NCBI GenBank assembly: GCA_963783575.1
Contig: CAWAOD010000015.1
Coordinates: 160,001-224,000, forward strand
From: an uncultured Spirochaetota bacterium
GTDB lineage: Bacteria; Spirochaetota; Brevinematia; Brevinematales; JAOACQ01
Direction: 5' to 3'
DNA: 64,000 nucleotides
Positions 1 through 64,000 of the stretch are shown here, piece by piece. Numbering within the stretch: position 1 is the stretch's first letter; each line of letters begins with the position of its first letter. The position numbers were made by a program, and so were the translations under genes. The notes below the pieces were generated by a model that ran no database searches, was not told the DNA's origin, and was given only the letters and a program-made list of their open reading frames with translations.

Positions 1-537
1 GCGGATGCCGCAAAAGAAACCGCAGATCTTATCGACAAGGCCGGGATAAGCGTCAACCATGGCGAAAAAATCGGCAAAGAAGTTCAGGATGTTCAATTAA
101 AAGCCGGCGAAATGGCGCAGAAGGTAGGAAATCTGCTTGACGAGGTGAACAGGGCGGCCAAAGAGGAATTAAAAGGGGCAAATCAGATAACAAAGGCCGT
201 AAGCCAGATCAATACAGTTGTCCAGGGAACCGCCGCCACTTCCGAAGAAAGCGCTTCCGCCGGAGAGGAACTTCTATCCCAGGCGGAAATGCTCAAGGGG
301 GTTGTTGTAAATCTTAATGAACTTGTTATGGGAAGCGAATCACAAAAAAAGGCTTTTGAAAAAAGGGAAATTAAAGATAATGAAAAAAAGGCTCCCGGGA
401 AAAGGGTTGAATTGATCAGCCGGAATACCGCGCCCAAACAGGAAGTACGGTCCATCCAGTTATCACATAAAGATGATGATGTGGAAATAATTAAGCCTGA
501 AGATAAAATACCTCTGCAGGATTTTAAGGACTTTTAG
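1..537 (+). CDS. Methyl-accepting chemotaxis protein, C-terminal part (5' end outside window)
   Basis: Frame open from base 1 (ADAAKETADLI...); MCP signalling/methylation motifs QITKAVSQINTVVQGTAATSEESASAGEEL. Confidence 0.9.
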   Translation, partial: ADAAKETADLIDKAGISVNHGEKIGKEVQDVQLKAGEMAQKVGNLLDEVNRAAKEELKGANQITKAVSQINTVVQGTAATSEESASAGEELLSQAEMLKGVVVNLNELVMGSESQKKAFEKREIKDNEKKAPGKRVELISRNTAPKQEVRSIQLSHKDDDVEIIKPEDKIPLQDFKDF

Positions 538-544
538 TAAGCTT

Positions 545-592
545 TTCGACCTGTCTGCCGTCTACCTGCCGGAGATCCCGGCGTAGGCAGGC
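545..592. repeat. REP-like palindromic repeat, copy 1
   Basis: ttcgacctgtctgccgtctacctgccggagatcccggcgtaggcaggc; 47/48 identical to 13579-13626; nested hairpin. Confidence 0.85.
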
Positions 593-618
593 TTTGACGA
601 ATGGGCAGCATTAAGCTG

Positions 619-661
619 CCTCAGGCGGAGACGGGTATCCCTGCCTTTGCCTGAGGTTTTT
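619..661 (+). terminator. Intrinsic terminator after MCP
   Basis: cctcaggc...gcctgagg stem followed by a T-run. Confidence 0.7.
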
Positions 662-672
662 GCTGCCGAACT

Positions 673-701
673 TTGACAATTCTTCAGAAAAAATGTAAAA
701 T
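673..701 (+). promoter_or_regulatory. Sigma70 promoter for the ABC-F leader
   Basis: TTGACA-17 bp-TAAAAT. Confidence 0.75.
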
Positions 702-720
702 AAAATAACTTTTCAAGAAC

Positions 721-828
721 AGGAGAGAAACAAGCGATGCAACAATAAACCTTTGTATACCTGGTTTAAAGGCATTTAAATGCCTTCTTATGTTATTTAA
801 GCCCGTATAATAAATTTTATCACGGGCA
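721..828 (+). promoter_or_regulatory. Putative ribosome-stalling attenuator: SD, uORF MQQ* (737-748) and hairpins
   Basis: AGGAGAG, 9 nt, ATG CAA CAA TAA; downstream stems aaggcattt/aaatgcctt and gcccgt/acgggc. Confidence 0.55.
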
Positions 829-850
829 TCGCCAGAGTATGGAGGATTGT

Positions 851-2470
851 ATGCCGCTTATTACGCTCCGATCAGTTTATTTTCATTATGATTCGACTTT
901 TAAAGAAATCTTTACGGGACTTGACCTGGCTATTGATACGTCCTGGAAAACCGGAATAGTAGGCAGAAACGGGTGCGGGAAAACTACGCTTCTTCGCCTG
1001 ATTTCGGGAAGCCTGGAGCCGGTTAATGGAAGCATAAATGTTCCTGTGAAGACCGCTTATTTTCCTTATTCTTTGCCTGATGAGTCGCTTTTTGTGTTTT
1101 CTGTCATAAAAAACTCGATTGCACCATATTCAGCCTGGGAAAAAGAAATGAATAGTTTACTTGAAAACGGAGATGGTGCAAGCATCGAACGCTACAATGA
1201 AGTTCTGGACATCTATTCTGAATCCGGGGGATATGAAATTGACGGCCTGATCGAAAAAGAAGGCAGAAAAATGGGGCTTGACCGTGATTTTATGGAAAGG
1301 GATTTCAGTAACTTAAACAGCGGAGAAAAAACCCGCTGCATGATTGTGGCTTTGTTTCTGAAGAGTAATTCCCTTCCTCTGCTGGATGAACCTGCCAACC
1401 ACCTGGATATGAAAGGCAGGGAAAAGCTTGGGGAATATTTAGCAAAACAGAAAGGATTCATCCTGGTTTCCCATGACCGTTATTTTCTGGATATCTGCCT
1501 GGACCATACCATTGCTATTGAGAAAGCCGGCGTCAGTATCTGCAAAGGGAATTATAGCCGGTGGAAAGAGAACCGTGATAGAATTGAAGCTTATGAAATT
1601 CGCAGGAATAAGAATATTAAAAGCGAATTGGTTCACCTGAAAGAATCCGCGGAAAAGAGGAGGAATTGGTCCCATGCCTCAGAAAAGGAAAAGACCGGCA
1701 AAGCCGGTCACAGTGGTTCAATAGACAAAGGCTACCTCAGCGCGGTATCATCAAGGATTATGAAACGTGCCGTTGTGATGGAAAACAGAATGGACAGGAT
1801 GATCGGTGAGAAAAAAAAACTCCTTAAAAATCTGGAGAAAAAAAGACATCTTAAATTGGACAGGATTGAATCCTGTCCGGATCTTCTTCTTCTGGCCGAT
1901 CATATCTCTGCCGGGTACGGAGAGAAACCGGTAATCCGGGACATTTCTTTGACAATCCGTCAAAATGACCGTCTGGCAGTCATCGGCGGCAACGGATCGG
2001 GTAAAACAACATTATTGAAATCCATGATGGGTAAAATACCGGTTTTATCTGGAAACGTTTACATTCCAGGACATATTAAGCTGGAAATACTTTCTCAAAA
2101 TCCCGAATGGACTGATAGCTATCTCGCGGACCGGCTGGAAATGGAAGGGATTGATCCCGTTAAATTCAGGAATATTGCCGCGTCGATGGGAATTTCCGGG
2201 GATATTTCCGGCAAGAAAATAGATGATTTCAGCGACGGTGAAAGAAAAAAAATTGAGCTCTGCCATTCTTTCTTAAAGCCTTTCCACCTGCTATTATGGG
2301 ATGAACCCCTAAACGGCATTGATCTTGCGGGGAGGGAACAGCTTGAGGAAGTGATTCTATTATATCGGCCGACGATGCTTTTCATTGAACACGACCGTTA
2401 TTTTGTCGAGAAAATCGCGACTGGTATTATTGAACTTGAAAATAATAAATATTTGAATTTCATTGCGTAA
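851..2470 (+). CDS. ABC-F ATPase, Lsa-like ribosomal protection family
   Basis: Two NBDs (GRNGCGKTT, LLDEPANHLD; GGNGSGKTT, LLWDEPLN), no TM segments, long linker with KGYLSAVSSRIMKRA; GGAGG SD favours ATG 851. Confidence 0.85.
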   Translation: MPLITLRSVYFHYDSTFKEIFTGLDLAIDTSWKTGIVGRNGCGKTTLLRLISGSLEPVNGSINVPVKTAYFPYSLPDESLFVFSVIKNSIAPYSAWEKEMNSLLENGDGASIERYNEVLDIYSESGGYEIDGLIEKEGRKMGLDRDFMERDFSNLNSGEKTRCMIVALFLKSNSLPLLDEPANHLDMKGREKLGEYLAKQKGFILVSHDRYFLDICLDHTIAIEKAGVSICKGNYSRWKENRDRIEAYEIRRNKNIKSELVHLKESAEKRRNWSHASEKEKTGKAGHSGSIDKGYLSAVSSRIMKRAVVMENRMDRMIGEKKKLLKNLEKKRHLKLDRIESCPDLLLLADHISAGYGEKPVIRDISLTIRQNDRLAVIGGNGSGKTTLLKSMMGKIPVLSGNVYIPGHIKLEILSQNPEWTDSYLADRLEMEGIDPVKFRNIAASMGISGDISGKKIDDFSDGERKKIELCHSFLKPFHLLLWDEPLNGIDLAGREQLEEVILLYRPTMLFIEHDRYFVEKIATGIIELENNKYLNFIA

Positions 2471-2756
2471 TAATGAGCTGAAGTATTATATATACTGTAT
2501 ATAGAAATCTAATTACAAAATAAAATCAGCTTCAAATGATATTCAATTAAAAACTGGTCAATAATTTCCCCTCCAGCGGAGGGGCTAGGAAATAACTTTT
2601 AGCAAGGAATCGCTCAAAAGATTCACCATGTGCCTGCCTTTGTCGATATTATAGAATAAAAAATAGTCTAAAGTCAGGTTGCCGGTTTACCGGTTAGTAG
2701 CTATTATTGATTTGTACCAAGCTTAATGACCGGCTTTTGTCAAAAGGGAGGATTTC

Positions 2757-3392
2757 ATGAAAATAATGGAAAATGTTTATGCGCTGGATTCTACCGGAGG
2801 TTCTTACTGCTATATTATCAGGAATGGCGAAACAATCCTTATCGATACCTGCTTCCCGGGAAAAGGTAAAGCCATTCTGGCCGAACTCAAATCTATGGGA
2901 ATTGAACCGGCTGATGTTAAACATATTTTTATTACTCACAATGACATCGATCATATCGGCAACGCCTCGATGCTTCAGAAGGCGACAAACGCGCTTCTAT
3001 GGGCTTCGAAGGAAGATATTCCTTATATAAATGGAGAAATAAAGCGGCCGGGAACAAAGAAAATTTTATCAACCCTGATAAAAATTGAGGTACCCGAGAA
3101 ACTTAATCCTTATCCTGAAAATCAAAAAATCGGCGATATTCAAATAATTCCGACACCGGGGCATACTCCGGGGCATGTGTGCCTTCTTTACAGGAATGTG
3201 CTTTTTGCCGGCGATCTTGTTGTCGGATCAAAAGGGAAATTGATGCCTTCTCCGTGGTTTATGACCTGGAATAAAAATATCTTAAGGGAATCAATAGAAA
3301 AAATGGCCGGTTATTCTTTCAAATGGGTTTGCCCCGCGCATGGCAAGCCCATCGAAAGAGGCGATTTATGGGAAAAAATATATAAACAATAA
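2757..3392 (+). CDS. MBL-fold metallo-hydrolase
   Basis: THNDIDHIG, TPGHTPGH, FAGD, PAHG motifs. Confidence 0.9.
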   Translation: MKIMENVYALDSTGGSYCYIIRNGETILIDTCFPGKGKAILAELKSMGIEPADVKHIFITHNDIDHIGNASMLQKATNALLWASKEDIPYINGEIKRPGTKKILSTLIKIEVPEKLNPYPENQKIGDIQIIPTPGHTPGHVCLLYRNVLFAGDLVVGSKGKLMPSPWFMTWNKNILRESIEKMAGYSFKWVCPAHGKPIERGDLWEKIYKQ

Positions 3393-3431
3393 AGGGAATT
3401 ACAAAATACATCCTCGCCGGTTATGTTTTCT

Positions 3432-4979
3432 TTACTTTTCCATTGTTCCGGTAAGCTCCTGCCGCCATTCTCCAATCGTCGATTCTACCGTCATTCTGAG
3501 TATGTCTTGATCAAATTGGAATGTCAACCGAATTTTACTGCTGTCAACCCAGGGTCTGTAAAATTCCATTTCAAAAGTATTTTCACCGGTCCATTTACCG
3601 CGATAAAACTCCTTATTATTTAAATCATTTTCTAATCTATTTTCACGGTATTTCCCATCCAATCCGACTTGAAATTTGTACTCGCTATATGAATATTCTT
3701 CTTTACATATACATTCACTGGAACCATTGAAATTCATGATGATGGTTTTCATATTCCAAGGATTTGAATCAAGAATATATTTTTTACCGGAAATTTTATT
3801 CGCCATTTCAGGAACAGTAAAATTCATATCATTTGTTGGATTCTCAAAATTTCGGATATTAGCTGCAAGTTCCGCATTTTGTGAAATGTTTTCAGGAATA
3901 CTGCCGCTTGAAACAATAGATTTGTTTATATATTCTTCAGTCAGATTACTCAAAATCTGCCAATGAATTTTATTATCAATAGAGGCAGTAATTACGACCA
4001 CCATATCCCTTTCAGGCACCACCATTATTTGCTGGCCGCAATAGCCATCCGCCGTAAATCCGCCAAAAGGCAGCCCCCACCACAGGAATCCATAACCCTG
4101 GTCCGGTATAGCTCCCATTGATACTTTAATATGCTCGGTCATGGATTTTAAAACCCAATCGGAGGGTACAACCTGTTTCCCATTCCAATTTCCTTTTTTT
4201 AAATATAGATAACCGAACCTGGCCATTTCCATTGGAGTCATCGCCAGTCCCCATCCTCCGATATAAACTCCCTGCGAATCCATCTGCCAATAGTAATTGG
4301 TAATACCGATCGGTTTGAAGAGAAATTTATCGGCAAACCACCTATTTTCTATGCCGCTGGTTTTTTGTATAATAGCCATAAGAAGGTTTACTCCTCCGGA
4401 ATTATAATTAAAAAATTCACCTGGCTGCTTTTTCACAGGGAGGTCAAGGAAATATTGCGTCCAGCTGATGGATTTCATATAATCATCAATATTCGAGTCC
4501 CAGATACCCCATTCGATACCCGAACTCATTGTAAGCAGGTGTTCAATTGTTATCTGCCGTTTATTATCATCCATATTTTTTATTTTCTGATCGGAAAAGA
4601 TATCAACGACCTTTTGATCCAGACTTTTAATATAGCCTTCTCTTATCGCGATTCCGACAAGGGATGATGTGAAGCTCTTTGTGCCTGAATGAAGGGTATG
4701 CAAAACATCCTTTCCGAAAGGTTCCGCGTAAGCTTCCATAACGACATAGCCATGCCGGATAATAATTATGCTGTGTACATTCATATCATTCGATTGAATA
4801 TCATTCAAAAGCTTAACAAGATACCCCGAATCCATACCCTGCGCTTCCAGAGTGGAAGTCCGCCAGGTTTCGGCAGGCCAGTATTCACTTGTATCGGTAG
4901 CATGGATAGGCATAACAAAAAAAACGAAAAAACCTAATATCAGAATTATTTTCGGGGTCTTACTTCTGAATGTTTTCAT
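3432..4979 (-). CDS. Secreted serine hydrolase, beta-lactamase/class C-like family, with C-terminal extra domain
   Basis: Signal peptide; SxxK (HSGTKS), LLTMSSG, YNS, GYGFLWW, ADG motifs. Confidence 0.85.
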   Translation of the reverse strand: MKTFRSKTPKIILILGFFVFFVMPIHATDTSEYWPAETWRTSTLEAQGMDSGYLVKLLNDIQSNDMNVHSIIIIRHGYVVMEAYAEPFGKDVLHTLHSGTKSFTSSLVGIAIREGYIKSLDQKVVDIFSDQKIKNMDDNKRQITIEHLLTMSSGIEWGIWDSNIDDYMKSISWTQYFLDLPVKKQPGEFFNYNSGGVNLLMAIIQKTSGIENRWFADKFLFKPIGITNYYWQMDSQGVYIGGWGLAMTPMEMARFGYLYLKKGNWNGKQVVPSDWVLKSMTEHIKVSMGAIPDQGYGFLWWGLPFGGFTADGYCGQQIMVVPERDMVVVITASIDNKIHWQILSNLTEEYINKSIVSSGSIPENISQNAELAANIRNFENPTNDMNFTVPEMANKISGKKYILDSNPWNMKTIIMNFNGSSECICKEEYSYSEYKFQVGLDGKYRENRLENDLNNKEFYRGKWTGENTFEMEFYRPWVDSSKIRLTFQFDQDILRMTVESTIGEWRQELTGTMEK

Positions 4980-5109
4980 GTTTTTATCCCTCCAATCAGG
5001 TGAACTGGAGCGTTGCGCAAATACAGCTTTTAACCCGGCAAACCAACTAACAATGGGAACAAGGATGTTCCATGAGAGCTGCTGTTTAAGTCATATAGAC
5101 TGCCGAGCA

Positions 5110-6606
5110 TCAGCTATGCGGCGCAAGGATTGCGCTAAGTACTACTTTTACCTTCATATTGACGCCCTTCGGAAGAGTAATATAGCATTCCTTTGCATTG
5201 AAATTCTTCCATTCTTTACCATCGATTTCAACCTTTTTCAGGATCACATTCCGGTCTTCTACAGGTTTGACATAGTGCTTTTCTCCTGCACGATCCGTAC
5301 TTAACCTGAAATAAATCTCCGCATCCGTCTTCCGGACATAAAAACTCAGGTAAAGATAATTGAACGGGGCATGTTCCATTGTATGGTATGCTGATTTATA
5401 GAGGTTGCCTTTCGGCTGAGTAGCGCTGCTTTCACCGTCTCTGGCTGTTGAATTAACATCTTTATATTTATGATCCAGCATATATGTATCCCAGAAATAA
5501 GCGGTTTCCTTGAATTTCTGCAGGTATTCCTGATTTGCGGTTAAATGGTAAAGGTTCAGCATCAAAAAGTTGCCTTCGGTCTGGGTCCACCAGTCCTTAT
5601 AATCCCAGGTGAACTCGGGTCTTGTTGAAATAAACTGGTATATCCATCCCCAATACCTCTTATCCCAAAATCTTTTCAATTGTACATCCGCTATTCCAAG
5701 GGCTGCATTAGCATAATTTGTATTCCCTGTAAGCCAGTAAATGCGCATTAAAACCCAGCCGGTTTTAAGGTTATGCCCGACTATCAAATTCGATTCAACG
5801 GAGAACCAGTTTTCACCGAATCTCTCCCCGACAAAACCGGTTTCGGGATCTATCATATGATTTATAACAACATTAGCAACATTTGTCAGGTCTATTAAAA
5901 GTCTGTTGTCCCTTGTCGCAAGGTAATAATAAATAAGATAAGCGGTACAAGTGTCGATTTGGGAATTGAAAGATTTCTCGAAACTGGTCTTCATCCAGTT
6001 TGTGCTGACCATGGCGTAATAACCTCCGCGATTTGTATCCCATGCCCTGTTATCAATCAAATAATGAGTTTTTTCCACATAGGATAGCGCATTTTTGTCG
6101 CCTGTAACGAAATAATAAATAGTAGGGCCGAGATTCCCGTATGTTTCATCGAAAAGATTCTTATTTAAAACATTGCTAATTGTGTTATTGGTATGAATAT
6201 ATTCATGCCAGCCTCCGTTTACCCTGTCCCATCCGTAATTCGTTAGATAATCCAGTCCGTATCCGGCATATTCAAGATATTTATCGTCTCCGGATAAAAG
6301 ATAAGCCGTGCTGAAGCCGTAAACAATCCTGGACAGCATCCTTGGATACTTCCCGATTTCCGGGTCAACGGTACCGTCGAACATAACATCGGTAAAATAT
6401 CCCCCGTTTTTTTTATCCCTTGTTTTCTCCCAGAATGGTATGATATCATTGAGCGCCTGCTGTTTCCAGTAATTCGGGTTTAAATAAATATCCAGGTCGG
6501 CGTTTTTCCTTTTATTAAAATCATAGCCGTAAGTTTCAAATGAGCATGAAGAGATATTACCAAAAAAGATAACTGCTGTGATAATCAGAAAACATTTTCT
6601 TTTCAT
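5110..6606 (-). CDS. AGE-family epimerase/isomerase (cellobiose 2-epimerase-like), predicted lipoprotein
   Basis: IIPFW..DKKNGGYF, RIVYGFS, GHNLKTGW, DWWTQTE, KSAYH; N-terminal MKRK-hydrophobic-SSC. Confidence 0.8.
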   Translation of the reverse strand: MKRKCFLIITAVIFFGNISSCSFETYGYDFNKRKNADLDIYLNPNYWKQQALNDIIPFWEKTRDKKNGGYFTDVMFDGTVDPEIGKYPRMLSRIVYGFSTAYLLSGDDKYLEYAGYGLDYLTNYGWDRVNGGWHEYIHTNNTISNVLNKNLFDETYGNLGPTIYYFVTGDKNALSYVEKTHYLIDNRAWDTNRGGYYAMVSTNWMKTSFEKSFNSQIDTCTAYLIYYYLATRDNRLLIDLTNVANVVINHMIDPETGFVGERFGENWFSVESNLIVGHNLKTGWVLMRIYWLTGNTNYANAALGIADVQLKRFWDKRYWGWIYQFISTRPEFTWDYKDWWTQTEGNFLMLNLYHLTANQEYLQKFKETAYFWDTYMLDHKYKDVNSTARDGESSATQPKGNLYKSAYHTMEHAPFNYLYLSFYVRKTDAEIYFRLSTDRAGEKHYVKPVEDRNVILKKVEIDGKEWKNFNAKECYITLPKGVNMKVKVVLSAILAPHS

Positions 6607-6618
6607 AATGAGCCCTCC

Positions 6619-8740
6619 TCAACTTTTTAAGCCTGATGTTAAGCTTTCGATAAACTGGCGCTGAAATTTTATAAAAAATGCTAAAGGCACAATAATGGTA
6701 ATAAAACCCGCTGCCAGAAGTGTGCTGGCATTCCCGTAGATACCCCCTCCAATTATCATTATCTTAAGCGGTAGTGTGAATAATTTTTCGTTTCTTAAAA
6801 TAACAATCGGCAATAAGAAGTCATTCCATACGGCCCGGAATTGTATAATTGCGAGTGTAGCCATGGCGGGTTTTGCCAGAGGCAAAACCACATGCCACCA
6901 TGTTTGAAAGTGGCTGGCCCCATCCATCCTGGCCGATTCGATAAATGAAGTTGGTATTTTGATAAAATACTGGCGCAGGAGAAAAATACCGAGCCCTGAT
7001 ATTGAGCTGTACAAAATCAAACCAAACCAGTTATTTAAAAGGTTTAAGTTACTCATTACTTTATAAATAGAAACAATCAGTGTATTTGTCGGGATCATCA
7101 TAGTGCCGATTGCCAAAAAAAAGAAAAAGTTTTTGCCCGGATACTTGATAAATGCAAAGGCATAGGCGCATAGTGAGCATATTGCCAGTGTTAATAAAAT
7201 TGTGGAGACGGTAATAAAAAGTGAATTCATCATTGCCCGGCCTATATTCCAATAAAGGAAAATTGAAAGATAAGCGTCTCTTGTATATGTTCTCACAGCC
7301 TCCCATATTGGTTTTTGAAACATTATTGGAGGAGTCTGCAATACTTCCAGTGAAGGCCTTAAGGAAGCGTCAAAAAGCCAGACTAAAGGATATAGAAATA
7401 TCACCGCCAAGATACTTAACAGGGCGGCGGTTATGACAGGCCTTAACCTGATTCTATTCCTTACTTTTACTATTTTTGCCGTTAATATTGAATGTACCTT
7501 TTCCAGAGACGGTTTTTCCAGGAAATAATATGATATGGTCGCTACGATATATGAAACAACCACAAGAACTGTTGACGCCTCAAACCATTCTTTCCAATCT
7601 TTTAGGTAAAATGAATAGGCATAGTTGTTAAACCAAAACAAGCTGATAAGTTGCAGCACCAGCCAATGCCATATATAAAGCCCGAATGATATTTTGGCGG
7701 TAAATCTAAAGAACCGGTTGTCCATAAACTTCCCCGTCCATTTTGAGTGGGCGAGCGATACAAGAAGGCCGGCTATTAAGATTGTCAGAAACGGGAAATA
7801 ATAAGGCTGATGCTGAAGACTGAAGCCGAATTCTTTAACATACTTCATATTCCATAAAAGAAGGATGATTGAGATAATGAAAATAATTGAAAGTATGTCA
7901 AAACCGTTTTTTTTATAAAATCTTTCTTTAATTTCCGAAGGCTGTATTAAGCGTAAAGTAAATCCGGCGGCCATAATCCCTAAGGCGAATTGCCCGAAAA
8001 ATCCTATTGGATTGTAATTCGGCATCCAGCTTTTACTTCCCCCGGCAAGCCCGAATTCCCATCCCTTCCTGATATTGTCAGGTGTTAAAAACTGATGAAT
8101 TAATCCGTTTACCCCGATCACAAAGATTTCAACACCAACCCAGAAAAAGAATCGCTTTCAGGAAAGACCTTTTTTTTCCGGTGAAAAAGAATAATACGGC
8201 CATAAACAAAGGGAGAAGGAAATAACAAAAAACTTCAAAGCTAATAGACCATAACGGGCTGTCAAGTATTGACGGGAAAAGTGTCGTATAGTGAAATCCT
8301 GATGTAAAGGTAAGACCGGTTAAGAGCTTTCGCCAGAAATATTCCATTTTTGGTACTGGTGCATTAATCATATATGAATTGGGCAACAGCACGAATGACA
8401 GCACTAAAGCGGTAAAAAAAGCTGCATAATAACCCGGCATTATTCTGGCCGCCCTTCTTAAAAAGAAATTCTTCAGGCTTGGGAAAGTGCCGTTATAAAG
8501 ATATTGTTTCCAGAATGGATAAGCCAGAAGATACCCGCTCAATACGAAAAAGAAGCTTACACCGCTATTGCCGAGTAAAAAAAATGCAATGATATTCTGT
8601 AAAAAATCCGGCTGGGGCATTCTATCTATACGCTGAGCCATATGGTGGCATATGACAAGCAAACATGCTATAGCTCTAACGCCATCAGCTCCTGCAAGAG
8701 TATTTGTTTGTTTTACTGCCGAAATATTCTGATTATTCAC
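6619..8740 (-). CDS. Acyltransferase-3 (OafA-like) fused to carbohydrate ABC permease (MalG-like); 1-bp frameshift near 8146
   Basis: GADGVRAIACLLVICHH, GVSFFFVLSGY, RRAARIMP, WSISFE, ISFGLYIWHW, SYYFLEKP, then permease with ESARMDGA; GTG start 8740 with AGGAGG; removing one T from a T5 run joins ORFs 8129-8815 and 6619-8121. Confidence 0.75.
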
Positions 8741-8760
8741 TTTTTTCCTCCTTAATATTC

Positions 8761-8856
8761 TCCCCTCCAGTAGGAGGGGATTGGGGGTCGTCTCGTTCCC
8801 GAGTTTACAGCACACTATCGAGGGAACCCACCCCTATCCCCTCCGAGGAAGGGGAA
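8761..8856. repeat. REP-like pair of CCCCTCC..GGAGGGG hairpins between the permease genes
   Basis: tcccctccagtaggagggga and tcccctccgaggaagggga; related hairpin at about 2567-2585. Confidence 0.6.
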
Positions 8857-8869
8857 ATAATAGCCGTAT

Positions 8870-9805
8870 TTATTCTTCACCGGTTTTACCCAGGCCGAGA
8901 AAACGGATTTGTAATATACTAACGGCAAATATGAGCAGGAAAGCTACCCATCCTGCCGCCGATCCCCAAGCCAGGTTAAAATTATAGGTTAAAGATGAAC
9001 TGACTATATAAACCATCATTGACAGAGTATGTTTTGAATAGAGGCCGAGCACTACAACCAGGTCGAACAGCATTAAAAAGCTGATCGCTGAAATTACGAT
9101 GATAAAAGTGAACGCAGGACGCATTAAGGGAATTGTTATTTTAAAAAAAATCTGTCTGGGTGAAGCTCCGTCCATTCTTGCCGCTTCGTATAGCGATTGA
9201 TCGATTGTCTGAAGACTGGCCAGAAAATAAACGGATTGAAACCCGATCCACTGCCAGAATGTAATAATAACAATCATTGGGAAATGGAGTTCTTTGTTTC
9301 TAAACCATAGAAATTGATGCGGCAGGTGTAATAATTTCAGGAACCAGTTTACCATCCCCGGGTCTCCACCAAAAAGAGATCCGAAAAGCACGCCCGCTAC
9401 TACGGAAGCAATCAAATATGGTATAAAGAAAGCTGCTCTAAGCCACATCCTCCATCTTTTAAAAGGAATATTGTTTAAAATGTTTGCTAAAATAAATGCT
9501 ATGGGAATCTGTGTTATAATGCAGATTGCAGCATACTTAAAAGTTATGTATACAGTATACCAAAATTCCTTATTTGTTAAAACCCCCACAAAGTTTGTTA
9601 AGCCGATAAATTTTGCCGGGTTAACCCCATAAGCATCCGTGAGGCTGATCAGGAAATTGTTGATAAAAACCCAGACAATGAAAACGATCATCAATATAAA
9701 AAAAGGAGCCATAAAAGCGTAACCGATTATCAAATCTTCTCTTTTTGTCTTTGGAATGATAAGGAATGAACTTTTGATTTTTGTTATCAAGTTTTGGCCA
9801 GCCAT
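8870..9805 (-). CDS. Carbohydrate ABC transporter permease (MalF-like)
   Basis: Multiple TM segments, FIGLTNF, EAA motif LYEAARMDGA. Confidence 0.9.
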   Translation of the reverse strand: MAGQNLITKIKSSFLIIPKTKREDLIIGYAFMAPFFILMIVFIVWVFINNFLISLTDAYGVNPAKFIGLTNFVGVLTNKEFWYTVYITFKYAAICIITQIPIAFILANILNNIPFKRWRMWLRAAFFIPYLIASVVAGVLFGSLFGGDPGMVNWFLKLLHLPHQFLWFRNKELHFPMIVIITFWQWIGFQSVYFLASLQTIDQSLYEAARMDGASPRQIFFKITIPLMRPAFTFIIVISAISFLMLFDLVVVLGLYSKHTLSMMVYIVSSSLTYNFNLAWGSAAGWVAFLLIFAVSILQIRFLGLGKTGEE

Positions 9806-10352
9806 TTATTTTCTCCTTCTCTTTAAATTTCAGACTAATATCTTTTCAATATTTGAATAAGATTGCAGATATTTTAATGTGCATAATATTTAGGATCAAT
9901 AGTCCAATAAGCTCATTTTTTAAAATATTAGGGATAGGAATAACAGACTACTATAACCTTCAAGAAATAACATATTAATAAATAATTTTCCTGATAATAA
10001 AGCTATTGTTCAAACTGATACTTCCTCACAGATTTACCGCGGGATAGTTTTTTAACCAAATTTTTAATATTAATCAGACAAAATTATGATATTTTATAAT
10101 GTATTATAACAGAAATCAATAAATTATAATAATTTATTATATTATAAATAATTTATCAAATAAAATTATTTTATGGTTAATTAATAAAATATTATTTTGA
10201 ATTTTATTTGGAAAAACATTGATATTTGTTTTATTGAAGAAATCTTAATTTATGTAAGATTTATAAAGGCTGAATCCCTTGCAAAATGTTTTCAATATAT
10301 ATAAAATATTTACAGTAATGTTGTTATATTTCAAAAGAAAGGAGGAAATATT

Positions 10353-11858
10353 ATGATTAACTTAAATGATCTTGAATTATGGTTTATAACCGGAAGCCAG
10401 CATCTTTACGGAGAGGAAACATTGAAGCAAGTTGCAGAACATTCAAAGAAAATTGTAGATGGATTGTCTAAGTCAAAGGCTATTCCCATTAAAATAATAT
10501 ATAAACCCATATTAACAACACCTTCGGCGATCACTGAATTATGCCTTCAGGTAAATAGTGAAAAAAATTGCGCGGGAATTATTATCTGGATGCATACCTT
10601 TTCCCCGGCAAAAATGTGGATAGCTGGCCTGAATGTTCTTAATAAGCCTTTTTTACATCTTCATACGCAGTTTAACAGAGATATTCCCTGGTCTGAAATT
10701 GATATGGATTTTATGAATCTCAACCAGTCTGCCCATGGCGACCGGGAATTCGGATTCATATGTTCACGGATGCGGTTAAACAGGAAAGTGATTGTGGGAT
10801 TCTGGCAGAATGCGGATGTACTGGAAAAACTGGGAATCTGGGCCCGTGCGGCCGCAGCATGGCATGATATGCAGGGAATGAAGGTTGCCCGGTTCGGAGA
10901 CAATATGCGGGAAGTCGCGGTTACCGAAGGCGACAAGGTTGAAGCCCAGATAAGGCTTGGTATATCGGTAAACGGTTATGGAGTCGGCGAACTTGTAAAA
11001 TATATAAATAAGGTGAGCGATACCAATATAAATGAAATATTAAAGGAGTATGACGGAAAGTATAAAGTAGACAGGCCTCTGCAGGCAGGCGGTGAAAAAA
11101 GAAAATCACTGATTGAAGCGGCAAGGATTGAACTGGGAATGAAAAACTTTCTTGAAGACGGCAATTTTAAAGCATTTACAACAACATTCGAGGACCTATA
11201 CGGACTTGCCCAGCTTCCCGGCCTGGCTGTACAGAGGCTGATGGCACAGGGCTACGGATTCGGCGCAGAAGGAGACTGGAAGACATCCGCCCTCATCAGG
11301 GCTATGAAAGTAATGGGAGCTGGTCTTGAAGGCGGTACTTCTTTTATGGAGGATTATACATATCATTTTAATGAAAAAGGAATGAAAGTTCTAGGGGCGC
11401 ATATGCTTGAGGTTTGCTCATCAATAGCCGAAGGCATGCCTTCCCTCGAAATTCACCCGCTTTCCATCGGCGGAAAGGACGATCCGGCCAGGCTCGTATT
11501 TAATGTTCCGAAAGGCCCTGCTTTAAACGCTTCCCTGATAGATCTAGGCAACAGGTTTCGTATGATCGTAAATAAGGTTGAGGTTGTTGAACCGGATGCC
11601 CCCCTTATGAAACTCCCTGTTGCCCGGGCGGTCTGGGTTCCCGAACCGGATTTGAAAACAGCCGCTCACTCATGGATACTTGCGGGCGGGGCGCATCACA
11701 CAGGATTCAGCCAGGCTGTTAAAGCGGAGCACCTTGAAGATTTTACAGAAATGGCAGGATTGGAATTATTATTGATTGATAAAAATATAAAAATATCAGA
11801 TCTTAAAAAGGAATTGAGATGGAATGAAGTATATTACCATCTTGCCCGGGGAATTTAA
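10353..11858 (+). CDS. araA: L-arabinose isomerase
   Basis: [57 protein letters not shown]. Confidence 0.97.
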
Positions 11859-11869
11859 CCCTTCGACAG

Positions 11870-13560
11870 CAGACTGTGTGAAAACTCAGTAAAATTTTAT
11901 AGTAAAATCGATTAATTATACAAAAACTCCATTTTTTGATATATTTTTCAAGCTAAAAAAATCTTAGTTTAAAAAATCTATCCGAATACGATAAACGATG
12001 GTTTATTAGCATCAAACCAGAGTCATAAGTCTCTTTATTCCCAATATATTCAATACTTTTATTAAATTATGAATGAATCCTGCCAAACTGGATTCCGTCA
12101 GAACGCCATCCTTTCCCTTCATTAAAAAATAACTGTAACCCATATTCCTTTTTATCGATCCAAATGGATGTTCACATATCTCTTTCCTTTTCTCTATGAT
12201 CTTTTTCCCGGCTTCAGAACGAATTTTCCTCTTGAAGTTCTCAATTTCTTCTTTTCTAACTGGTACTTTGATACTTCGTCCTTCCACGCTTTCAGTACAC
12301 TTATTTCTTACTTCACATTGGCTGCATAAGCCGCACTTGTACCTGACTATCTCTTTTCCTCCATTGACCTTCTCTACTTTTTTCCCATTTCTCACTAATG
12401 GGTTTCCCTCCGGACAATAATAAACATTTTGTCCCGGATCATATTTGAATTTATCAACCTGGTATTCTTCAGCAGGTACTCCTTTATTATCTTCTTTGCC
12501 TCGAATCCTTGCCTTATGTCCGTCATCCGGATTCGGCATATATACGTTATGTCCCTTATCTATACATTCCAGTATCTGCGGTTCGCTGTAATAACCGGCA
12601 TCCGATACTTTGACCGTTTCAGTCTCTACCTTAAGCTCGTCCTTTATTTCTTCTACTCGGTCACACATTCCTGCCATCTGTTTGATATCATTGTTTTCAT
12701 TCGTCACATCAATCACCACAATCAGTTTATTCGCATCATCTACTGCCATCTGCAGATTATATGCAATGTCGGATTTCCCTTTATCATTCATAAACCGGCT
12801 TTCCGGGTCATTTGAATAATATTTCTCCATTTCAGGATTTCCCTCAAAAATCTTTTTAATAGCCTCAACTTTATCCTTTTTTGTTTTCATTTTCTTTAAA
12901 CGTTCCGCTATCTTTCCGGAAAGAAATTCAAATTCATTCTTTTCTTCCTTATCGTTCTTATCCATCTCGTTCAAATATTCTTCGATCTTTTGATCTATTC
13001 TATGTATGATTTCTTCTATGTTTTTCCTATGATAAACATTGTTATTGTGGTTTTGCGCACTGATCTTGGTTCCATCAATTCCAACAACGTCAAATGATAA
13101 AAGCCCGGCTTTATGACATATCTTCAAAAATTCTCTGAATATCGACTGTATTCCCTTCTTATTATCTTTCCTGAAGTCGGCAATCGTCTTGAAATCCGGC
13201 GCTAGTCGTCCAGTCAGCCACATCAACTCTGTGTTTCTTCGGCACTCTCTCTCTAATTTCCTGCTTGTCCTGATTTTATTCAAATATCCGTAAATATAGA
13301 TTTTTAAAAGTATTTCGGATTTATATGAACTTCTGCCGGTTGATGCTTCTTTTACTTTAAAACCAACTCCTTTCATATTTAGCTTATCAACAAAAATATC
13401 TATAAACCTTACCGGATCTTCTTCTCCTAACAGATCTTCCAGTGTTTCATTGAACAGAACTATCTGATCCCTTGATTCTCCCTCAATATGCTTCATCTTT
13501 TACTCCGATTATTTTTGTTCTAATAATTATAGCATATTTACTGTGTTTTCACACAGTCTG
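11870..13560 (-). mobile_element. IS1182-family insertion sequence
   Basis: 24-bp terminal IR cagactgtgtgaaaac(t/a)cagtaaa with 1 mismatch; CAG direct repeats at 11867-11869 and 13561-13563. Confidence 0.9.
12012..13496 (-). CDS. IS1182-family DDE transposase
   Basis: KIYIYGY..IRTSRKLE, PDFKTIADFR, IDGTKISA, SDAGYYS, CPEG, EHPFGSIK. Confidence 0.92.
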   Translation of the reverse strand: MKHIEGESRDQIVLFNETLEDLLGEEDPVRFIDIFVDKLNMKGVGFKVKEASTGRSSYKSEILLKIYIYGYLNKIRTSRKLERECRRNTELMWLTGRLAPDFKTIADFRKDNKKGIQSIFREFLKICHKAGLLSFDVVGIDGTKISAQNHNNNVYHRKNIEEIIHRIDQKIEEYLNEMDKNDKEEKNEFEFLSGKIAERLKKMKTKKDKVEAIKKIFEGNPEMEKYYSNDPESRFMNDKGKSDIAYNLQMAVDDANKLIVVIDVTNENNDIKQMAGMCDRVEEIKDELKVETETVKVSDAGYYSEPQILECIDKGHNVYMPNPDDGHKARIRGKEDNKGVPAEEYQVDKFKYDPGQNVYYCPEGNPLVRNGKKVEKVNGGKEIVRYKCGLCSQCEVRNKCTESVEGRSIKVPVRKEEIENFKRKIRSEAGKKIIEKRKEICEHPFGSIKRNMGYSYFLMKGKDGVLTESSLAGFIHNLIKVLNILGIKRLMTLV

Positions 13561-13578
13561 CAGGCTCAGGGCAGGCTC

Positions 13579-13626
13579 TTCGACCTGTCTGCCGTCTACC
13601 TGCCGGAGATTCCGGCGTAGGCAGGC
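13579..13626. repeat. REP-like palindromic repeat, copy 2
   Basis: Near-identical to 545-592. Confidence 0.85.
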
Positions 13627-13699
13627 CAGGCAGGCAAGTTTGACGCTGAGCTGGATTACATGATCCTGCGAAAGTTAGGATACTACTTTGGAGGTTGGT

Positions 13700-15303
13700 A
13701 TGTTTGCTCAGAATTTTTTAAGAATTCTTATTTTTTTATCTGTTTTGTTTTCTATTTTTAATTTCTCAATGGCAGCGGAGGATAAACAAACGCTTGCCGT
13801 GATCGGTTTTATAAATCTTGGCAATAAGCCTGACAATGATATAAACTTGTCATCAGCAAGTCCATGAATATTTTTCTATCAAAATTGCCAGGTGTGGAGA
13901 TTAAGGAATTTAATGAGGTTGAAAAATTAGCCGGGCAAAACAATTTCTGGGAATCAAAAAAGCTTGATATCAATACAGCGCTTGACATGGGACTTATGAT
14001 GAAAGCCAAGCATATTATAACGGGGGATTATAAGGTCAATAAAGAAAAGGATACCATCCTGATCAATGTTTATGTATATGATGTAACCACCGGGGATCTT
14101 ATACTGAAAAGACAATACGAAGACAGGGCCGGTGCAGATATTTTCGACACAATCGATAAAATAATAAAAAATATAAGTTCCCTGATTATTGGGAGAACAA
14201 TAACAGAAGGGAAGCTGAAGGTTGATGTTGAGGCCGAAAATAAGGTTTATAAGCTCTTTATTAACGGGAATTATCAGAAAGATATCAATAAAGGCGAAGG
14301 TTATATGGAGAATATCGTTGCTGAAGTACCCAATGAAATATCATTGAGAATTCCGGGACAGGGAATTGAGAAGGAAGTTTACCGAAATTTTATAACAGTT
14401 AAGGAAGGTGAGGTTTATTCCCTGGATTATTTTCCTTCGGGTTCCGTTACAATTAAAACAAAACCTTTTTCTGAAATATTTATTAATAATGTATCTTTTG
14501 GAAAAGCCGGAACTAACGGTGAGCTTAACCTCTAGAATATCAGGGCCGAAGTTTCGAACCTGATCAGAATCGAAAATAACGGGAAAGTTCTTGATACAAG
14601 AATGATAAATATTGAAGAGGGTAAAAATTATGAGATTGTGTTCAATGCTGATAAAGAGCCCGTCACAAATGTTATAACAATCAATAATGAAACGGCTTTT
14701 TTGATTAAAAACATTGTTAAAACTAATTTGACATTGATCAATGATTTTGAAGACGGAAAGAGCATTACACCTTTCGGGGGAAACTGGTTTTGTGCCAATG
14801 ATGCCGCAAACGGCGGCAATTCGGTTGCTATGCCCGATCCTTTTGAAATCGTTACAAATGACAATGGAGCGCATGGCTCTTCAAATTATGTCAGGTTAAC
14901 CGGGAAAGTAACAACCAAATTTCAATACGGTTTTATCCTGATTTCCTTCAATTTGATTGATGAAAACACTACAATGGACCTTAGAAAATACAGCGGAATT
15001 AAGTTTTCATACCGCGGAGACGGTAAGAGCTATACGGTTCAAATAAAAGCGAAGAATAACACCGATTATAATTATTATACTTATACAATCACACCGACAG
15101 ATAAATGGCAGGATATTGCAATCCCTTTTACTTCTTTCAAACAACAGGCATGGGGCCAGAAAAAATCTCTTGAAGATTCGCTGAAAGCGGCATTCGGATT
15201 TCAGTGGGAGACCATTGGACAACCAATTTCTTCGGTAAAGCTTGAGCTGGATGATTTAAATTTTTATTCTTCCGGGGATGAAGCGTTTCGCAGAAGAAGA
15301 TAA
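13700..15303 (+). pseudogene. Disrupted secreted protein: N-terminal CsgG/TolB-N-like alpha/beta domain and C-terminal CIA30/CBM11-like carbohydrate-binding domain
   Basis: ATG 13700 with SD and signal peptide (LAVIGFINLG); frameshift near 13845; in-frame TAG at 14533-14535 between same-frame ORFs; C-term DLRKYSGIKFSYRGDGK, WQDIAIPFTSF, LELDDLNF. Confidence 0.6.
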
Positions 15304-15597
15304 ACCATCCATATTATAATATAACAGCTAGAAAAGAATTGCCTGTGCTGAGTAAACCTGAAATCTGCCATAGAATTCCTTGAAGAAGTTTATTCATGGC
15401 TCGTATCAGCATTTTATTAAAATTTGAATTTCCTTTCAAGCACTAATTAATATAATAATTGATACATCAATATTGATATAAAATTCATTTTTTATACTAA
15501 TTGTTGTTGTATAGTACTGCTGATTCAAGGACTATTATAACTGGTATGGTTATTGCAATATTATTTAGAACAAATTTATTTATGAATAGGAGACGTT

Positions 15598-16251
15598 ATG
15601 TTAAAAATTTACTTATTATCGGCAATTTTTTTCAATACAATTTGTTATGGCGGAACATTTACTTATATGGGCAGTATAAAAGATATGGTCTATACAAATG
15701 AGATAACTGTCAGCAGTACTTCCGACGGTTATTTAATTAAAACTAAATCCGTGAGTAATGCAGTTATGGAAATTGAAACAGATCATGGATTTGCTCAAAC
15801 GGCATGGATTCTGCATGATGGTGTAAACAATATCGAAATTACCGCAAAAAGAACGGGAAATATTATAGCTATAAGCGGTATTTTCAAAGGTAAACAATAT
15901 AATAAAGAAGTTAAAATAGATAAAAGCCCATGGTACGAAGCATGGGGTAACGGTTTAACGGCATTTGCGATATCAAAGGAAAAGACTGAGGATTTCTGGT
16001 CGATCAATCCTTCGGATATAAATATGACGGCAAAGTTTAAAGCAAATAAGATTGGTGCAGAAAAAATTAATGTAAACGGTTCACAAATAGAAGCAGTTCA
16101 TATTAAAGTATCCCTGACAGGATTGCTGGAATCATTTTTCAGTTGTGATTATTGGTTCAGGGCTTCTGACGGCAGGGAGGTCCTGAGTAAAATTCCCGGA
16201 GGACCGGGTAAATCTCCTGTAATAACTGAATTGATTGGAGAGGAATTATGA
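15598..16251 (+). CDS. Hypothetical secreted protein, beta-rich
   Basis: AGGAG SD, signal peptide, 217-aa ORF. Confidence 0.7.
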   Translation: MLKIYLLSAIFFNTICYGGTFTYMGSIKDMVYTNEITVSSTSDGYLIKTKSVSNAVMEIETDHGFAQTAWILHDGVNNIEITAKRTGNIIAISGIFKGKQYNKEVKIDKSPWYEAWGNGLTAFAISKEKTEDFWSINPSDINMTAKFKANKIGAEKINVNGSQIEAVHIKVSLTGLLESFFSCDYWFRASDGREVLSKIPGGPGKSPVITELIGEEL

Positions 16252-16495
16252 AAATCGACTCAATCCGGCAAAACAAAATGATTTTACTGAAAATTTACAC
16301 GGTATTTATTAAATTCTGTCATATTCAGGTATCCGTCTGGTTTCCCTTGGGATCTTATTTTTTGATGCGCATATTTTATCTTTGGATTTTTCCTCTAGCC
16401 GTATTAATTTGTAATAAGCAAATGAGAATAATGAACTGACAGTCATTTTGAAAAATTTATCGATACGAATACCATAAATAGCATGCTTAATTCGA

Positions 16496-17336
16496 TTATT
16501 TTTTAACCCAGGTTGATATAGGAATCCAATTCTCATTGTCTAAAGCTGGAGCGCCTTTCTTCCATAAACCTGAAAGTCCAAGTTCTATCGCCGCAAGATT
16601 AAAGTTCGCCATTGCGATTCCAATATCCAGGTTTTGAATTTTAATGCCTTTAAATGCGCTGTTGTAATTCTTATCTTCATCCATGTAAAATCGATATTCA
16701 TAATCGGAACATATGATACGCCATGGCTGCTTATTCGAAGCGGAAGGTCCTGACCGGACAGCCTGAAGAATTTTGTAAAAAATATCATTGGGATTTTCCG
16801 GGTATTGTCCGGCATCATTATCCGAGAAAAACAAACTGCCGAAGGGTTTCCTGTTTTTCGCTCCTATGATAATGCGGACTGCACTTTCCAAGAGTCTTGG
16901 ATTATCAGCCTCATAGCCGAGCGGCGTTACCGCCGGGATAACTTCCCCTGGTCGAATTCCAGATTTATCGGCGAATACGTTCCGGTTTAAATTACCCCCG
17001 AGCCAGCATGTTCCCAATCCGAGACTCCGTCGCTTTAAGAATAACAGTTTGCATGCAGTAGCCAAAATCTTCCATTGCATAATCTCCCGGGTTAACCGAA
17101 CCGGTAAGGTAGATATTAGCTCCCCGGATAATTCCATACGTACCCAAAGACTTAATGTCCTCAAGATCATCTTCCTTTATTTCAATAATGGAAAAACTGA
17201 TTTTATTCCCAAAAGGACCGGTATTATTTTTCCGTGTAAAATCAGCCACTTCTTTTATTATGCCCTCTTCAACTTTCTTTTCACTGTAAGTCCTCACGGA
17301 ATGCCTTTTTTCAATTACTTCGAGCATAGTTCCCAT
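16496..17336 (-). CDS. Nitroreductase-family protein with two domains; frameshift near 17025
   Basis: IEKRHSVRTY in ORF 16992-17336; LGLGTCWLGG and GPSASNKQPW in ORF 16496-17170. Confidence 0.8.
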
Positions 17337-17375
17337 AAATTTCTCCTGATTATAATTTTATACTTCAGAGGCGGA

Positions 17376-18410
17376 TTAATTTGTCGTCTTATTTCCCCAG
17401 GGATTAAAATCCTCCCAGCCATCCGCCGGCGGATTTATACCTTTCCGGTATGATTCGATTAAAATATCTTCACATTTTTGCTTTTCAATGGAAAGGATTT
17501 TCTTATTTTCCTCCATCCACACAATCTGTCTTTTAAAAGTTTCCACAAGGGGTACTGTTGTTTTAAATCCAAGATCATTTTTTGCTTTTGAGTTATCAAA
17601 AATCGAATCGTATTGGTAGATATATTTCACTCCGACGCTCCTTCGCGGAGCTACTTTATAAAGCCAGTCCGTAGGGATGTGAATGATTTCAGGAATCGCA
17701 CCTGCGGCTTTTCCCAGGGCTTCGTAAACCTCATCCCAGGTGGTATGCTCATCGCTTGTCAGATGATATGCCTGTCCGAATGCTTTCGGGTTAAGGAGGA
17801 CATTGACGAATCCAGCTGCGACATCGTTAACATGGCATATCGCCCATTTTGTCCGCCCGGAATCATGCACAATCACAGGCAGGCCTTTACGGATGCGTTC
17901 GACAAGGCTATCGTCAAAAAGGATTCCACTAGCTGTCACACCTTCACCGGTTGTAAACGACGGGCGAAGAACTGTTGTATAAAGGCCGTCTTTGCCGTTC
18001 TCATTTAGCAGAATGGATTCAATCTGTGATTTGTTTCTTCCATAATCCGAAACAAAGCGGTGAGGTTCGTCATCATCGGCAGGAAGCTTTGTCAGCGGGC
18101 CGCCATACACGCATACCGTGGAACATACAACAATCTGTTTAACCCTTCCCTTGAAAGCCCGCAGAACAGACCTTGCGTTTTCCGGATCGTATGCGACCAT
18201 ATCTATCACAGCGTCAAAACTGTGATCCTTCATCCGGTTTTCAAATTCCTTATAATTCCACCTGTCGCCAATTATTGTTTTAACTTTGGAAGAAATTCTT
18301 TTTTCCGTAACACCGCGGTTGAAAACAGTAACATCATCACCGCGAATTGCAAGCCGGTTAACGATTGCTGTGGAAATGAGCCCTGTGCCGCCGATAATCA
18401 ATATCTTCAT
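17376..18410 (-). CDS. NAD-dependent epimerase/dehydratase
   Basis: GGTGLIS Rossmann motif, STVCVYG, YGRNK. Confidence 0.88.
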   Translation of the reverse strand: MKILIIGGTGLISTAIVNRLAIRGDDVTVFNRGVTEKRISSKVKTIIGDRWNYKEFENRMKDHSFDAVIDMVAYDPENARSVLRAFKGRVKQIVVCSTVCVYGGPLTKLPADDDEPHRFVSDYGRNKSQIESILLNENGKDGLYTTVLRPSFTTGEGVTASGILFDDSLVERIRKGLPVIVHDSGRTKWAICHVNDVAAGFVNVLLNPKAFGQAYHLTSDEHTTWDEVYEALGKAAGAIPEIIHIPTDWLYKVAPRRSVGVKYIYQYDSIFDNSKAKNDLGFKTTVPLVETFKRQIVWMEENKKILSIEKQKCEDILIESYRKGINPPADGWEDFNPWGNKTTN

Positions 18411-18538
18411 GAATTTTCTCCTGAATCAGACAGATTTCTTTAATAATATTTTATTCGATAGGCCGGCATATTGCAAATAAAAGATGTCAAAGTATTGAGG
18501 TCAAAGGAATGATCTCATTGTCTTCAATCCCGTATACT

Positions 18539-20326
18539 TTAAGGGAACGGTCTTTGCACCAGTATCTTCGGAATGCCGAGGTCGTGGGGTTTTATTATCC
18601 TAAAGCTGGAAACCGAACCGATTCCCGAAGAAACCACATTGTATCCGATGTAAAAAGGGCCGTAATTGCCGGTACTGTTGGTAGCCATCCAGACGTATAG
18701 CACATTACCAAATCCGGAAGGCGGGTCAGTCACCATCGCTGTAAAATTATATGCACCGCCCTGTGAAGGAGCTTCTATCGCTCCGACATTGGAACACGCG
18801 TTATTATTCGAATCCCAGTAATAAAGTGTGGAAGTGGTTTCATTCGAAGCTGAGTATATGAAATTGTAAGAGGCACCAGCCGTTAGATCACCCTGAAGAG
18901 GAAATGACATGGAAAAATCCCCTGAATAAACAGGCTCATATTCATAGGGGTATGGATCCGGTGTAGCCGAATAATCGCTTGTATAAACAAGGAAATCTGC
19001 CAGCACGTTCATAGGAGTCAAACAATTGTCCATCAATATAACTGTAGCATAACCCGGAACTGCCGGAAGCATTTGTACGGCCGCAAGCAAGCCCTTCCTG
19101 GTGAAAAAAGTCCAGTTATTATACCAGGTTCCATATACTGTAATAGCACCGGTTAAGGGCGCCGTTCCAGCCGGAAGATTGATTTGAAGCGAAGCCCCGC
19201 TTGAACCTGTCTGATAAACAGGGGTTACTGTGCCTGAAAAAGTATACCCATCCTCAAAAAAGATGCTTGTCATAGTTGAAAGGCCGTGAAATGTCCAGGG
19301 CGTATTGGTAAAGGCGGAAAGGCTCTCGGGAGTATTGAGAAACTGGTACTGCTGGTTGGTCGGATAACGAGCAAGGATGTAATATTGCGGAGGAACGAAA
19401 AGCCAACCCGAACAGTAAGGACCCGGCGTATATGTGGAATTCTGATAGAGATTACCCCTGTCATATGTAACGTCGATGAAAAGGTAGTTACTGTTTATCT
19501 GGACAACGTTCCAGTAATGCGGCATAAGCGGTGTTGTTGTTACCACTGCGTTCGTACCCAGGCAGTAACCGAAAACATTGCAGGCATTCATGCCAGCAAG
19601 CACGCACATCGTTGAAAAAAGGAATGCCAAACCGTTGCACTCGGTCTTCCTTGTCGTTAATGTTACATACGGCGAGGGATCGAAGTCCTTCTGCGCCAAG
19701 TAGTTGTCCCAATCGTAGTATATATTTGAAACAATCCAGTCATGGATGTACTTCATTCTGAGTACGGGATCCGAAGCCGATGAAACGAGGCAGTTTACTA
19801 GCTGCGGCAGGTAGTCGGCAGGGTCGGTAAATACGCCGCTCTGGATCGATGCTGGTACGGAAGCAAGTACTGACCGGGTATCCATATTTCTTACAGCGTC
19901 AATATTGCAGGAACTCTGGAAATTGCCGGGAAGTATTGACCATTGCGCATACAGCTTTACGTTTTGAGCCCCCATGGAGAATGTGGAACCCACTGTGTAC
20001 GGCTTGCCGCTTCCGTTCGCCGACGTATTCCAACCTGCGAATGAACCCTCTTCGCTGCCTGGAGGAAACAGATCCTCCGGATACTTGACGCTGACTGTCT
20101 GACCTGCTGAGTAGTAATTCGTATCCGTAGGCGCAATTCCGCCGCCCACATTTGCGTTATAAGCTACATAAACAGAGTTGGAAGTGGCTGAATTGGCTTT
20201 ACTTGATCCGCCTGCGCCTCCGTCCCCGCTACTCGAAAGCAGGGGTGCGCATGAGAACAAGGTAAAAAAAGTCAGGCCTGTCACGATAGAACACGAAGGT
20301 ATTACAAACTCTTTCATAAATCCCAC
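18539..20326 (-). CDS. Lipoprotein with InlB B-repeat-like domain and transglutaminase-like domain
   Basis: LFSC lipobox, Ser/Gly linker, FAGWNTSANGSG..LYAQW, IHDWI, TECNG / HYWN / IDVTY triad. Confidence 0.8.
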   Translation of the reverse strand: MGFMKEFVIPSCSIVTGLTFFTLFSCAPLLSSSGDGGAGGSSKANSATSNSVYVAYNANVGGGIAPTDTNYYSAGQTVSVKYPEDLFPPGSEEGSFAGWNTSANGSGKPYTVGSTFSMGAQNVKLYAQWSILPGNFQSSCNIDAVRNMDTRSVLASVPASIQSGVFTDPADYLPQLVNCLVSSASDPVLRMKYIHDWIVSNIYYDWDNYLAQKDFDPSPYVTLTTRKTECNGLAFLFSTMCVLAGMNACNVFGYCLGTNAVVTTTPLMPHYWNVVQINSNYLFIDVTYDRGNLYQNSTYTPGPYCSGWLFVPPQYYILARYPTNQQYQFLNTPESLSAFTNTPWTFHGLSTMTSIFFEDGYTFSGTVTPVYQTGSSGASLQINLPAGTAPLTGAITVYGTWYNNWTFFTRKGLLAAVQMLPAVPGYATVILMDNCLTPMNVLADFLVYTSDYSATPDPYPYEYEPVYSGDFSMSFPLQGDLTAGASYNFIYSASNETTSTLYYWDSNNNACSNVGAIEAPSQGGAYNFTAMVTDPPSGFGNVLYVWMATNSTGNYGPFYIGYNVVSSGIGSVSSFRIIKPHDLGIPKILVQRPFP

Positions 20327-20602
20327 CTTGACAATTTACTGACCTCTCGGACTATAGTCGAAAAATCCTTGGTCAATAATTACATGCATTTTGATACTTT
20401 TATACCGCTATCGATCCCGCTAAATTTATGCCGGGAATACACATTTACCGCCTCCCACACCGGAAAGTTGCCGGACAATTTGAAATTTACCAATAAAAAA
20501 GCCGGATAAGCATAGGAATTATTGACTCCATACCCCAATTTAACCTGGGTTGTACTACTGTTTGTCCAGCAGCGGGCATTATAAAACCGCCGCTTAAAAA
20601 AA

Positions 20603-21691
20603 CTAAGGAGCCCTGCAGATATTGACACATTCCATCGGAGAAAAAACGTTAAGGTAACTTAAGTTTGTCACTGTCCCGCTCAAATCGCCATATACCAATA
20701 TGTCGCCCGTCTGGTCCCAAATGACCACATCGTTTTGATTGACGCTTAATCTCCATGGAGCAAAAGCGTTATTTGTAGAATAGACGGTCTTTTTATTTCC
20801 AAGCAAGTCATATCTTCTCAACTCAAGAAGGTTGTTGGAATCGCACCGGAGCACGAAAAGATAACTATTGTTCATTCCGAAAAACCATGACTTATTGTTC
20901 GGGTAAACCGATTCGTCTTCCGTTATCAAATTGCTTATCGAATTGCAGGACGACGGGTCGAGTTGTTGAAGGAGAAGGATGTTGCTCACGACATTCGCGG
21001 TGTAAAGATTTCCTCCGCTCTGAAGGATAGGCCCTTTTTGACTCCACCATAAATTTGTAGAATGTGTAATAACTCCGCTGGATATATCCATATATGAAAG
21101 ATAACCGCCCTCATTCTTTAATTTTAAAGGATTCCACCAGTAGTATTCGGAATAATATAAGAAATTGCCGATAAGAACAAAACCTTTGGAAAAATCCATA
21201 CTATCATTGACTGTCGGGAAATTCCCGCTCATAAGCGTCACCGGATTATAGGTATTGAACGACCAGCTGCCCGAACTGTTGGCCGGGTTACTCCCTGAAG
21301 CCAGAATAAGGATATTGCTCGACAAGCCTGTTATCACCGATAGTTCTTCGTCATAACCGGGAGCCCAGCTGTCGGCAGTATAGTACGTAAATTGAGTTAA
21401 AACACTCTGCATAAGCAGATAACGGAGGAATGAATAGGCTTGAGAATGTACCACGACATCGTAGCCTGGATAGGTTGTGCTGCTTCCGGTGGAAATTTTG
21501 AAAAATAACATAAGGTCGCCAGAGTTAATTGTTACCTGCTGGCTTGAAATACTTGATGCTGAAGAAGACGAATCTGCAATACTGCTTGATATGCTCGTTA
21601 CTGAATCTGTAAGCCCCGGTTTGTTCTGACATGCGGAAATCATTAATACTATAGAAAAAGCGATAAATATCATGATACTTCTGTCTATCAT
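20603..21691 (-). CDS. Hypothetical lipoprotein with Ser-rich linker, probably beta-rich/propeller
   Basis: ISAC lipobox, SISSSIADSSSSASS linker. Confidence 0.7.
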   Translation of the reverse strand: MIDRSIMIFIAFSIVLMISACQNKPGLTDSVTSISSSIADSSSSASSISSQQVTINSGDLMLFFKISTGSSTTYPGYDVVVHSQAYSFLRYLLMQSVLTQFTYYTADSWAPGYDEELSVITGLSSNILILASGSNPANSSGSWSFNTYNPVTLMSGNFPTVNDSMDFSKGFVLIGNFLYYSEYYWWNPLKLKNEGGYLSYMDISSGVITHSTNLWWSQKGPILQSGGNLYTANVVSNILLLQQLDPSSCNSISNLITEDESVYPNNKSWFFGMNNSYLFVLRCDSNNLLELRRYDLLGNKKTVYSTNNAFAPWRLSVNQNDVVIWDQTGDILVYGDLSGTVTNLSYLNVFSPMECVNICRAP

Positions 21692-21757
21692 TTTTCACCT
21701 CCGATTTACAACATTACCCAATAAAGTGTTGTATAGGAATAATATACTTCTTGAAGA

Positions 21758-23575
21758 TTAAAACCGCAATATGCTTCTTTTTTCTCCCAGAAATTCAACT
21801 TTGCTCGCCGGCAGACTGATAATGTAGTTTTCCCAATCAGTGATTAAAGAATTGAAATCCTTCCCAAAGGCGAAATTGAATTCACCGGAGAATTGACTTG
21901 AATCGTTGTTGTTAGTAAAAGCCTGTATAAAATCGACAATTTTTGCCCTTCCGTAACACAAATAAATGTAGTTCATGAAAGAAAAAGATTGATCATAAGC
22001 GACATCAGCCTCTGAGGCGGTAAGAACACCGAATGAATTCGTAGCTATGTATACCCAGTCAAGAAGCGAATTATTGGCAATATAGTTTTTCACATTATTA
22101 TTAGCATTCGTAACCTGGACGCAATTACTGATGAAATTGGCGCCGGCTATCTGCGCTATGCCTTCATTAATCCAGGACGGAAAACATCCTCCGCAGAGAA
22201 TATTTAAAATTTCGTTATGCATAAACTCATGCTGTAAATCGTAAACAAACTCTGTCATTGACCAATTGGTAAAATACGGCGAGATGGCAATCAAATTGTC
22301 ACCAGTTGCAAATCCTCCAGGCATCCATAAATTTGTTCCAAAAAATTGCATAAACTCGTTGGAAGTGGAGAAAAATACAATTATGGGTTTATTTAACCGG
22401 CTATAGTCATTCAGGAAACCATGATCCGCTATATATACTGTGCTATCAATATCAGCAGTATAAGTGCTAACAAAAGAAGCATACTCCGGCCTGTAATTAA
22501 TCTGAAAATACGTGCTCTGGAAGGATTCGGAAGAGTACGGCCAGCCGGAAGTTAAACAGGTATTGGTTATCCGGTTAAGGCTATCGTAACAATTTACAAC
22601 CGTACAGCCCCGTGTGGTATTGACATGGCTTCCGTCAGGCAAGTAATCACAAATGTCGCCATTGGAAAGAATGTAAATCTTATGCCCTCCCCCTTCAACC
22701 TCCTTATAACCGTTTTCAAATATTGCATTAGTCATTCCCGATGACTGCGCAATCCAAAGCTCTTTCCATGTATTCAGTATACATACATTCATTCCGTTGG
22801 AAAAGATCAAATTTTTATTGGAATTAACATTCCAGTAGCTGATGCCCCATGAATCAAACCCGGCTCTATAATCAGTGATTCCGAATGTCTCAAAAGTAAT
22901 ACCTTCCGGATAGATTAGTTTATAATAATCCGAGCCGTCGCTATTTGTCCAGCGGCAATAGTAAAAACCCGAGAAGGCATGGTAATCGATCAGGCCGCTG
23001 CTATATGCTGTCAGATAATAAGAAGACTGCCAGTTGCTGATATAGGTGTAATTGCGGGAAGCCGGTTCCCAGTAATAAGCGGAAGCCGTATTCATAGACC
23101 GTCCGCCGTCGGTATAGAGGCATTTCTGCCCACCGGAAGCATTTGTATAATAATTATAATTAGTAGCGGTATATGAAAGATACCATGTGTATGCGGCATC
23201 TGCCTGGTCAAAAGATTCCCATACGGGTTTCCGGTTTGTAATATCCGTCATTAAAGGAGGAATAACGGCCTGCCGCAGTGTCTCATAATTTGTAAAGAAA
23301 TAATTGTAAACGTTCCGGTCTTGTTCACAGTTCCAGTAATTAAAATTGGTGCAGTTATAGCCCGACATTGTCTGTATGACAGACAGGACAGCCGGAGGAA
23401 CGGAAAATGCCGAAGAGGAAGAACCGGAACCGGCCGACGATAAACCTGACGAAGTAGAACTGGAATGGGTTGTTGATGAAGATTCGGTCTCATTCGGTCC
23501 GGGAGTGGTCATATAACAGGAATTTTCAAGAATAATGCAGACAGTTAATAGAAATAATAAAATAATTTCTTTCAT
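21758..23575 (-). CDS. Lipoprotein with C-terminal gluzincin (MA clan) metallopeptidase domain
   Basis: ENSC lipobox, Ser-rich linker, QHEFMH...WINEGIA, YDQSFSF. Confidence 0.8.
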   Translation of the reverse strand: MKEIILLFLLTVCIILENSCYMTTPGPNETESSSTTHSSSTSSGLSSAGSGSSSSAFSVPPAVLSVIQTMSGYNCTNFNYWNCEQDRNVYNYFFTNYETLRQAVIPPLMTDITNRKPVWESFDQADAAYTWYLSYTATNYNYYTNASGGQKCLYTDGGRSMNTASAYYWEPASRNYTYISNWQSSYYLTAYSSGLIDYHAFSGFYYCRWTNSDGSDYYKLIYPEGITFETFGITDYRAGFDSWGISYWNVNSNKNLIFSNGMNVCILNTWKELWIAQSSGMTNAIFENGYKEVEGGGHKIYILSNGDICDYLPDGSHVNTTRGCTVVNCYDSLNRITNTCLTSGWPYSSESFQSTYFQINYRPEYASFVSTYTADIDSTVYIADHGFLNDYSRLNKPIIVFFSTSNEFMQFFGTNLWMPGGFATGDNLIAISPYFTNWSMTEFVYDLQHEFMHNEILNILCGGCFPSWINEGIAQIAGANFISNCVQVTNANNNVKNYIANNSLLDWVYIATNSFGVLTASEADVAYDQSFSFMNYIYLCYGRAKIVDFIQAFTNNNDSSQFSGEFNFAFGKDFNSLITDWENYIISLPASKVEFLGEKRSILRF

Positions 23576-23860
23576 ATTACCCTGCTTAATTCTTAATGTA
23601 GAAACAGTTAATAACCTTCAATATTTTTATTCTAACTATCCCATTATGAATTGTCAAGAGAAATTCTAACTGATTTATCGGTTAAACCACCGGATTTCAA
23701 CCCTTCAAAATTTATTTATGATTTAGATGTGCTTTTTAAAACTGAATGATCGAGTGGGCTTGCCGTTCCAGGAGAATTCGAGGCAGCCTGTTACGAGTGC
23801 GCCTGTGATATTTTCCTGGAACTGATTAGGGAATTTAACATACAATTTATTTGATAGAAA

Positions 23861-23944
23861 ATTTTATAATTTCCAGCCTTGGTAAGTATATTCAAATTCA
23901 AAATTATTGTCAAAATAAATCGAATTTTTCACCGCCAAAGTTTT
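23861..23944 (-). promoter_or_regulatory. Duplicated ~84-bp promoter block, copy A
   Basis: Minus strand TTGACA(23913-23908)-17 bp-TATACT; highly similar to 27698-27779. Confidence 0.7.
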
Positions 23945-24001
23945 GCACACTCTTCATTGTAATAACATGCCACAAAATGTAAAGGTAATATACTTTAGGG
24001 G

Positions 24002-25566
24002 CTATTTTAACGTTGGTAGTACATAATTCCTGAAGAACGGTTTTATCCCCATTTTTGAAGTTCCGCTTCCGCATACCGGCCAGATGATTTGTCCGTATAA
24101 TTGATATACGTTATTATTATCATAATATCCTATGCATAAATTAACGTCACTGATTCCGGGATTTACTGTCACGGAGCCTGAGTAAAGGCCTTCATTATTA
24201 TTCGAAAACCAATTAACATATGTATTTGAGATATTATTACCCTGGCTGACACAAACACCATAGGCCGCTGTCATGCCGGGACGAGTACTGAAAAGCTGTA
24301 GCTACTTCCAACTTGAAGCTGACTCACTGTAGGATAGGCCTGAAGCTGGATAGTGTTGGTTCCGTCATACCAAACTGAAGGCACGCAGTCCTGTTTCAGA
24401 TAACTTAACATGTCTGACTTGTTACCGCCCATCTGGACGAACCATAGCGCATACCAGCTGAAGCTCTCGGGCAAAGGCAGGTAAGGACACATTCCCAGGA
24501 TCTGATCAGGCGTATAACCAACCAATACCAATAATGTCGGTAAGTCGCCATTAAACTGCGGAGCGCTTGCCCAGCTGACAAGTGTCATGTTTGACGGCAT
24601 AAGCAGCCAGTTTGTATCAAGGGGGAAATGATTGAATACAAACAGGCGGGGATCCATATCAAAAAATGCTGACCAGCAATTGGTTAAAATAGTTGTATAG
24701 GCCCCATGAAAATTCACTTCTGCCCAAGTAGTTTCCATGAAATGCCATGAACCATCAATCAGTACGGCATTCCAGGCATGTGAGCCTATGGCCAGGCCGC
24801 CGATATTCGTGGTGCAATATATACTGTTAGAGTAGCTTCCATATTGATCGGAACCTGCTATAACTTGAGCTTTCAGGCCCAACCCCGCAATAATATTCGA
24901 ATAAAGCGCAGAGTGACCGCCGCAATCTCCTAAACGGTTCTCGAATACAAGATTTGGATCATGGTCTGCTTCTGATATCGTACCGTTTGAAAATGCGGCC
25001 CAATCGTAGGTTATATTGTACACAATCCAGTCGTATGCCCCGCGCGCACGGTCCCAATCATTATAGGATATGGACTGGATATAGTTAATTAAGCCCTGGA
25101 TACTGCCCGGTGAAGCCATATTTCTTATAGCAGAATCAATTCCGGGAAAATCGTTTGTATTTTCAGTGTTAACAGTCGTATAGACCGGAACCCAGTCCGC
25201 AAAAAGAGTAATATCAGACGATCCCATCGAAAATGTTGTTCCTGCGCAATAAACTGTCCCGGAAGCATTGGTCCAGCCAGCAAAGTTGTAGCCACTTATC
25301 GACATACCTCCTGTGTTTCCGAGAATTGTAACCTGTTGCCCATTTAAATATTTATTAGCGTCGATTGGAACGTTGCCCGCGGTTGCTCCATCAGCGTTGT
25401 ATGTTACCATAAAGGTATTTGTATTAGTGCTATTATTAGAACTAAAAGAAGATAATGATGAACTAGAACTCGATGATGTAGGGCTTGTTAGCGCAGAACA
25501 AGCAGCGATAAAAACTCCCAGAGTGATAATTATACTGGAAAATAACGTAATATTTTTCAAATTCAT
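24002..25566 (-). CDS. Lipoprotein with InlB B-repeat-like and transglutaminase-like domains; frameshift near 24277
   Basis: IAAC lipobox, FAGWT..LFADW, RARGAYDWI, GDCGG / HAWN / METTW; ORF 24002-24274 aligns with the C-terminus of paralog 25864-27693. Confidence 0.8.
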
Positions 25567-25863
25567 AATAGGCTCCGTGTTTTATCCTTTATAAACATTA
25601 TGAATAATTATACTGAACTTTATATAATACCTCAATAAAAGGGAAATACGATAAATTCCATGAAACTCGAAAATATTCTATTTTCGATACTATATTTAAT
25701 ATATAAACAATACTATTAGTGGAGAATTATCATACCAGACCGTTTAAGAGTACCTTAGAGGTCATGAGCGGAAAAAATTATTACCCCTCGAAAACCAATA
25801 CATCCACCAGGAATGAACGAGAATCCGGGGGACGTTAAATCCTACCATTTTAACAAATAAAAC

Positions 25864-27693
25864 TTATTTTTTCTGTTTTGAAACAGTGAACTTCGGAAGT
25901 GATTTGAGCATCGGCAGAATATAATTCTTGGTAACCGGCTTGAACCAGAATTTTGATGCTCCAGCTCCGCTGCCACTGACCGTCCATTGCATTATTGGCA
26001 TTGCCCCGGTTCCATTCGTGAGGCATATGAATAAACCCACATTGCTGATCCCGGAATTTATCGTCACTGCACCCGAGTAAAGTACTCCATCGTTTGTCAG
26101 GCTTATCCAGTTGCCATCTTCGATTATCCAGGCGCCGCTTTCAGTTGAAAGGTCAATAACAAAGTCGTAAGTCTTGCCTGGTATCAACTCTCCATCGGAA
26201 GGATATTGCAAAAGCCGGATAGTGTAACCTGGGGGATAATATGCCATAGGCACTTGAGCCTGAATTAACCAGGTGATCATGTCAAGTTTATTCCCTCCCA
26301 TCTCAGCGAATTCGCTGGCATACCAGCTGTAACCATCAGGCAGCGGAAGGTGCTGTGACATTTCAAGGATCTCATCGGCGGTATAACCGGCTGATAATAA
26401 TTCACCAACGTCGCCGTTAAATACCGGTGCATTTAAATAATCGTTAAGAGTCATACCGTTATAAAATAACAGCATATTTGTGTCAGCAGGATAATGGTTA
26501 AATGCGAAAAGTCTAGGGTCCAAGTCGAACAGAGAAGGCACGAAATAAGGACAGAAAACATTGCTAGAACTTACTCCTCCCGCTCCCCAGCAGCTATCCA
26601 GGAGGTGCCCTGCGCCGTCAATAAGTACGGCATTCCATACATGGGTGACATTCGGCGACTGCCCGCCATGCCCTCCTATAACCGTGGCCTGCAGACCAAG
26701 ATCTTCGGCCATTGCCATAAACAGCTCGGAATAACCCTCGCAAACTGCCTTCCTGTTGCTGAACACACCCTGAGGATCAACCTCTGTCGCCGCACCGTTA
26801 TTATATGCCACATCATAGGCTATATTGTAAGCAATCCAGTCATAAGCACCTCTTGCGCGGTCCCAGTCGTCCTGTGATACAGACTGGATATAGTTGACTA
26901 CATCCTGAATGCTGTCCTCGTAAGCCGCGGGAATGTTGCTTATTGCAATATCAAGGGCGGAAAAATTTCTAGATGTGCCTTCATTAGTTATAGTACCGCT
27001 ATTACACCAAGATGAGTAAGTGATTATTTCATTTGAAAAAATACTCCATCCGGCGGCCGATCGGTAGACTGCAGAACAACTGGAAGGAACGAAGAACAGT
27101 GTCCCCGGAACATTAGGCCCCCCATACCATCCGTCACAATCGTTAAAAGCCTCGGATCCTAGAGCAGGGGGAGTAATCGCCTGTAATGTAACGCTGTTAA
27201 GACAACAATACGTAAATGCGAAATTGCCGATACTCATAATGCTGGCTGGAATTGTAACAGTCGGAATGCTGCAGGCCCAGAATGCATATCGGCCAATGCT
27301 TGTAACACTGGAGGGAATGGTTACACCTGTAATGCCAGGCAAGCCACAGAATGCATCATAACCGATAGAAGTAACAGGAAGCCCATTATAAGTTGAGGGT
27401 ATAATAATATTCCCGTTTGTCGCTGTCCCCGCCGTTACGATGTAACCTCCGTTAGTGAGGGTGAAAGCAAGACCCGGTGTTCCGTTATAGGAATTATTTG
27501 TACTTGAACTGGAAAAGCTGCCGGTTGAGTCTGAACTGCTGCCGCCTGATGCTGAAGGTGTAACCGCGCAGCCTTGCAAAAAAATTAATAAAATTATTCC
27601 TGAAAGAATCACAGAGATGAAAAGGATGTTTAATCTGAAACTTACAAAACACCCCCACAATAATTTTATTGTTAATATAATACTAAATGACAT
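25864..27693 (-). CDS. Lipoprotein with BspA-like LRR (LRR_5) and transglutaminase-like domain
   Basis: LQGC lipobox, IPSSVTSIGRYAF repeats, AVCEGYS / HVWN / LDSCW triad. Confidence 0.85.
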   Translation of the reverse strand: MSFSIILTIKLLWGCFVSFRLNILFISVILSGIILLIFLQGCAVTPSASGGSSSDSTGSFSSSSTNNSYNGTPGLAFTLTNGGYIVTAGTATNGNIIIPSTYNGLPVTSIGYDAFCGLPGITGVTIPSSVTSIGRYAFWACSIPTVTIPASIMSIGNFAFTYCCLNSVTLQAITPPALGSEAFNDCDGWYGGPNVPGTLFFVPSSCSAVYRSAAGWSIFSNEIITYSSWCNSGTITNEGTSRNFSALDIAISNIPAAYEDSIQDVVNYIQSVSQDDWDRARGAYDWIAYNIAYDVAYNNGAATEVDPQGVFSNRKAVCEGYSELFMAMAEDLGLQATVIGGHGGQSPNVTHVWNAVLIDGAGHLLDSCWGAGGVSSSNVFCPYFVPSLFDLDPRLFAFNHYPADTNMLLFYNGMTLNDYLNAPVFNGDVGELLSAGYTADEILEMSQHLPLPDGYSWYASEFAEMGGNKLDMITWLIQAQVPMAYYPPGYTIRLLQYPSDGELIPGKTYDFVIDLSTESGAWIIEDGNWISLTNDGVLYSGAVTINSGISNVGLFICLTNGTGAMPIMQWTVSGSGAGASKFWFKPVTKNYILPMLKSLPKFTVSKQKK

Positions 27694-27697
27694 GATA

Positions 27698-27779
27698 TTT
27701 TATAATTTCCACTCTTGGTAATTATATTTAAATTAAAAATTATTGTCAAAATAAGTCGAATTTTCACTGACAAAGTTTT
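27698..27779 (-). promoter_or_regulatory. Duplicated ~84-bp promoter block, copy B
   Basis: Minus strand TTGACA(27749-27744)-17 bp-TATAAT(27726-27721). Confidence 0.75.
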
Positions 27780-27929
27780 ACTGGATTACAATGCCTGAAT
27801 AACAGGCAGCTTCACACCGAGAAAGGCGGCTTACACCATAAAGATTCCCTGTAATGGAAGCCTGAAAAATTTTCCCGAAAATATTTTCTTAAAGTTCACT
27901 ATCAGGATTGGGCTTAAAAGACAGACTCC

Positions 27930-29576
27930 TTATTTATTCAGTTCCTTTTCATCGGATAATACACAGTTTAAAGCCCTGTCCCATAGGACTATCCTGTATT
28001 TGAGAATGTTTACGGGGAATAATCCCAAATTTGCGGTTATTTCACCGGTAGTTCCGGGATTGGAATTTCTGCAAGCTATAATCTGTCCGTTTATCAATAA
28101 ATCCGCCCTCACGGGTTTAATTGTTGAGGCAGTATCACTTTCAAGCGAATATTTGAAAGAGAATAAATTATCCTTAATTTTGAAAGGTTCTGAAATTATT
28201 AAACTGATTTTTCCGTTAAAAGGATTGAAGAGTCCTTTCATACTGATAGCCCTTGCATCTCCCCAGCCATCCTGGAAAGGATGTTTTCCAATCCGGGCAT
28301 ATGTATTGTATAAAAATTTTTTTGTTCCATAAAGTTTGTCAGCCTTTCGATCAAAATAAAACCAGGGTTGCTGTTTCCAAGTCCGGAACGATTGCCGGTC
28401 TCCAGAAGCCCTATTGAATCGGGATCATATCCTGCCAGCAAAGCCTCAGCCGTATCGATAGAAACCGGGTCTCTAGATGAAAGAATGGCATGCGTCATAA
28501 TATAGTCAACAGGCTGCGCATAATCAAGGCTGGTTATGCCCCCGGTCGGGTTTGTCGGCCCCCTCCTGTTCCCGGTTAAACAATCCATAAGGATAAAATC
28601 ATATTCACGGACTTTGTGCTGTGCACAGAGATAATCCAGAAGATTCTGTTTTTTATGCATTCCGGTCATATCCCAGTAAAGGCCGCTATGCCCCCAGCGT
28701 CCGGTATCACCTTCCGAAGCCTGAAAAGGCCTGAAACCGTAATGCAGCTTCAGCGCTCCCGTTATACCGGTAATCCCATGGCTTTTAAAAACAGGCAAGC
28801 CGATCAGTATATCGCAGTATTCGTTTGTATCCGACCCGGATTTTACGGCCTGTTCCTTTGTACGCATAAATTTCGGCATCCAGACATTAATATAATTATT
28901 CTCGTTGTCTTTAACCTGGACAAGATAACGATCCTTAAAGTATACAGAATCAAGGTTCACTAATTGAGCTTTTGACGGACCGTCCAGATAGCCGTTGCCG
29001 TTTTCGTCATAGTCAACATTAACGCCATGATCCTCTTTCCAGGCGCGACCAATAAAAACTCTGCAGGTTATCTCTTGCCGAAGGGTTTTTATCCATGGAA
29101 TAGCAGGCATCCGCAACCTTCAAGCCGGCTGTTCCTTCAAAACCAATTATATCCCTGATTTTTTCAGCCATATACCGGGCAATCCTGGGGTCAGTTATCA
29201 CACCCCGGCCTTTATCACCGTTTTTTCCGACATACGGCCCGACATTGTTCACCTTTATAACTACTTTATCACCCTTTTTTATGATAACCGAAAGGCCGTC
29301 CGGGCCGAGAACCTGCGAGACGGCATCATCGATTATTTTTTTCAGTTCTTCATCATCCGGTTCCGCCCGCCTGGATACAAAACCCACCCTGGAAAGGGCT
29401 GAGGGTTTGTCATACTCCGATTGCACTTTTATTGAGCCGGCTTCCAGTATGAATGCCGCTTTGTCCGATCTTTGAACTGATTTATTGCCGCAAGCCATCG
29501 TAATTATCCAGATAACTGTCATTACCGCCAATAAAATTATAAGCCTCCATCTGATTTTAAAAGATGTTTTTATCAT
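27930..29576 (-). CDS. DUF362-family lipoprotein with C-terminal Ig-like domain; frameshifts near 29030 and 28320
   Basis: MAC lipobox; GDKVVIKVN, ITDPR, LPVFKSHGITGITGALK, SRDPVSID; three consecutive ORFs join by 1-bp shifts. Confidence 0.7.
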
Positions 29577-29594
29577 AATCTTACTCCCTTTTAA

Positions 29595-30631
29595 TTATTT
29601 CGGCGAAGCTTCGCCACAGAAGTATTTATACTCCGACCATCCGGAATTCGATACCCTGACCGTCTTTTTTGAATTGATGTCATAGCAGTAAAATTGAAAA
29701 ATACCGCTCCTGTTTGAGAAAAAAACAATACCTTTCTCATCCTTTGTAAACGCCGGGTAAAGTTCGCAGATCGAACCCGAAGGCTTTGAAATTACAACGG
29801 CATTGGATACTACCAAAGTCTTGATATCTATTTCTGCAGTAACAAGCGGATGCCCCGTATAGGAAAAATTTCCCATGACGTATCATATTCATAAGTTATA
29901 CGGGTTTCACTCGGGGATAAGTTCAGACGGGAAGGAAGCGCGTCAAGCAGGTAATAAAAATTCATCGGTTCATATTTTCCTATTTGACCGGGGCTTGCTG
30001 TTAAAAGATACATAAATGGTGGATGATAAAAACCTTTACTGTCCGGTCCGCTATTCTCAGTCCCTCCCCTTCCGCTTGTTGTTATTATTCTTCCGTCCCT
30101 GGTGCAGGTGCATCCGAACTCGCTGTATTCCGGGTCGCTTATCAAAAGTTCATCGCCAGGTTTGGAGTTAGGCGTTGTACGATAGATATGACAGCGCTGC
30201 AATTTGTTATCATAGCGGTTGATAATAATATAATTGGATTCCTCCCTCGACCAGGTAGGGTTATAATCGGTAAATTTGCCGCTTGTCAGCTGGCAGAAGT
30301 CCGTCCCATCGGGCCGGACAATACAGATGGCGGTTTTCCAGCGGCTTATATCAGGCCCGTTGTTTCCCGTTATCCTGAAAAAAACAATCCACTTCCCGTC
30401 CGCCGACCATGATGGTTTGTAATCGGGATGCCCACTTGTAATGGGCTTTCCTTCAGGCTTTCCAAGGACATTTACGTAAATTTCGTCATTCATTGAATAA
30501 GTCCCGGTTAAATCCGGCAAACCGGGGTTTGACACAGCGTTATCAGGGACAATTGCGGCATTTCTGCCGGCGCATCCTGTAAGCAGGATAGTTCCTAAAA
30601 TAACTATCAATCTTAAATAAAATAATTTCAT
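29595..30631 (-). CDS. TolB-like (PD40 repeat) beta-propeller lipoprotein; frameshift near 29875
   Basis: LTGC lipobox; DYKPSWSADGKWIVF, DYNPTWS; paralog of 30651-31676. Confidence 0.8.
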
Positions 30632-30650
30632 AAATCCTCCTCTTTCCTGT

Positions 30651-31676
30651 TTACTTGGGCGTTGCTTCACCGCAGAAATACCGGTAATCGGCGTATTTAT
30701 TAAAAGAAATTCTTGCCGTCTTTTTTGTTTTAAATTCAAAACAATAGAACTGATGCCTTCCTTCCCGGTTTGAGAAATAAACGATTGCATTTTCATCGCA
30801 GGTAAATGCGGGGTAGAGTTCCTCAACATCTGCTCTGGAACGAGAGAAAACCAGTGCATTTGATATTATAAGTTTTTTTATATCAATTTCCGCGGTTACA
30901 AGAGGATGCCCCTCGTATGAGAAATTTCCCCAGGATTGATCGTATTCATAGGCTATCCGTGTTTCTCCCGGTGATAAAGTCAAACGTGAAGGTAACGCAT
31001 CCAGTTTGTATTGAAAGTTCAACCGCTCGTATTTCCCAATTTTTCCAGGTTCAGTGGTCAGAATATATATGAAGGGCGGGTGATAATACCCGTCATTATC
31101 CGGGCTGAAAGAAAACATATAGCTGTAATTGTTCCCGCCTCCTCTTCCGCTGGATACAATCATACGCCCGTCTTTCAGGCAGGAAAAACCAAATTCACTG
31201 TATTCCGGGTCGCTTAGAAGAACCTCATCCCCCGGGTGGGAATCTATTGCTGTCCTGTATATAAAATTTCTGTTCTTTTCGGGATCAAAACGGTTTATAA
31301 TGATGAAGTTTGATCCTTCCCGCGACCATGTCGGATTGAAATCGGCAAACTTACCGCTTGTTAAGGTACGTAAATCGGAACCGTCAGGCTTTATTACACA
31401 AATGGCTGTTTTCCATTTCTTTATTTCCATACCGTTGTTAGCTGCAATACGGAAAAATACAATCCATTTTCCGTCCTGCGACCATGACGGTTTATGATCG
31501 GGGAAACCGCTCGTTACCGGTTTTCCTTCCGGATTACCGAGGCTGTTGACATAAATTTCATAATTAACGGTATATGCCCCCCGTAAATTTACATTATTAG
31601 CGGCGGTTGAATTTTCATCAGCGAAAATCATGCGGAAAATAATTAATGAAAATATAAAGAAAAGTATAGGCTTCAT
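30651..31676 (-). CDS. TolB-like (PD40 repeat) secreted beta-propeller
   Basis: Signal peptide; KPSWSQDGKWIVF, DFNPTWS, LSPGETRIAY, IVYFSNREG. Confidence 0.82.
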   Translation of the reverse strand: MKPILFFIFSLIIFRMIFADENSTAANNVNLRGAYTVNYEIYVNSLGNPEGKPVTSGFPDHKPSWSQDGKWIVFFRIAANNGMEIKKWKTAICVIKPDGSDLRTLTSGKFADFNPTWSREGSNFIIINRFDPEKNRNFIYRTAIDSHPGDEVLLSDPEYSEFGFSCLKDGRMIVSSGRGGGNNYSYMFSFSPDNDGYYHPPFIYILTTEPGKIGKYERLNFQYKLDALPSRLTLSPGETRIAYEYDQSWGNFSYEGHPLVTAEIDIKKLIISNALVFSRSRADVEELYPAFTCDENAIVYFSNREGRHQFYCFEFKTKKTARISFNKYADYRYFCGEATPK

Positions 31677-31840
31677 AATTTCCTCCCAAATTTTTTAATA
31701 ATTAATATTATAATTCAAGAATATAGTTATTCAATAGGAATTTTGGACTAGTATCTGTTAATTTTTGAATAGGAAATATGGCTCATTAATTTAAATACTT
31801 TTAATTTATTTTGATTAATTCAAATTCCTCATTATAATAA

Positions 31841-32821
31841 ATGAAATTTAAGTTCAGGCTTTGCAGAATGAGATATTTATTATTCATTTTTTATCTTCTT
31901 TCCTATACAACTGGATTTGCGGCTTTGACCCTGACGATTCTTTTGTTTTTAAAGTTCAGGATTCAGGCGGTGCTTTATTATGTCATCTGGCTTGTCGCGT
32001 TCACGGGCATTCTTATTTTCGGTAATGTTGAGTATTACCGGATTACCATTCTCTTCCTAGACGATACTTATAACAGCTTCTGGACAATATTAGCACACCA
32101 CTTACTTTACTGTATAATGTTTTTAACTATTCCGCTTTTCATATTCAGGTTTCTGAATATTACTTTTACTCTTTTTCATAAAATCGTTTTCGGTGTATTG
32201 TTTATCTATTTAATTTTAATCATATTCATCCCCTATTATTATACGGGAATAAAGGCAGAGGAGGCAGTGGCCTTTGGTTTTAAAACCCAGGTCTGGTTTA
32301 CTCATGGCATAATGCTTTATCTATTTATTATTTTTCTTATTAATTATAAAAATATAAAAATCAAGCAGAAAAAAATTTTTATGTTTACGCTTATGGCTTT
32401 GTATATTATTTTTGCACCGGCCTGGATTATGGATTACTTCTGGAATTTCAATTTCCAGAATTTTTTAAGGCCCCTTTCATCATACAACCTTTTTTATTTT
32501 ATCTGGAATCTCTTAACAATTATATTTTTGTCAAAATATCTCTTTTTCAGCGAGAAGCAATTTTCCGAAGAAACAGTTTCTGTTGATTTTACAAGCAAGT
32601 TTGGGATTACACCAAGGGAAAAGGAGATTATCAATATGATCGCCAGGGGCTATACAAATAAAATGATGGCTTCGGCTTTGGGCATCGCTGTACTTACAGT
32701 TAAAAATCATGTCTATAACATTTATCAAAAAACAAAAGCAAAAAGCAAGATTGATTTGATAAACCGGATAAATCAAAGAAAACAAACTGCCGAATCCAGG
32801 ATTGTATCGATATTGTCCTGA
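31841..32821 (+). CDS. Membrane-bound LuxR-family transcriptional regulator
   Basis: About 7 TM helices, then ITPREKEII..GYTNK..TVKNHVYNIYQK HTH. Confidence 0.88.
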   Translation: MKFKFRLCRMRYLLFIFYLLSYTTGFAALTLTILLFLKFRIQAVLYYVIWLVAFTGILIFGNVEYYRITILFLDDTYNSFWTILAHHLLYCIMFLTIPLFIFRFLNITFTLFHKIVFGVLFIYLILIIFIPYYYTGIKAEEAVAFGFKTQVWFTHGIMLYLFIIFLINYKNIKIKQKKIFMFTLMALYIIFAPAWIMDYFWNFNFQNFLRPLSSYNLFYFIWNLLTIIFLSKYLFFSEKQFSEETVSVDFTSKFGITPREKEIINMIARGYTNKMMASALGIAVLTVKNHVYNIYQKTKAKSKIDLINRINQRKQTAESRIVSILS

Positions 32822-32906
32822 TTTGCTTGTATCATGAAAGTCACTAGTTAACGCTTGATTTTTCATTTATTTTATGACATACTATTTTCAATATAAGGGA
32901 TGGCAT

Positions 32907-34362
32907 ATGAATACTTCTTTAATTGATAAAAAAATGGATGAAATTAAGCTGCTTCAAAAATACATGGAAAATAAAATATCAGATTCCGCGATTGCTGATT
33001 TTTCCAAGGCACTTAAGAAACTTAAGGGCTGGGACACATTCAGAATCAACCCGGTCGATTTCTCACTAAAGAATAACCTTGAACCTGGCAAGACTATCGA
33101 TTTATTCATTTATGGCGCAAAAACCGGACTTTTTAATTTCGAACTGAGCCTTTTATGCCCTTTATGCGGTGGCCGCGAACATAGCTATAATTCCCTTAAC
33201 CAGCTTGAAAAAGAATCATACCACTGCTCACTTTGCGATGTTGACGTTGAAGTCCTGGCCGATTCCCATCTTGAGATTTCTTTTACAATACCGCCGGATA
33301 TCAGCGGTTTTTCTATCAATCCCTTTGTTTCTCTTGAAAACTACTGGTCTTATTATTTTTCATCATATCTAGTAATGCCCCCTGAATTGCAGTTAGTGTG
33401 GGATGATCAGCCTAAATTGAGGTTTGCTGCAATCCCGCCCGGAAGGAAAGTTTCTGTAAAAATAGGTCTTCCGCTTGTGAAAAAACACCGTTTTGTTTCT
33501 CTGAACACGCATTCGATTTTCAGGGTTAATATGCTTGGTAAAAAGGACGGACTTGTGCATAAAATCCAATTGAATCATCTGGAAAGCGGTTTTGACAAAA
33601 AAGAAGAAACCATTGAAGGCTGTGCAGGAGTGGTCAATATTACCAATAAATCCGGTAAAATGATAGGCTGTGTTTTCGCATCGCCGGATTCAAATCATAT
33701 TCAGGAGGTTGTAAAAGAATATCCACCCTATTTCAAGCCCTTTGTGACCGGAAAAATGATACTTAACAACCAGATTTTCAGGGACCTTTTCCTTACGGAT
33801 AATCTTCCCGATGACCTGTCACTTAAAATAAACGATATCACACTTCTTTTCACCGATTTGAAGGGTTCTACGGAACTTTATGATAAATCGGGGGATGTTT
33901 ATGCTTATAAGCTCGTCCAGCAGCATTTCAGAATCCTTCAAAAGGTAGTGCATGAGCATGATGGCGGAATTGTAAAAACTATGGGAGATGCCATAATGGC
34001 ATCTTTTAATACACCGTATGATGGAATAAGCGCCGCTTTTTCCATGCTCTAAGGAAATGAATATTTTCAACCGGGCTGTGGGCGTAAAAGAAAATCCGAT
34101 CGGATTGAAAATCGGCCTTCACCGCGGAAACGTTATTGCAGTCAAAGCCAACCAGACGCTTGATTATTTCGGGCAGACCGTGAATATCGCCGCACGTGTC
34201 CAGGGACTCGCCGGGTCCGGAGAGATTTGGGCCACGGATGATATTATGAAAGATAATAATACAACCGGTTACCTTAAGTCTTTAGGCTGCACAATAGTTC
34301 CAAAAGAAGTCGCGCTCAAAGGAGTCAGCAGCCATGTTAAAACCTATTTATGTTATATATGA
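32907..34362 (+). CDS. DUF5939-like domain plus class III adenylate/guanylate cyclase; frameshift near 34050
   Basis: RINP, CPLCG..CSLC, LLFTDLKGST, VKTMGDAIMA; continues LKIGLHRG, LDYFGQTVNIAARVQ. Confidence 0.82.
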
Positions 34363-34462
34363 ACGATGAACCATGCTTGTAATGAGGCTGGCATTTACAT
34401 CTATGTTAAAGAGATAACATTTTATAAATATTATTAAGATTAATTGTTTGGAGGTTTTCATT

Positions 34463-36178
34463 ATGTTAAAATTCAACAAAAATCGGCTAGAATACATTAA
34501 ATTTTTTATAGTTTCTCTGCTATTTATTTTTATAAATAGTACAATCATTGCAGCTTCGGTTTCTACAGACACAAACCAGGGCAAAGCAGTTTTTATCAAC
34601 CAGGTGGGATACCTGCCGGATCAACAGAAGTGGATTGTTGCATCAAAAGGAGGCGATGAGTTTACGATTGTGAATGAGGACACTAAAGAGGTTGTTTTCA
34701 GGGGTAAACTTGAGAGCTTTGATGACCAGACGTCTGACCGTGATGTTTTAAGGGGAGAATTTACTCCGGTAAAAAAGCCGGGCAAATACCATGCCGAGGT
34801 AAAAGGAGCCGGAAGTTCATATGTTTTTTCCATCGGAAATGATGTTTACGATAATTTATTAAAAGATTCCTTAAGATTTTATTTTATACAGAGATGCGGA
34901 ATAGCTCTTCAGGATCAGGAAACAGGTATCAGGCACCCTGTCTGCCATTCCGAAGACGCATATATTGCCCGGGAAGACGGTTTTCACAAAAAAATGGACA
35001 AGGTGAACTCAACCGGTGGATGGCATGATGCCGGTGATTACGGAAAATACTCCACAACCACAGCCGTTACCGTGGCGCAGCTCCTTACGGTTTTTGAATT
35101 ATGGCCCGAAAAGTTTTCCGACGGGCAGTTAAATATCCCCGAAAGCGGCAATAAAATCCCCGATATTCTCGACGAGGCAAAGTACGGCCTGGACTGGCTT
35201 CTGACAATGCAAAGGCCCGACGGAGCAGTTTATCACAAAATCGCCGGAAGGTATTTTCCCGGGTTAAGTACTCCCGATTTCGATATGCAGAAGCGTTATA
35301 TTTATGGAATTTCCAGTTCCGATACCGCAAAATTTGCAGCGGTTTCAGCCATAGCCTCCCGTGTTTTTGAAAAAATCGATCCTGATTTTTCCGCAAGGAC
35401 AAAGAAGGCCTCGTTAAAGGCATGGGACTTTTTAAGCAGTAATAGTAATTTTATCTGGGACCATGACGATTTTGACGATGAGGGGTCCGGCTCTTATTTT
35501 GTCGTTTCGGACTTTAGGGACCGTGTTTGGGCGGCTCTGGAAATATCAGCTATTTCTGGTGATCCGAAAATAAAAGGATGGATTGAAACAAATCTAAACG
35601 ATTATTACCCGAACGCCATAACCTGGCGTGATGCTTCTTTACTGGGATTTTTGCACTACTGGAAGTCAGCGGACGCGGATAAAAAATTTAAAGATATGAT
35701 CGCCGGGAGAATTGCATCTATGGCGGACAATTACATGAAATCATCAGAATCCAGCGGTTACCGTTATTCCCTTTCATTCGACAATTTTTCCTGGGGCTCC
35801 AATGAAGACGGGTTGTCAAGCGGTATATCAATGATACTTGCCAACTATATTAAGCCGACGGCAGGATATTTAGCCGCAGCCCAGGCTCAGCTCGACTTTA
35901 TTCTCGGGCAGAATCCTCTTTCAAAGTGCTTTGTTTCAGGTTTCGGAAGCAATCCGTTAAAGAGCCCTCATAACAGACTTACAGCTTCGACAGGAATTAC
36001 ATTTCCCGGTATTCTGGCCGGCGGCCCGAATAATAAATCGGAATCCGGAATCGAACCCGCGGGAAAGGGTCCGTTCAGTTATACCGATTCCCAGGGCGCT
36101 TTTTCTTGCAATGAACCTGCAATCGATTACAACGCGGCGCTGGTTTTTGTTGTTGCAGCTTTTGCAACAGCGAAATAA
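34463..36178 (+). CDS. Glycoside hydrolase family 9 with N-terminal Ig-like domain
   Basis: Signal peptide, INQVGYLP, GGWHDAGDYGK, PDILDE, PHNR, NEPAIDYNA. Confidence 0.93.
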   Translation: MLKFNKNRLEYIKFFIVSLLFIFINSTIIAASVSTDTNQGKAVFINQVGYLPDQQKWIVASKGGDEFTIVNEDTKEVVFRGKLESFDDQTSDRDVLRGEFTPVKKPGKYHAEVKGAGSSYVFSIGNDVYDNLLKDSLRFYFIQRCGIALQDQETGIRHPVCHSEDAYIAREDGFHKKMDKVNSTGGWHDAGDYGKYSTTTAVTVAQLLTVFELWPEKFSDGQLNIPESGNKIPDILDEAKYGLDWLLTMQRPDGAVYHKIAGRYFPGLSTPDFDMQKRYIYGISSSDTAKFAAVSAIASRVFEKIDPDFSARTKKASLKAWDFLSSNSNFIWDHDDFDDEGSGSYFVVSDFRDRVWAALEISAISGDPKIKGWIETNLNDYYPNAITWRDASLLGFLHYWKSADADKKFKDMIAGRIASMADNYMKSSESSGYRYSLSFDNFSWGSNEDGLSSGISMILANYIKPTAGYLAAAQAQLDFILGQNPLSKCFVSGFGSNPLKSPHNRLTASTGITFPGILAGGPNNKSESGIEPAGKGPFSYTDSQGAFSCNEPAIDYNAALVFVVAAFATAK

Positions 36179-36811
36179 AAAAACCGCATACCCGCGGCAG
36201 TAGTACTTTCATACCTTCCTTCTTGAAAAAGCACCGCCCGAGGGGACGGGTCATTTACGGGAAGAACGCTGCGAAAGAATGTGACTTTTGCGTTCCCTCT
36301 GCGCAATCGTTGCGCTGCCGAACTAGCGTTCGACTGTCATTATGACTAAAGGGTGGATTTTATGGCGCGTCCTTGCGCCTAATCTGGCTTCCCTATTTTG
36401 TAAAAAACCAATTAACAACGGGGGTAGGACACCCCTTGATAGCTTTTGTTTTATAATAATTTCAATGCAGTACGTCAGTACTGCAAACGCCACGATGGCA
36501 TACGGGCACGCCGGCGTCCTGCCGGCTCGCAAAAGTAACATTCTTTCTCCACTTTACTATCCCGTAAATTTTTAGAATAAAACAGCCGGGATATTGTTAA
36601 ACAATTCTTTTGTTATCAGCAATAGTCCGAAATTACCGGTTCTTTCGATTTATTGGCCGGCTGTTCAAAAGGATTCTTTGATAAAAAAATTAGTAATCAA
36701 TAGATGGAATATTTGTACCCAATGTAGCTTGATTTTCACATATTAAAATAATTCTTTTATGATTAATAAAAGTCTGAATTTGAGGGTTCTTTCTGTTTTT
36801 GACCTGCTATC

Positions 36812-36841
36812 TTGACAATCAATAAATTAAAATGCTATAAT
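36812..36841 (+). promoter_or_regulatory. Consensus sigma70 promoter, module 1 (Pc-like)
   Basis: TTGACA-18 bp-TATAAT with extended -10 TG; 38 bp identical to 39816-39853. Confidence 0.85.
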
Positions 36842-36975
36842 AAAAATATTTATGTCCGTTGACCGGAAGTTTTATTTATTTTTTTAATAATATTTGCATT
36901 ACGGAAGTCTGAAGCCTCAATTATTACAATTATACCATAGAATTGAATATTGGAATAATCGATCACCAGTCCGTC

Positions 36976-37030
36976 GTCTAACTCAGTATATGCGCTCCGT
37001 TCTTCGCCTACGCTTGGGAAACGTTAGGAT
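36976..37030 (+). other. att-like recombination site at the cassette's left boundary (attI-like or degenerate attC)
   Basis: GTCTAAC(36976)...G/TTAGGAT(37023-37030); the core is the exact complement of ATCCTAAC at 39100. Confidence 0.6.
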
Positions 37031-37064
37031 GACGCGTTCAGCGCAAGGGAGAAGATAAATACTT

Positions 37065-37955
37065 ATGGAAGAACTCAAAATAGTCAAAATAAATGATAGT
37101 ATTCATCACATATATGAGTCATTAGGTGTTTATTGTACATTGATAGTTGGATCAAAAGCTGCTCTATTAATCGATACAGGTTTCGGGTTTGGTGATATTT
37201 TAGGTAAGGTAAAGACAATCACTAATCTACCAATAAAGGTAATAAATACTCATGGACATGTAGATCACATTCAAGGAAACAAGTTTTTCGATGACATAAT
37301 GTTACATAAAGATGATAGCAAACTAATAAAGTTTCATTCATCATTTCTACTGAAGTTATTTATCTATTTTGCGGAAAGAAAGAATCTGAATTTTGAAGAG
37401 AAAAAGAATACATCAAAGTTTTTCCAGAAAAACATCCAGAAATTAGAGTATGTAAGTGACGGTTACTTAATTGATCTTGGAGATAGAGTTCTGGAAATAA
37501 TACATATGCCGGGACATACCCAAGGTTCTATTTGTATATTAGATAAAAAGGATCGAATATTGTTTTCTGGAGATTCAATCTCAAATGATATTTGGCTGTT
37601 CCAAAAAGAATCAACTACAGTAAATAAATTTATGGAAAGTATGTCAAAAGTTATAAAACGGAAATCAGAGTTTGATGTAATTATATTTTCACATTCATCT
37701 GTACTATTTAAAACAACAATATTGGAGAAGATACTCAATTGTGTGAGGAATATAGATATTCAGAAAAGTTATAGTTATAATTTTCATTTAGCGGGGAAGG
37801 CGCTAGTATACAGTGAAGGGTTTGAAAAAATGCAATTAAAATATGGTTACAAAACATTTGAAGAATTTCAAAAACATGCAAATGAATTCGATCAAAAAGA
37901 TATAGCAGATGGTGAATTTGTATCAATAGCATATTCAAAGATAAAATTAAGCTAG
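37065..37955 (+). CDS. MBL-fold metallo-hydrolase (cassette gene)
   Basis: LIDTG, THGHVDH, PGHTQGS, FSGD; AT-rich codon usage. Confidence 0.9.
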   Translation: MEELKIVKINDSIHHIYESLGVYCTLIVGSKAALLIDTGFGFGDILGKVKTITNLPIKVINTHGHVDHIQGNKFFDDIMLHKDDSKLIKFHSSFLLKLFIYFAERKNLNFEEKKNTSKFFQKNIQKLEYVSDGYLIDLGDRVLEIIHMPGHTQGSICILDKKDRILFSGDSISNDIWLFQKESTTVNKFMESMSKVIKRKSEFDVIIFSHSSVLFKTTILEKILNCVRNIDIQKSYSYNFHLAGKALVYSEGFEKMQLKYGYKTFEEFQKHANEFDQKDIADGEFVSIAYSKIKLS

Positions 37956-39090
37956 TGCTTAATTGCGTAAGTTAACGATAGTATTTCTTAATTGAGAACC
38001 TTTCACTTCCCGTTTTCTCCACACAAAAGGTTTTGCGGTTTCAGTGTATGCTTTAACAAATGCATCTATTGCTTCTCTCAATTCTTCCGTGTTTTTAAAA
38101 CTGGCGCCTCTAAGAGCTTTTCGGCTCATAATACCAAACCATATTTCCACCTGATTTAACCAACTTGCCGAAGTAGGCGTGTAATGAAAAAAAACATTCT
38201 TATTCCGGGATAACCATTCATCGTTCTTTTTGTGAATACAATAATTGTCTAAAATTACATGAATTTCTTTATCTTTTGAAACATCTACCACCACTCTATC
38301 CATAAACTCAAGAAATTCAATACGTCTTTTGTATTCAGTAGTTTGGGTGTGTATTAACCCTGTAGCTACTTCCAGCGCAGCAAATAGGTTCAGCGTTCCA
38401 TTTCTTTTATATGTACTTTTGTATCCTCTTACAATTTTTCCATTATCCGTCTCTACATAGCCGGTTGTCCTTTCCAACGCTTGAATACCAGGTTTTTCGT
38501 CTACAGATATAACCAATGCATTCATCGGCGGATTTAAATACAACCCAATAATATTTGTGGCTTTTGTCGAAAATTCAGGATCAGTGCTGACACACCAACT
38601 TCGCTGTCGGGATAAGCAAATTCCTTCTTTTCTTAAAACCCTCCATACCGCATGCGTTGATGTGTTTAAATGTTTTGCTAAAGCCGGACCATCCCAAATT
38701 GCCTGCCCGATAGGCGGTGTTTTTTCCAGAGTTTCTAAAACTTTGTCCCTGAAATTCTGCCCATATATTTTTGGCTTTCCTGACCTGGGCAGATCATACA
38801 ATCCATCAATTCCTTTTTGCTGAAATCTTTTTTTCCAATCAATAACCGTATTTGGTCTTATGTGAAGGTCAGCCGCAATCTCAGATACATTTTGTCCTTT
38901 CAGGCTATTGACAATTATTTTCGCCCTCTCTACAAGTCGCGCTTCCATAGTTCGGCTTCTCACCCAACTATCAAGAATAATTTCATCCGCTTTGGTGCAT
39001 GTTATAACTTGCGTTTTCTTAGACATACAACCTCCTTTTTTATGTCTAAGATTATAATTAATAACGCTTATTATTGCAATTAAGCACTAG
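37952..39090 (-). mobile_element. IS630-family insertion sequence (coordinates include flanking CTAG)
   Basis: Ends ctagtgcttaattgc / gcaattaagcactag; inserted at CTAG. Confidence 0.9.
37959..39026 (-). CDS. IS630-family transposase
   Basis: DLPRSGKP, SVDEKPGIQA, ILDNY, PTSASWLNQVEIWF. Confidence 0.95.
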   Translation of the reverse strand: MSKKTQVITCTKADEIILDSWVRSRTMEARLVERAKIIVNSLKGQNVSEIAADLHIRPNTVIDWKKRFQQKGIDGLYDLPRSGKPKIYGQNFRDKVLETLEKTPPIGQAIWDGPALAKHLNTSTHAVWRVLRKEGICLSRQRSWCVSTDPEFSTKATNIIGLYLNPPMNALVISVDEKPGIQALERTTGYVETDNGKIVRGYKSTYKRNGTLNLFAALEVATGLIHTQTTEYKRRIEFLEFMDRVVVDVSKDKEIHVILDNYCIHKKNDEWLSRNKNVFFHYTPTSASWLNQVEIWFGIMSRKALRGASFKNTEELREAIDAFVKAYTETAKPFVWRKREVKGSQLRNTIVNLRN

Positions 39091-39100
39091 TTGTTAATTA

Positions 39101-39159
39101 TCCTAACAACTGCTTTAGCCTGACTCGCCTTCGGCTCGCAGGTTAAGCAAATGTTAGCT
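39101..39159 (+). other. attC site (59-base element)
   Basis: TCCTAAC-aac-tgctttagcctg..hairpin..caggttaagca-aat-GTTAGCT; 59 bp, imperfect inverted repeat with an extra base in the left arm. Confidence 0.85.
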
Positions 39160-39815
39160 TGGCGAAAAATACAGAAGAGGATTTTTTAAAGTATTCGACG
39201 TATGGCACGGCACACAACGTCAATGTAGAATAAGTCTAATTTAAATTGCAGTTTTCTTCTCCATCCGGTTCCAAAAATTTTTGTTTGCCTGATAGCGCTG
39301 ATTTTCCTTAAAACAGGCCTCAAATCTAGCAATCTACTTTTTTGAAAAAGTGCTCCCAACCTTAAGATTAAAGAAATTAGATTGCTTAAATTGCCCTCCG
39401 CAGCATTAGCACCATTTCTGTGCGACATAGTGTTGCTCGCAGAACTGCCGTTCTGCACTGGATTATTGTTTTTAAGAAGATTTCATGAAGCATCCGAGGG
39501 CTCACTGAAAATCAGCATAAATCTTAAAATGTTTAATAAACAGTATTTTATTGGTGTCATATCCTATTTTATAGCAATGAGTTATAAATGCAATTAGAAA
39601 AGGTTGGTTATAGTTTTCAAATTTCAACTCATTTTTCAGTGAACCCGTCCTTGCTCCCTTGGTTACTTGGCTTCACTCCTAATTAAACAATATTTTTATG
39701 ATAAATAATTAGCTGAAATTAGTGGTTCTTTCCGATTATTAGCTGGCTGTTCAGGGTATTGGGTATAATTCACAAGTTTGTGGAAGAAAGGATATAGCTC
39801 TTTAAATAATGACAT

Positions 39816-39845
39816 TTGACAATCAATAAATTAAAATGCTATAAT
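39816..39845 (+). promoter_or_regulatory. Consensus sigma70 promoter, module 2
   Basis: TTGACA-18 bp-TATAAT, identical to 36812-36841. Confidence 0.85.
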
Positions 39846-39909
39846 AAAAATATGTCTATCCGTTGATCGGGATACTAAAAGTTTAAAGTTTGATATTTGC
39901 TAAGTTTTG

Positions 39910-39937
39910 TACTAACTTAGTATATTGCAAGTTAAAT
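39910..39937 (+). other. attI-like site
   Basis: TACTAAC-ttAGTATAT-tgcaa-GTTAAAT (GTTRRRY core) 42 bp before the ATG; shares ctaact(c/t)agtatat with the 36976 site. Confidence 0.45.
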
Positions 39938-39972
39938 GCAATTTGCTGCCAATCAGATTTAAGGAGTAAACT

Positions 39973-41523
39973 ATGGCAAAAGTAAATTTGGATGCATTAA
40001 TTCCAAGAGAAGATTTTGAAACAGAAGAAACAATGAAACCGGGTAAAAAAAAGGAAACTATTTCTATAGAAGATTTGAAAAACGAATCTTTCTTTTTACC
40101 ATTCTTAAGAAAACCAGACTTTCAAAGAGAAACTAATGAATGGGATGCAGACAGAATATCTCAATTTATAGAAAGTTTTATACACGGCGATTTAATACCT
40201 GCTCTTATTTTATGGAGAAGCTCAACAGGTTTTATTTTTGTAATTGATGGCGCTCATAGATTGAGTTCTTTAGTTGCCTGGATAAATGATGACTATGGAG
40301 ATGGAAAGTCTTCGAAATTATTTTATGATGGTATAATTCCTGAAGATCAAATCAATATTGCTGAAGAAATGAGAAGAACTATTAGAAAGGGAATTGGAAC
40401 TTATGAAGACTATAAATTAGCTCTTACTAATCCAGATAAAGTTAAGCCTTTTATAGTCCAATTATCAAAAAACCTTGGTGCATTAGCTATTCAACTTCAA
40501 TGGGTTGAAGGAGATGTTAAAACTGCTGAAACATCTTTCTTAAAAATTAATCAACAAGCTGCACCTATTGATCCAACTGAATTGAAACTTCTTGAATCAA
40601 GAAGAAAACCTAATTGTATTGCTGCCAGAGCTATCATTAGAAGTGGTAAAGGTCATAAATATTGGTCAAAATTTGATTCTGACAATCAAAATAAAATTCA
40701 AGATATTGCTAAGGAAATTAATGAGATTCTTTTCTCACCAAAACTTCAAACACCTATTAAAACATTAGATATTCCAATTGGTGGCAAGTTATATTCTGCT
40801 CAAACTTTACCTTTGATTTTAGATTTTGTTAATATTGCAAATAACATCAAGAGTGACTTCAAAGACTCTTTAATAGATGATGAAAATGGTAATGCAACAA
40901 TTGAAATTTTAAATAAAACTCGTAAACTTGCACAAAGAATTAATAGTATTCATCCATCTTCTTTGGGATTACATCCAATTGTGTATTTTTATTCTCAAGA
41001 GGGTAGGCATAAAACCGCTTCGTTTTTTGCAACAGTTTCATTTGTTATGGATCTTGAAAAAAGAAATAAATTTAATGATTTTATAAAAGTAAGAGAAAAT
41101 TTCGAGGATATTATATTAGATTATGATTATTTAATACAACAAATATTTCGGAAGTATAGGGGTGCAATTGCAAGTTACCCATATATAAAAGCATTCTTTT
41201 TAAAAGTAATTGATCTTTTAAATCAAGGTATTTCCAAAGATAAAGTAATCGATAATTTAATATCATTTCAAGAATTCAATTATTTAACTTTATACAAAGA
41301 AAAACAAGATATATCTACAAAAGACTTTAATACAGAAAGAAAAAGTGCAGTTTATATTAGAGACGCACTAAAATCTGCACCTAGGTGTAAAATTTGTAAT
41401 GGCTATCTTCATAGAAATTCAATTAGCATAGATCATATACAAAGAAAAGAAGATGGTGGGCTAGGAACTATTGATAATGGCCAAATTAGCCACCCATACT
41501 GTAACTCAACCTACAAAAATTAA
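39973..41523 (+). CDS. DUF262 (GmrS/ParB-like) plus C-terminal HNH nuclease; GmrSD-like putative defence protein
   Basis: PDFQR, IPALILW, VIDGAHR, FLKINQ; C-terminal CKIC..IDHIQ..GG..N..HPYCN. Confidence 0.82.
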   Translation: MAKVNLDALIPREDFETEETMKPGKKKETISIEDLKNESFFLPFLRKPDFQRETNEWDADRISQFIESFIHGDLIPALILWRSSTGFIFVIDGAHRLSSLVAWINDDYGDGKSSKLFYDGIIPEDQINIAEEMRRTIRKGIGTYEDYKLALTNPDKVKPFIVQLSKNLGALAIQLQWVEGDVKTAETSFLKINQQAAPIDPTELKLLESRRKPNCIAARAIIRSGKGHKYWSKFDSDNQNKIQDIAKEINEILFSPKLQTPIKTLDIPIGGKLYSAQTLPLILDFVNIANNIKSDFKDSLIDDENGNATIEILNKTRKLAQRINSIHPSSLGLHPIVYFYSQEGRHKTASFFATVSFVMDLEKRNKFNDFIKVRENFEDIILDYDYLIQQIFRKYRGAIASYPYIKAFFLKVIDLLNQGISKDKVIDNLISFQEFNYLTLYKEKQDISTKDFNTERKSAVYIRDALKSAPRCKICNGYLHRNSISIDHIQRKEDGGLGTIDNGQISHPYCNSTYKN

Positions 41524-41858
41524 CCCGATTGGATGGAAATGGATTTATAAAATAAGCTTGCTAATGTGCCCCCCGCAGCATTAACGCTATTTCTGATTGA
41601 GCTTTTATTTGATTCAAAGGAAGCTCAATATAAAAATCGTTGTTATTCCCATTTAATAATAAATCGATCTGTTCGTATTTCGCGGACAGGAAGTTCGCGA
41701 CCCGAACGCAGCCCGGACTGCAAAGTGAGGTTCTTTAATTATTGGAAATGATAAACTAATTTACCAGGGTAGCAATAAATGAAATTCCCATACCTGTCAC
41801 AAACAGATTTCCCATAGGGGGAAATAGAAGTTAAACTTTAATGAAAATTCATTAAAGG

Positions 41859-43421
41859 ATGGCAGGAATGGTGAAAAATATTATGTATCAGGACATAAAA
41901 AAACTGAAACTTTTGGGGAAAAGTAAAAATGGTGTATCCCGGGAACTGTCAATAGATATTAAGACAGTCCGGAAATATTGGACTATGAACGATGCTGAAT
42001 ACCAGAAAAGCCTGATGGAATTCTCTTTCCGTGAAAAAGAATTCGAAGGAATAAAAACAGACATATTGAAAGTATATGCAAAGAATGATTACATCCGGCT
42101 GAATATGTCTGCTTTGTATGACTATTTATTGGAGGTAAAAGGCAAACTACCGGCGAATGAAAATACGATGAGGAATTTCGTACATTACCTGATTGAAAGC
42201 GGGCAGCTTACCTTGAATGAAAAGCGACGGTATTACACAAAAGTGCCGGACATGCCATATGGAAAGCAGCTCCAGCTTGATTTCGGTCAATATACCGACA
42301 GATATGGCAGAAGGTATTACATATTTGCCGCGGTGTTATCCGCCAGTCGTTTTAAGTATGCGGCCCTCCAGGAGAGGCCATTCCGGACAGAAGACCTGAT
42401 CAATCATCTGTTGGACTGTTTCGCATATATGGGCGGGATACCGCATGAACTTGTCATCGATCAGGACTGCACGATGGTTGCGAGTGAGAACTCAGGCGAT
42501 ATCATCTACACGAAAGACTTTCAGTATTTCATCGGGGAAATGGGTCTTAAATTGTATGTATGCCGGCCTTCAGACCCGGAAAGTAAGGGAAAGATTGAAA
42601 ACGTAGTCAAATTCATCAAGCACGGTTTCTTCTCAGTCCGGGAGTTCAACAGTTTAATGGAAGCGGAAGAAAGCCTGATGAAATGGCTGGAAAGAAAAGC
42701 CAACGGGAGAATATCCCAGGCTACAATGAAAATACCACTGATAGAGATTGAAACGGAAAGACCATATCTCCAATCTGTCAGGAATTCGATATTCCGTAAA
42801 GACAGGATAGGAGCAAGGGAAGAGCGCAGTGTAAGCGATAAATGCCGGATCGCAGTTGATGCAAGCCAGTATGATATTCCCGAAAAATACAGGAACGGTT
42901 CGGTGGACATCTACAAGACGGGCAGTCGGCTTTTTGTCTTTGACAGGATAACGGGAGAGCAAATCGCCGAATACCGGCTTTCAGTGATTCCGGGGCAGAT
43001 TGTAACCAACAGGGCAATGATCCGGGAAATGGGAAAGAGTGTGCAGTTATTGAAAGAAGAAGTAAGCGGGTACTTTGATATTCCCGGCTGGAAGGATTTT
43101 CTTGAATGTAATTTCAGGAAGTTCAATCGTTATGTAAGGGACCAATGTCTTTCCGGAAGAAAATACTTCAGGGACAAGATAATTGATACCGGGAAGCTTA
43201 CACAAGCGATCTCAAACTGCCTGGAGAGTGATAGTTATTCCATGAAGGATTTGTGGGATAATTACCTGAACTGTTTTATAACAGAAAAGGCAGAAATACC
43301 CTTGAATGTTGAAAAGATTGTCAGGCCTTCAGTGAATCCTGAACACTATCTTGAAGTAGCTAAATCAGACATCGGGAAATACCAGAGTTTCTGTGACTCC
43401 ATCGGGGGCCGGCAATGTTGA
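41859..43421 (+). CDS. istA: IS21 transposase
   Basis: N-terminal HTH (KTVRKY), QLDFG, GGIPHELVIDQD, SKGKIENVVKFIK. Confidence 0.92.
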   Translation: MAGMVKNIMYQDIKKLKLLGKSKNGVSRELSIDIKTVRKYWTMNDAEYQKSLMEFSFREKEFEGIKTDILKVYAKNDYIRLNMSALYDYLLEVKGKLPANENTMRNFVHYLIESGQLTLNEKRRYYTKVPDMPYGKQLQLDFGQYTDRYGRRYYIFAAVLSASRFKYAALQERPFRTEDLINHLLDCFAYMGGIPHELVIDQDCTMVASENSGDIIYTKDFQYFIGEMGLKLYVCRPSDPESKGKIENVVKFIKHGFFSVREFNSLMEAEESLMKWLERKANGRISQATMKIPLIEIETERPYLQSVRNSIFRKDRIGAREERSVSDKCRIAVDASQYDIPEKYRNGSVDIYKTGSRLFVFDRITGEQIAEYRLSVIPGQIVTNRAMIREMGKSVQLLKEEVSGYFDIPGWKDFLECNFRKFNRYVRDQCLSGRKYFRDKIIDTGKLTQAISNCLESDSYSMKDLWDNYLNCFITEKAEIPLNVEKIVRPSVNPEHYLEVAKSDIGKYQSFCDSIGGRQC

Positions 43422-44164
43422 AGATAAGAGAACAAATCATAACTGCGCTTACAACTCTCGGGTTGAAGGGTATGATAAAACGGATTGATGAGGAAATTGG
43501 TGAGGCTGAAAAGGCAAAAGAGTCTTATCTGAGTTTTCTGCAGAGGCTGCTTTCTCTGGAATTGAATTATAGAGTGGAAAAACGTTTTCAGCGGAATATG
43601 GCAGGAGCACACTTCCCGGTCCGCAAAGATGTGGAAGGTTTTAATTTTGAAAAAGTGAATGGAATATCTAAAATGGATGTTTCACAGCTATTGGATTTCT
43701 GCTGGATTGATAATCATCATAACCTGTTGTTCTTTGGGTCTCCGGGGCTGGGGAAAACGCATCTGGCAATTAGTATCGGAATCCGGGCAGTTGAAAAGGG
43801 ATATATTGTCTGCTTTGAAAGGATGACTACTCTCATTAAGTTTCTGAAAACGGCGGACATCCAGAGAAGCTCTGCTTTCAGGCTGAACCGGATGATGAAG
43901 TCACACTTATTAATCATTGATGAGATAGGTTACACGCCTATCGAAAAGAAGGAGGCAAATCTATTCTTTAGTCTTGTAAGTGAATTGTATGAAAAGACAT
44001 CGATAGTGATAACATCGAATAAGGGATTTCAGGATTGGGCTGAAATGATGGGAGACCCGATTATGACAACCGCTCTTCTGGACAGGCTTTTACATCATTC
44101 AAATATTTATAACTTGAGCGGAGAATCTTACAGAATACAAAATTTGAATAAGGAGGTTGAGTAA
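43415..44164 (+). CDS. istB: IS21 helper AAA+ ATPase
   Basis: GSPGLGKTHLA, LLIIDEIGY, ITSNK, LLDRLLHH. Confidence 0.95.
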   Translation: MLKIREQIITALTTLGLKGMIKRIDEEIGEAEKAKESYLSFLQRLLSLELNYRVEKRFQRNMAGAHFPVRKDVEGFNFEKVNGISKMDVSQLLDFCWIDNHHNLLFFGSPGLGKTHLAISIGIRAVEKGYIVCFERMTTLIKFLKTADIQRSSAFRLNRMMKSHLLIIDEIGYTPIEKKEANLFFSLVSELYEKTSIVITSNKGFQDWAEMMGDPIMTTALLDRLLHHSNIYNLSGESYRIQNLNKEVE

Positions 44165-44376
44165 CCATTCTTGCCTCCTCCTATGGGAAAAACTCCCGTG
44201 GAAGGGGTGGGAAATTACCCGAGTACAGGTATGGGAAAAACTCTTGACATTTCCAATTATGAGAAAATCTTTAATAAACCTGGAATAACAACACCTCTGT
44301 ATAAACCGATTGCTTCACATGAAATGGCGTTCATGCGAAGGGGACGCCTTTTTCTTTGATTACTTTCTTTTTCCGC

Positions 44377-46110
44377 GGCCTTGTCTGTCGAAAAACTATA
44401 AAAAGAGAAAAAGCGATTTTCTATAACATTCGGATATCACATTTGATTTCTAGGATATCCGAAAATTAATCTCATATACAATTTATTATAGCTTAAATTA
44501 CATAATTACACTCCTGTACCATTTTATATCATTCTCATATACTCAATCCTTTGCATATTACAGCCTGAAAATATTTTCCCAAATTATGTGAAGTGGAATT
44601 CCAGAGCCAATCCATTTCTACTTTTTCTTTTCCACGATAATAGGTTTGAGAAAAATCTTTCTGCGTTTTAAGGTTGGCAAAATTGTGTTCCTTTCCAATT
44701 CTCTTGCTGTATATCTTTTGCCCTTCATCACTTCTCAATTTATTAAGATAACTGTCGATTTCCTTTCTGTTCTCTAACTCAAACAGATTGAAATTTACAG
44801 TCTTTTGGTTTCTGCTGGGATTTATGTTCGTATAACATTCCTTATTATTTTCACATTCCTTACATTGTGATCGATTATAGAAAAAGTGGATTTTGCCTCT
44901 TTTATCATCAATGTATCCTTTGGTATTTAATCCACCACAGCACTTTAACCGATACTCTCTGTTATCACCTTTTATGATTTCAAAATTCTTTCTCTTTTGT
45001 ACCTCTTTCCCAAAATCTCTCTCTTTTATATCAATATAGCAATCCAATCCTTTTTCTTCCATTTCCAGAATGTCTGTCATATTTTGAAATCCCGAATCCA
45101 GCAGGTACTTACTTTCCTGCTTTACCCCCAATTCCTCTTTAAGCTTTTCCACTTCCTCAATCATGGGTTTCGCACTGTATTTCTCATTCAATTTATCGTT
45201 TTCACAGCTTAGTATTATGTCATTGTTACTGATCATCATTCTTATATTATATCCCTGAATATATCCGCTCTTGTCAGGCCCCAATGTAAGAGAGCTGTCG
45301 GGATCGGTTAAATTATAATGATCTTTGCCTGTAATGGTTTTGTCTCCTTCTTTTAATCTTTCTTCTTCAAGCATCTTTTGATAAACTTCCACCTGTTCCA
45401 TCACTCTGTTGTAAAGCTTTTCCTGACGTTCTATACGCTTTTTTTCAGCCATATACTTTTCTTCTTCCAATTCACCACGATTTAGTTTCTCATCTGTCTC
45501 CAAACTCCTTTTAACTACTTTGGTTGCCATTTTGCGGTAAGTTCTCATCACTTTGTCGGCTCTTTCCCTGGTCATCGTCTTTGACTTTGATGCATTGGCT
45601 TTGATTTTCGTTCCGTCCCCCACAACTACATCCCAATCAATCTCTCCTATGTTATTTAATAAAAAAAGAATTGTCGCAAACAGATTTGTAATTTCGTCAT
45701 CAAACTGGATTTTAAAATCGCAAAGCTTTGAATGATCTATGCTAAGACGGTTTGATACATACATAAATCCTATGTGGGTTCTGAGAAGATTTTCTACCTT
45801 GCGGCTGGAATGGATTCCTTGCAAATAACCATAGAGAATCGCAGATATAACATCTTGAGGATGTTTCCCTTTCCGCCCTGTTTCATCATTGGAATAATAT
45901 TTATCAAACCTTTGTATATCAATGTATTTCGCCACAAACTTTTTTAGAAGGACTTCACGGCTGTATTCATCGAATTGTTCCTGCAAATTGATGGCTAACA
46001 ATTCTCCCTGGTCTAGATTTCCTCTCTTATATCTCGCCATTGTCTTTCCCCTCTTTAATTTTGCAACTAACTATTATATCATATTTTCGGATTTTTCGAC
46101 AGACAAGGCC
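44377..46110 (-). mobile_element. IS1182-family insertion sequence (coordinates include flanking GGCC)
   Basis: ggccttgtctgtcgaaaaa / tttttcgacagacaaggcc inverted ends. Confidence 0.85.
44535..46040 (-). CDS. IS1182-family transposase
   Basis: LYGY..SSRKVE, DGTKIKANAS, NLTDPDS, IQGYN, LDSGF, EHNFANLK. Confidence 0.88.
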   Translation of the reverse strand: MARYKRGNLDQGELLAINLQEQFDEYSREVLLKKFVAKYIDIQRFDKYYSNDETGRKGKHPQDVISAILYGYLQGIHSSRKVENLLRTHIGFMYVSNRLSIDHSKLCDFKIQFDDEITNLFATILFLLNNIGEIDWDVVVGDGTKIKANASKSKTMTRERADKVMRTYRKMATKVVKRSLETDEKLNRGELEEEKYMAEKKRIERQEKLYNRVMEQVEVYQKMLEEERLKEGDKTITGKDHYNLTDPDSSLTLGPDKSGYIQGYNIRMMISNNDIILSCENDKLNEKYSAKPMIEEVEKLKEELGVKQESKYLLDSGFQNMTDILEMEEKGLDCYIDIKERDFGKEVQKRKNFEIIKGDNREYRLKCCGGLNTKGYIDDKRGKIHFFYNRSQCKECENNKECYTNINPSRNQKTVNFNLFELENRKEIDSYLNKLRSDEGQKIYSKRIGKEHNFANLKTQKDFSQTYYRGKEKVEMDWLWNSTSHNLGKYFQAVICKGLSI

Positions 46111-46170
46111 TGGAAAAAGAAAGTAATAAAGCCGCATTGCCGTGCTTTACGGCAAAAATTTATAGTTTTT

Positions 46171-46689
46171 TTATATAAACAAAGCGATTTCCCCAACCGG
46201 TTTCCGTTCTTTCATCCCTGAAGGTTTGTAATCCGGTTTGGGATAACCAAGCGGGGTGATGGCAAATACCATTTCATTATCTTTCAATCCCATGGCTGAG
46301 GCCAGCAACGGATATTGAAAAGCTTCAATCCAGCATGTGCTAACTCCTTCCGCCGTAGCAGCGAGAATAATATGATCCATGGCAATTGCAAGATCTGTTT
46401 CCAGAGAATTGTAGCCGTCGTATTTCCTGACCCAGGCCTTATCATGGAATCCCTTAACAATCAGAATATGCGGAGCATCTTGAAGCCATGTCCGCTGGTA
46501 GCATTGTTTGATTTTTTCAAGTATTTTCGGGTTTGAAACAACTATAAACTGCCAGGGCTGCAGATTAACGGCAGAAGGTGCAAACCTCCCCGCCTCTATT
46601 ATCCGTAAAATGATTTCGTACGGAACCTTCTTCTCAGGATCATAATTTCGAACGCTAACTCTTCGTTTTACCAGTTCAAGAAAATCCAT
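46171..46689 (-). CDS. Nitroreductase-family protein
   Basis: KRRVSVRNY, APSAVNLQPW, GVSTCWI, LGYP. Confidence 0.92.
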   Translation of the reverse strand: MDFLELVKRRVSVRNYDPEKKVPYEIILRIIEAGRFAPSAVNLQPWQFIVVSNPKILEKIKQCYQRTWLQDAPHILIVKGFHDKAWVRKYDGYNSLETDLAIAMDHIILAATAEGVSTCWIEAFQYPLLASAMGLKDNEMVFAITPLGYPKPDYKPSGMKERKPVGEIALFI

Positions 46690-46719
46690 AATGTTACCTC
46701 CGGTGTTTGGCGCGGAACA

Positions 46720-47280
46720 TCATTGCGCTCCATAGCTTATAATTAGCTTAAGGTAATCAATGCCATACAGTACAAGTTTCAGCACAAGCCCGAAAACAAG
46801 ACCAGCAACTATCGCGGAGACTATGTCTGTCCTCATTTCGACTTCCTTCTCCTTTTTTACGGACAGCGATACAATTTCAATTAATATTATTGTGATCATA
46901 ATAACAATAACAATAGTTACAAAAAAATAAAACCTGCTTATTTTTTCTGTTAATCTGTAAGCCTGATCGGAAATGAAATAGACAAAAGCTGAAATAACAC
47001 CCCTGTAGACAGATTCAAGATATTTTATTTTATTTATGCCTTTTATAAAAAACGGAAAAAAGAAAATAAATAAAACCAGAAAAATCATACCGATTGAAAT
47101 TCCTGTCAATAATTCTGCAGAAAGAGTCCCGTTTACAATACCGATATCCTGGTTGATAAATTCGATCACGTTGTCGAAAAGATGGAAATAATATTGAATA
47201 ACATATAATCCCGCCAGTAAAACGGCAAAAACAATAATTGTTATAAAAATCCTCTTTAAATAATTAATCACTCTCGGCAT
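46720..47280 (-). CDS. Hypothetical membrane protein
   Basis: About 5 hydrophobic segments; GGAG SD before ATG 47280. Confidence 0.7.
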   Translation of the reverse strand: MPRVINYLKRIFITIIVFAVLLAGLYVIQYYFHLFDNVIEFINQDIGIVNGTLSAELLTGISIGMIFLVLFIFFFPFFIKGINKIKYLESVYRGVISAFVYFISDQAYRLTEKISRFYFFVTIVIVIMITIILIEIVSLSVKKEKEVEMRTDIVSAIVAGLVFGLVLKLVLYGIDYLKLIISYGAQ

Positions 47281-47583
47281 AATTTCTCCCAATATATTGT
47301 ATTATAATTATTTTATGTCAAAACATTGAAATAATCAAGAAGGATGGGCTGCAAAGTATAAAGCTTGATTGATTTTAGGAAATTATAATATTGATTATAC
47401 TGCATTTAACTTGATTTATTATTTGATTAGATATAGACTTTTAAAGTAAGTTAATACTAAAATAATTTACTCATATTTAGTATATTGAGAATCAATAAAT
47501 TGTGACATAATAAAGCACATCAAAAAATCAAAAATCTTCGGTTAAAAATTCTATCAAGATTACGGGGGTAATTTCTGATTAAA

Positions 47584-48666
47584 TTGCATGAATTAATAGA
47601 CAATATTTTAGGGACAAAAATTATCCAACCGGAGAATAAGCATTTTTATACTTTAATCGAGAACAGCTCCTTATTCGGTTTCTGGGGTCACACTTTATTC
47701 ATCTTCATCCTTGCCTGGATAGGAATTAAACCTCTGGTTTATTATAATATCTTCAGTTCTTTTATTTATATGATCTGCTATTTAATCAACAGAAAAGGCT
47801 TTCATTATTCAGCGCAGATTCTTGGATCTTTAGAAATAATATTTCATGCATGGCTGGCTGTAATTTTGATCGGCTGGAGCAGCGGTTTTCATTATTATAT
47901 ACTTAGCATTGTTCCAATTGCCCTGTTTTCTCCGAAAAGAAATTTTTCATTCAAATTGATTATTGTTCTTTTATTTTTTGCCTCTTATTTAGGATTGAAT
48001 ATTTATAGTAATTTTTCAATCCCAATATACATATTAAATAATATAATAATCACCGGATTCAATTATATGAATATTATTGGTATTTTTTTGATTTTATTTC
48101 TTTTAGCTTATTTTTATTATAAAACAGTAAGGGAAACCGAAAATGAATTAATACAGACAAATAAGCACTTTGAAGAACTCGCAAGTATTGATTCTTTGAC
48201 AAAGCTTTTAAACCGGAGATCAATTTTAGATATCATCAAGAATGAGGAAATCAGGTTCAAAAGAAGCGGGAAGCCTTTTGTTATTATGATTATCGATATT
48301 GATGACTTTAAGCGATTCAACGATCAATATGGCCATGACTGCGGTGATTTTATACTGAAAGAATTGTCGGTACTTTTAAAAAACCTTCTCAGGGAGCAGG
48401 ATTTCATATCCAGATGGGGCGGGGACGAACTGCTAATATTGCTGACCGAAACAGAGATCGATAGAGGCTTTCTAATTGCTGAGAGAGTGAGGCAAAAAAT
48501 CTGTAACGAATTGTTTTTGTATCATGGCATCGAACTTCATGTAACAATAACTTTCGGAATATCTCAATTAGAAAGCCATTGTGATGCCGACCAATGCATA
48601 ATCAAGGCGGACCAGGCTTTGATCGAGGGTAAAAAAATGGGTAAAAATATTGTTATAAAAAAGTAG
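47584..48666 (+). CDS. Membrane-bound GGDEF diguanylate cyclase
   Basis: N-terminal TMs; DSLTKLLNRR, DIDDFK, RxxD I-site, RWGGDEL. Confidence 0.88.
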   Translation: MHELIDNILGTKIIQPENKHFYTLIENSSLFGFWGHTLFIFILAWIGIKPLVYYNIFSSFIYMICYLINRKGFHYSAQILGSLEIIFHAWLAVILIGWSSGFHYYILSIVPIALFSPKRNFSFKLIIVLLFFASYLGLNIYSNFSIPIYILNNIIITGFNYMNIIGIFLILFLLAYFYYKTVRETENELIQTNKHFEELASIDSLTKLLNRRSILDIIKNEEIRFKRSGKPFVIMIIDIDDFKRFNDQYGHDCGDFILKELSVLLKNLLREQDFISRWGGDELLILLTETEIDRGFLIAERVRQKICNELFLYHGIELHVTITFGISQLESHCDADQCIIKADQALIEGKKMGKNIVIKK

Positions 48667-48680
48667 TTTTATTAGGGATT

Positions 48681-50177
48681 TTATATCCCCAGGATTTCTT
48701 TAATTACTTCTCTTCCCTGTTTTAATTCGATTACTTTTGAATGGTTAATTTTAAGCTTTTCCAATCCGTTCAAAGCATGGTATTCAGGTATTCCGGAAAT
48801 TCCGCTAAGTTTTTCGGCGGCTAAAATTTCATCCTTAACAGCAGAATCTCCTGTTAGGGCAAAATATACGGCCTGATTGAACTTAAACGGAGAAGCAGTC
48901 CCGCAGATAAAAGCCGGGGTAAAATCGCCTTTTGACTTTTTGTATTTTTCATAAACGGAAACACCGACCGCAGTATGCGGATCAAGAAGATAACCGGTTT
49001 TTTCAAAGGTTGTTTTAATCTGTAAAAATGTTTCTTCTTCTGTTGCAAAATCTCCGTAAAGAATATTTTTAAGACGCTGACGAGTGGTTTCATCTACCTT
49101 GAACTGGCCTCTCTCAGTAAGTTCCTGGTACCACCGGTTTATTTTCAATGCGTTGTGATTTGTGATTTCAAAAAGAAATCTTTCAAGGTTAGATGAAATC
49201 AGAATATCCATAGACGGACTGGAAGTTTTGAAAAATTCCCTCTTTCTATTATAAATTCCAGTATTAATAAAATCAGATAGTACATTATTTTTGTTGGATG
49301 CGCAAATGAGATTTTTTATCGGAAGACCCATTTCTCTCGCGTAAAACCCGGCCAGAATGTTGCCGAAATTACCGGTTGGAACGACCGTATTTATTTGATC
49401 ACCGGGCTGAATCTTATTACTGCGGATCATCTGCATATAAGCCCAGAAATAATATACGATCTGAGGTACAAGCCTTCCCCAATTTATTGAATTCGCCGAA
49501 GACAGGTCAAAGTTTTTATTATTAAGATACAAATTGAAGGTATTATCAGCGAAGATATTTTTAACCATATTCTGGCAGTCGTCAAAATTCCCTCTGACAC
49601 CGACCACGAATGTATTTGATCCTGATGTTGTCAGCATTTGCAGTTCCTGAACCCTGCTGACGCCTTCCTTTGGGTAAAAAACTATTATCTTTGTACCGGT
49701 AACATCTTTATAACCTTCGAGTGCGGCTTTACCGGTATCTCCTGAAGTAGCGACAAGGATTACTATTTCTCTGTTCCTTTTAAGTTTCTTTGCTCCAGCA
49801 GTCAGAAAATAAGGCATTATCTGGAGCGCGATATCCTTAAACGCCGCTGTAGGGCCATGCCATAGCTCAAGCACCGCTGTTTTTTCATCAAAAAAATTTA
49901 AAGGAGCTATCAGTTCATTATCGAATTTATCCTTATTGTACGCCGAGGAAATAAAAGATTTTATCTCTTCTTCATTATAATCTTTGACGGTACCGGTCAT
50001 AAAAGGTTTTAAAATGGAGTATGCCAGTTCTTGATAATTCAAGTCCTCAAGGGATTCCATTTCAATTCCGGGTATTTGTTCCGGAATAAAGAGGCCTCCA
50101 CGGGGTACCATTCCAAGGACTATCGCCTGAGCGCTGCTGACAGTATCATAATTACCCCTGGTACTGATATAATTCAT
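48681..50177 (-). CDS. thrC: Threonine synthase
   Basis: YISTRG, LELWHGPTAAFKD, ATSGDTGKA, SANSINWGR, VPTGNFGN. Confidence 0.95.
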   Translation of the reverse strand: MNYISTRGNYDTVSSAQAIVLGMVPRGGLFIPEQIPGIEMESLEDLNYQELAYSILKPFMTGTVKDYNEEEIKSFISSAYNKDKFDNELIAPLNFFDEKTAVLELWHGPTAAFKDIALQIMPYFLTAGAKKLKRNREIVILVATSGDTGKAALEGYKDVTGTKIIVFYPKEGVSRVQELQMLTTSGSNTFVVGVRGNFDDCQNMVKNIFADNTFNLYLNNKNFDLSSANSINWGRLVPQIVYYFWAYMQMIRSNKIQPGDQINTVVPTGNFGNILAGFYAREMGLPIKNLICASNKNNVLSDFINTGIYNRKREFFKTSSPSMDILISSNLERFLFEITNHNALKINRWYQELTERGQFKVDETTRQRLKNILYGDFATEEETFLQIKTTFEKTGYLLDPHTAVGVSVYEKYKKSKGDFTPAFICGTASPFKFNQAVYFALTGDSAVKDEILAAEKLSGISGIPEYHALNGLEKLKINHSKVIELKQGREVIKEILGI

Positions 50178-50358
50178 TAAATTACCCTCAATATAGTTCA
50201 AACATTATTATAAAAACAAAACGGCTAAGAGTAAAGGAAAATTGATTACTCATTACTGTGTGTCAAAATTATTCGGAGTATTTTTGAAGCCCTTGTTTAA
50301 CAAACATTTTTAATATTCCGATGAATTAATAGAAATTGCGGAATAAGGTTATTGAAAT

Positions 50359-50997
50359 ATGAAAATGAATTTACCGGTAATTTTATTTTTAATGCTTTTA
50401 TCTAATCCAATTTATACCGATTCGGATTTAAAAAGTATATTTTACTCAAATGTGGTCAGTATAGCTGAAAAAGCTATCGGTATGACTGAATTGCCGGTTA
50501 TTAAAGGGGAAAAATTCCGGCCGGATTGCATAGGTTTCGTGAGGTATGTTTATTACAGGGCGGGACTTGATCTAGTGAAAGTATACGGGAACGGCCGCGG
50601 TGGCGTAAGTTCGCTTTATGACGGCCTGGAGAAGCGGGGACTTGTTTATACCGGGCGGCTTCCTGAACCGGGGGACCTTATTTTTTTCGATAATACCTAT
50701 GATGTCAACGGGAACAGTAAATGGGACGATCCGCTGAGCCATATCGCAATAGTTGAAGCTGTCGGAAAACACAATACTATTTATTATATAGATTATTCAA
50801 ATTCCAGAGTCAGCGAGGAAAGGCTTAATTTAAGTTATCCTAATACCCATGCCTTCAGGCAGGCGGACGGCAAATATTTTATAATAAATTCCTTTTTAAG
50901 AAGGGACAGGGGTGAGGGACTGGAACGGAAAGATTATGTTTCCTCTTTTTTTTTCAGAGCTTTTGCTCATATCAGGGTTAACAAGCGTACCGCTTGA
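50359..50997 (+). CDS. NlpC/P60 (CHAP-like) peptidoglycan hydrolase
   Basis: Signal peptide, DCIGFVRYVY, PGDLIFF, SHIAIV. Confidence 0.85.
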   Translation: MKMNLPVILFLMLLSNPIYTDSDLKSIFYSNVVSIAEKAIGMTELPVIKGEKFRPDCIGFVRYVYYRAGLDLVKVYGNGRGGVSSLYDGLEKRGLVYTGRLPEPGDLIFFDNTYDVNGNSKWDDPLSHIAIVEAVGKHNTIYYIDYSNSRVSEERLNLSYPNTHAFRQADGKYFIINSFLRRDRGEGLERKDYVSSFFFRAFAHIRVNKRTA

Positions 50998-51057
50998 TCG
51001 CTATGAAATCCAATGAAGGATATTTGTCAGATCGAAGGTCACTCACCACAGAATTAA

Positions 51058-51639
51058 TTATTCCAGCATTTTTCTTTGTATTCTGGCTGACTGTTCGGGA
51101 TCCATCAGGGACAAAAGATAAGATACAATTGACTGACGGCCTGTTTCTGTCGCCCTGGTTTCCATGCGTTTGAGAATATCTATAATGAACATATCATCCT
51201 GCTTCTCCAGAATCTTAACCGCATTTTGAGGCGGCATGCCTTCTATCCAGGCCGCTTGCTGATCCACCTGAACATCATAGGTTTCTTTTTTAGCCTTTTC
51301 TTTTTCAAAATTATCTATCATATTCCGGGTATTTTCGCGTTCTTTAGCGACATTCTCTTTTTCGATCAGGATATTCCTGGTTTCTTCCTCGAGCTTCTTT
51401 TTATCGCTTTCAAAGTTTCTGATCTTTTCATCAAGAATTTGTTCTTTCTTTTCAAGTTCCAGCTTTTCCAGGAGATAAGGGTCTTCGATCTTTACCGCAT
51501 AAGCCTCGCGTATGAAAGGAACGCTGCTTAAAATCTGCTTGTAGTCAATGATCTGCAGCATATCCAGGATGTATAAGGATAGAAAAGCAAGCCCCAGGTT
51601 GATTAATAATAAAAAAAGTACCCGGTTATTTCGGTTCAT
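51058..51639 (-). CDS. flbB: FlbB-like periplasmic flagellar collar protein (MotE/MgtE-N-like C-terminus)
   Basis: N-terminal TM, coiled coil, GMPPQNAVKIL..SIVSYLLSLMDP..A; downstream of fliJ. Confidence 0.75.
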   Translation of the reverse strand: MNRNNRVLFLLLINLGLAFLSLYILDMLQIIDYKQILSSVPFIREAYAVKIEDPYLLEKLELEKKEQILDEKIRNFESDKKKLEEETRNILIEKENVAKERENTRNMIDNFEKEKAKKETYDVQVDQQAAWIEGMPPQNAVKILEKQDDMFIIDILKRMETRATETGRQSIVSYLLSLMDPEQSARIQRKMLE

Positions 51640-51663
51640 ACGGTTCTTTTCTCCGGCAGTTTA

Positions 51664-52392
51664 TTATTCGAAATTCTTAAATTCATTATAATATTTCAGG
51701 ACCTGTTTAACATAATTTTGTGTTTCATCGTACGGCGGAATGTCGCCGTATTTGTCCACAACTCCCGGTCCGGCATTATATGCGGCCAGGGCAAGGTTTA
51801 AGTTATTATTGTATTTATTCAAAAGCATTTTAAGATATTTAGTGCCGCCGATAATGTTGTCATGGGTATTATAAGGATCGGAAATCCCCAATAATCCGGC
51901 GGTTTCGGGCATTATCTGCATAAGCCCCATTGCTCCCTTCGGTGAAGTCGCATTATTATCATATTCCGATTCCTGTTTTATAACGGCCTTGATAAGTGAT
52001 CTGTCCACGCCGTAAGTGCCGGAAGCTTCCGAAATTGTGTTTGAGATTTCGGTATTTTTATTCTCGGAACGCAAATTTTGATACAGAAGTTTAAGCATTT
52101 CCTCGCTTTCTTTTTTATTTCCGATCAGCCGGTTAATTTTGCCGATATCGCTTCCGGATAAGGAATCGGTTTCACCGGAATTATCCGCTCCTTGTAAAGA
52201 ACCGTTTTCATCAAGTACCTGCTTCAAAATCTCGTTAAAAGTCTTTTGATTTCCGGAATTTTCATTGTTATTATCTTTAATTTCCGGTTTAAGACCTTTA
52301 ATTTCAGAATTCTTCCCTAGTGATTTAATTTCTTCTATCCTTGCGCCGATTTCTGATATCCGGCCGATTACGCCTGAAATTCCTTCAACCAT
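51664..52392 (-). CDS. Lytic transglycosylase (SLT domain)
   Basis: AVIKQES, SPKGAMGLMQIMP, ALAAYNAG, ETQNYV. Confidence 0.93.
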   Translation of the reverse strand: MVEGISGVIGRISEIGARIEEIKSLGKNSEIKGLKPEIKDNNNENSGNQKTFNEILKQVLDENGSLQGADNSGETDSLSGSDIGKINRLIGNKKESEEMLKLLYQNLRSENKNTEISNTISEASGTYGVDRSLIKAVIKQESEYDNNATSPKGAMGLMQIMPETAGLLGISDPYNTHDNIIGGTKYLKMLLNKYNNNLNLALAAYNAGPGVVDKYGDIPPYDETQNYVKQVLKYYNEFKNFE

Positions 52393-52416
52393 ATTCCCCT
52401 CTTTCTGATCTTTTTA

Positions 52417-52881
52417 TTAATTTTCGGAATTTATCCCGGCCCCTTTATTTTTTATGTACAGATTCTTTCCTATTTCATCGGTATCTTTTTGTTCTTCTTT
52501 GTTTGCTTCTTCTTCATAGCGCTTGACAGCTTTATCCTTTAGCACTCCAACAGCTTTTTTATCCCGTTTTAAGGCTGCATACTTTTCAATATGTTCCTGC
52601 ATTATTTGACGTTTTTCTTCTATTACAACATTGAGTTTATTTATGGCAAGATCGGAATTTCTGATAAACCTGTCATAGGATTTGAGATTTTCAAGCAACA
52701 GCTTATTTTTATTTTTAACAAGTTCCTGTCTTAGATTATTCAGGCCGTTGAGGATTTTTTCTTTTTTGTTCAGTTCGAATTGATAAGCTCCGCTGGCCTT
52801 TGCCAGCTCGATTTTTTCCTGATCCTCTTTTTTCTGGCGGATTTCAAGCAATTTTTGAAGTTTGAATTCAAACTTCCTCAT
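52417..52881 (-). CDS. fliJ: Flagellar export protein FliJ
   Basis: FEFKLQKLLEIR, coiled coil, EEQKDTDE C-terminal motif. Confidence 0.85.
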   Translation of the reverse strand: MRKFEFKLQKLLEIRQKKEDQEKIELAKASGAYQFELNKKEKILNGLNNLRQELVKNKNKLLLENLKSYDRFIRNSDLAINKLNVVIEEKRQIMQEHIEKYAALKRDKKAVGVLKDKAVKRYEEEANKEEQKDTDEIGKNLYIKNKGAGINSEN

Positions 52882-52986
52882 AATTTCCCCTCAACTTATT
52901 TTACATTATTTTATTCCATAATTCCAGTAATTGAGCAATTTCCATCAAATTGATTCAATCATAAAAAGCTAAAGCTTTGTATTATA

Positions 52987-53048
52987 AGTCGGTTAGTCTT
53001 TTGGTTTAGCAATATTTTATTTTAATATAACTAAAAGACTAACTGACT
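52987..53048. repeat. Intergenic inverted repeat
   Basis: agtcggttagtcttttggtt / aactaaaagactaactgact, 18/20 complementary. Confidence 0.6.
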
Positions 53049-53069
53049 AGCTGTCTTTCAACTAATACA

Positions 53070-53822
53070 TTACCTGCCGAAATAAAGCCTTTCTGCCAAT
53101 TCTTCCGGTAAGCCGTTCTTAATAATCTTTTTTGCAGCCTGGTCAACATTGTATTGAAATCGGTAAAAATCTACGCTGAACTCAATATCGTCAAATACGC
53201 AGAATGAGGAACGGCTGTCTCCATCCCTGGGCTGTCCGATGCTGCCCGGATTTATCAGATACGAGCGGCCCGGTATGAGTTTGATTTTTGAATTTGCCTC
53301 ATAAAAATATCGGCCGTTATCGTCAAATATTCCCGGCAGATGTGTGTGCCCGAAAAAACAGATGCTTAAGTTCAACTCATTTATTTTTTTGATTGACTGC
53401 GTTGCAGTCGAGCTTCTCAAGATATATTGATCGGGATTGATTGGCGATCCATGTACGGCTAGGCATTTATTATCCAATACTGCCTGTTCTCTAAAATTTT
53501 CAATGTATTTTTTTTCAATATCATTCAGGTGGTTTTCGGTCCAGATTATTGCTTTATAAGCGATTTCATTTGCCTTCATTCTAAGCGAAGGGTTTATAAT
53601 CATTCTTTCATGATTGCCTGATAATACAATATCGGCGTTTGATTTTACATATTCAAGACACTCAGAAGGAGAAGCCCCGTAACCTATTATATCTCCCAGA
53701 CAGATAAGCCTGGCATCAGCTTTCTTTAAATTATCAATGACATTGACAAATTCCGATAAAGCCTCAAAATTCGAATGAATATCGCTGAATATAATATTTT
53801 TCATAAGATTATTATATACCAT
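53070..53822 (-). CDS. Metallophosphoesterase (calcineurin-like)
   Basis: SDIHSN, LGDIIGYG, GNHE, GHTH, NPGSIGQPRD. Confidence 0.92.
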   Translation of the reverse strand: MVYNNLMKNIIFSDIHSNFEALSEFVNVIDNLKKADARLICLGDIIGYGASPSECLEYVKSNADIVLSGNHERMIINPSLRMKANEIAYKAIIWTENHLNDIEKKYIENFREQAVLDNKCLAVHGSPINPDQYILRSSTATQSIKKINELNLSICFFGHTHLPGIFDDNGRYFYEANSKIKLIPGRSYLINPGSIGQPRDGDSRSSFCVFDDIEFSVDFYRFQYNVDQAAKKIIKNGLPEELAERLYFGR

Positions 53823-53848
53823 TTTTCATATTTTTGCCGGTTAGCACC

Positions 53849-54891
53849 TTAAAGGCCTTTATCACACTTCAAAGGATTAAATCCCGGCGCAATATATCTG
53901 TTAAAATTTCTTGTATAACTGGCCTCGAATATTTTACCTATAAATGGAATTTGCTCCAGTAAAAAGAAAAACCTATCCAGAATATAGAATTGTAATAATA
54001 TCGCGATGAGTAATATTAAAAAAAAGAGTGCCGCATCCGCAATTATTGTAAGAATTGTACCTAGAAAACCGGATATAAGGATATAAAAAACCGGCAGCAG
54101 CCTGAAACAAATCACAAACAATGCGATGTTTGTTGTCATATGAAGTATCAGCCTGAGGGTTGAAACCTGAATTGCTTTCTTGGGACATAAATTTATACAG
54201 CGATTGCAGTTTTCACAGTTGAAATTCCAAAACGGTTTTTTATGCAGAATTCCTTTTATGCTGATAACGTTTGCCGGACAGCTTTTTACGCATATTCCGC
54301 AAGCATTACAGTTTTTATCCGCAATGTAAATTTTTCCGAAAAACCTTCTTCCTATGAGCCGAAAAGAACTGCCGCAAGCCAGGTCCATAATGAATTGAAG
54401 AATCCGCACTTAAAATAATCTCTTTTTTGATTAATAAATTTTTCAATGAATGATTCAATCTTTAAATCGCCTTTTGTTATAATTTTCCTTGATTCATTGC
54501 TGTCGGGAAGGTTTGAAACCTGAATCCAGTTATCCGGGTATTCCGCCCCGCCGGTAAGGAATACTTCAAAATGCCTTCTTTGAAGCATTCTCTTCACCTG
54601 CCGCAACGCCTGCATGGAATGGCCGCCATAAGTTGCTGCTACTGCTGCTTTAACACCGTTTCCATCTTTTAGTTTACTGATATATCTTTTTACAATAACA
54701 GGCGCAGAAAAACCAAGTACCGGGAAAGCAAAGATATGAAAATCATATTTTTCATCAGGAATTGTAATATCTTTATTAATAGAAAGCAGTTTTACATTGT
54801 ATCCGTTCTTTATCAAAGATTCCCGGATAATTGTAACGGCATGCGAGGTGTTTCCGGTTCCGGAAAAATAATGTATCAAGATCTTATTCAT
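53849..54891 (-). CDS. EFR1-like flavodoxin/ferredoxin protein; frameshift near 54410
   Basis: YFSGTGNT, FPV, YPDNW; then CNACGICVKSCP and CENCNRCINLCP. Confidence 0.82.
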
Positions 54892-55122
54892 TTATTTCCT
54901 TCCTTCAGACCCTCAGTTTCCTCAGTGCGCCTTTCTATATTCTTCTTTATGAAAGGTACCCGGTATATTTCATATATATTGTATATCCTTTATATTTTAA
55001 TTGTAAAGTATTTTCATTATTGATTCAGCGGTAAATAGATCTACTCTTTAGTAACAAATTTTGATTTTATTGCAAATATAACCTAAAATTATATTGTATT
55101 ATCAATTTTTCAGGAGACTATT

Positions 55123-56244
55123 ATGATATCAAAAAGGGCGCTAAGAGTAGACTCTTCAGGGATCAGGAAAGTATTTGAACTTGCAGAAAAGATAGAAAAC
55201 CCGGTAAACTTCAGTATCGGGCAGCCTGATTTCGATGTGCCTGACTTATTAAAAGAAAAAGCGATTGAAGCCATAAAGAAAGGTTTCAACCGCTATTCAT
55301 TAACCCAGGGGATTAACGAGCTTCGGGAAAAAGTGATAGATCATATCCAGAAGACCCGGGGAAGAAAGTTTGAAATGGATGAGGTTATTATTACTTCAGG
55401 GACTTCCGGCGGATTATTCCTTGCCCTGATATCATTATTGGATCCCGGAGATGAAATAGTTTTCTTCGATCCTTATTTTGTTATGTATAAGCATCTTATT
55501 AATTTAATAGACGGCAAACCGGTAATCATCGACACATACCCTGATTTTAAAATATCGGAAGACAAGCTCAGAAAGGCAGTTTCAAGAAGAACAAAAGCTA
55601 TAATTATCAATAGTCCGAATAATCCGACAGGATATGTTTACTCCAGGCAGGACATTGAGACAATAATTAAAGTCGCTAAAGAAAAAAATATTCTGGTCAT
55701 TTCCGATGAAATCTATGACGGCTTTGTTTATAACGGAGAATTCCGGAGCGCTTCCATGTACTATGATAATGTTTTGATTTTGGGAGGTTTTTCAAAGACA
55801 TACGCAATGACAGGCTGGAGGCTGGGTTATGCACTCGGCAACAGGGAATTGATTTCCAGAATGATTATACTTCAGCAATATTCCTTTGTTTGCGCGCCGA
55901 CACCGTTTCAATTCGCCGCCGTCGCTGCGCTTGATACCGATACAAGCGCTTTTAATGAAAGCTACCGTAAGAAAAGAGATCTTATCTTTGATGGATTAAA
56001 AGATAATTTTGAAATTGTAAAGCCGAATGGGGCATTTTATATTTTCCCGAAGCTGAAATATGGAAAAATCGATGAATTTGTCGAAAGGGCAATTCAAAAT
56101 AAAGTGCTGATTATTCCGGGAAATGTATTCTCCGAAAAGAACACCAATTTCAGGATTTCATTTGCCACAACCGATGAAAAAATTAAAGAAGGTGTGGAGA
56201 TATTGAACCGAACGGCTATCAAATATTATGCTGAATACAAATGA
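55123..56244 (+). CDS. Class I/II PLP aminotransferase
   Basis: IGQPDF, NSPNNPTG, SDEIY, GFSKTYAMTGWRLG. Confidence 0.93.
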   Translation: MISKRALRVDSSGIRKVFELAEKIENPVNFSIGQPDFDVPDLLKEKAIEAIKKGFNRYSLTQGINELREKVIDHIQKTRGRKFEMDEVIITSGTSGGLFLALISLLDPGDEIVFFDPYFVMYKHLINLIDGKPVIIDTYPDFKISEDKLRKAVSRRTKAIIINSPNNPTGYVYSRQDIETIIKVAKEKNILVISDEIYDGFVYNGEFRSASMYYDNVLILGGFSKTYAMTGWRLGYALGNRELISRMIILQQYSFVCAPTPFQFAAVAALDTDTSAFNESYRKKRDLIFDGLKDNFEIVKPNGAFYIFPKLKYGKIDEFVERAIQNKVLIIPGNVFSEKNTNFRISFATTDEKIKEGVEILNRTAIKYYAEYK

Positions 56245-56284
56245 AAATGATTGACGATTTATATAAGGCTTAAAGGATCTAAAA

Positions 56285-57505
56285 ATGAATTTTAACCGAA
56301 TTATTCAATTAATGATTATTATTTCGACTGCGGTCATTTTTAATGCTTGCAGTAATAAACCGAACTTTATGAAGTATGATGTAGTTTTCTACGCCCCATT
56401 AGGTACTAATATTAATGAAATAGGAAACAATATCCCGATTTTACAAACAATATATACAAATGAGACTGATTTTTTTGTCGGGGATTATATCGATGTCCCG
56501 ACAAGCTTAAAGATTTTCAGAAACAAGGTATATATTGCCGATAAATATAACAACCGTATTTCAATCTATCCCCTAACCTCGTCGGCCGTATCCAATACAC
56601 CGATACTCTCATCCGGCGACGGTTATAGTTTCGGAACTCCTTTCCAGGTATTACTTAATAAATACGGTGAAATTTACGTACTTGCATCCATTTCAAATTA
56701 TAATTATAATTATTTGACAAATGAAGGAGTTATTTCAATCCTGGAACCTTCAAACCAGGCAACAAATTACAGCCAGTATTATATATATAAATTTTCCGCG
56801 GACGGAAAATTTATATATGAAATCGGCGAGAACGGCATACATTCCAATCCGATGCAATACCCTGAAAGGATCGATATCGATCTTTTCGATAACATTTACG
56901 CTTATTTCAAGGATTACGACAGCGATATCGAAGAATGGACCGTGAAAAGATTCTCACCGTCGGGAGAATTAAGTTTTGAATTCAACACAAAATATGTTTC
57001 TGCAACAAATGTCATGGATGACAGGGTATTTCTTGGAAGGATAAACGATGTCTATAACCTTAAAAATGATGAAAGGCTTTTAATATACAGCGATAATTAT
57101 GCTATTGAGAAAAAGAACAAAACAAACGGCAATTTTGAACCCATTGTCACACCTGATGAATATTACCGCTCGCTGGATGTATATAGTGTTCTGCAGAATG
57201 CAATAACAAAAAATATTTTTACATCGAAAAAATTCACCGATGAATTTATTAATATCACAAAGGATGATATTCTTGTTTTATATTCCTTTGACGAAAAATA
57301 TTCCGGTATCAGGTTCCGTTTTATAGATATCGGCAGCAGTGCGCGTAAAGATGAAGTATATTATGCGCCTCCCATCCCGCAGCATTACCTTCATGTTAAG
57401 TACTTCGTGGATGATAACGGTCAGATATACAGCATTATTATAAAAGATAACTTATATTACTTAATTCTTCAGTGGAAAAAGAAAGTAAGCAAGGATCTTT
57501 CATGA
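56285..57505 (+). CDS. Lipoprotein, NHL/beta-propeller-like
   Basis: FNAC lipobox, VYIADKYNNRI, YKFSADGKFIYEIG. Confidence 0.7.
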   Translation: MNFNRIIQLMIIISTAVIFNACSNKPNFMKYDVVFYAPLGTNINEIGNNIPILQTIYTNETDFFVGDYIDVPTSLKIFRNKVYIADKYNNRISIYPLTSSAVSNTPILSSGDGYSFGTPFQVLLNKYGEIYVLASISNYNYNYLTNEGVISILEPSNQATNYSQYYIYKFSADGKFIYEIGENGIHSNPMQYPERIDIDLFDNIYAYFKDYDSDIEEWTVKRFSPSGELSFEFNTKYVSATNVMDDRVFLGRINDVYNLKNDERLLIYSDNYAIEKKNKTNGNFEPIVTPDEYYRSLDVYSVLQNAITKNIFTSKKFTDEFINITKDDILVLYSFDEKYSGIRFRFIDIGSSARKDEVYYAPPIPQHYLHVKYFVDDNGQIYSIIIKDNLYYLILQWKKKVSKDLS

Positions 57506-58668
57506 AAATTTTATTGGGAATAACAGGCGGTATTTCCCTGTACAAATCATTGAATGTCACCCGTTTACTTGTAAAATCCGGGCATGAAATTCGTGCTGTA
57601 ATGACTGAAAATGCGGCAGGAATGATCGATCCGATTCTATTTAAAACCCTTTCCGGCGGGGAAGCATATGTTAAGGATTTTGATTTCAGAGAACCTTTAG
57701 CTCATATCCGTTTAAGCGACTGGGCGGATGTTATGGCTATTGTCCCGGCAACAGCAAACACGATCGCAAAAATCGCAGGAGGCATTGCCGATAATCTTTT
57801 AACCTCAACGGCCCTGGCTTTTAACAAAAAAATGTATGTCTTTCCTGCCATGAATGTGAAGATGTATGAAAACCCGGTAACACAGGAAAACCTGGATAAA
57901 CTACGTTCCAGAAAAATAGAAGTTATCGAACCTTTCTGCGGAGACCTTGCCTGCGGCTATTCCGGAATGGGAAAGCTTCCTGACGAAGATTTCATATTCG
58001 GGTATATCACCCGGGATGCCGATGAACCGCTTAAGGGGAAGAGTTTTATTGTAACTGCCGGAGGAACAATTGAAAAAATCGATCCGGTCAGGTACATATC
58101 CAATTTTTCATCCGGCAGGATGGGAATTGAAATCGCGAAAACTTTATTCAGAAAAGGCGCCGGGGTTCTTTTAATATATGGAAATATTTCTATTACCTTA
58201 CCATCCTACATCCGCTCAATAAAGATTCAATCAGCCATGGATTTACTTGAGGCTTTAAGAAAAAATTTGGCTTCATATGACGGACTTTACATGGCCGCCG
58301 CTCCTGCAGATTTCAGGACGGATAGTATGTCAGAAAGTAAGATCAAAAAGTCCGCTGAGCTGAATCTTCACCTGGTAAAAAACCCGGACATCTTAAAAAC
58401 TGTATCCAAGGAACTTAAAGGGAAGCTGCTTGTAGGGTTTGCGCTTGAAACGGAAAACCCTGTCGATTCCGCGGCCGCAAAACTTAAAGAAAAAAACCTT
58501 GATTTTATAGCACTGAATATCATAAAGGACGATTTTAACCCGCTTGGGAGCGATTTCAATAATATAACATTGATATCCAGGGACGGTACTATTAAAGAAT
58601 TCGGTGAAAAAACCAAGAACGAGACAGCCGGTCTTCTGGTTGAGGAAACATTAGCGGGGCTGAAATGA
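57502..58668 (+). CDS. coaBC: Bifunctional phosphopantothenoylcysteine decarboxylase/synthetase
   Basis: LGITGGI, PATANTIAK, PAMN, LACG, TAGGT..IDPVRYISNFSSGRMG, GFALET. Confidence 0.95.
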   Translation: MKILLGITGGISLYKSLNVTRLLVKSGHEIRAVMTENAAGMIDPILFKTLSGGEAYVKDFDFREPLAHIRLSDWADVMAIVPATANTIAKIAGGIADNLLTSTALAFNKKMYVFPAMNVKMYENPVTQENLDKLRSRKIEVIEPFCGDLACGYSGMGKLPDEDFIFGYITRDADEPLKGKSFIVTAGGTIEKIDPVRYISNFSSGRMGIEIAKTLFRKGAGVLLIYGNISITLPSYIRSIKIQSAMDLLEALRKNLASYDGLYMAAAPADFRTDSMSESKIKKSAELNLHLVKNPDILKTVSKELKGKLLVGFALETENPVDSAAAKLKEKNLDFIALNIIKDDFNPLGSDFNNITLISRDGTIKEFGEKTKNETAGLLVEETLAGLK

Positions 58669-59165
58669 CTGTGCTTGGCATCGACCCTGGTCTTGAAAGG
58701 CTGGGATATTCTATCCTGGAATTTACAAACAGCGCCATTCTCCCACTTTCTTACGGTTTGATCTCAACGGATAAAGATACGGAAAAATCCCGGAGGCTTT
58801 TTCAGATATACAGCGATCTGACATCATTAATAGAGAAGCATCGTCCGGATTATATCTCTGTCGAAACGCTGATTTTTGCAAAAAATGTCAAAACAGCCCT
58901 TATTATTAGTGAAGTCAGGGGCATCATACTTTTGCTCGGGGCTCAGCATAACCTGGCTATTTACGAATTTACACCGCTTGAAGTTAAAATGTCCCTGACC
59001 GGTTACGGCCGTTCATCAAAATCGCAAATTCAAAGCGCGGTAAAGCTCATCCTTAATCTACCCGAAATCCCAAAACCCGATGATATTTCTGATTCAATCG
59101 CCATAGCTATCTGCGGAGGCAATACTATAAACTTTAGAAATAAGCTTAAACAGCCGTCTAAATAA
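58665..59165 (+). CDS. ruvC: Holliday junction resolvase
   Basis: LGIDPG, EVRG, TGYG..K, PDDISDSIAIA. Confidence 0.95.
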   Translation: MTVLGIDPGLERLGYSILEFTNSAILPLSYGLISTDKDTEKSRRLFQIYSDLTSLIEKHRPDYISVETLIFAKNVKTALIISEVRGIILLLGAQHNLAIYEFTPLEVKMSLTGYGRSSKSQIQSAVKLILNLPEIPKPDDISDSIAIAICGGNTINFRNKLKQPSK

Positions 59166-59190
59166 ATTCTTACGCAAAATACAGGAGCAT

Positions 59191-60395
59191 TTGATGTTAT
59201 TACCGAAAATAACAAACCCGGCTCATAAGAAATTATATCTTGCCCTGCTTTTTAATTTTCTTCTTTTCGGTACCACGATGACAGTTGTCGGCGCGACAGT
59301 CCCGCAAATAATCCGTTCATACCAGTGGAAATATACAACTATGGGAATTCTCCTGGCCTCCGGTTCAATAGGCTATTTTATCTCCGCATTAATCGGCGGG
59401 TTTTTGATAAAAAAACTTGGGCCGAAAACAATTCTTTTGACAGGCCTTATCCTGGAGTTTTTAAGCCTGTTTTTCTTTATGAGAACACCCGGTTTATTGA
59501 TTAATTTTATATTGTTCTTTTTAATCGGCATAGGTCAGGGCTGCGCGGAAATTGTGACAAATTATCAGGTTATACTAATGGAAGACAGGGGCAACGAGGG
59601 AAGACTGATGAGCCTTATGCATTCCGCCTTCTGCCTTGGCGCGATTCTGGCTCCGTTTGCCGTCGGAATCGTAGAAAAATTCTCAATTAGATGGATGGTA
59701 ATATTCACCGCTGCCGGAATTTTAATATTTCTGGTAACGATTTTATTCACCTTCCTGCCGTTTATAAAATCTTCCGAAAAATCTATTGGGCAAAATCATA
59801 ATAAAAAAACAAGCCTATTCAGTCCACTGCTTTTTATTTTATTCATAACAATACTCTTATATGTAGGTATTGAATTAGGCGTTTCCAACTGGATATCGGA
59901 ATATTTTGTCAGTATAATCAAGACACCTGTCCAAACCGGGGCCTTTATGGTTTCCGTTTTATGGCTGGGAATTTTCGCCGGAAGGGTTCTGATATCGACT
60001 TCTTACCGGGGAAAAAGGCAGGAATGGCTTTTAACCTGTCTGATTCTATTTTCCTGTTTTTCTCTGGTTTTTCTTTTATTATCCAGGTATGAACTTCTAT
60101 CTATAATTGCCGTATTTTTAATCGGCACAGGATATTCCGGTATATACCCAATAATTACCTCTCTTGTAGGAAGACACTACAGAAGCCCGGAAGCGGTTGG
60201 TATACTCGCAACAGGAGGCGGATTGGCTCATTTTCATTTCCATTCATTATCGCTTACATTGGGGACAAGGTTGGTTTAAGGGGCGGCTTTATTTTTACTT
60301 TGATCGTCGATTGCATAATTTTGTTATTATCAATAATTGTAATTTTAATTATCCGGGGAAAAATTGATTTATCTGAGGGTGATAATGAAGTTTAG
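59191..60395 (+). CDS. MFS transporter (FucP-like); frameshift near 60225
   Basis: Multiple TMs, MHSAFCLGA, LYVGIE; an alternate frame continues GSFSFPFIIAYIGD to a stop at 60395. Confidence 0.8.
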
Positions 60396-60599
60396 TCAAT
60401 TTTAAGGGATTTCAGATTCCACCTGTAACTCAGAGATTATCATAAATTTGATTTATATATTGGTTATAATTAATATATTTAGAACCTAATAATGGCAGCA
60501 AATCAGCAATTAAAAATCAACAGAAATCATAGAATAAAAATTACTGTTATTTCAACAATTAAAAAGATTAATAACAAATTCAATTGTCATCAGGCTATT

Positions 60600-62693
60600 A
60601 TGAATAAAATAACCGGACCTTTCTTATTATTAATCTTTTTAACTTTATTATCTGGCTGTATCAATCCACAATTCAAAAAAAATATGCCCCTTGCCATTAA
60701 TGGTGTCATCGACTGCAGCAAATGGAATTTTCAAAATGACGGCCCGGTTGAACTATCAGGGCAATGGGAGTTTTACTGGAATCAGCTGCTTTCTCCTGAA
60801 TCGATCTCAACAAACTCTGTCATAAATAAATCATATATCCGGGTTCCGGCTTCCTGGAATTCTCAATATCTCCATGGAACAAAACTCCCCGTATTCGGTT
60901 GCGCCACTTACAGGTTAACAGTTAAGCTGCCCGGGAATTTTACAAATAGTATCGGTATTAAAACAGAGGACATCAATACAGCCTATAATATTTTTATTAA
61001 TAAAATTTTTATAGGTTCAAAAGGGAAAGCAGGAATAGATAAAGAATCTTCAATAATGGGTTTTAAGCCAAAATTATACCGGATTGAATATACAAACGGT
61101 GTACTGGAGATTGTCCTTCAGGATTCAAATTTCTTTGACAGATTAAGCGGTATAAATAACAAGATTTTACTGGGAGATTATGAAACCCTGCATTGGTCCT
61201 GGATAAAAACAATCCTTTTCGATTTCTTTATGTTAGGAAGTCTGACAGTTATGGGATTATATTACCTGGGCCTGTTTATTACAAGAAAATTCAAGGAAAA
61301 ATCGCTTTTCTTATTTGGGTTATTCTGCCTGTTAATAGGATTCCGCTCGATCATTGCAGGGGAGAGGATTCTTGTCGATTTTATACGGCAAATGCCCGCC
61401 AGCGTTTACTTTAGGCTGGAACTTTTGACAATATATCTAGGATTCCCTGTTTATATTATGTTTATAAGATCTATCTTTTTTCAAGAATTTTCTGCTAATA
61501 TTTTCCTTATATTTCAGACAATTGCGGCTATTTTTATTATCATAATGGCATGCCCGATACAGATTTATTCATATTCCCTGCCGATTTATCATATTTTCAT
61601 TATTATCGGGGCAATCTATGTTTTTTATATAATTCTATTAGCTGTAAAAATGAAACGTGAAGGTTCCATAATCATTTTATCAGGAACAATTATTTTGTTT
61701 CTCTTCGTACTGAATGACATCTTATATGCCAATAAGATAATCGATTCCATTCTTGTGACTCAATATGGGCTTCTGATTTATGTTTTCCTGATGTCATTTT
61801 TACTGAATGTACGTTTTTCAAGAGCCTTTACCGCTGTTGAAAATCTTTCCCGGAGCCTGAAGGACTATACAGAAAATCTGGAAGAAAAGGTCCTTGAAAG
61901 AACAAGCGAACTCGATGAAGAAAAGAATAAACTGCTTCAACAAAACCAGCTAATGCTTGATGAACTTGAACTCGCCAGGGTCATTCAATACCAGTTCATA
62001 CCTAAAAAAAGCCCCGGTCCAAATATCGGGTATTTTTATAAGCCCATGCATCAGATCGGCGGTGATTTTTACGATTTTATACAATTACCGAACAGCGAAA
62101 AACTTGGTATTTTTATGAGTGATGTATCTGGACATGGCGTTCCTGCCGCTCTGATTACCTCAATGCTTAAAAGCTTCATTTTACAGGCCGGTGATAAATT
62201 GGAAGATCCTGCGGATCTTTTATTCTATTTAAATGAAATGCTTTTAAACCAGACAGCCGGGAATTTTATAACAGCATTTTACTGCATTTATAATAAGGCA
62301 AAAAATAATCTGTTTTACGCAAATGCGGGGCATTATTCTCCCTATATGATTGAGAAAGAAAATATTAATTCCCTAAGCGCAGCTAACAGGGGTATTCCAC
62401 TGGGTATTATGAATAACGAAGAGCTTAATAAACAAAATAAATTATACCGGAATGTACAAATATCAATTCAGAAGGGAAATAAACTTATATTTTTCACCGA
62501 CGGATTAACTGAAACTATGAATATCCTTAATCCCGAATTAAATTTTGAGGAAGAAAAGCTGAGAAATATCTTACTGGCTTATAAAGACTTTAGTCCCCAA
62601 AATTTTGTCAACAGGATTTACAGTGATCTGGTAAAATTCCATGGAAGCGATAGTTTTAATGACGACGTCTGTATTATCTGCCTTGAAACCTGA
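60600..62693 (+). CDS. Sensor (7TM-DISM-like) PP2C/SpoIIE-family phosphatase
   Basis: LSGQWEFYW extracellular domain, about 7 TMs, IGGDFYD, DVSGHG, FTDG, DDV. Confidence 0.88.
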   Translation: MNKITGPFLLLIFLTLLSGCINPQFKKNMPLAINGVIDCSKWNFQNDGPVELSGQWEFYWNQLLSPESISTNSVINKSYIRVPASWNSQYLHGTKLPVFGCATYRLTVKLPGNFTNSIGIKTEDINTAYNIFINKIFIGSKGKAGIDKESSIMGFKPKLYRIEYTNGVLEIVLQDSNFFDRLSGINNKILLGDYETLHWSWIKTILFDFFMLGSLTVMGLYYLGLFITRKFKEKSLFLFGLFCLLIGFRSIIAGERILVDFIRQMPASVYFRLELLTIYLGFPVYIMFIRSIFFQEFSANIFLIFQTIAAIFIIIMACPIQIYSYSLPIYHIFIIIGAIYVFYIILLAVKMKREGSIIILSGTIILFLFVLNDILYANKIIDSILVTQYGLLIYVFLMSFLLNVRFSRAFTAVENLSRSLKDYTENLEEKVLERTSELDEEKNKLLQQNQLMLDELELARVIQYQFIPKKSPGPNIGYFYKPMHQIGGDFYDFIQLPNSEKLGIFMSDVSGHGVPAALITSMLKSFILQAGDKLEDPADLLFYLNEMLLNQTAGNFITAFYCIYNKAKNNLFYANAGHYSPYMIEKENINSLSAANRGIPLGIMNNEELNKQNKLYRNVQISIQKGNKLIFFTDGLTETMNILNPELNFEEEKLRNILLAYKDFSPQNFVNRIYSDLVKFHGSDSFNDDVCIICLET

Positions 62694-62841
62694 GTATCCA
62701 TTTTTATCAAATAATTTAATTTTGACAAAAACCTGTATCTATATTAGTATATTTGTCTTGTAATTTATTGTTTCCCTTACAATATCGTTTTCAGCACTTG
62801 TATAATAATTATCAAGTAATATTATAAACATAGGTTATCCA

Positions 62842-62926
62842 GGAGGAGTGTCCGAGTGGTCGATGGAGGCAGTCTTGAAAACTGTTGTACCGCAAGGTAC
62901 CGGGGGTTCGAATCCCTCCTCCTCCG
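62842..62926 (+). tRNA. tRNA-Ser (anticodon TGA), CCA not encoded
   Basis: GGAGGAG/CTCCTCC acceptor stem, gcagt-CTTGAAA-actgt anticodon arm, long variable arm gtacc-gcaa-ggtac, GGTTCGAATCC. Confidence 0.95.
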
Positions 62927-63090
62927 AAAATTTATAATCTAATTTATATTCAAAGTCCACACATATAACCCCAAAATTCTTAAAGAAACAGAGTAAGGGA
63001 TTCGTATGCCATCGCAGATGGCACGGATCACTTCCAGATAAACACAGATTCGCCAGATAAATGTAAAGATTTAATCGGCAAAGAATCATT

Positions 63091-63999
63091 TCACATTTTC
63101 ACCCAAGCCAAGACTCCCATTAAAGGTATAACCCATTCTTTTTTTTCTGTATCGTAAAGCGGAACACTTTTGATAATGCCCCAATAACACCATGGAATAT
63201 TATGATCTTCAAGTTCCTGGCGGACATATGCCGTCCAGTTGCTCCTGGAGGTCATATTCGCGGCATCATGACAGCAAAATTCCCCCATCCATAAGGGGCG
63301 GCAGTTCATTTGCCCCCAGTAATATACTGAAGCCAGAACATCATGCGTGGCTTTTACGCCTGCCGGATTTAAAAGCGGGTCTTTGACATTATTGTAACTG
63401 TCGATCCAGTTGGAAGCCCACTCAGGGATTCCTTCGGCGGGAATGACGGGATTTATTGAAGGTCCCGGCCAAACGATGTTGGATGTCCTCGTAACCGGGA
63501 AAAGATATTCGGCCCCCTGGAAGCAAAATAAAAATGGGTAATAAAAATGGAAGGTAACTATGCAGTTTGTTTCTTCATCCGGGATCTTCAGCCCGTATAA
63601 ACCATCGGGATTGGCCCAATCGGCGGCCGAAACGATAATAGTATGGGTCCCGTCAATTTTTCTGATTTCCCTGATAGCGTCGGAGACGATCTTATTCCAT
63701 ATAATTACGGTCAGTTTGTCGTTCGGTTCGTTAAGAAGCTCATAATAAAGGGTATCGGGATAATTTTTATAGTGCCTTGCAATCTGTTTCCATATCTTAA
63801 TAAAACGGTTTGAATTTTCGACAGGGTGTTTGTTTATTTCTGTATAATCCTGCATATCGATGACTACCCGGAGCTTTCGTTCCAGCATCCAACCGATGAC
63901 CTCATCCACCCTGTTTAAAAAACGGATGTTTATTTCAAAAGGGCTGATATATGACGCGTGAACTGGCCAGCATATCGGTATGCGCACGGTCTCGAAACC
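63091..63999 (-). CDS. Glycoside hydrolase family 5 (5' end outside window)
   Basis: GFETVRIP, YELLNEP acid/base, TFHFY, LWMGEF nucleophile, WCYW. Confidence 0.92.
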   Translation of the reverse strand, partial: GFETVRIPICWPVHASYISPFEINIRFLNRVDEVIGWMLERKLRVVIDMQDYTEINKHPVENSNRFIKIWKQIARHYKNYPDTLYYELLNEPNDKLTVIIWNKIVSDAIREIRKIDGTHTIIVSAADWANPDGLYGLKIPDEETNCIVTFHFYYPFLFCFQGAEYLFPVTRTSNIVWPGPSINPVIPAEGIPEWASNWIDSYNNVKDPLLNPAGVKATHDVLASVYYWGQMNCRPLWMGEFCCHDAANMTSRSNWTAYVRQELEDHNIPWCYWGIIKSVPLYDTEKKEWVIPLMGVLAWVKM

Positions 64000-64000
64000 T

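Follow-up and report, generated by a model that had tools for sequence, protein, structure and literature searches.

Tandem, partly decayed promoter and attI-like heads in a Spirochaetota genome, probably loaded with cassettes in trans

The analysed stretch of 64,000 nucleotides (the window) contains two neighbouring modules, each with a strong predicted promoter and a gene behind it. We consider it reasonably probable that they are tandem, partly decayed stand-alone heads, each made of a promoter and an attI, and that they were likely loaded in trans by an insertion-less tyrosine recombinase encoded elsewhere; the trans loading is something that we infer from sequence comparisons. The first-pass annotation had already proposed dispersed promoter and docking platforms lacking a recombinase. 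This idea has held up, since an attI-like site lies downstream of all 11 promoter copies outside the window, each with a different first cassette, and recombinase-less heads also occur in five relatives.

The two modules and their cassettes

The features on which the argument rests are as follows (positions in the window, strand in brackets).

36234..36667 (+): mosaic hairpin repeat of dispersed type, comprising blocks A, A2 and B, with the 39-bp block 36629-36667 as 3' end
36812..36866 (+): head 1, cassette promoter, TTGACA-18-TATAAT with TG, then a conserved CCGTTGAYCGG palindrome at 36856-36866
36937..36962 (+): likely the remnant of a decayed attI, lacking GTT; weak alignment to the attI regions in seven other heads (alignment A2)
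36966..36982 (+): end arm left over from a long-armed cassette that has been lost, with minus-strand G at positions 8 and 11
36978..37025 (+): damaged site 1, an apparent attC left half without right arm, joined to GTT at 37023; also readable as an inverted attI core (36974-36995)
37024..39153 (+): classical (Treponema-type) gene cassette, MBL-fold, glyoxalase-II-like hydrolase gene at 37065-37955
37952..39090 (-): IS630-family element with DDE_3 at a CTAG target, separating the MBL stop codon from the attC
39101..39159 (+): canonical 59-bp attC, extrahelical base in the L box
39154..39333 (+): remnant in which one cassette's leader is fused to another long-armed cassette's end arm (to 39218); an attC stub and a repeated block follow
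39357..39753 (+): blocks of the mosaic repeat; a 149-bp MITE occupies 39498-39646, and the second 39-bp block is at 39715-39753
39816..39870 (+): head 2, cassette promoter, TTGACA-18-TATAAT with TG, palindrome at 39860-39870
39895..39937 (+): collapsed attI, AGTATAT-TGCAA-GTT core; about 76 nt of a full head deleted between repeats (alignment A2)
39932..41547 (+): long-armed-type cassette, GmrSD_N and HNH gene at 39973-41523 (Pfam); distal arm 41527-41547 eroded
41541..41742 (+): dispersed mosaic repeat block F, 39 BLAST matches; an IS21 element comes next

Several elements of the first-pass description were reproduced exactly. The 38-bp promoters at 36812-36849 and 39816-39853 are identical (38/38), and they are the only two 12/12 consensus matches among 27 in the region 36150-42000; as would be expected of an integron promoter, each is predicted to lie upstream of a docking site and to point into cassettes. 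The upstream 39-bp blocks match at 32/39 positions, GTT occurs at 37023 and 39931, each time 42 bp before an ATG, and the genes behind both modules are AT-rich (29% GC versus 37% for the genome). The proposal that a module is defined by the shared motif, the spacing of 42 bp and the 39-bp block is not supported. The motif that had been taken as a common sense site plays a different part in each module. It lies 5 nt before GTT in module 2 and 31 nt before it in module 1, and the module-1 version is matched in sense at no more than 10/14 positions in all 11 other heads, while 7 of the 11 match it antisense, in the attI region, at 11-12/14. Of 13 other heads, 11 have an ORF within 400 nt, and in these GTT precedes the ATG by anything from 5 to 119 nt, so the agreement of 42 with 42 is coincidental. 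The 39-bp block terminates the dispersed mosaic repeat, which has about 20 BLAST matches, many of them without a promoter. In addition, the annotation had overlooked the attC at 39101-39159, the IS630 element between the MBL gene and this attC, and the 149-bp MITE before module 2.

Judged by sequence, neither docking site in the window is a full attI. In module 2, the core is degenerate but in register: the collapsed attI scores 11.0 bits with a 35-nt PWM, a value equalled or exceeded by 25 of 9.8 M genome positions, and it is weak by covariance model (CM E 9.5). The crossover likely took place at G39931|TT. The cassette behind it begins with GTTAAATGCAATT, identical to the start of a cassette at C5:467410. 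No intact attC was found at its distal end, where the alignment reaches 17 matching columns, as far as 0.8% of 5000 control windows get. The GmrSD_N and HNH gene has thousands of homologues across phyla and is likely anti-phage; GmrSD_N genes occupy the first position at two heads.

In module 1, site 1 is, by the same kind of comparison, no sense attI, and the module's attI has been lost; what is left is ambiguous between an attC left half and an inverted attI core. The GTT at 37023, originally suggested as an attI core, does not score as one (core PWM -12.9, equalled or exceeded by 285,016 of 9.8 M genome positions). The site does not fold (z +0.77), and it scores 7.2 bits (E 0.4) with the attC-left profile, 11.3 bits (E 0.015) with the inverted-attI profile and E 0.013 with the covariance model. 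In searches for full-length homologues, it gave six exact 18-mer matches in genome contigs, none of them attC-like, no match in metagenome contigs, and three weak, unrelated matches in 400 genomes. No right arm with GTT behind it was found up to 44000, and the left arm is unpaired in the reconstructed pre-insertion allele.

The gene behind site 1 is assigned to a classical Treponema-type cassette because a canonical attC lies at 39101-39159. The cassette start GTTAGGAT is the exact complement (8/8) of the R'' sequence ATCCTAAC at 39100-39107, and the bottom strand of the attC folds at -11.2 kcal/mol (z -2.7), so that the folding site with an R'' complementing the cassette start that characterizes integrons is present here. 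Both the attC and the leader are homologous to spirochaete arrays with true IntI: of 14 cassettes located behind attC sites of this kind, nine share 10-12 of the first 14 nt of the leader, and all five tested genomes with a homologous attC have an IntI above cut-off. The attC is a single copy in the source genome. Among 400 other genomes of the phylum, 17 have a homologue, and none of 11 in its own family does; a separate search gave only three weak plasmid matches. This is the sole classical Treponema-type cassette found in the source genome, and no context of the MBL gene elsewhere was found in metagenome contigs or in 400 genomes. The gene matches PF00753. It does not qualify as a class B metallo-beta-lactamase: its scores against the NCBIfam bla models are all far under the curated cut-offs, and close homologues are named glyoxylase-like hydrolases.

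With regard to a CALIN, our att scans give one intact attC and two half-sites in the window. A SALIN would have its one attC isolated from other att sites and from integrases, whereas half-sites and the second head flank this one. The repeated block within 39154..39333 is presumably an IS1182-type end.

Heads, repeats and recombinase genes beyond the window

The promoter is present in 13 copies in the genome, two of them in the window; ten have at most four mismatches, one has a damaged -10 and two are diverged. In the BLAST comparison proposed in the first-pass annotation, the downstream genes were found to differ between the copies of this genome; in 60 relatives the promoter sequence gave only short weak matches. 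Three copies are identical over 38 bp, yet their first cassettes are unrelated. The cassettes of this resident system start at G|TT, and both ends carry 18-nt complementary arms, as detected by an arm scan; heuristic attC scans overlooked most of these long attC sites. Start arms have A at position 11 in 10 of 10 heads, and G at positions 8 and 11 is the end-arm signature. The short attI motif alone is uninformative, because it has 16 genome matches as against 15-22 in shuffles; only the longer profile is specific.

Mosaic repeats accompany most heads. Blocks A, A2 and B have 11, 32 and 20 BLAST matches in the genome, respectively. Of the 11 closest promoter copies, 8 have a B/E block 12-145 bp before them in the same orientation. 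The stretch before head 2, promoter included, is 84% identical over 375 bp to the head at C4:27.2-27.6 kb, and the MITE has 20 copies in the genome. A Y1 transposase was considered as carrier of the mosaic repeat, with two short matches near repeat blocks. An empty version of the locus was not found via the flanking GH9 gene, which has no match in the same-genus genome and only 31-41% homologues in three of five genomes.

In agreement with the first-pass annotation, neither tblastn nor a profile search found a tyrosine recombinase within the 64-kb window. That annotation had named an IntI as the enzyme acting from elsewhere, and on this point it is not supported: no match in the source genome (assembly completeness 89.85%) reaches the TIGR02249 cut-off, and the sole candidate, the only integron-like recombinase gene of the genome (C5:457-458 kb), lacks the insertion that defines IntI and contains two frameshifts. 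This IntI-specific (I2) insertion is missing in the source genome and five relatives and present in five true spirochaete IntIs. The same attI-like site as at the heads follows the candidate gene; an attI next to an integrase gene, absent from the window, was found only there (C5:458 kb), at a locus without the head promoter. The frameshifted gene is probably a true pseudogene, because not one indel occurs over 14.7 kb of the 13 near-identical IS630 copies, all of which are bounded by CTAG on either side. Contigs from sequencing runs mostly cover IS elements, and none spans the frameshifts.

The attI-like site is also found behind intact homologues of the recombinase in five relatives (G011, G004, G002, G005 and G053). 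The best PDB match of one intact homologue is IntI4 (VchIntI4, 2a3v), in two pieces flanking the insertion. A strict attI pattern found no site in any of five relatives; a profile search did better. All six candidate sites taken from five relatives have the G|TT junction, five have no recombinase within 3 kb and three have a matching distal arm. In G004, one Pc-attI unit occurs three times, namely behind the intact recombinase (with the promoter between the recombinase stop codon and attI), 5.7 kb downstream and on another contig. G011 has three whole recombinase and attI copies with different first cassettes.

Proposed origin of the arrays and alternative explanations

We propose the following course of events. 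The recombinase would insert a cassette at G|TT, and the head promoter would express the first cassette gene. Head 2 appears to have kept a shortened core and the GmrSD-HNH cassette. In head 1, deletion seems to have removed the attI and most of the first cassette, and therefore the promoter now likely drives the next cassette. This is the MBL cassette, which a visiting true IntI probably inserted precisely at the GTT behind the damaged attC. The heads and the mosaic repeat found before most of them probably spread jointly. The arrays, whose recombinase gene is broken in this assembly, are likely frozen and under erosion by IS elements and MITEs. More tentatively, the genome may represent a network-type second integron class, in which one insertion-less recombinase serves at least a dozen self-promoting heads that spread independently around the chromosome, even in tandem, and in which this recombinase also accepts classical attC cassettes and so bridges the two cassette pools; this broader picture is possible but doubtful.

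Alternatively, the heads may be relics of whole recombinase, promoter and attI units that were copied intact, were filled in cis, never in trans, and each later lost the recombinase. Loss of a neighbouring recombinase gene is possible because of the three whole copies in G011; the promoter position in G004 and the abundance of IS elements and deletions in the window arrays point the same way. However, searches around the heads of the source genome revealed no remnant of a recombinase, and the recombinase locus of this genome has no head promoter; the identical promoters precede unrelated first cassettes; and the mosaic repeat, rather than a gene end, lies upstream of 8 of the 11 heads. We regard this origin as unlikely. 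Still less probable is a deliberately inverted attI core at site 1 (a 41-bp inversion, CTAAC to GTTAG), with head 1 flipped and possibly switchable. The minus-strand core, GCGCATATACTGA|GTTAG, ranks 12 among 9.8 M genome positions and is the window's top match for both attI models, and it has the same spacer as the head at C4:7089. Against inversion, the attached arm bears the cassette-end signature, the next 35 nt are in register with the attC left half at C5:112737 (24/35 identity, ungapped, best of 21), the upstream attI repeats are missing and the decayed sense attI aligns further upstream; moreover, the binding motif is likely common to attC left halves and attI cores.

The promoter might also simply belong to a mosaic repeat that is mobile, or to a MITE, the genes having arrived by unrelated horizontal transfer or through a canonical IntI acting at a secondary GTT. 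The repeat with the 39-bp block often lacks the promoter, and the MBL cassette does fit the secondary-site (attG/SALIN) insertion outlined in 10.1101/2022.09.11.507474. This explanation leaves unaccounted for the attI-like site behind each of the other promoter copies, the presence of the same site after the recombinase gene, and the arm pairs. It is contradicted for the heads as a class and very improbable as a general account; secondary-site insertion probably explains the MBL cassette alone.

Significance and comparison with known systems

If the reading as promoter-bearing heads loaded in trans is correct, gene capture would be possible without an adjoining recombinase or the IntI-specific helix, and a whole class would escape pipelines demanding that helix, such as those described in PMC9176274. 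Many heads would offer many first, strongly expressed positions simultaneously, here apparently used by defence-type genes. A classical cassette within a non-classical array raises the question of whether the insertion-less recombinase handles canonical attC, which bears on the origin of integron integrases from Xer-like enzymes. We found no account of dispersed promoter-attI heads or of insertion-less cassette recombinases in the literature, as represented by the main texts of mostly open-access papers.

One close parallel is the Treponema-type chromosomal integron, in which, as portrayed in PMC3607928, intI is transcribed towards attI; shared traits are the recombinase co-oriented with the cassettes, the G|TT crossover and the promoterless cassettes. 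In contrast to the one attI per integron given in that account, here at least 13 heads go with a single recombinase gene, whose product has no IntI insertion; the arms of the resident cassettes measure 18 nt, and their attC sites are long. CALINs likewise are cassette arrays without a neighbouring integrase, and Cury et al. (2016) discussed their service by an integrase encoded elsewhere (PMC4889954). However, as set out there, CALINs are defined solely by attC clusters, and Pc cannot drive a split-off CALIN, whereas each array here has its own promoter and attI-like head. The MBL cassette resembles the SALIN/attG cases of 10.1101/2022.09.11.507474 in being a single canonical cassette at a GTT near a resident promoter, but its target lies within another cassette system's array, behind a purpose-like promoter. 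For the collapsed attI of module 2, the Delta-attI-type cassettes of mobile integrons are a precedent, since extra or truncated attI sites within arrays can function according to PMC12901181; the cases described there involve class 1/2 IntI on mobile elements rather than genome-wide, promoter-bearing heads. Finally, the insertion is called essential for integron function in the description of the integron-like tyrosine recombinase subgroup in PMC8138268, yet the insertion-less proteins of the present system still adjoin arrays.

Promoters and docking sites across the genome

The source genome (G000, with contigs designated C3, C4 and so on) contains 13 copies of the promoter: 10 with at most four mismatches, one with a damaged -10 and two diverged. 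An 11th match in the search for the former had eight mismatches and was discarded as spurious. The first-pass annotation had reported an identical 38-bp promoter at 36812 (module 1) and 39816 (module 2), which our analysis reproduces; these are the only perfect consensus matches in the region. Each of the 11 copies outside the window is followed within about 420 bp by the site TAATATACG..CGTATAT-N5-G|TT, and such a stand-alone promoter with its attI-like docking site is called a head here. The palindrome CCGTTGAYCGG, conserved just 3' of the predicted start site in each of the nine heads aligned, is a possible operator or 5' hairpin.

Each head has a different first gene, and a Pfam match was obtained for three of the eight scanned. 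Another head, at C9:382 kb, has a first cassette gene (L018:1732-3078) that encodes a Pfam NADase_transloc (F5/8 type C) domain. A cassette starts at G|TT and terminates in an 18-nt complementary arm. Position 11 of the start arm is A in 10/10 heads. The 21 end arms comprise 15 with G at positions 8 and 11, four that are a repeated IS-like end and two irregular ones. The genome contains repeated heads with a common docking site, variable cassettes and precise junctions. More attI-like junctions occur at C13:208488, C13:214037, C14:80482 and C16:32451, two of them inside an array behind IS-like ends and without the head promoter, the other two with different promoters.

Other traits by which the module had been defined did not hold as such. 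The 14-mer, proposed as a common sense-strand site, flanks attI in module 2; in module 1 it is a half-site in the opposite orientation, and other heads do not keep it on the sense strand. The GTT does lie 42 bp before the ATG in both modules, but the spacing is no hallmark, since other heads span 5-119 nt. The upstream block does match at 32/39 positions; it is, however, the end of a mosaic repeat that is also found alone. Eight of the 11 closest copies of the promoter have this repeat upstream, a link that suggests a route by which heads spread; a search of G000 for a carrier enzyme identified none. Short Y1 (IS200/RAYT-like) transposase matches adjoin block F of the repeat at C3:121030 and C4:184483, and at the former, repeat blocks flank the Y1 gene on both sides in opposite orientations.

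The two modules in the window

The modules are composed as follows.

36812: promoter of head 1
36856-36866: palindrome, followed by a putative decayed attI region without GTT, the terminal arm of a cassette since lost, and a half-site (site 1)
37023: GTT ending site 1, where the cassette of the MBL-fold hydrolase gene starts
Behind the MBL stop: IS630, then a canonical 59-bp attC
3' of this attC: fused cassette remnant, attC stub, repeats, MITE
39816: promoter of head 2
39860-39870: palindrome, followed by the core and a gene with GmrSD_N and HNH domains (Pfam)
Just 3' of the GmrSD-HNH stop: worn distal arm (match reached by 0.8% of controls), then mosaic repeat, then IS21
41743-46118, at the end of the module 2 array: IS21 (13 copies) and, immediately behind it, an IS1182-like DUF772/DDE element (6 copies)

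The first gene of each module has a GC content of 29%. Module 2 aligns to full heads through the first binding repeat, and then about 76 nt are skipped before the core AGTATAT-TGCAA-G|TT. A 35-nt matrix ranks this core within the best 25 of the 9.8 M positions scored, whereas a covariance model gives only E 9.5; the arm 3' of it is identical to a cassette-family start. PADLOC matches of the GmrSD-HNH gene are weak, and its many homologues extend across phyla.

Site 1 can be read in two ways. Profile scores favour an inverted attI core over an attC half. On the other hand, the site tracks an attC left arm over 35 nt (24/35), although a right arm was searched for and is absent, and the half-site does not fold. 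We prefer the putative attC left half because it also accounts for the arm signature and the continuation. The GTT at 37023, formerly taken for attI, is not one under either reading. The unit starting there is a true cassette, whose first 8 nt are the exact complement of its R''. No second attC of this type was found in G000. Matches came from 17 of 400 genomes across the phylum, and a search of 11 genomes in the same family gave none. All five matching genomes tested have a true IntI, and the MBL leader resembles leaders of cassettes in such genomes. We take this attC to be Treponema-type; the label draws on the co-oriented true IntIs of this analysis, on PMC3607928 and on the form of Treponema repeats. 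One homologue label and the attC type are grounds for calling the source genome a spirochaete.

Elsewhere in the window, a DUF5939 and guanylate-cyclase gene is apparently split across two frames (32874-34052, 34057-34362). Two overlapping-ORF pairs on the minus strand (28238-29576, 29595-30859) resemble frameshifted single genes, the second being a paralogue of 30651-31676. An AT-rich 77-nt direct repeat (23852-23928, 27688-27764; 87% identical) surrounds paralogous genes at 24.4-27 kb and is possibly a duplicated regulatory region. A 52-nt direct repeat (541-592, 13575-13626; 96%) and a 35-nt inverted repeat (11859-11893, 13537-13571) are likely IS ends and their target.

Recombinase and relatives

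A search confirmed that the window has no tyrosine recombinase. At C5:457-458 kb the docking site also lies directly 3' of a gene for a tyrosine recombinase, and in five relatives it follows intact homologues (55-60%) of this gene. The IntI-specific insertion, present in five true spirochaete IntIs compared, is absent from all of these recombinases, and no gene in G000 reached the integron-integrase cut-off in a profile search. The G000 gene is spread over three reading frames. That 13 IS630 copies have zero indels across 14.7 kb argues for real breaks, with the caveat that repeats may be polished better than single-copy genes; a search of public contigs gave none spanning the recombinase lesions. 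In an arm scan of G000, long inverted repeats nested within one another extend over about 4.6 kb (C6:13278-17943, C11:346579-351180), and C7 and C17 have GC contents of 52% and 49% vs 37% elsewhere, possibly contamination or rRNA.

Of 60 relatives, 21 have additional matches to a sequence model of the docking site; many of these matches are weak and several are training sites. Six candidates that do not adjoin a recombinase stop were retrieved from five genomes for inspection: each shows the G|TT junction together with an A at position 11, five lie more than 3 kb from any recombinase in both directions, and three have a matching distal arm. The clearest relative with satellite heads is G004, in which a single promoter-attI unit occurs behind the intact recombinase, once more 5.7 kb further downstream within that array, and on a different contig; the repetition within the array mirrors the tandem heads of the window. 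The G000 promoter sequence is specific to G000 among the relatives searched. Another relative, G011, has three near-identical recombinase and attI copies (L029, L055, L060), two with different first cassettes.

Proposed mechanism and comparison with known systems

The feature is real, and the window holds two worn examples of it. We propose that the insertion-less recombinase, acting in trans, would insert cassettes at the G|TT of heads, that the cassette genes would be expressed from the head promoter, and that the heads would afterwards decay. One classical cassette, that of the MBL gene, was probably imported. A passing IntI acting at a secondary GTT, by analogy with 10.1101/2022.09.11.507474, is a likelier agent of this import than the resident enzyme. 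What the window itself adds is the tandem head layout and a classical cassette within a non-classical array.

A literature search with partial coverage did not find the dispersed promoter-attI arrangement described, and 10.1101/2022.02.06.479319 reports attI solely next to intI. Judged from sequence, the system would work like an integron, but the recombinase lacks the defining integrase domain and attI is not confined to its vicinity. Unlike the arrays here, CALINs have no head of their own (PMC4889954). The collapsed attI of module 2 may be compared with the truncated attI sites known within arrays of mobile integrons (PMC12901181).
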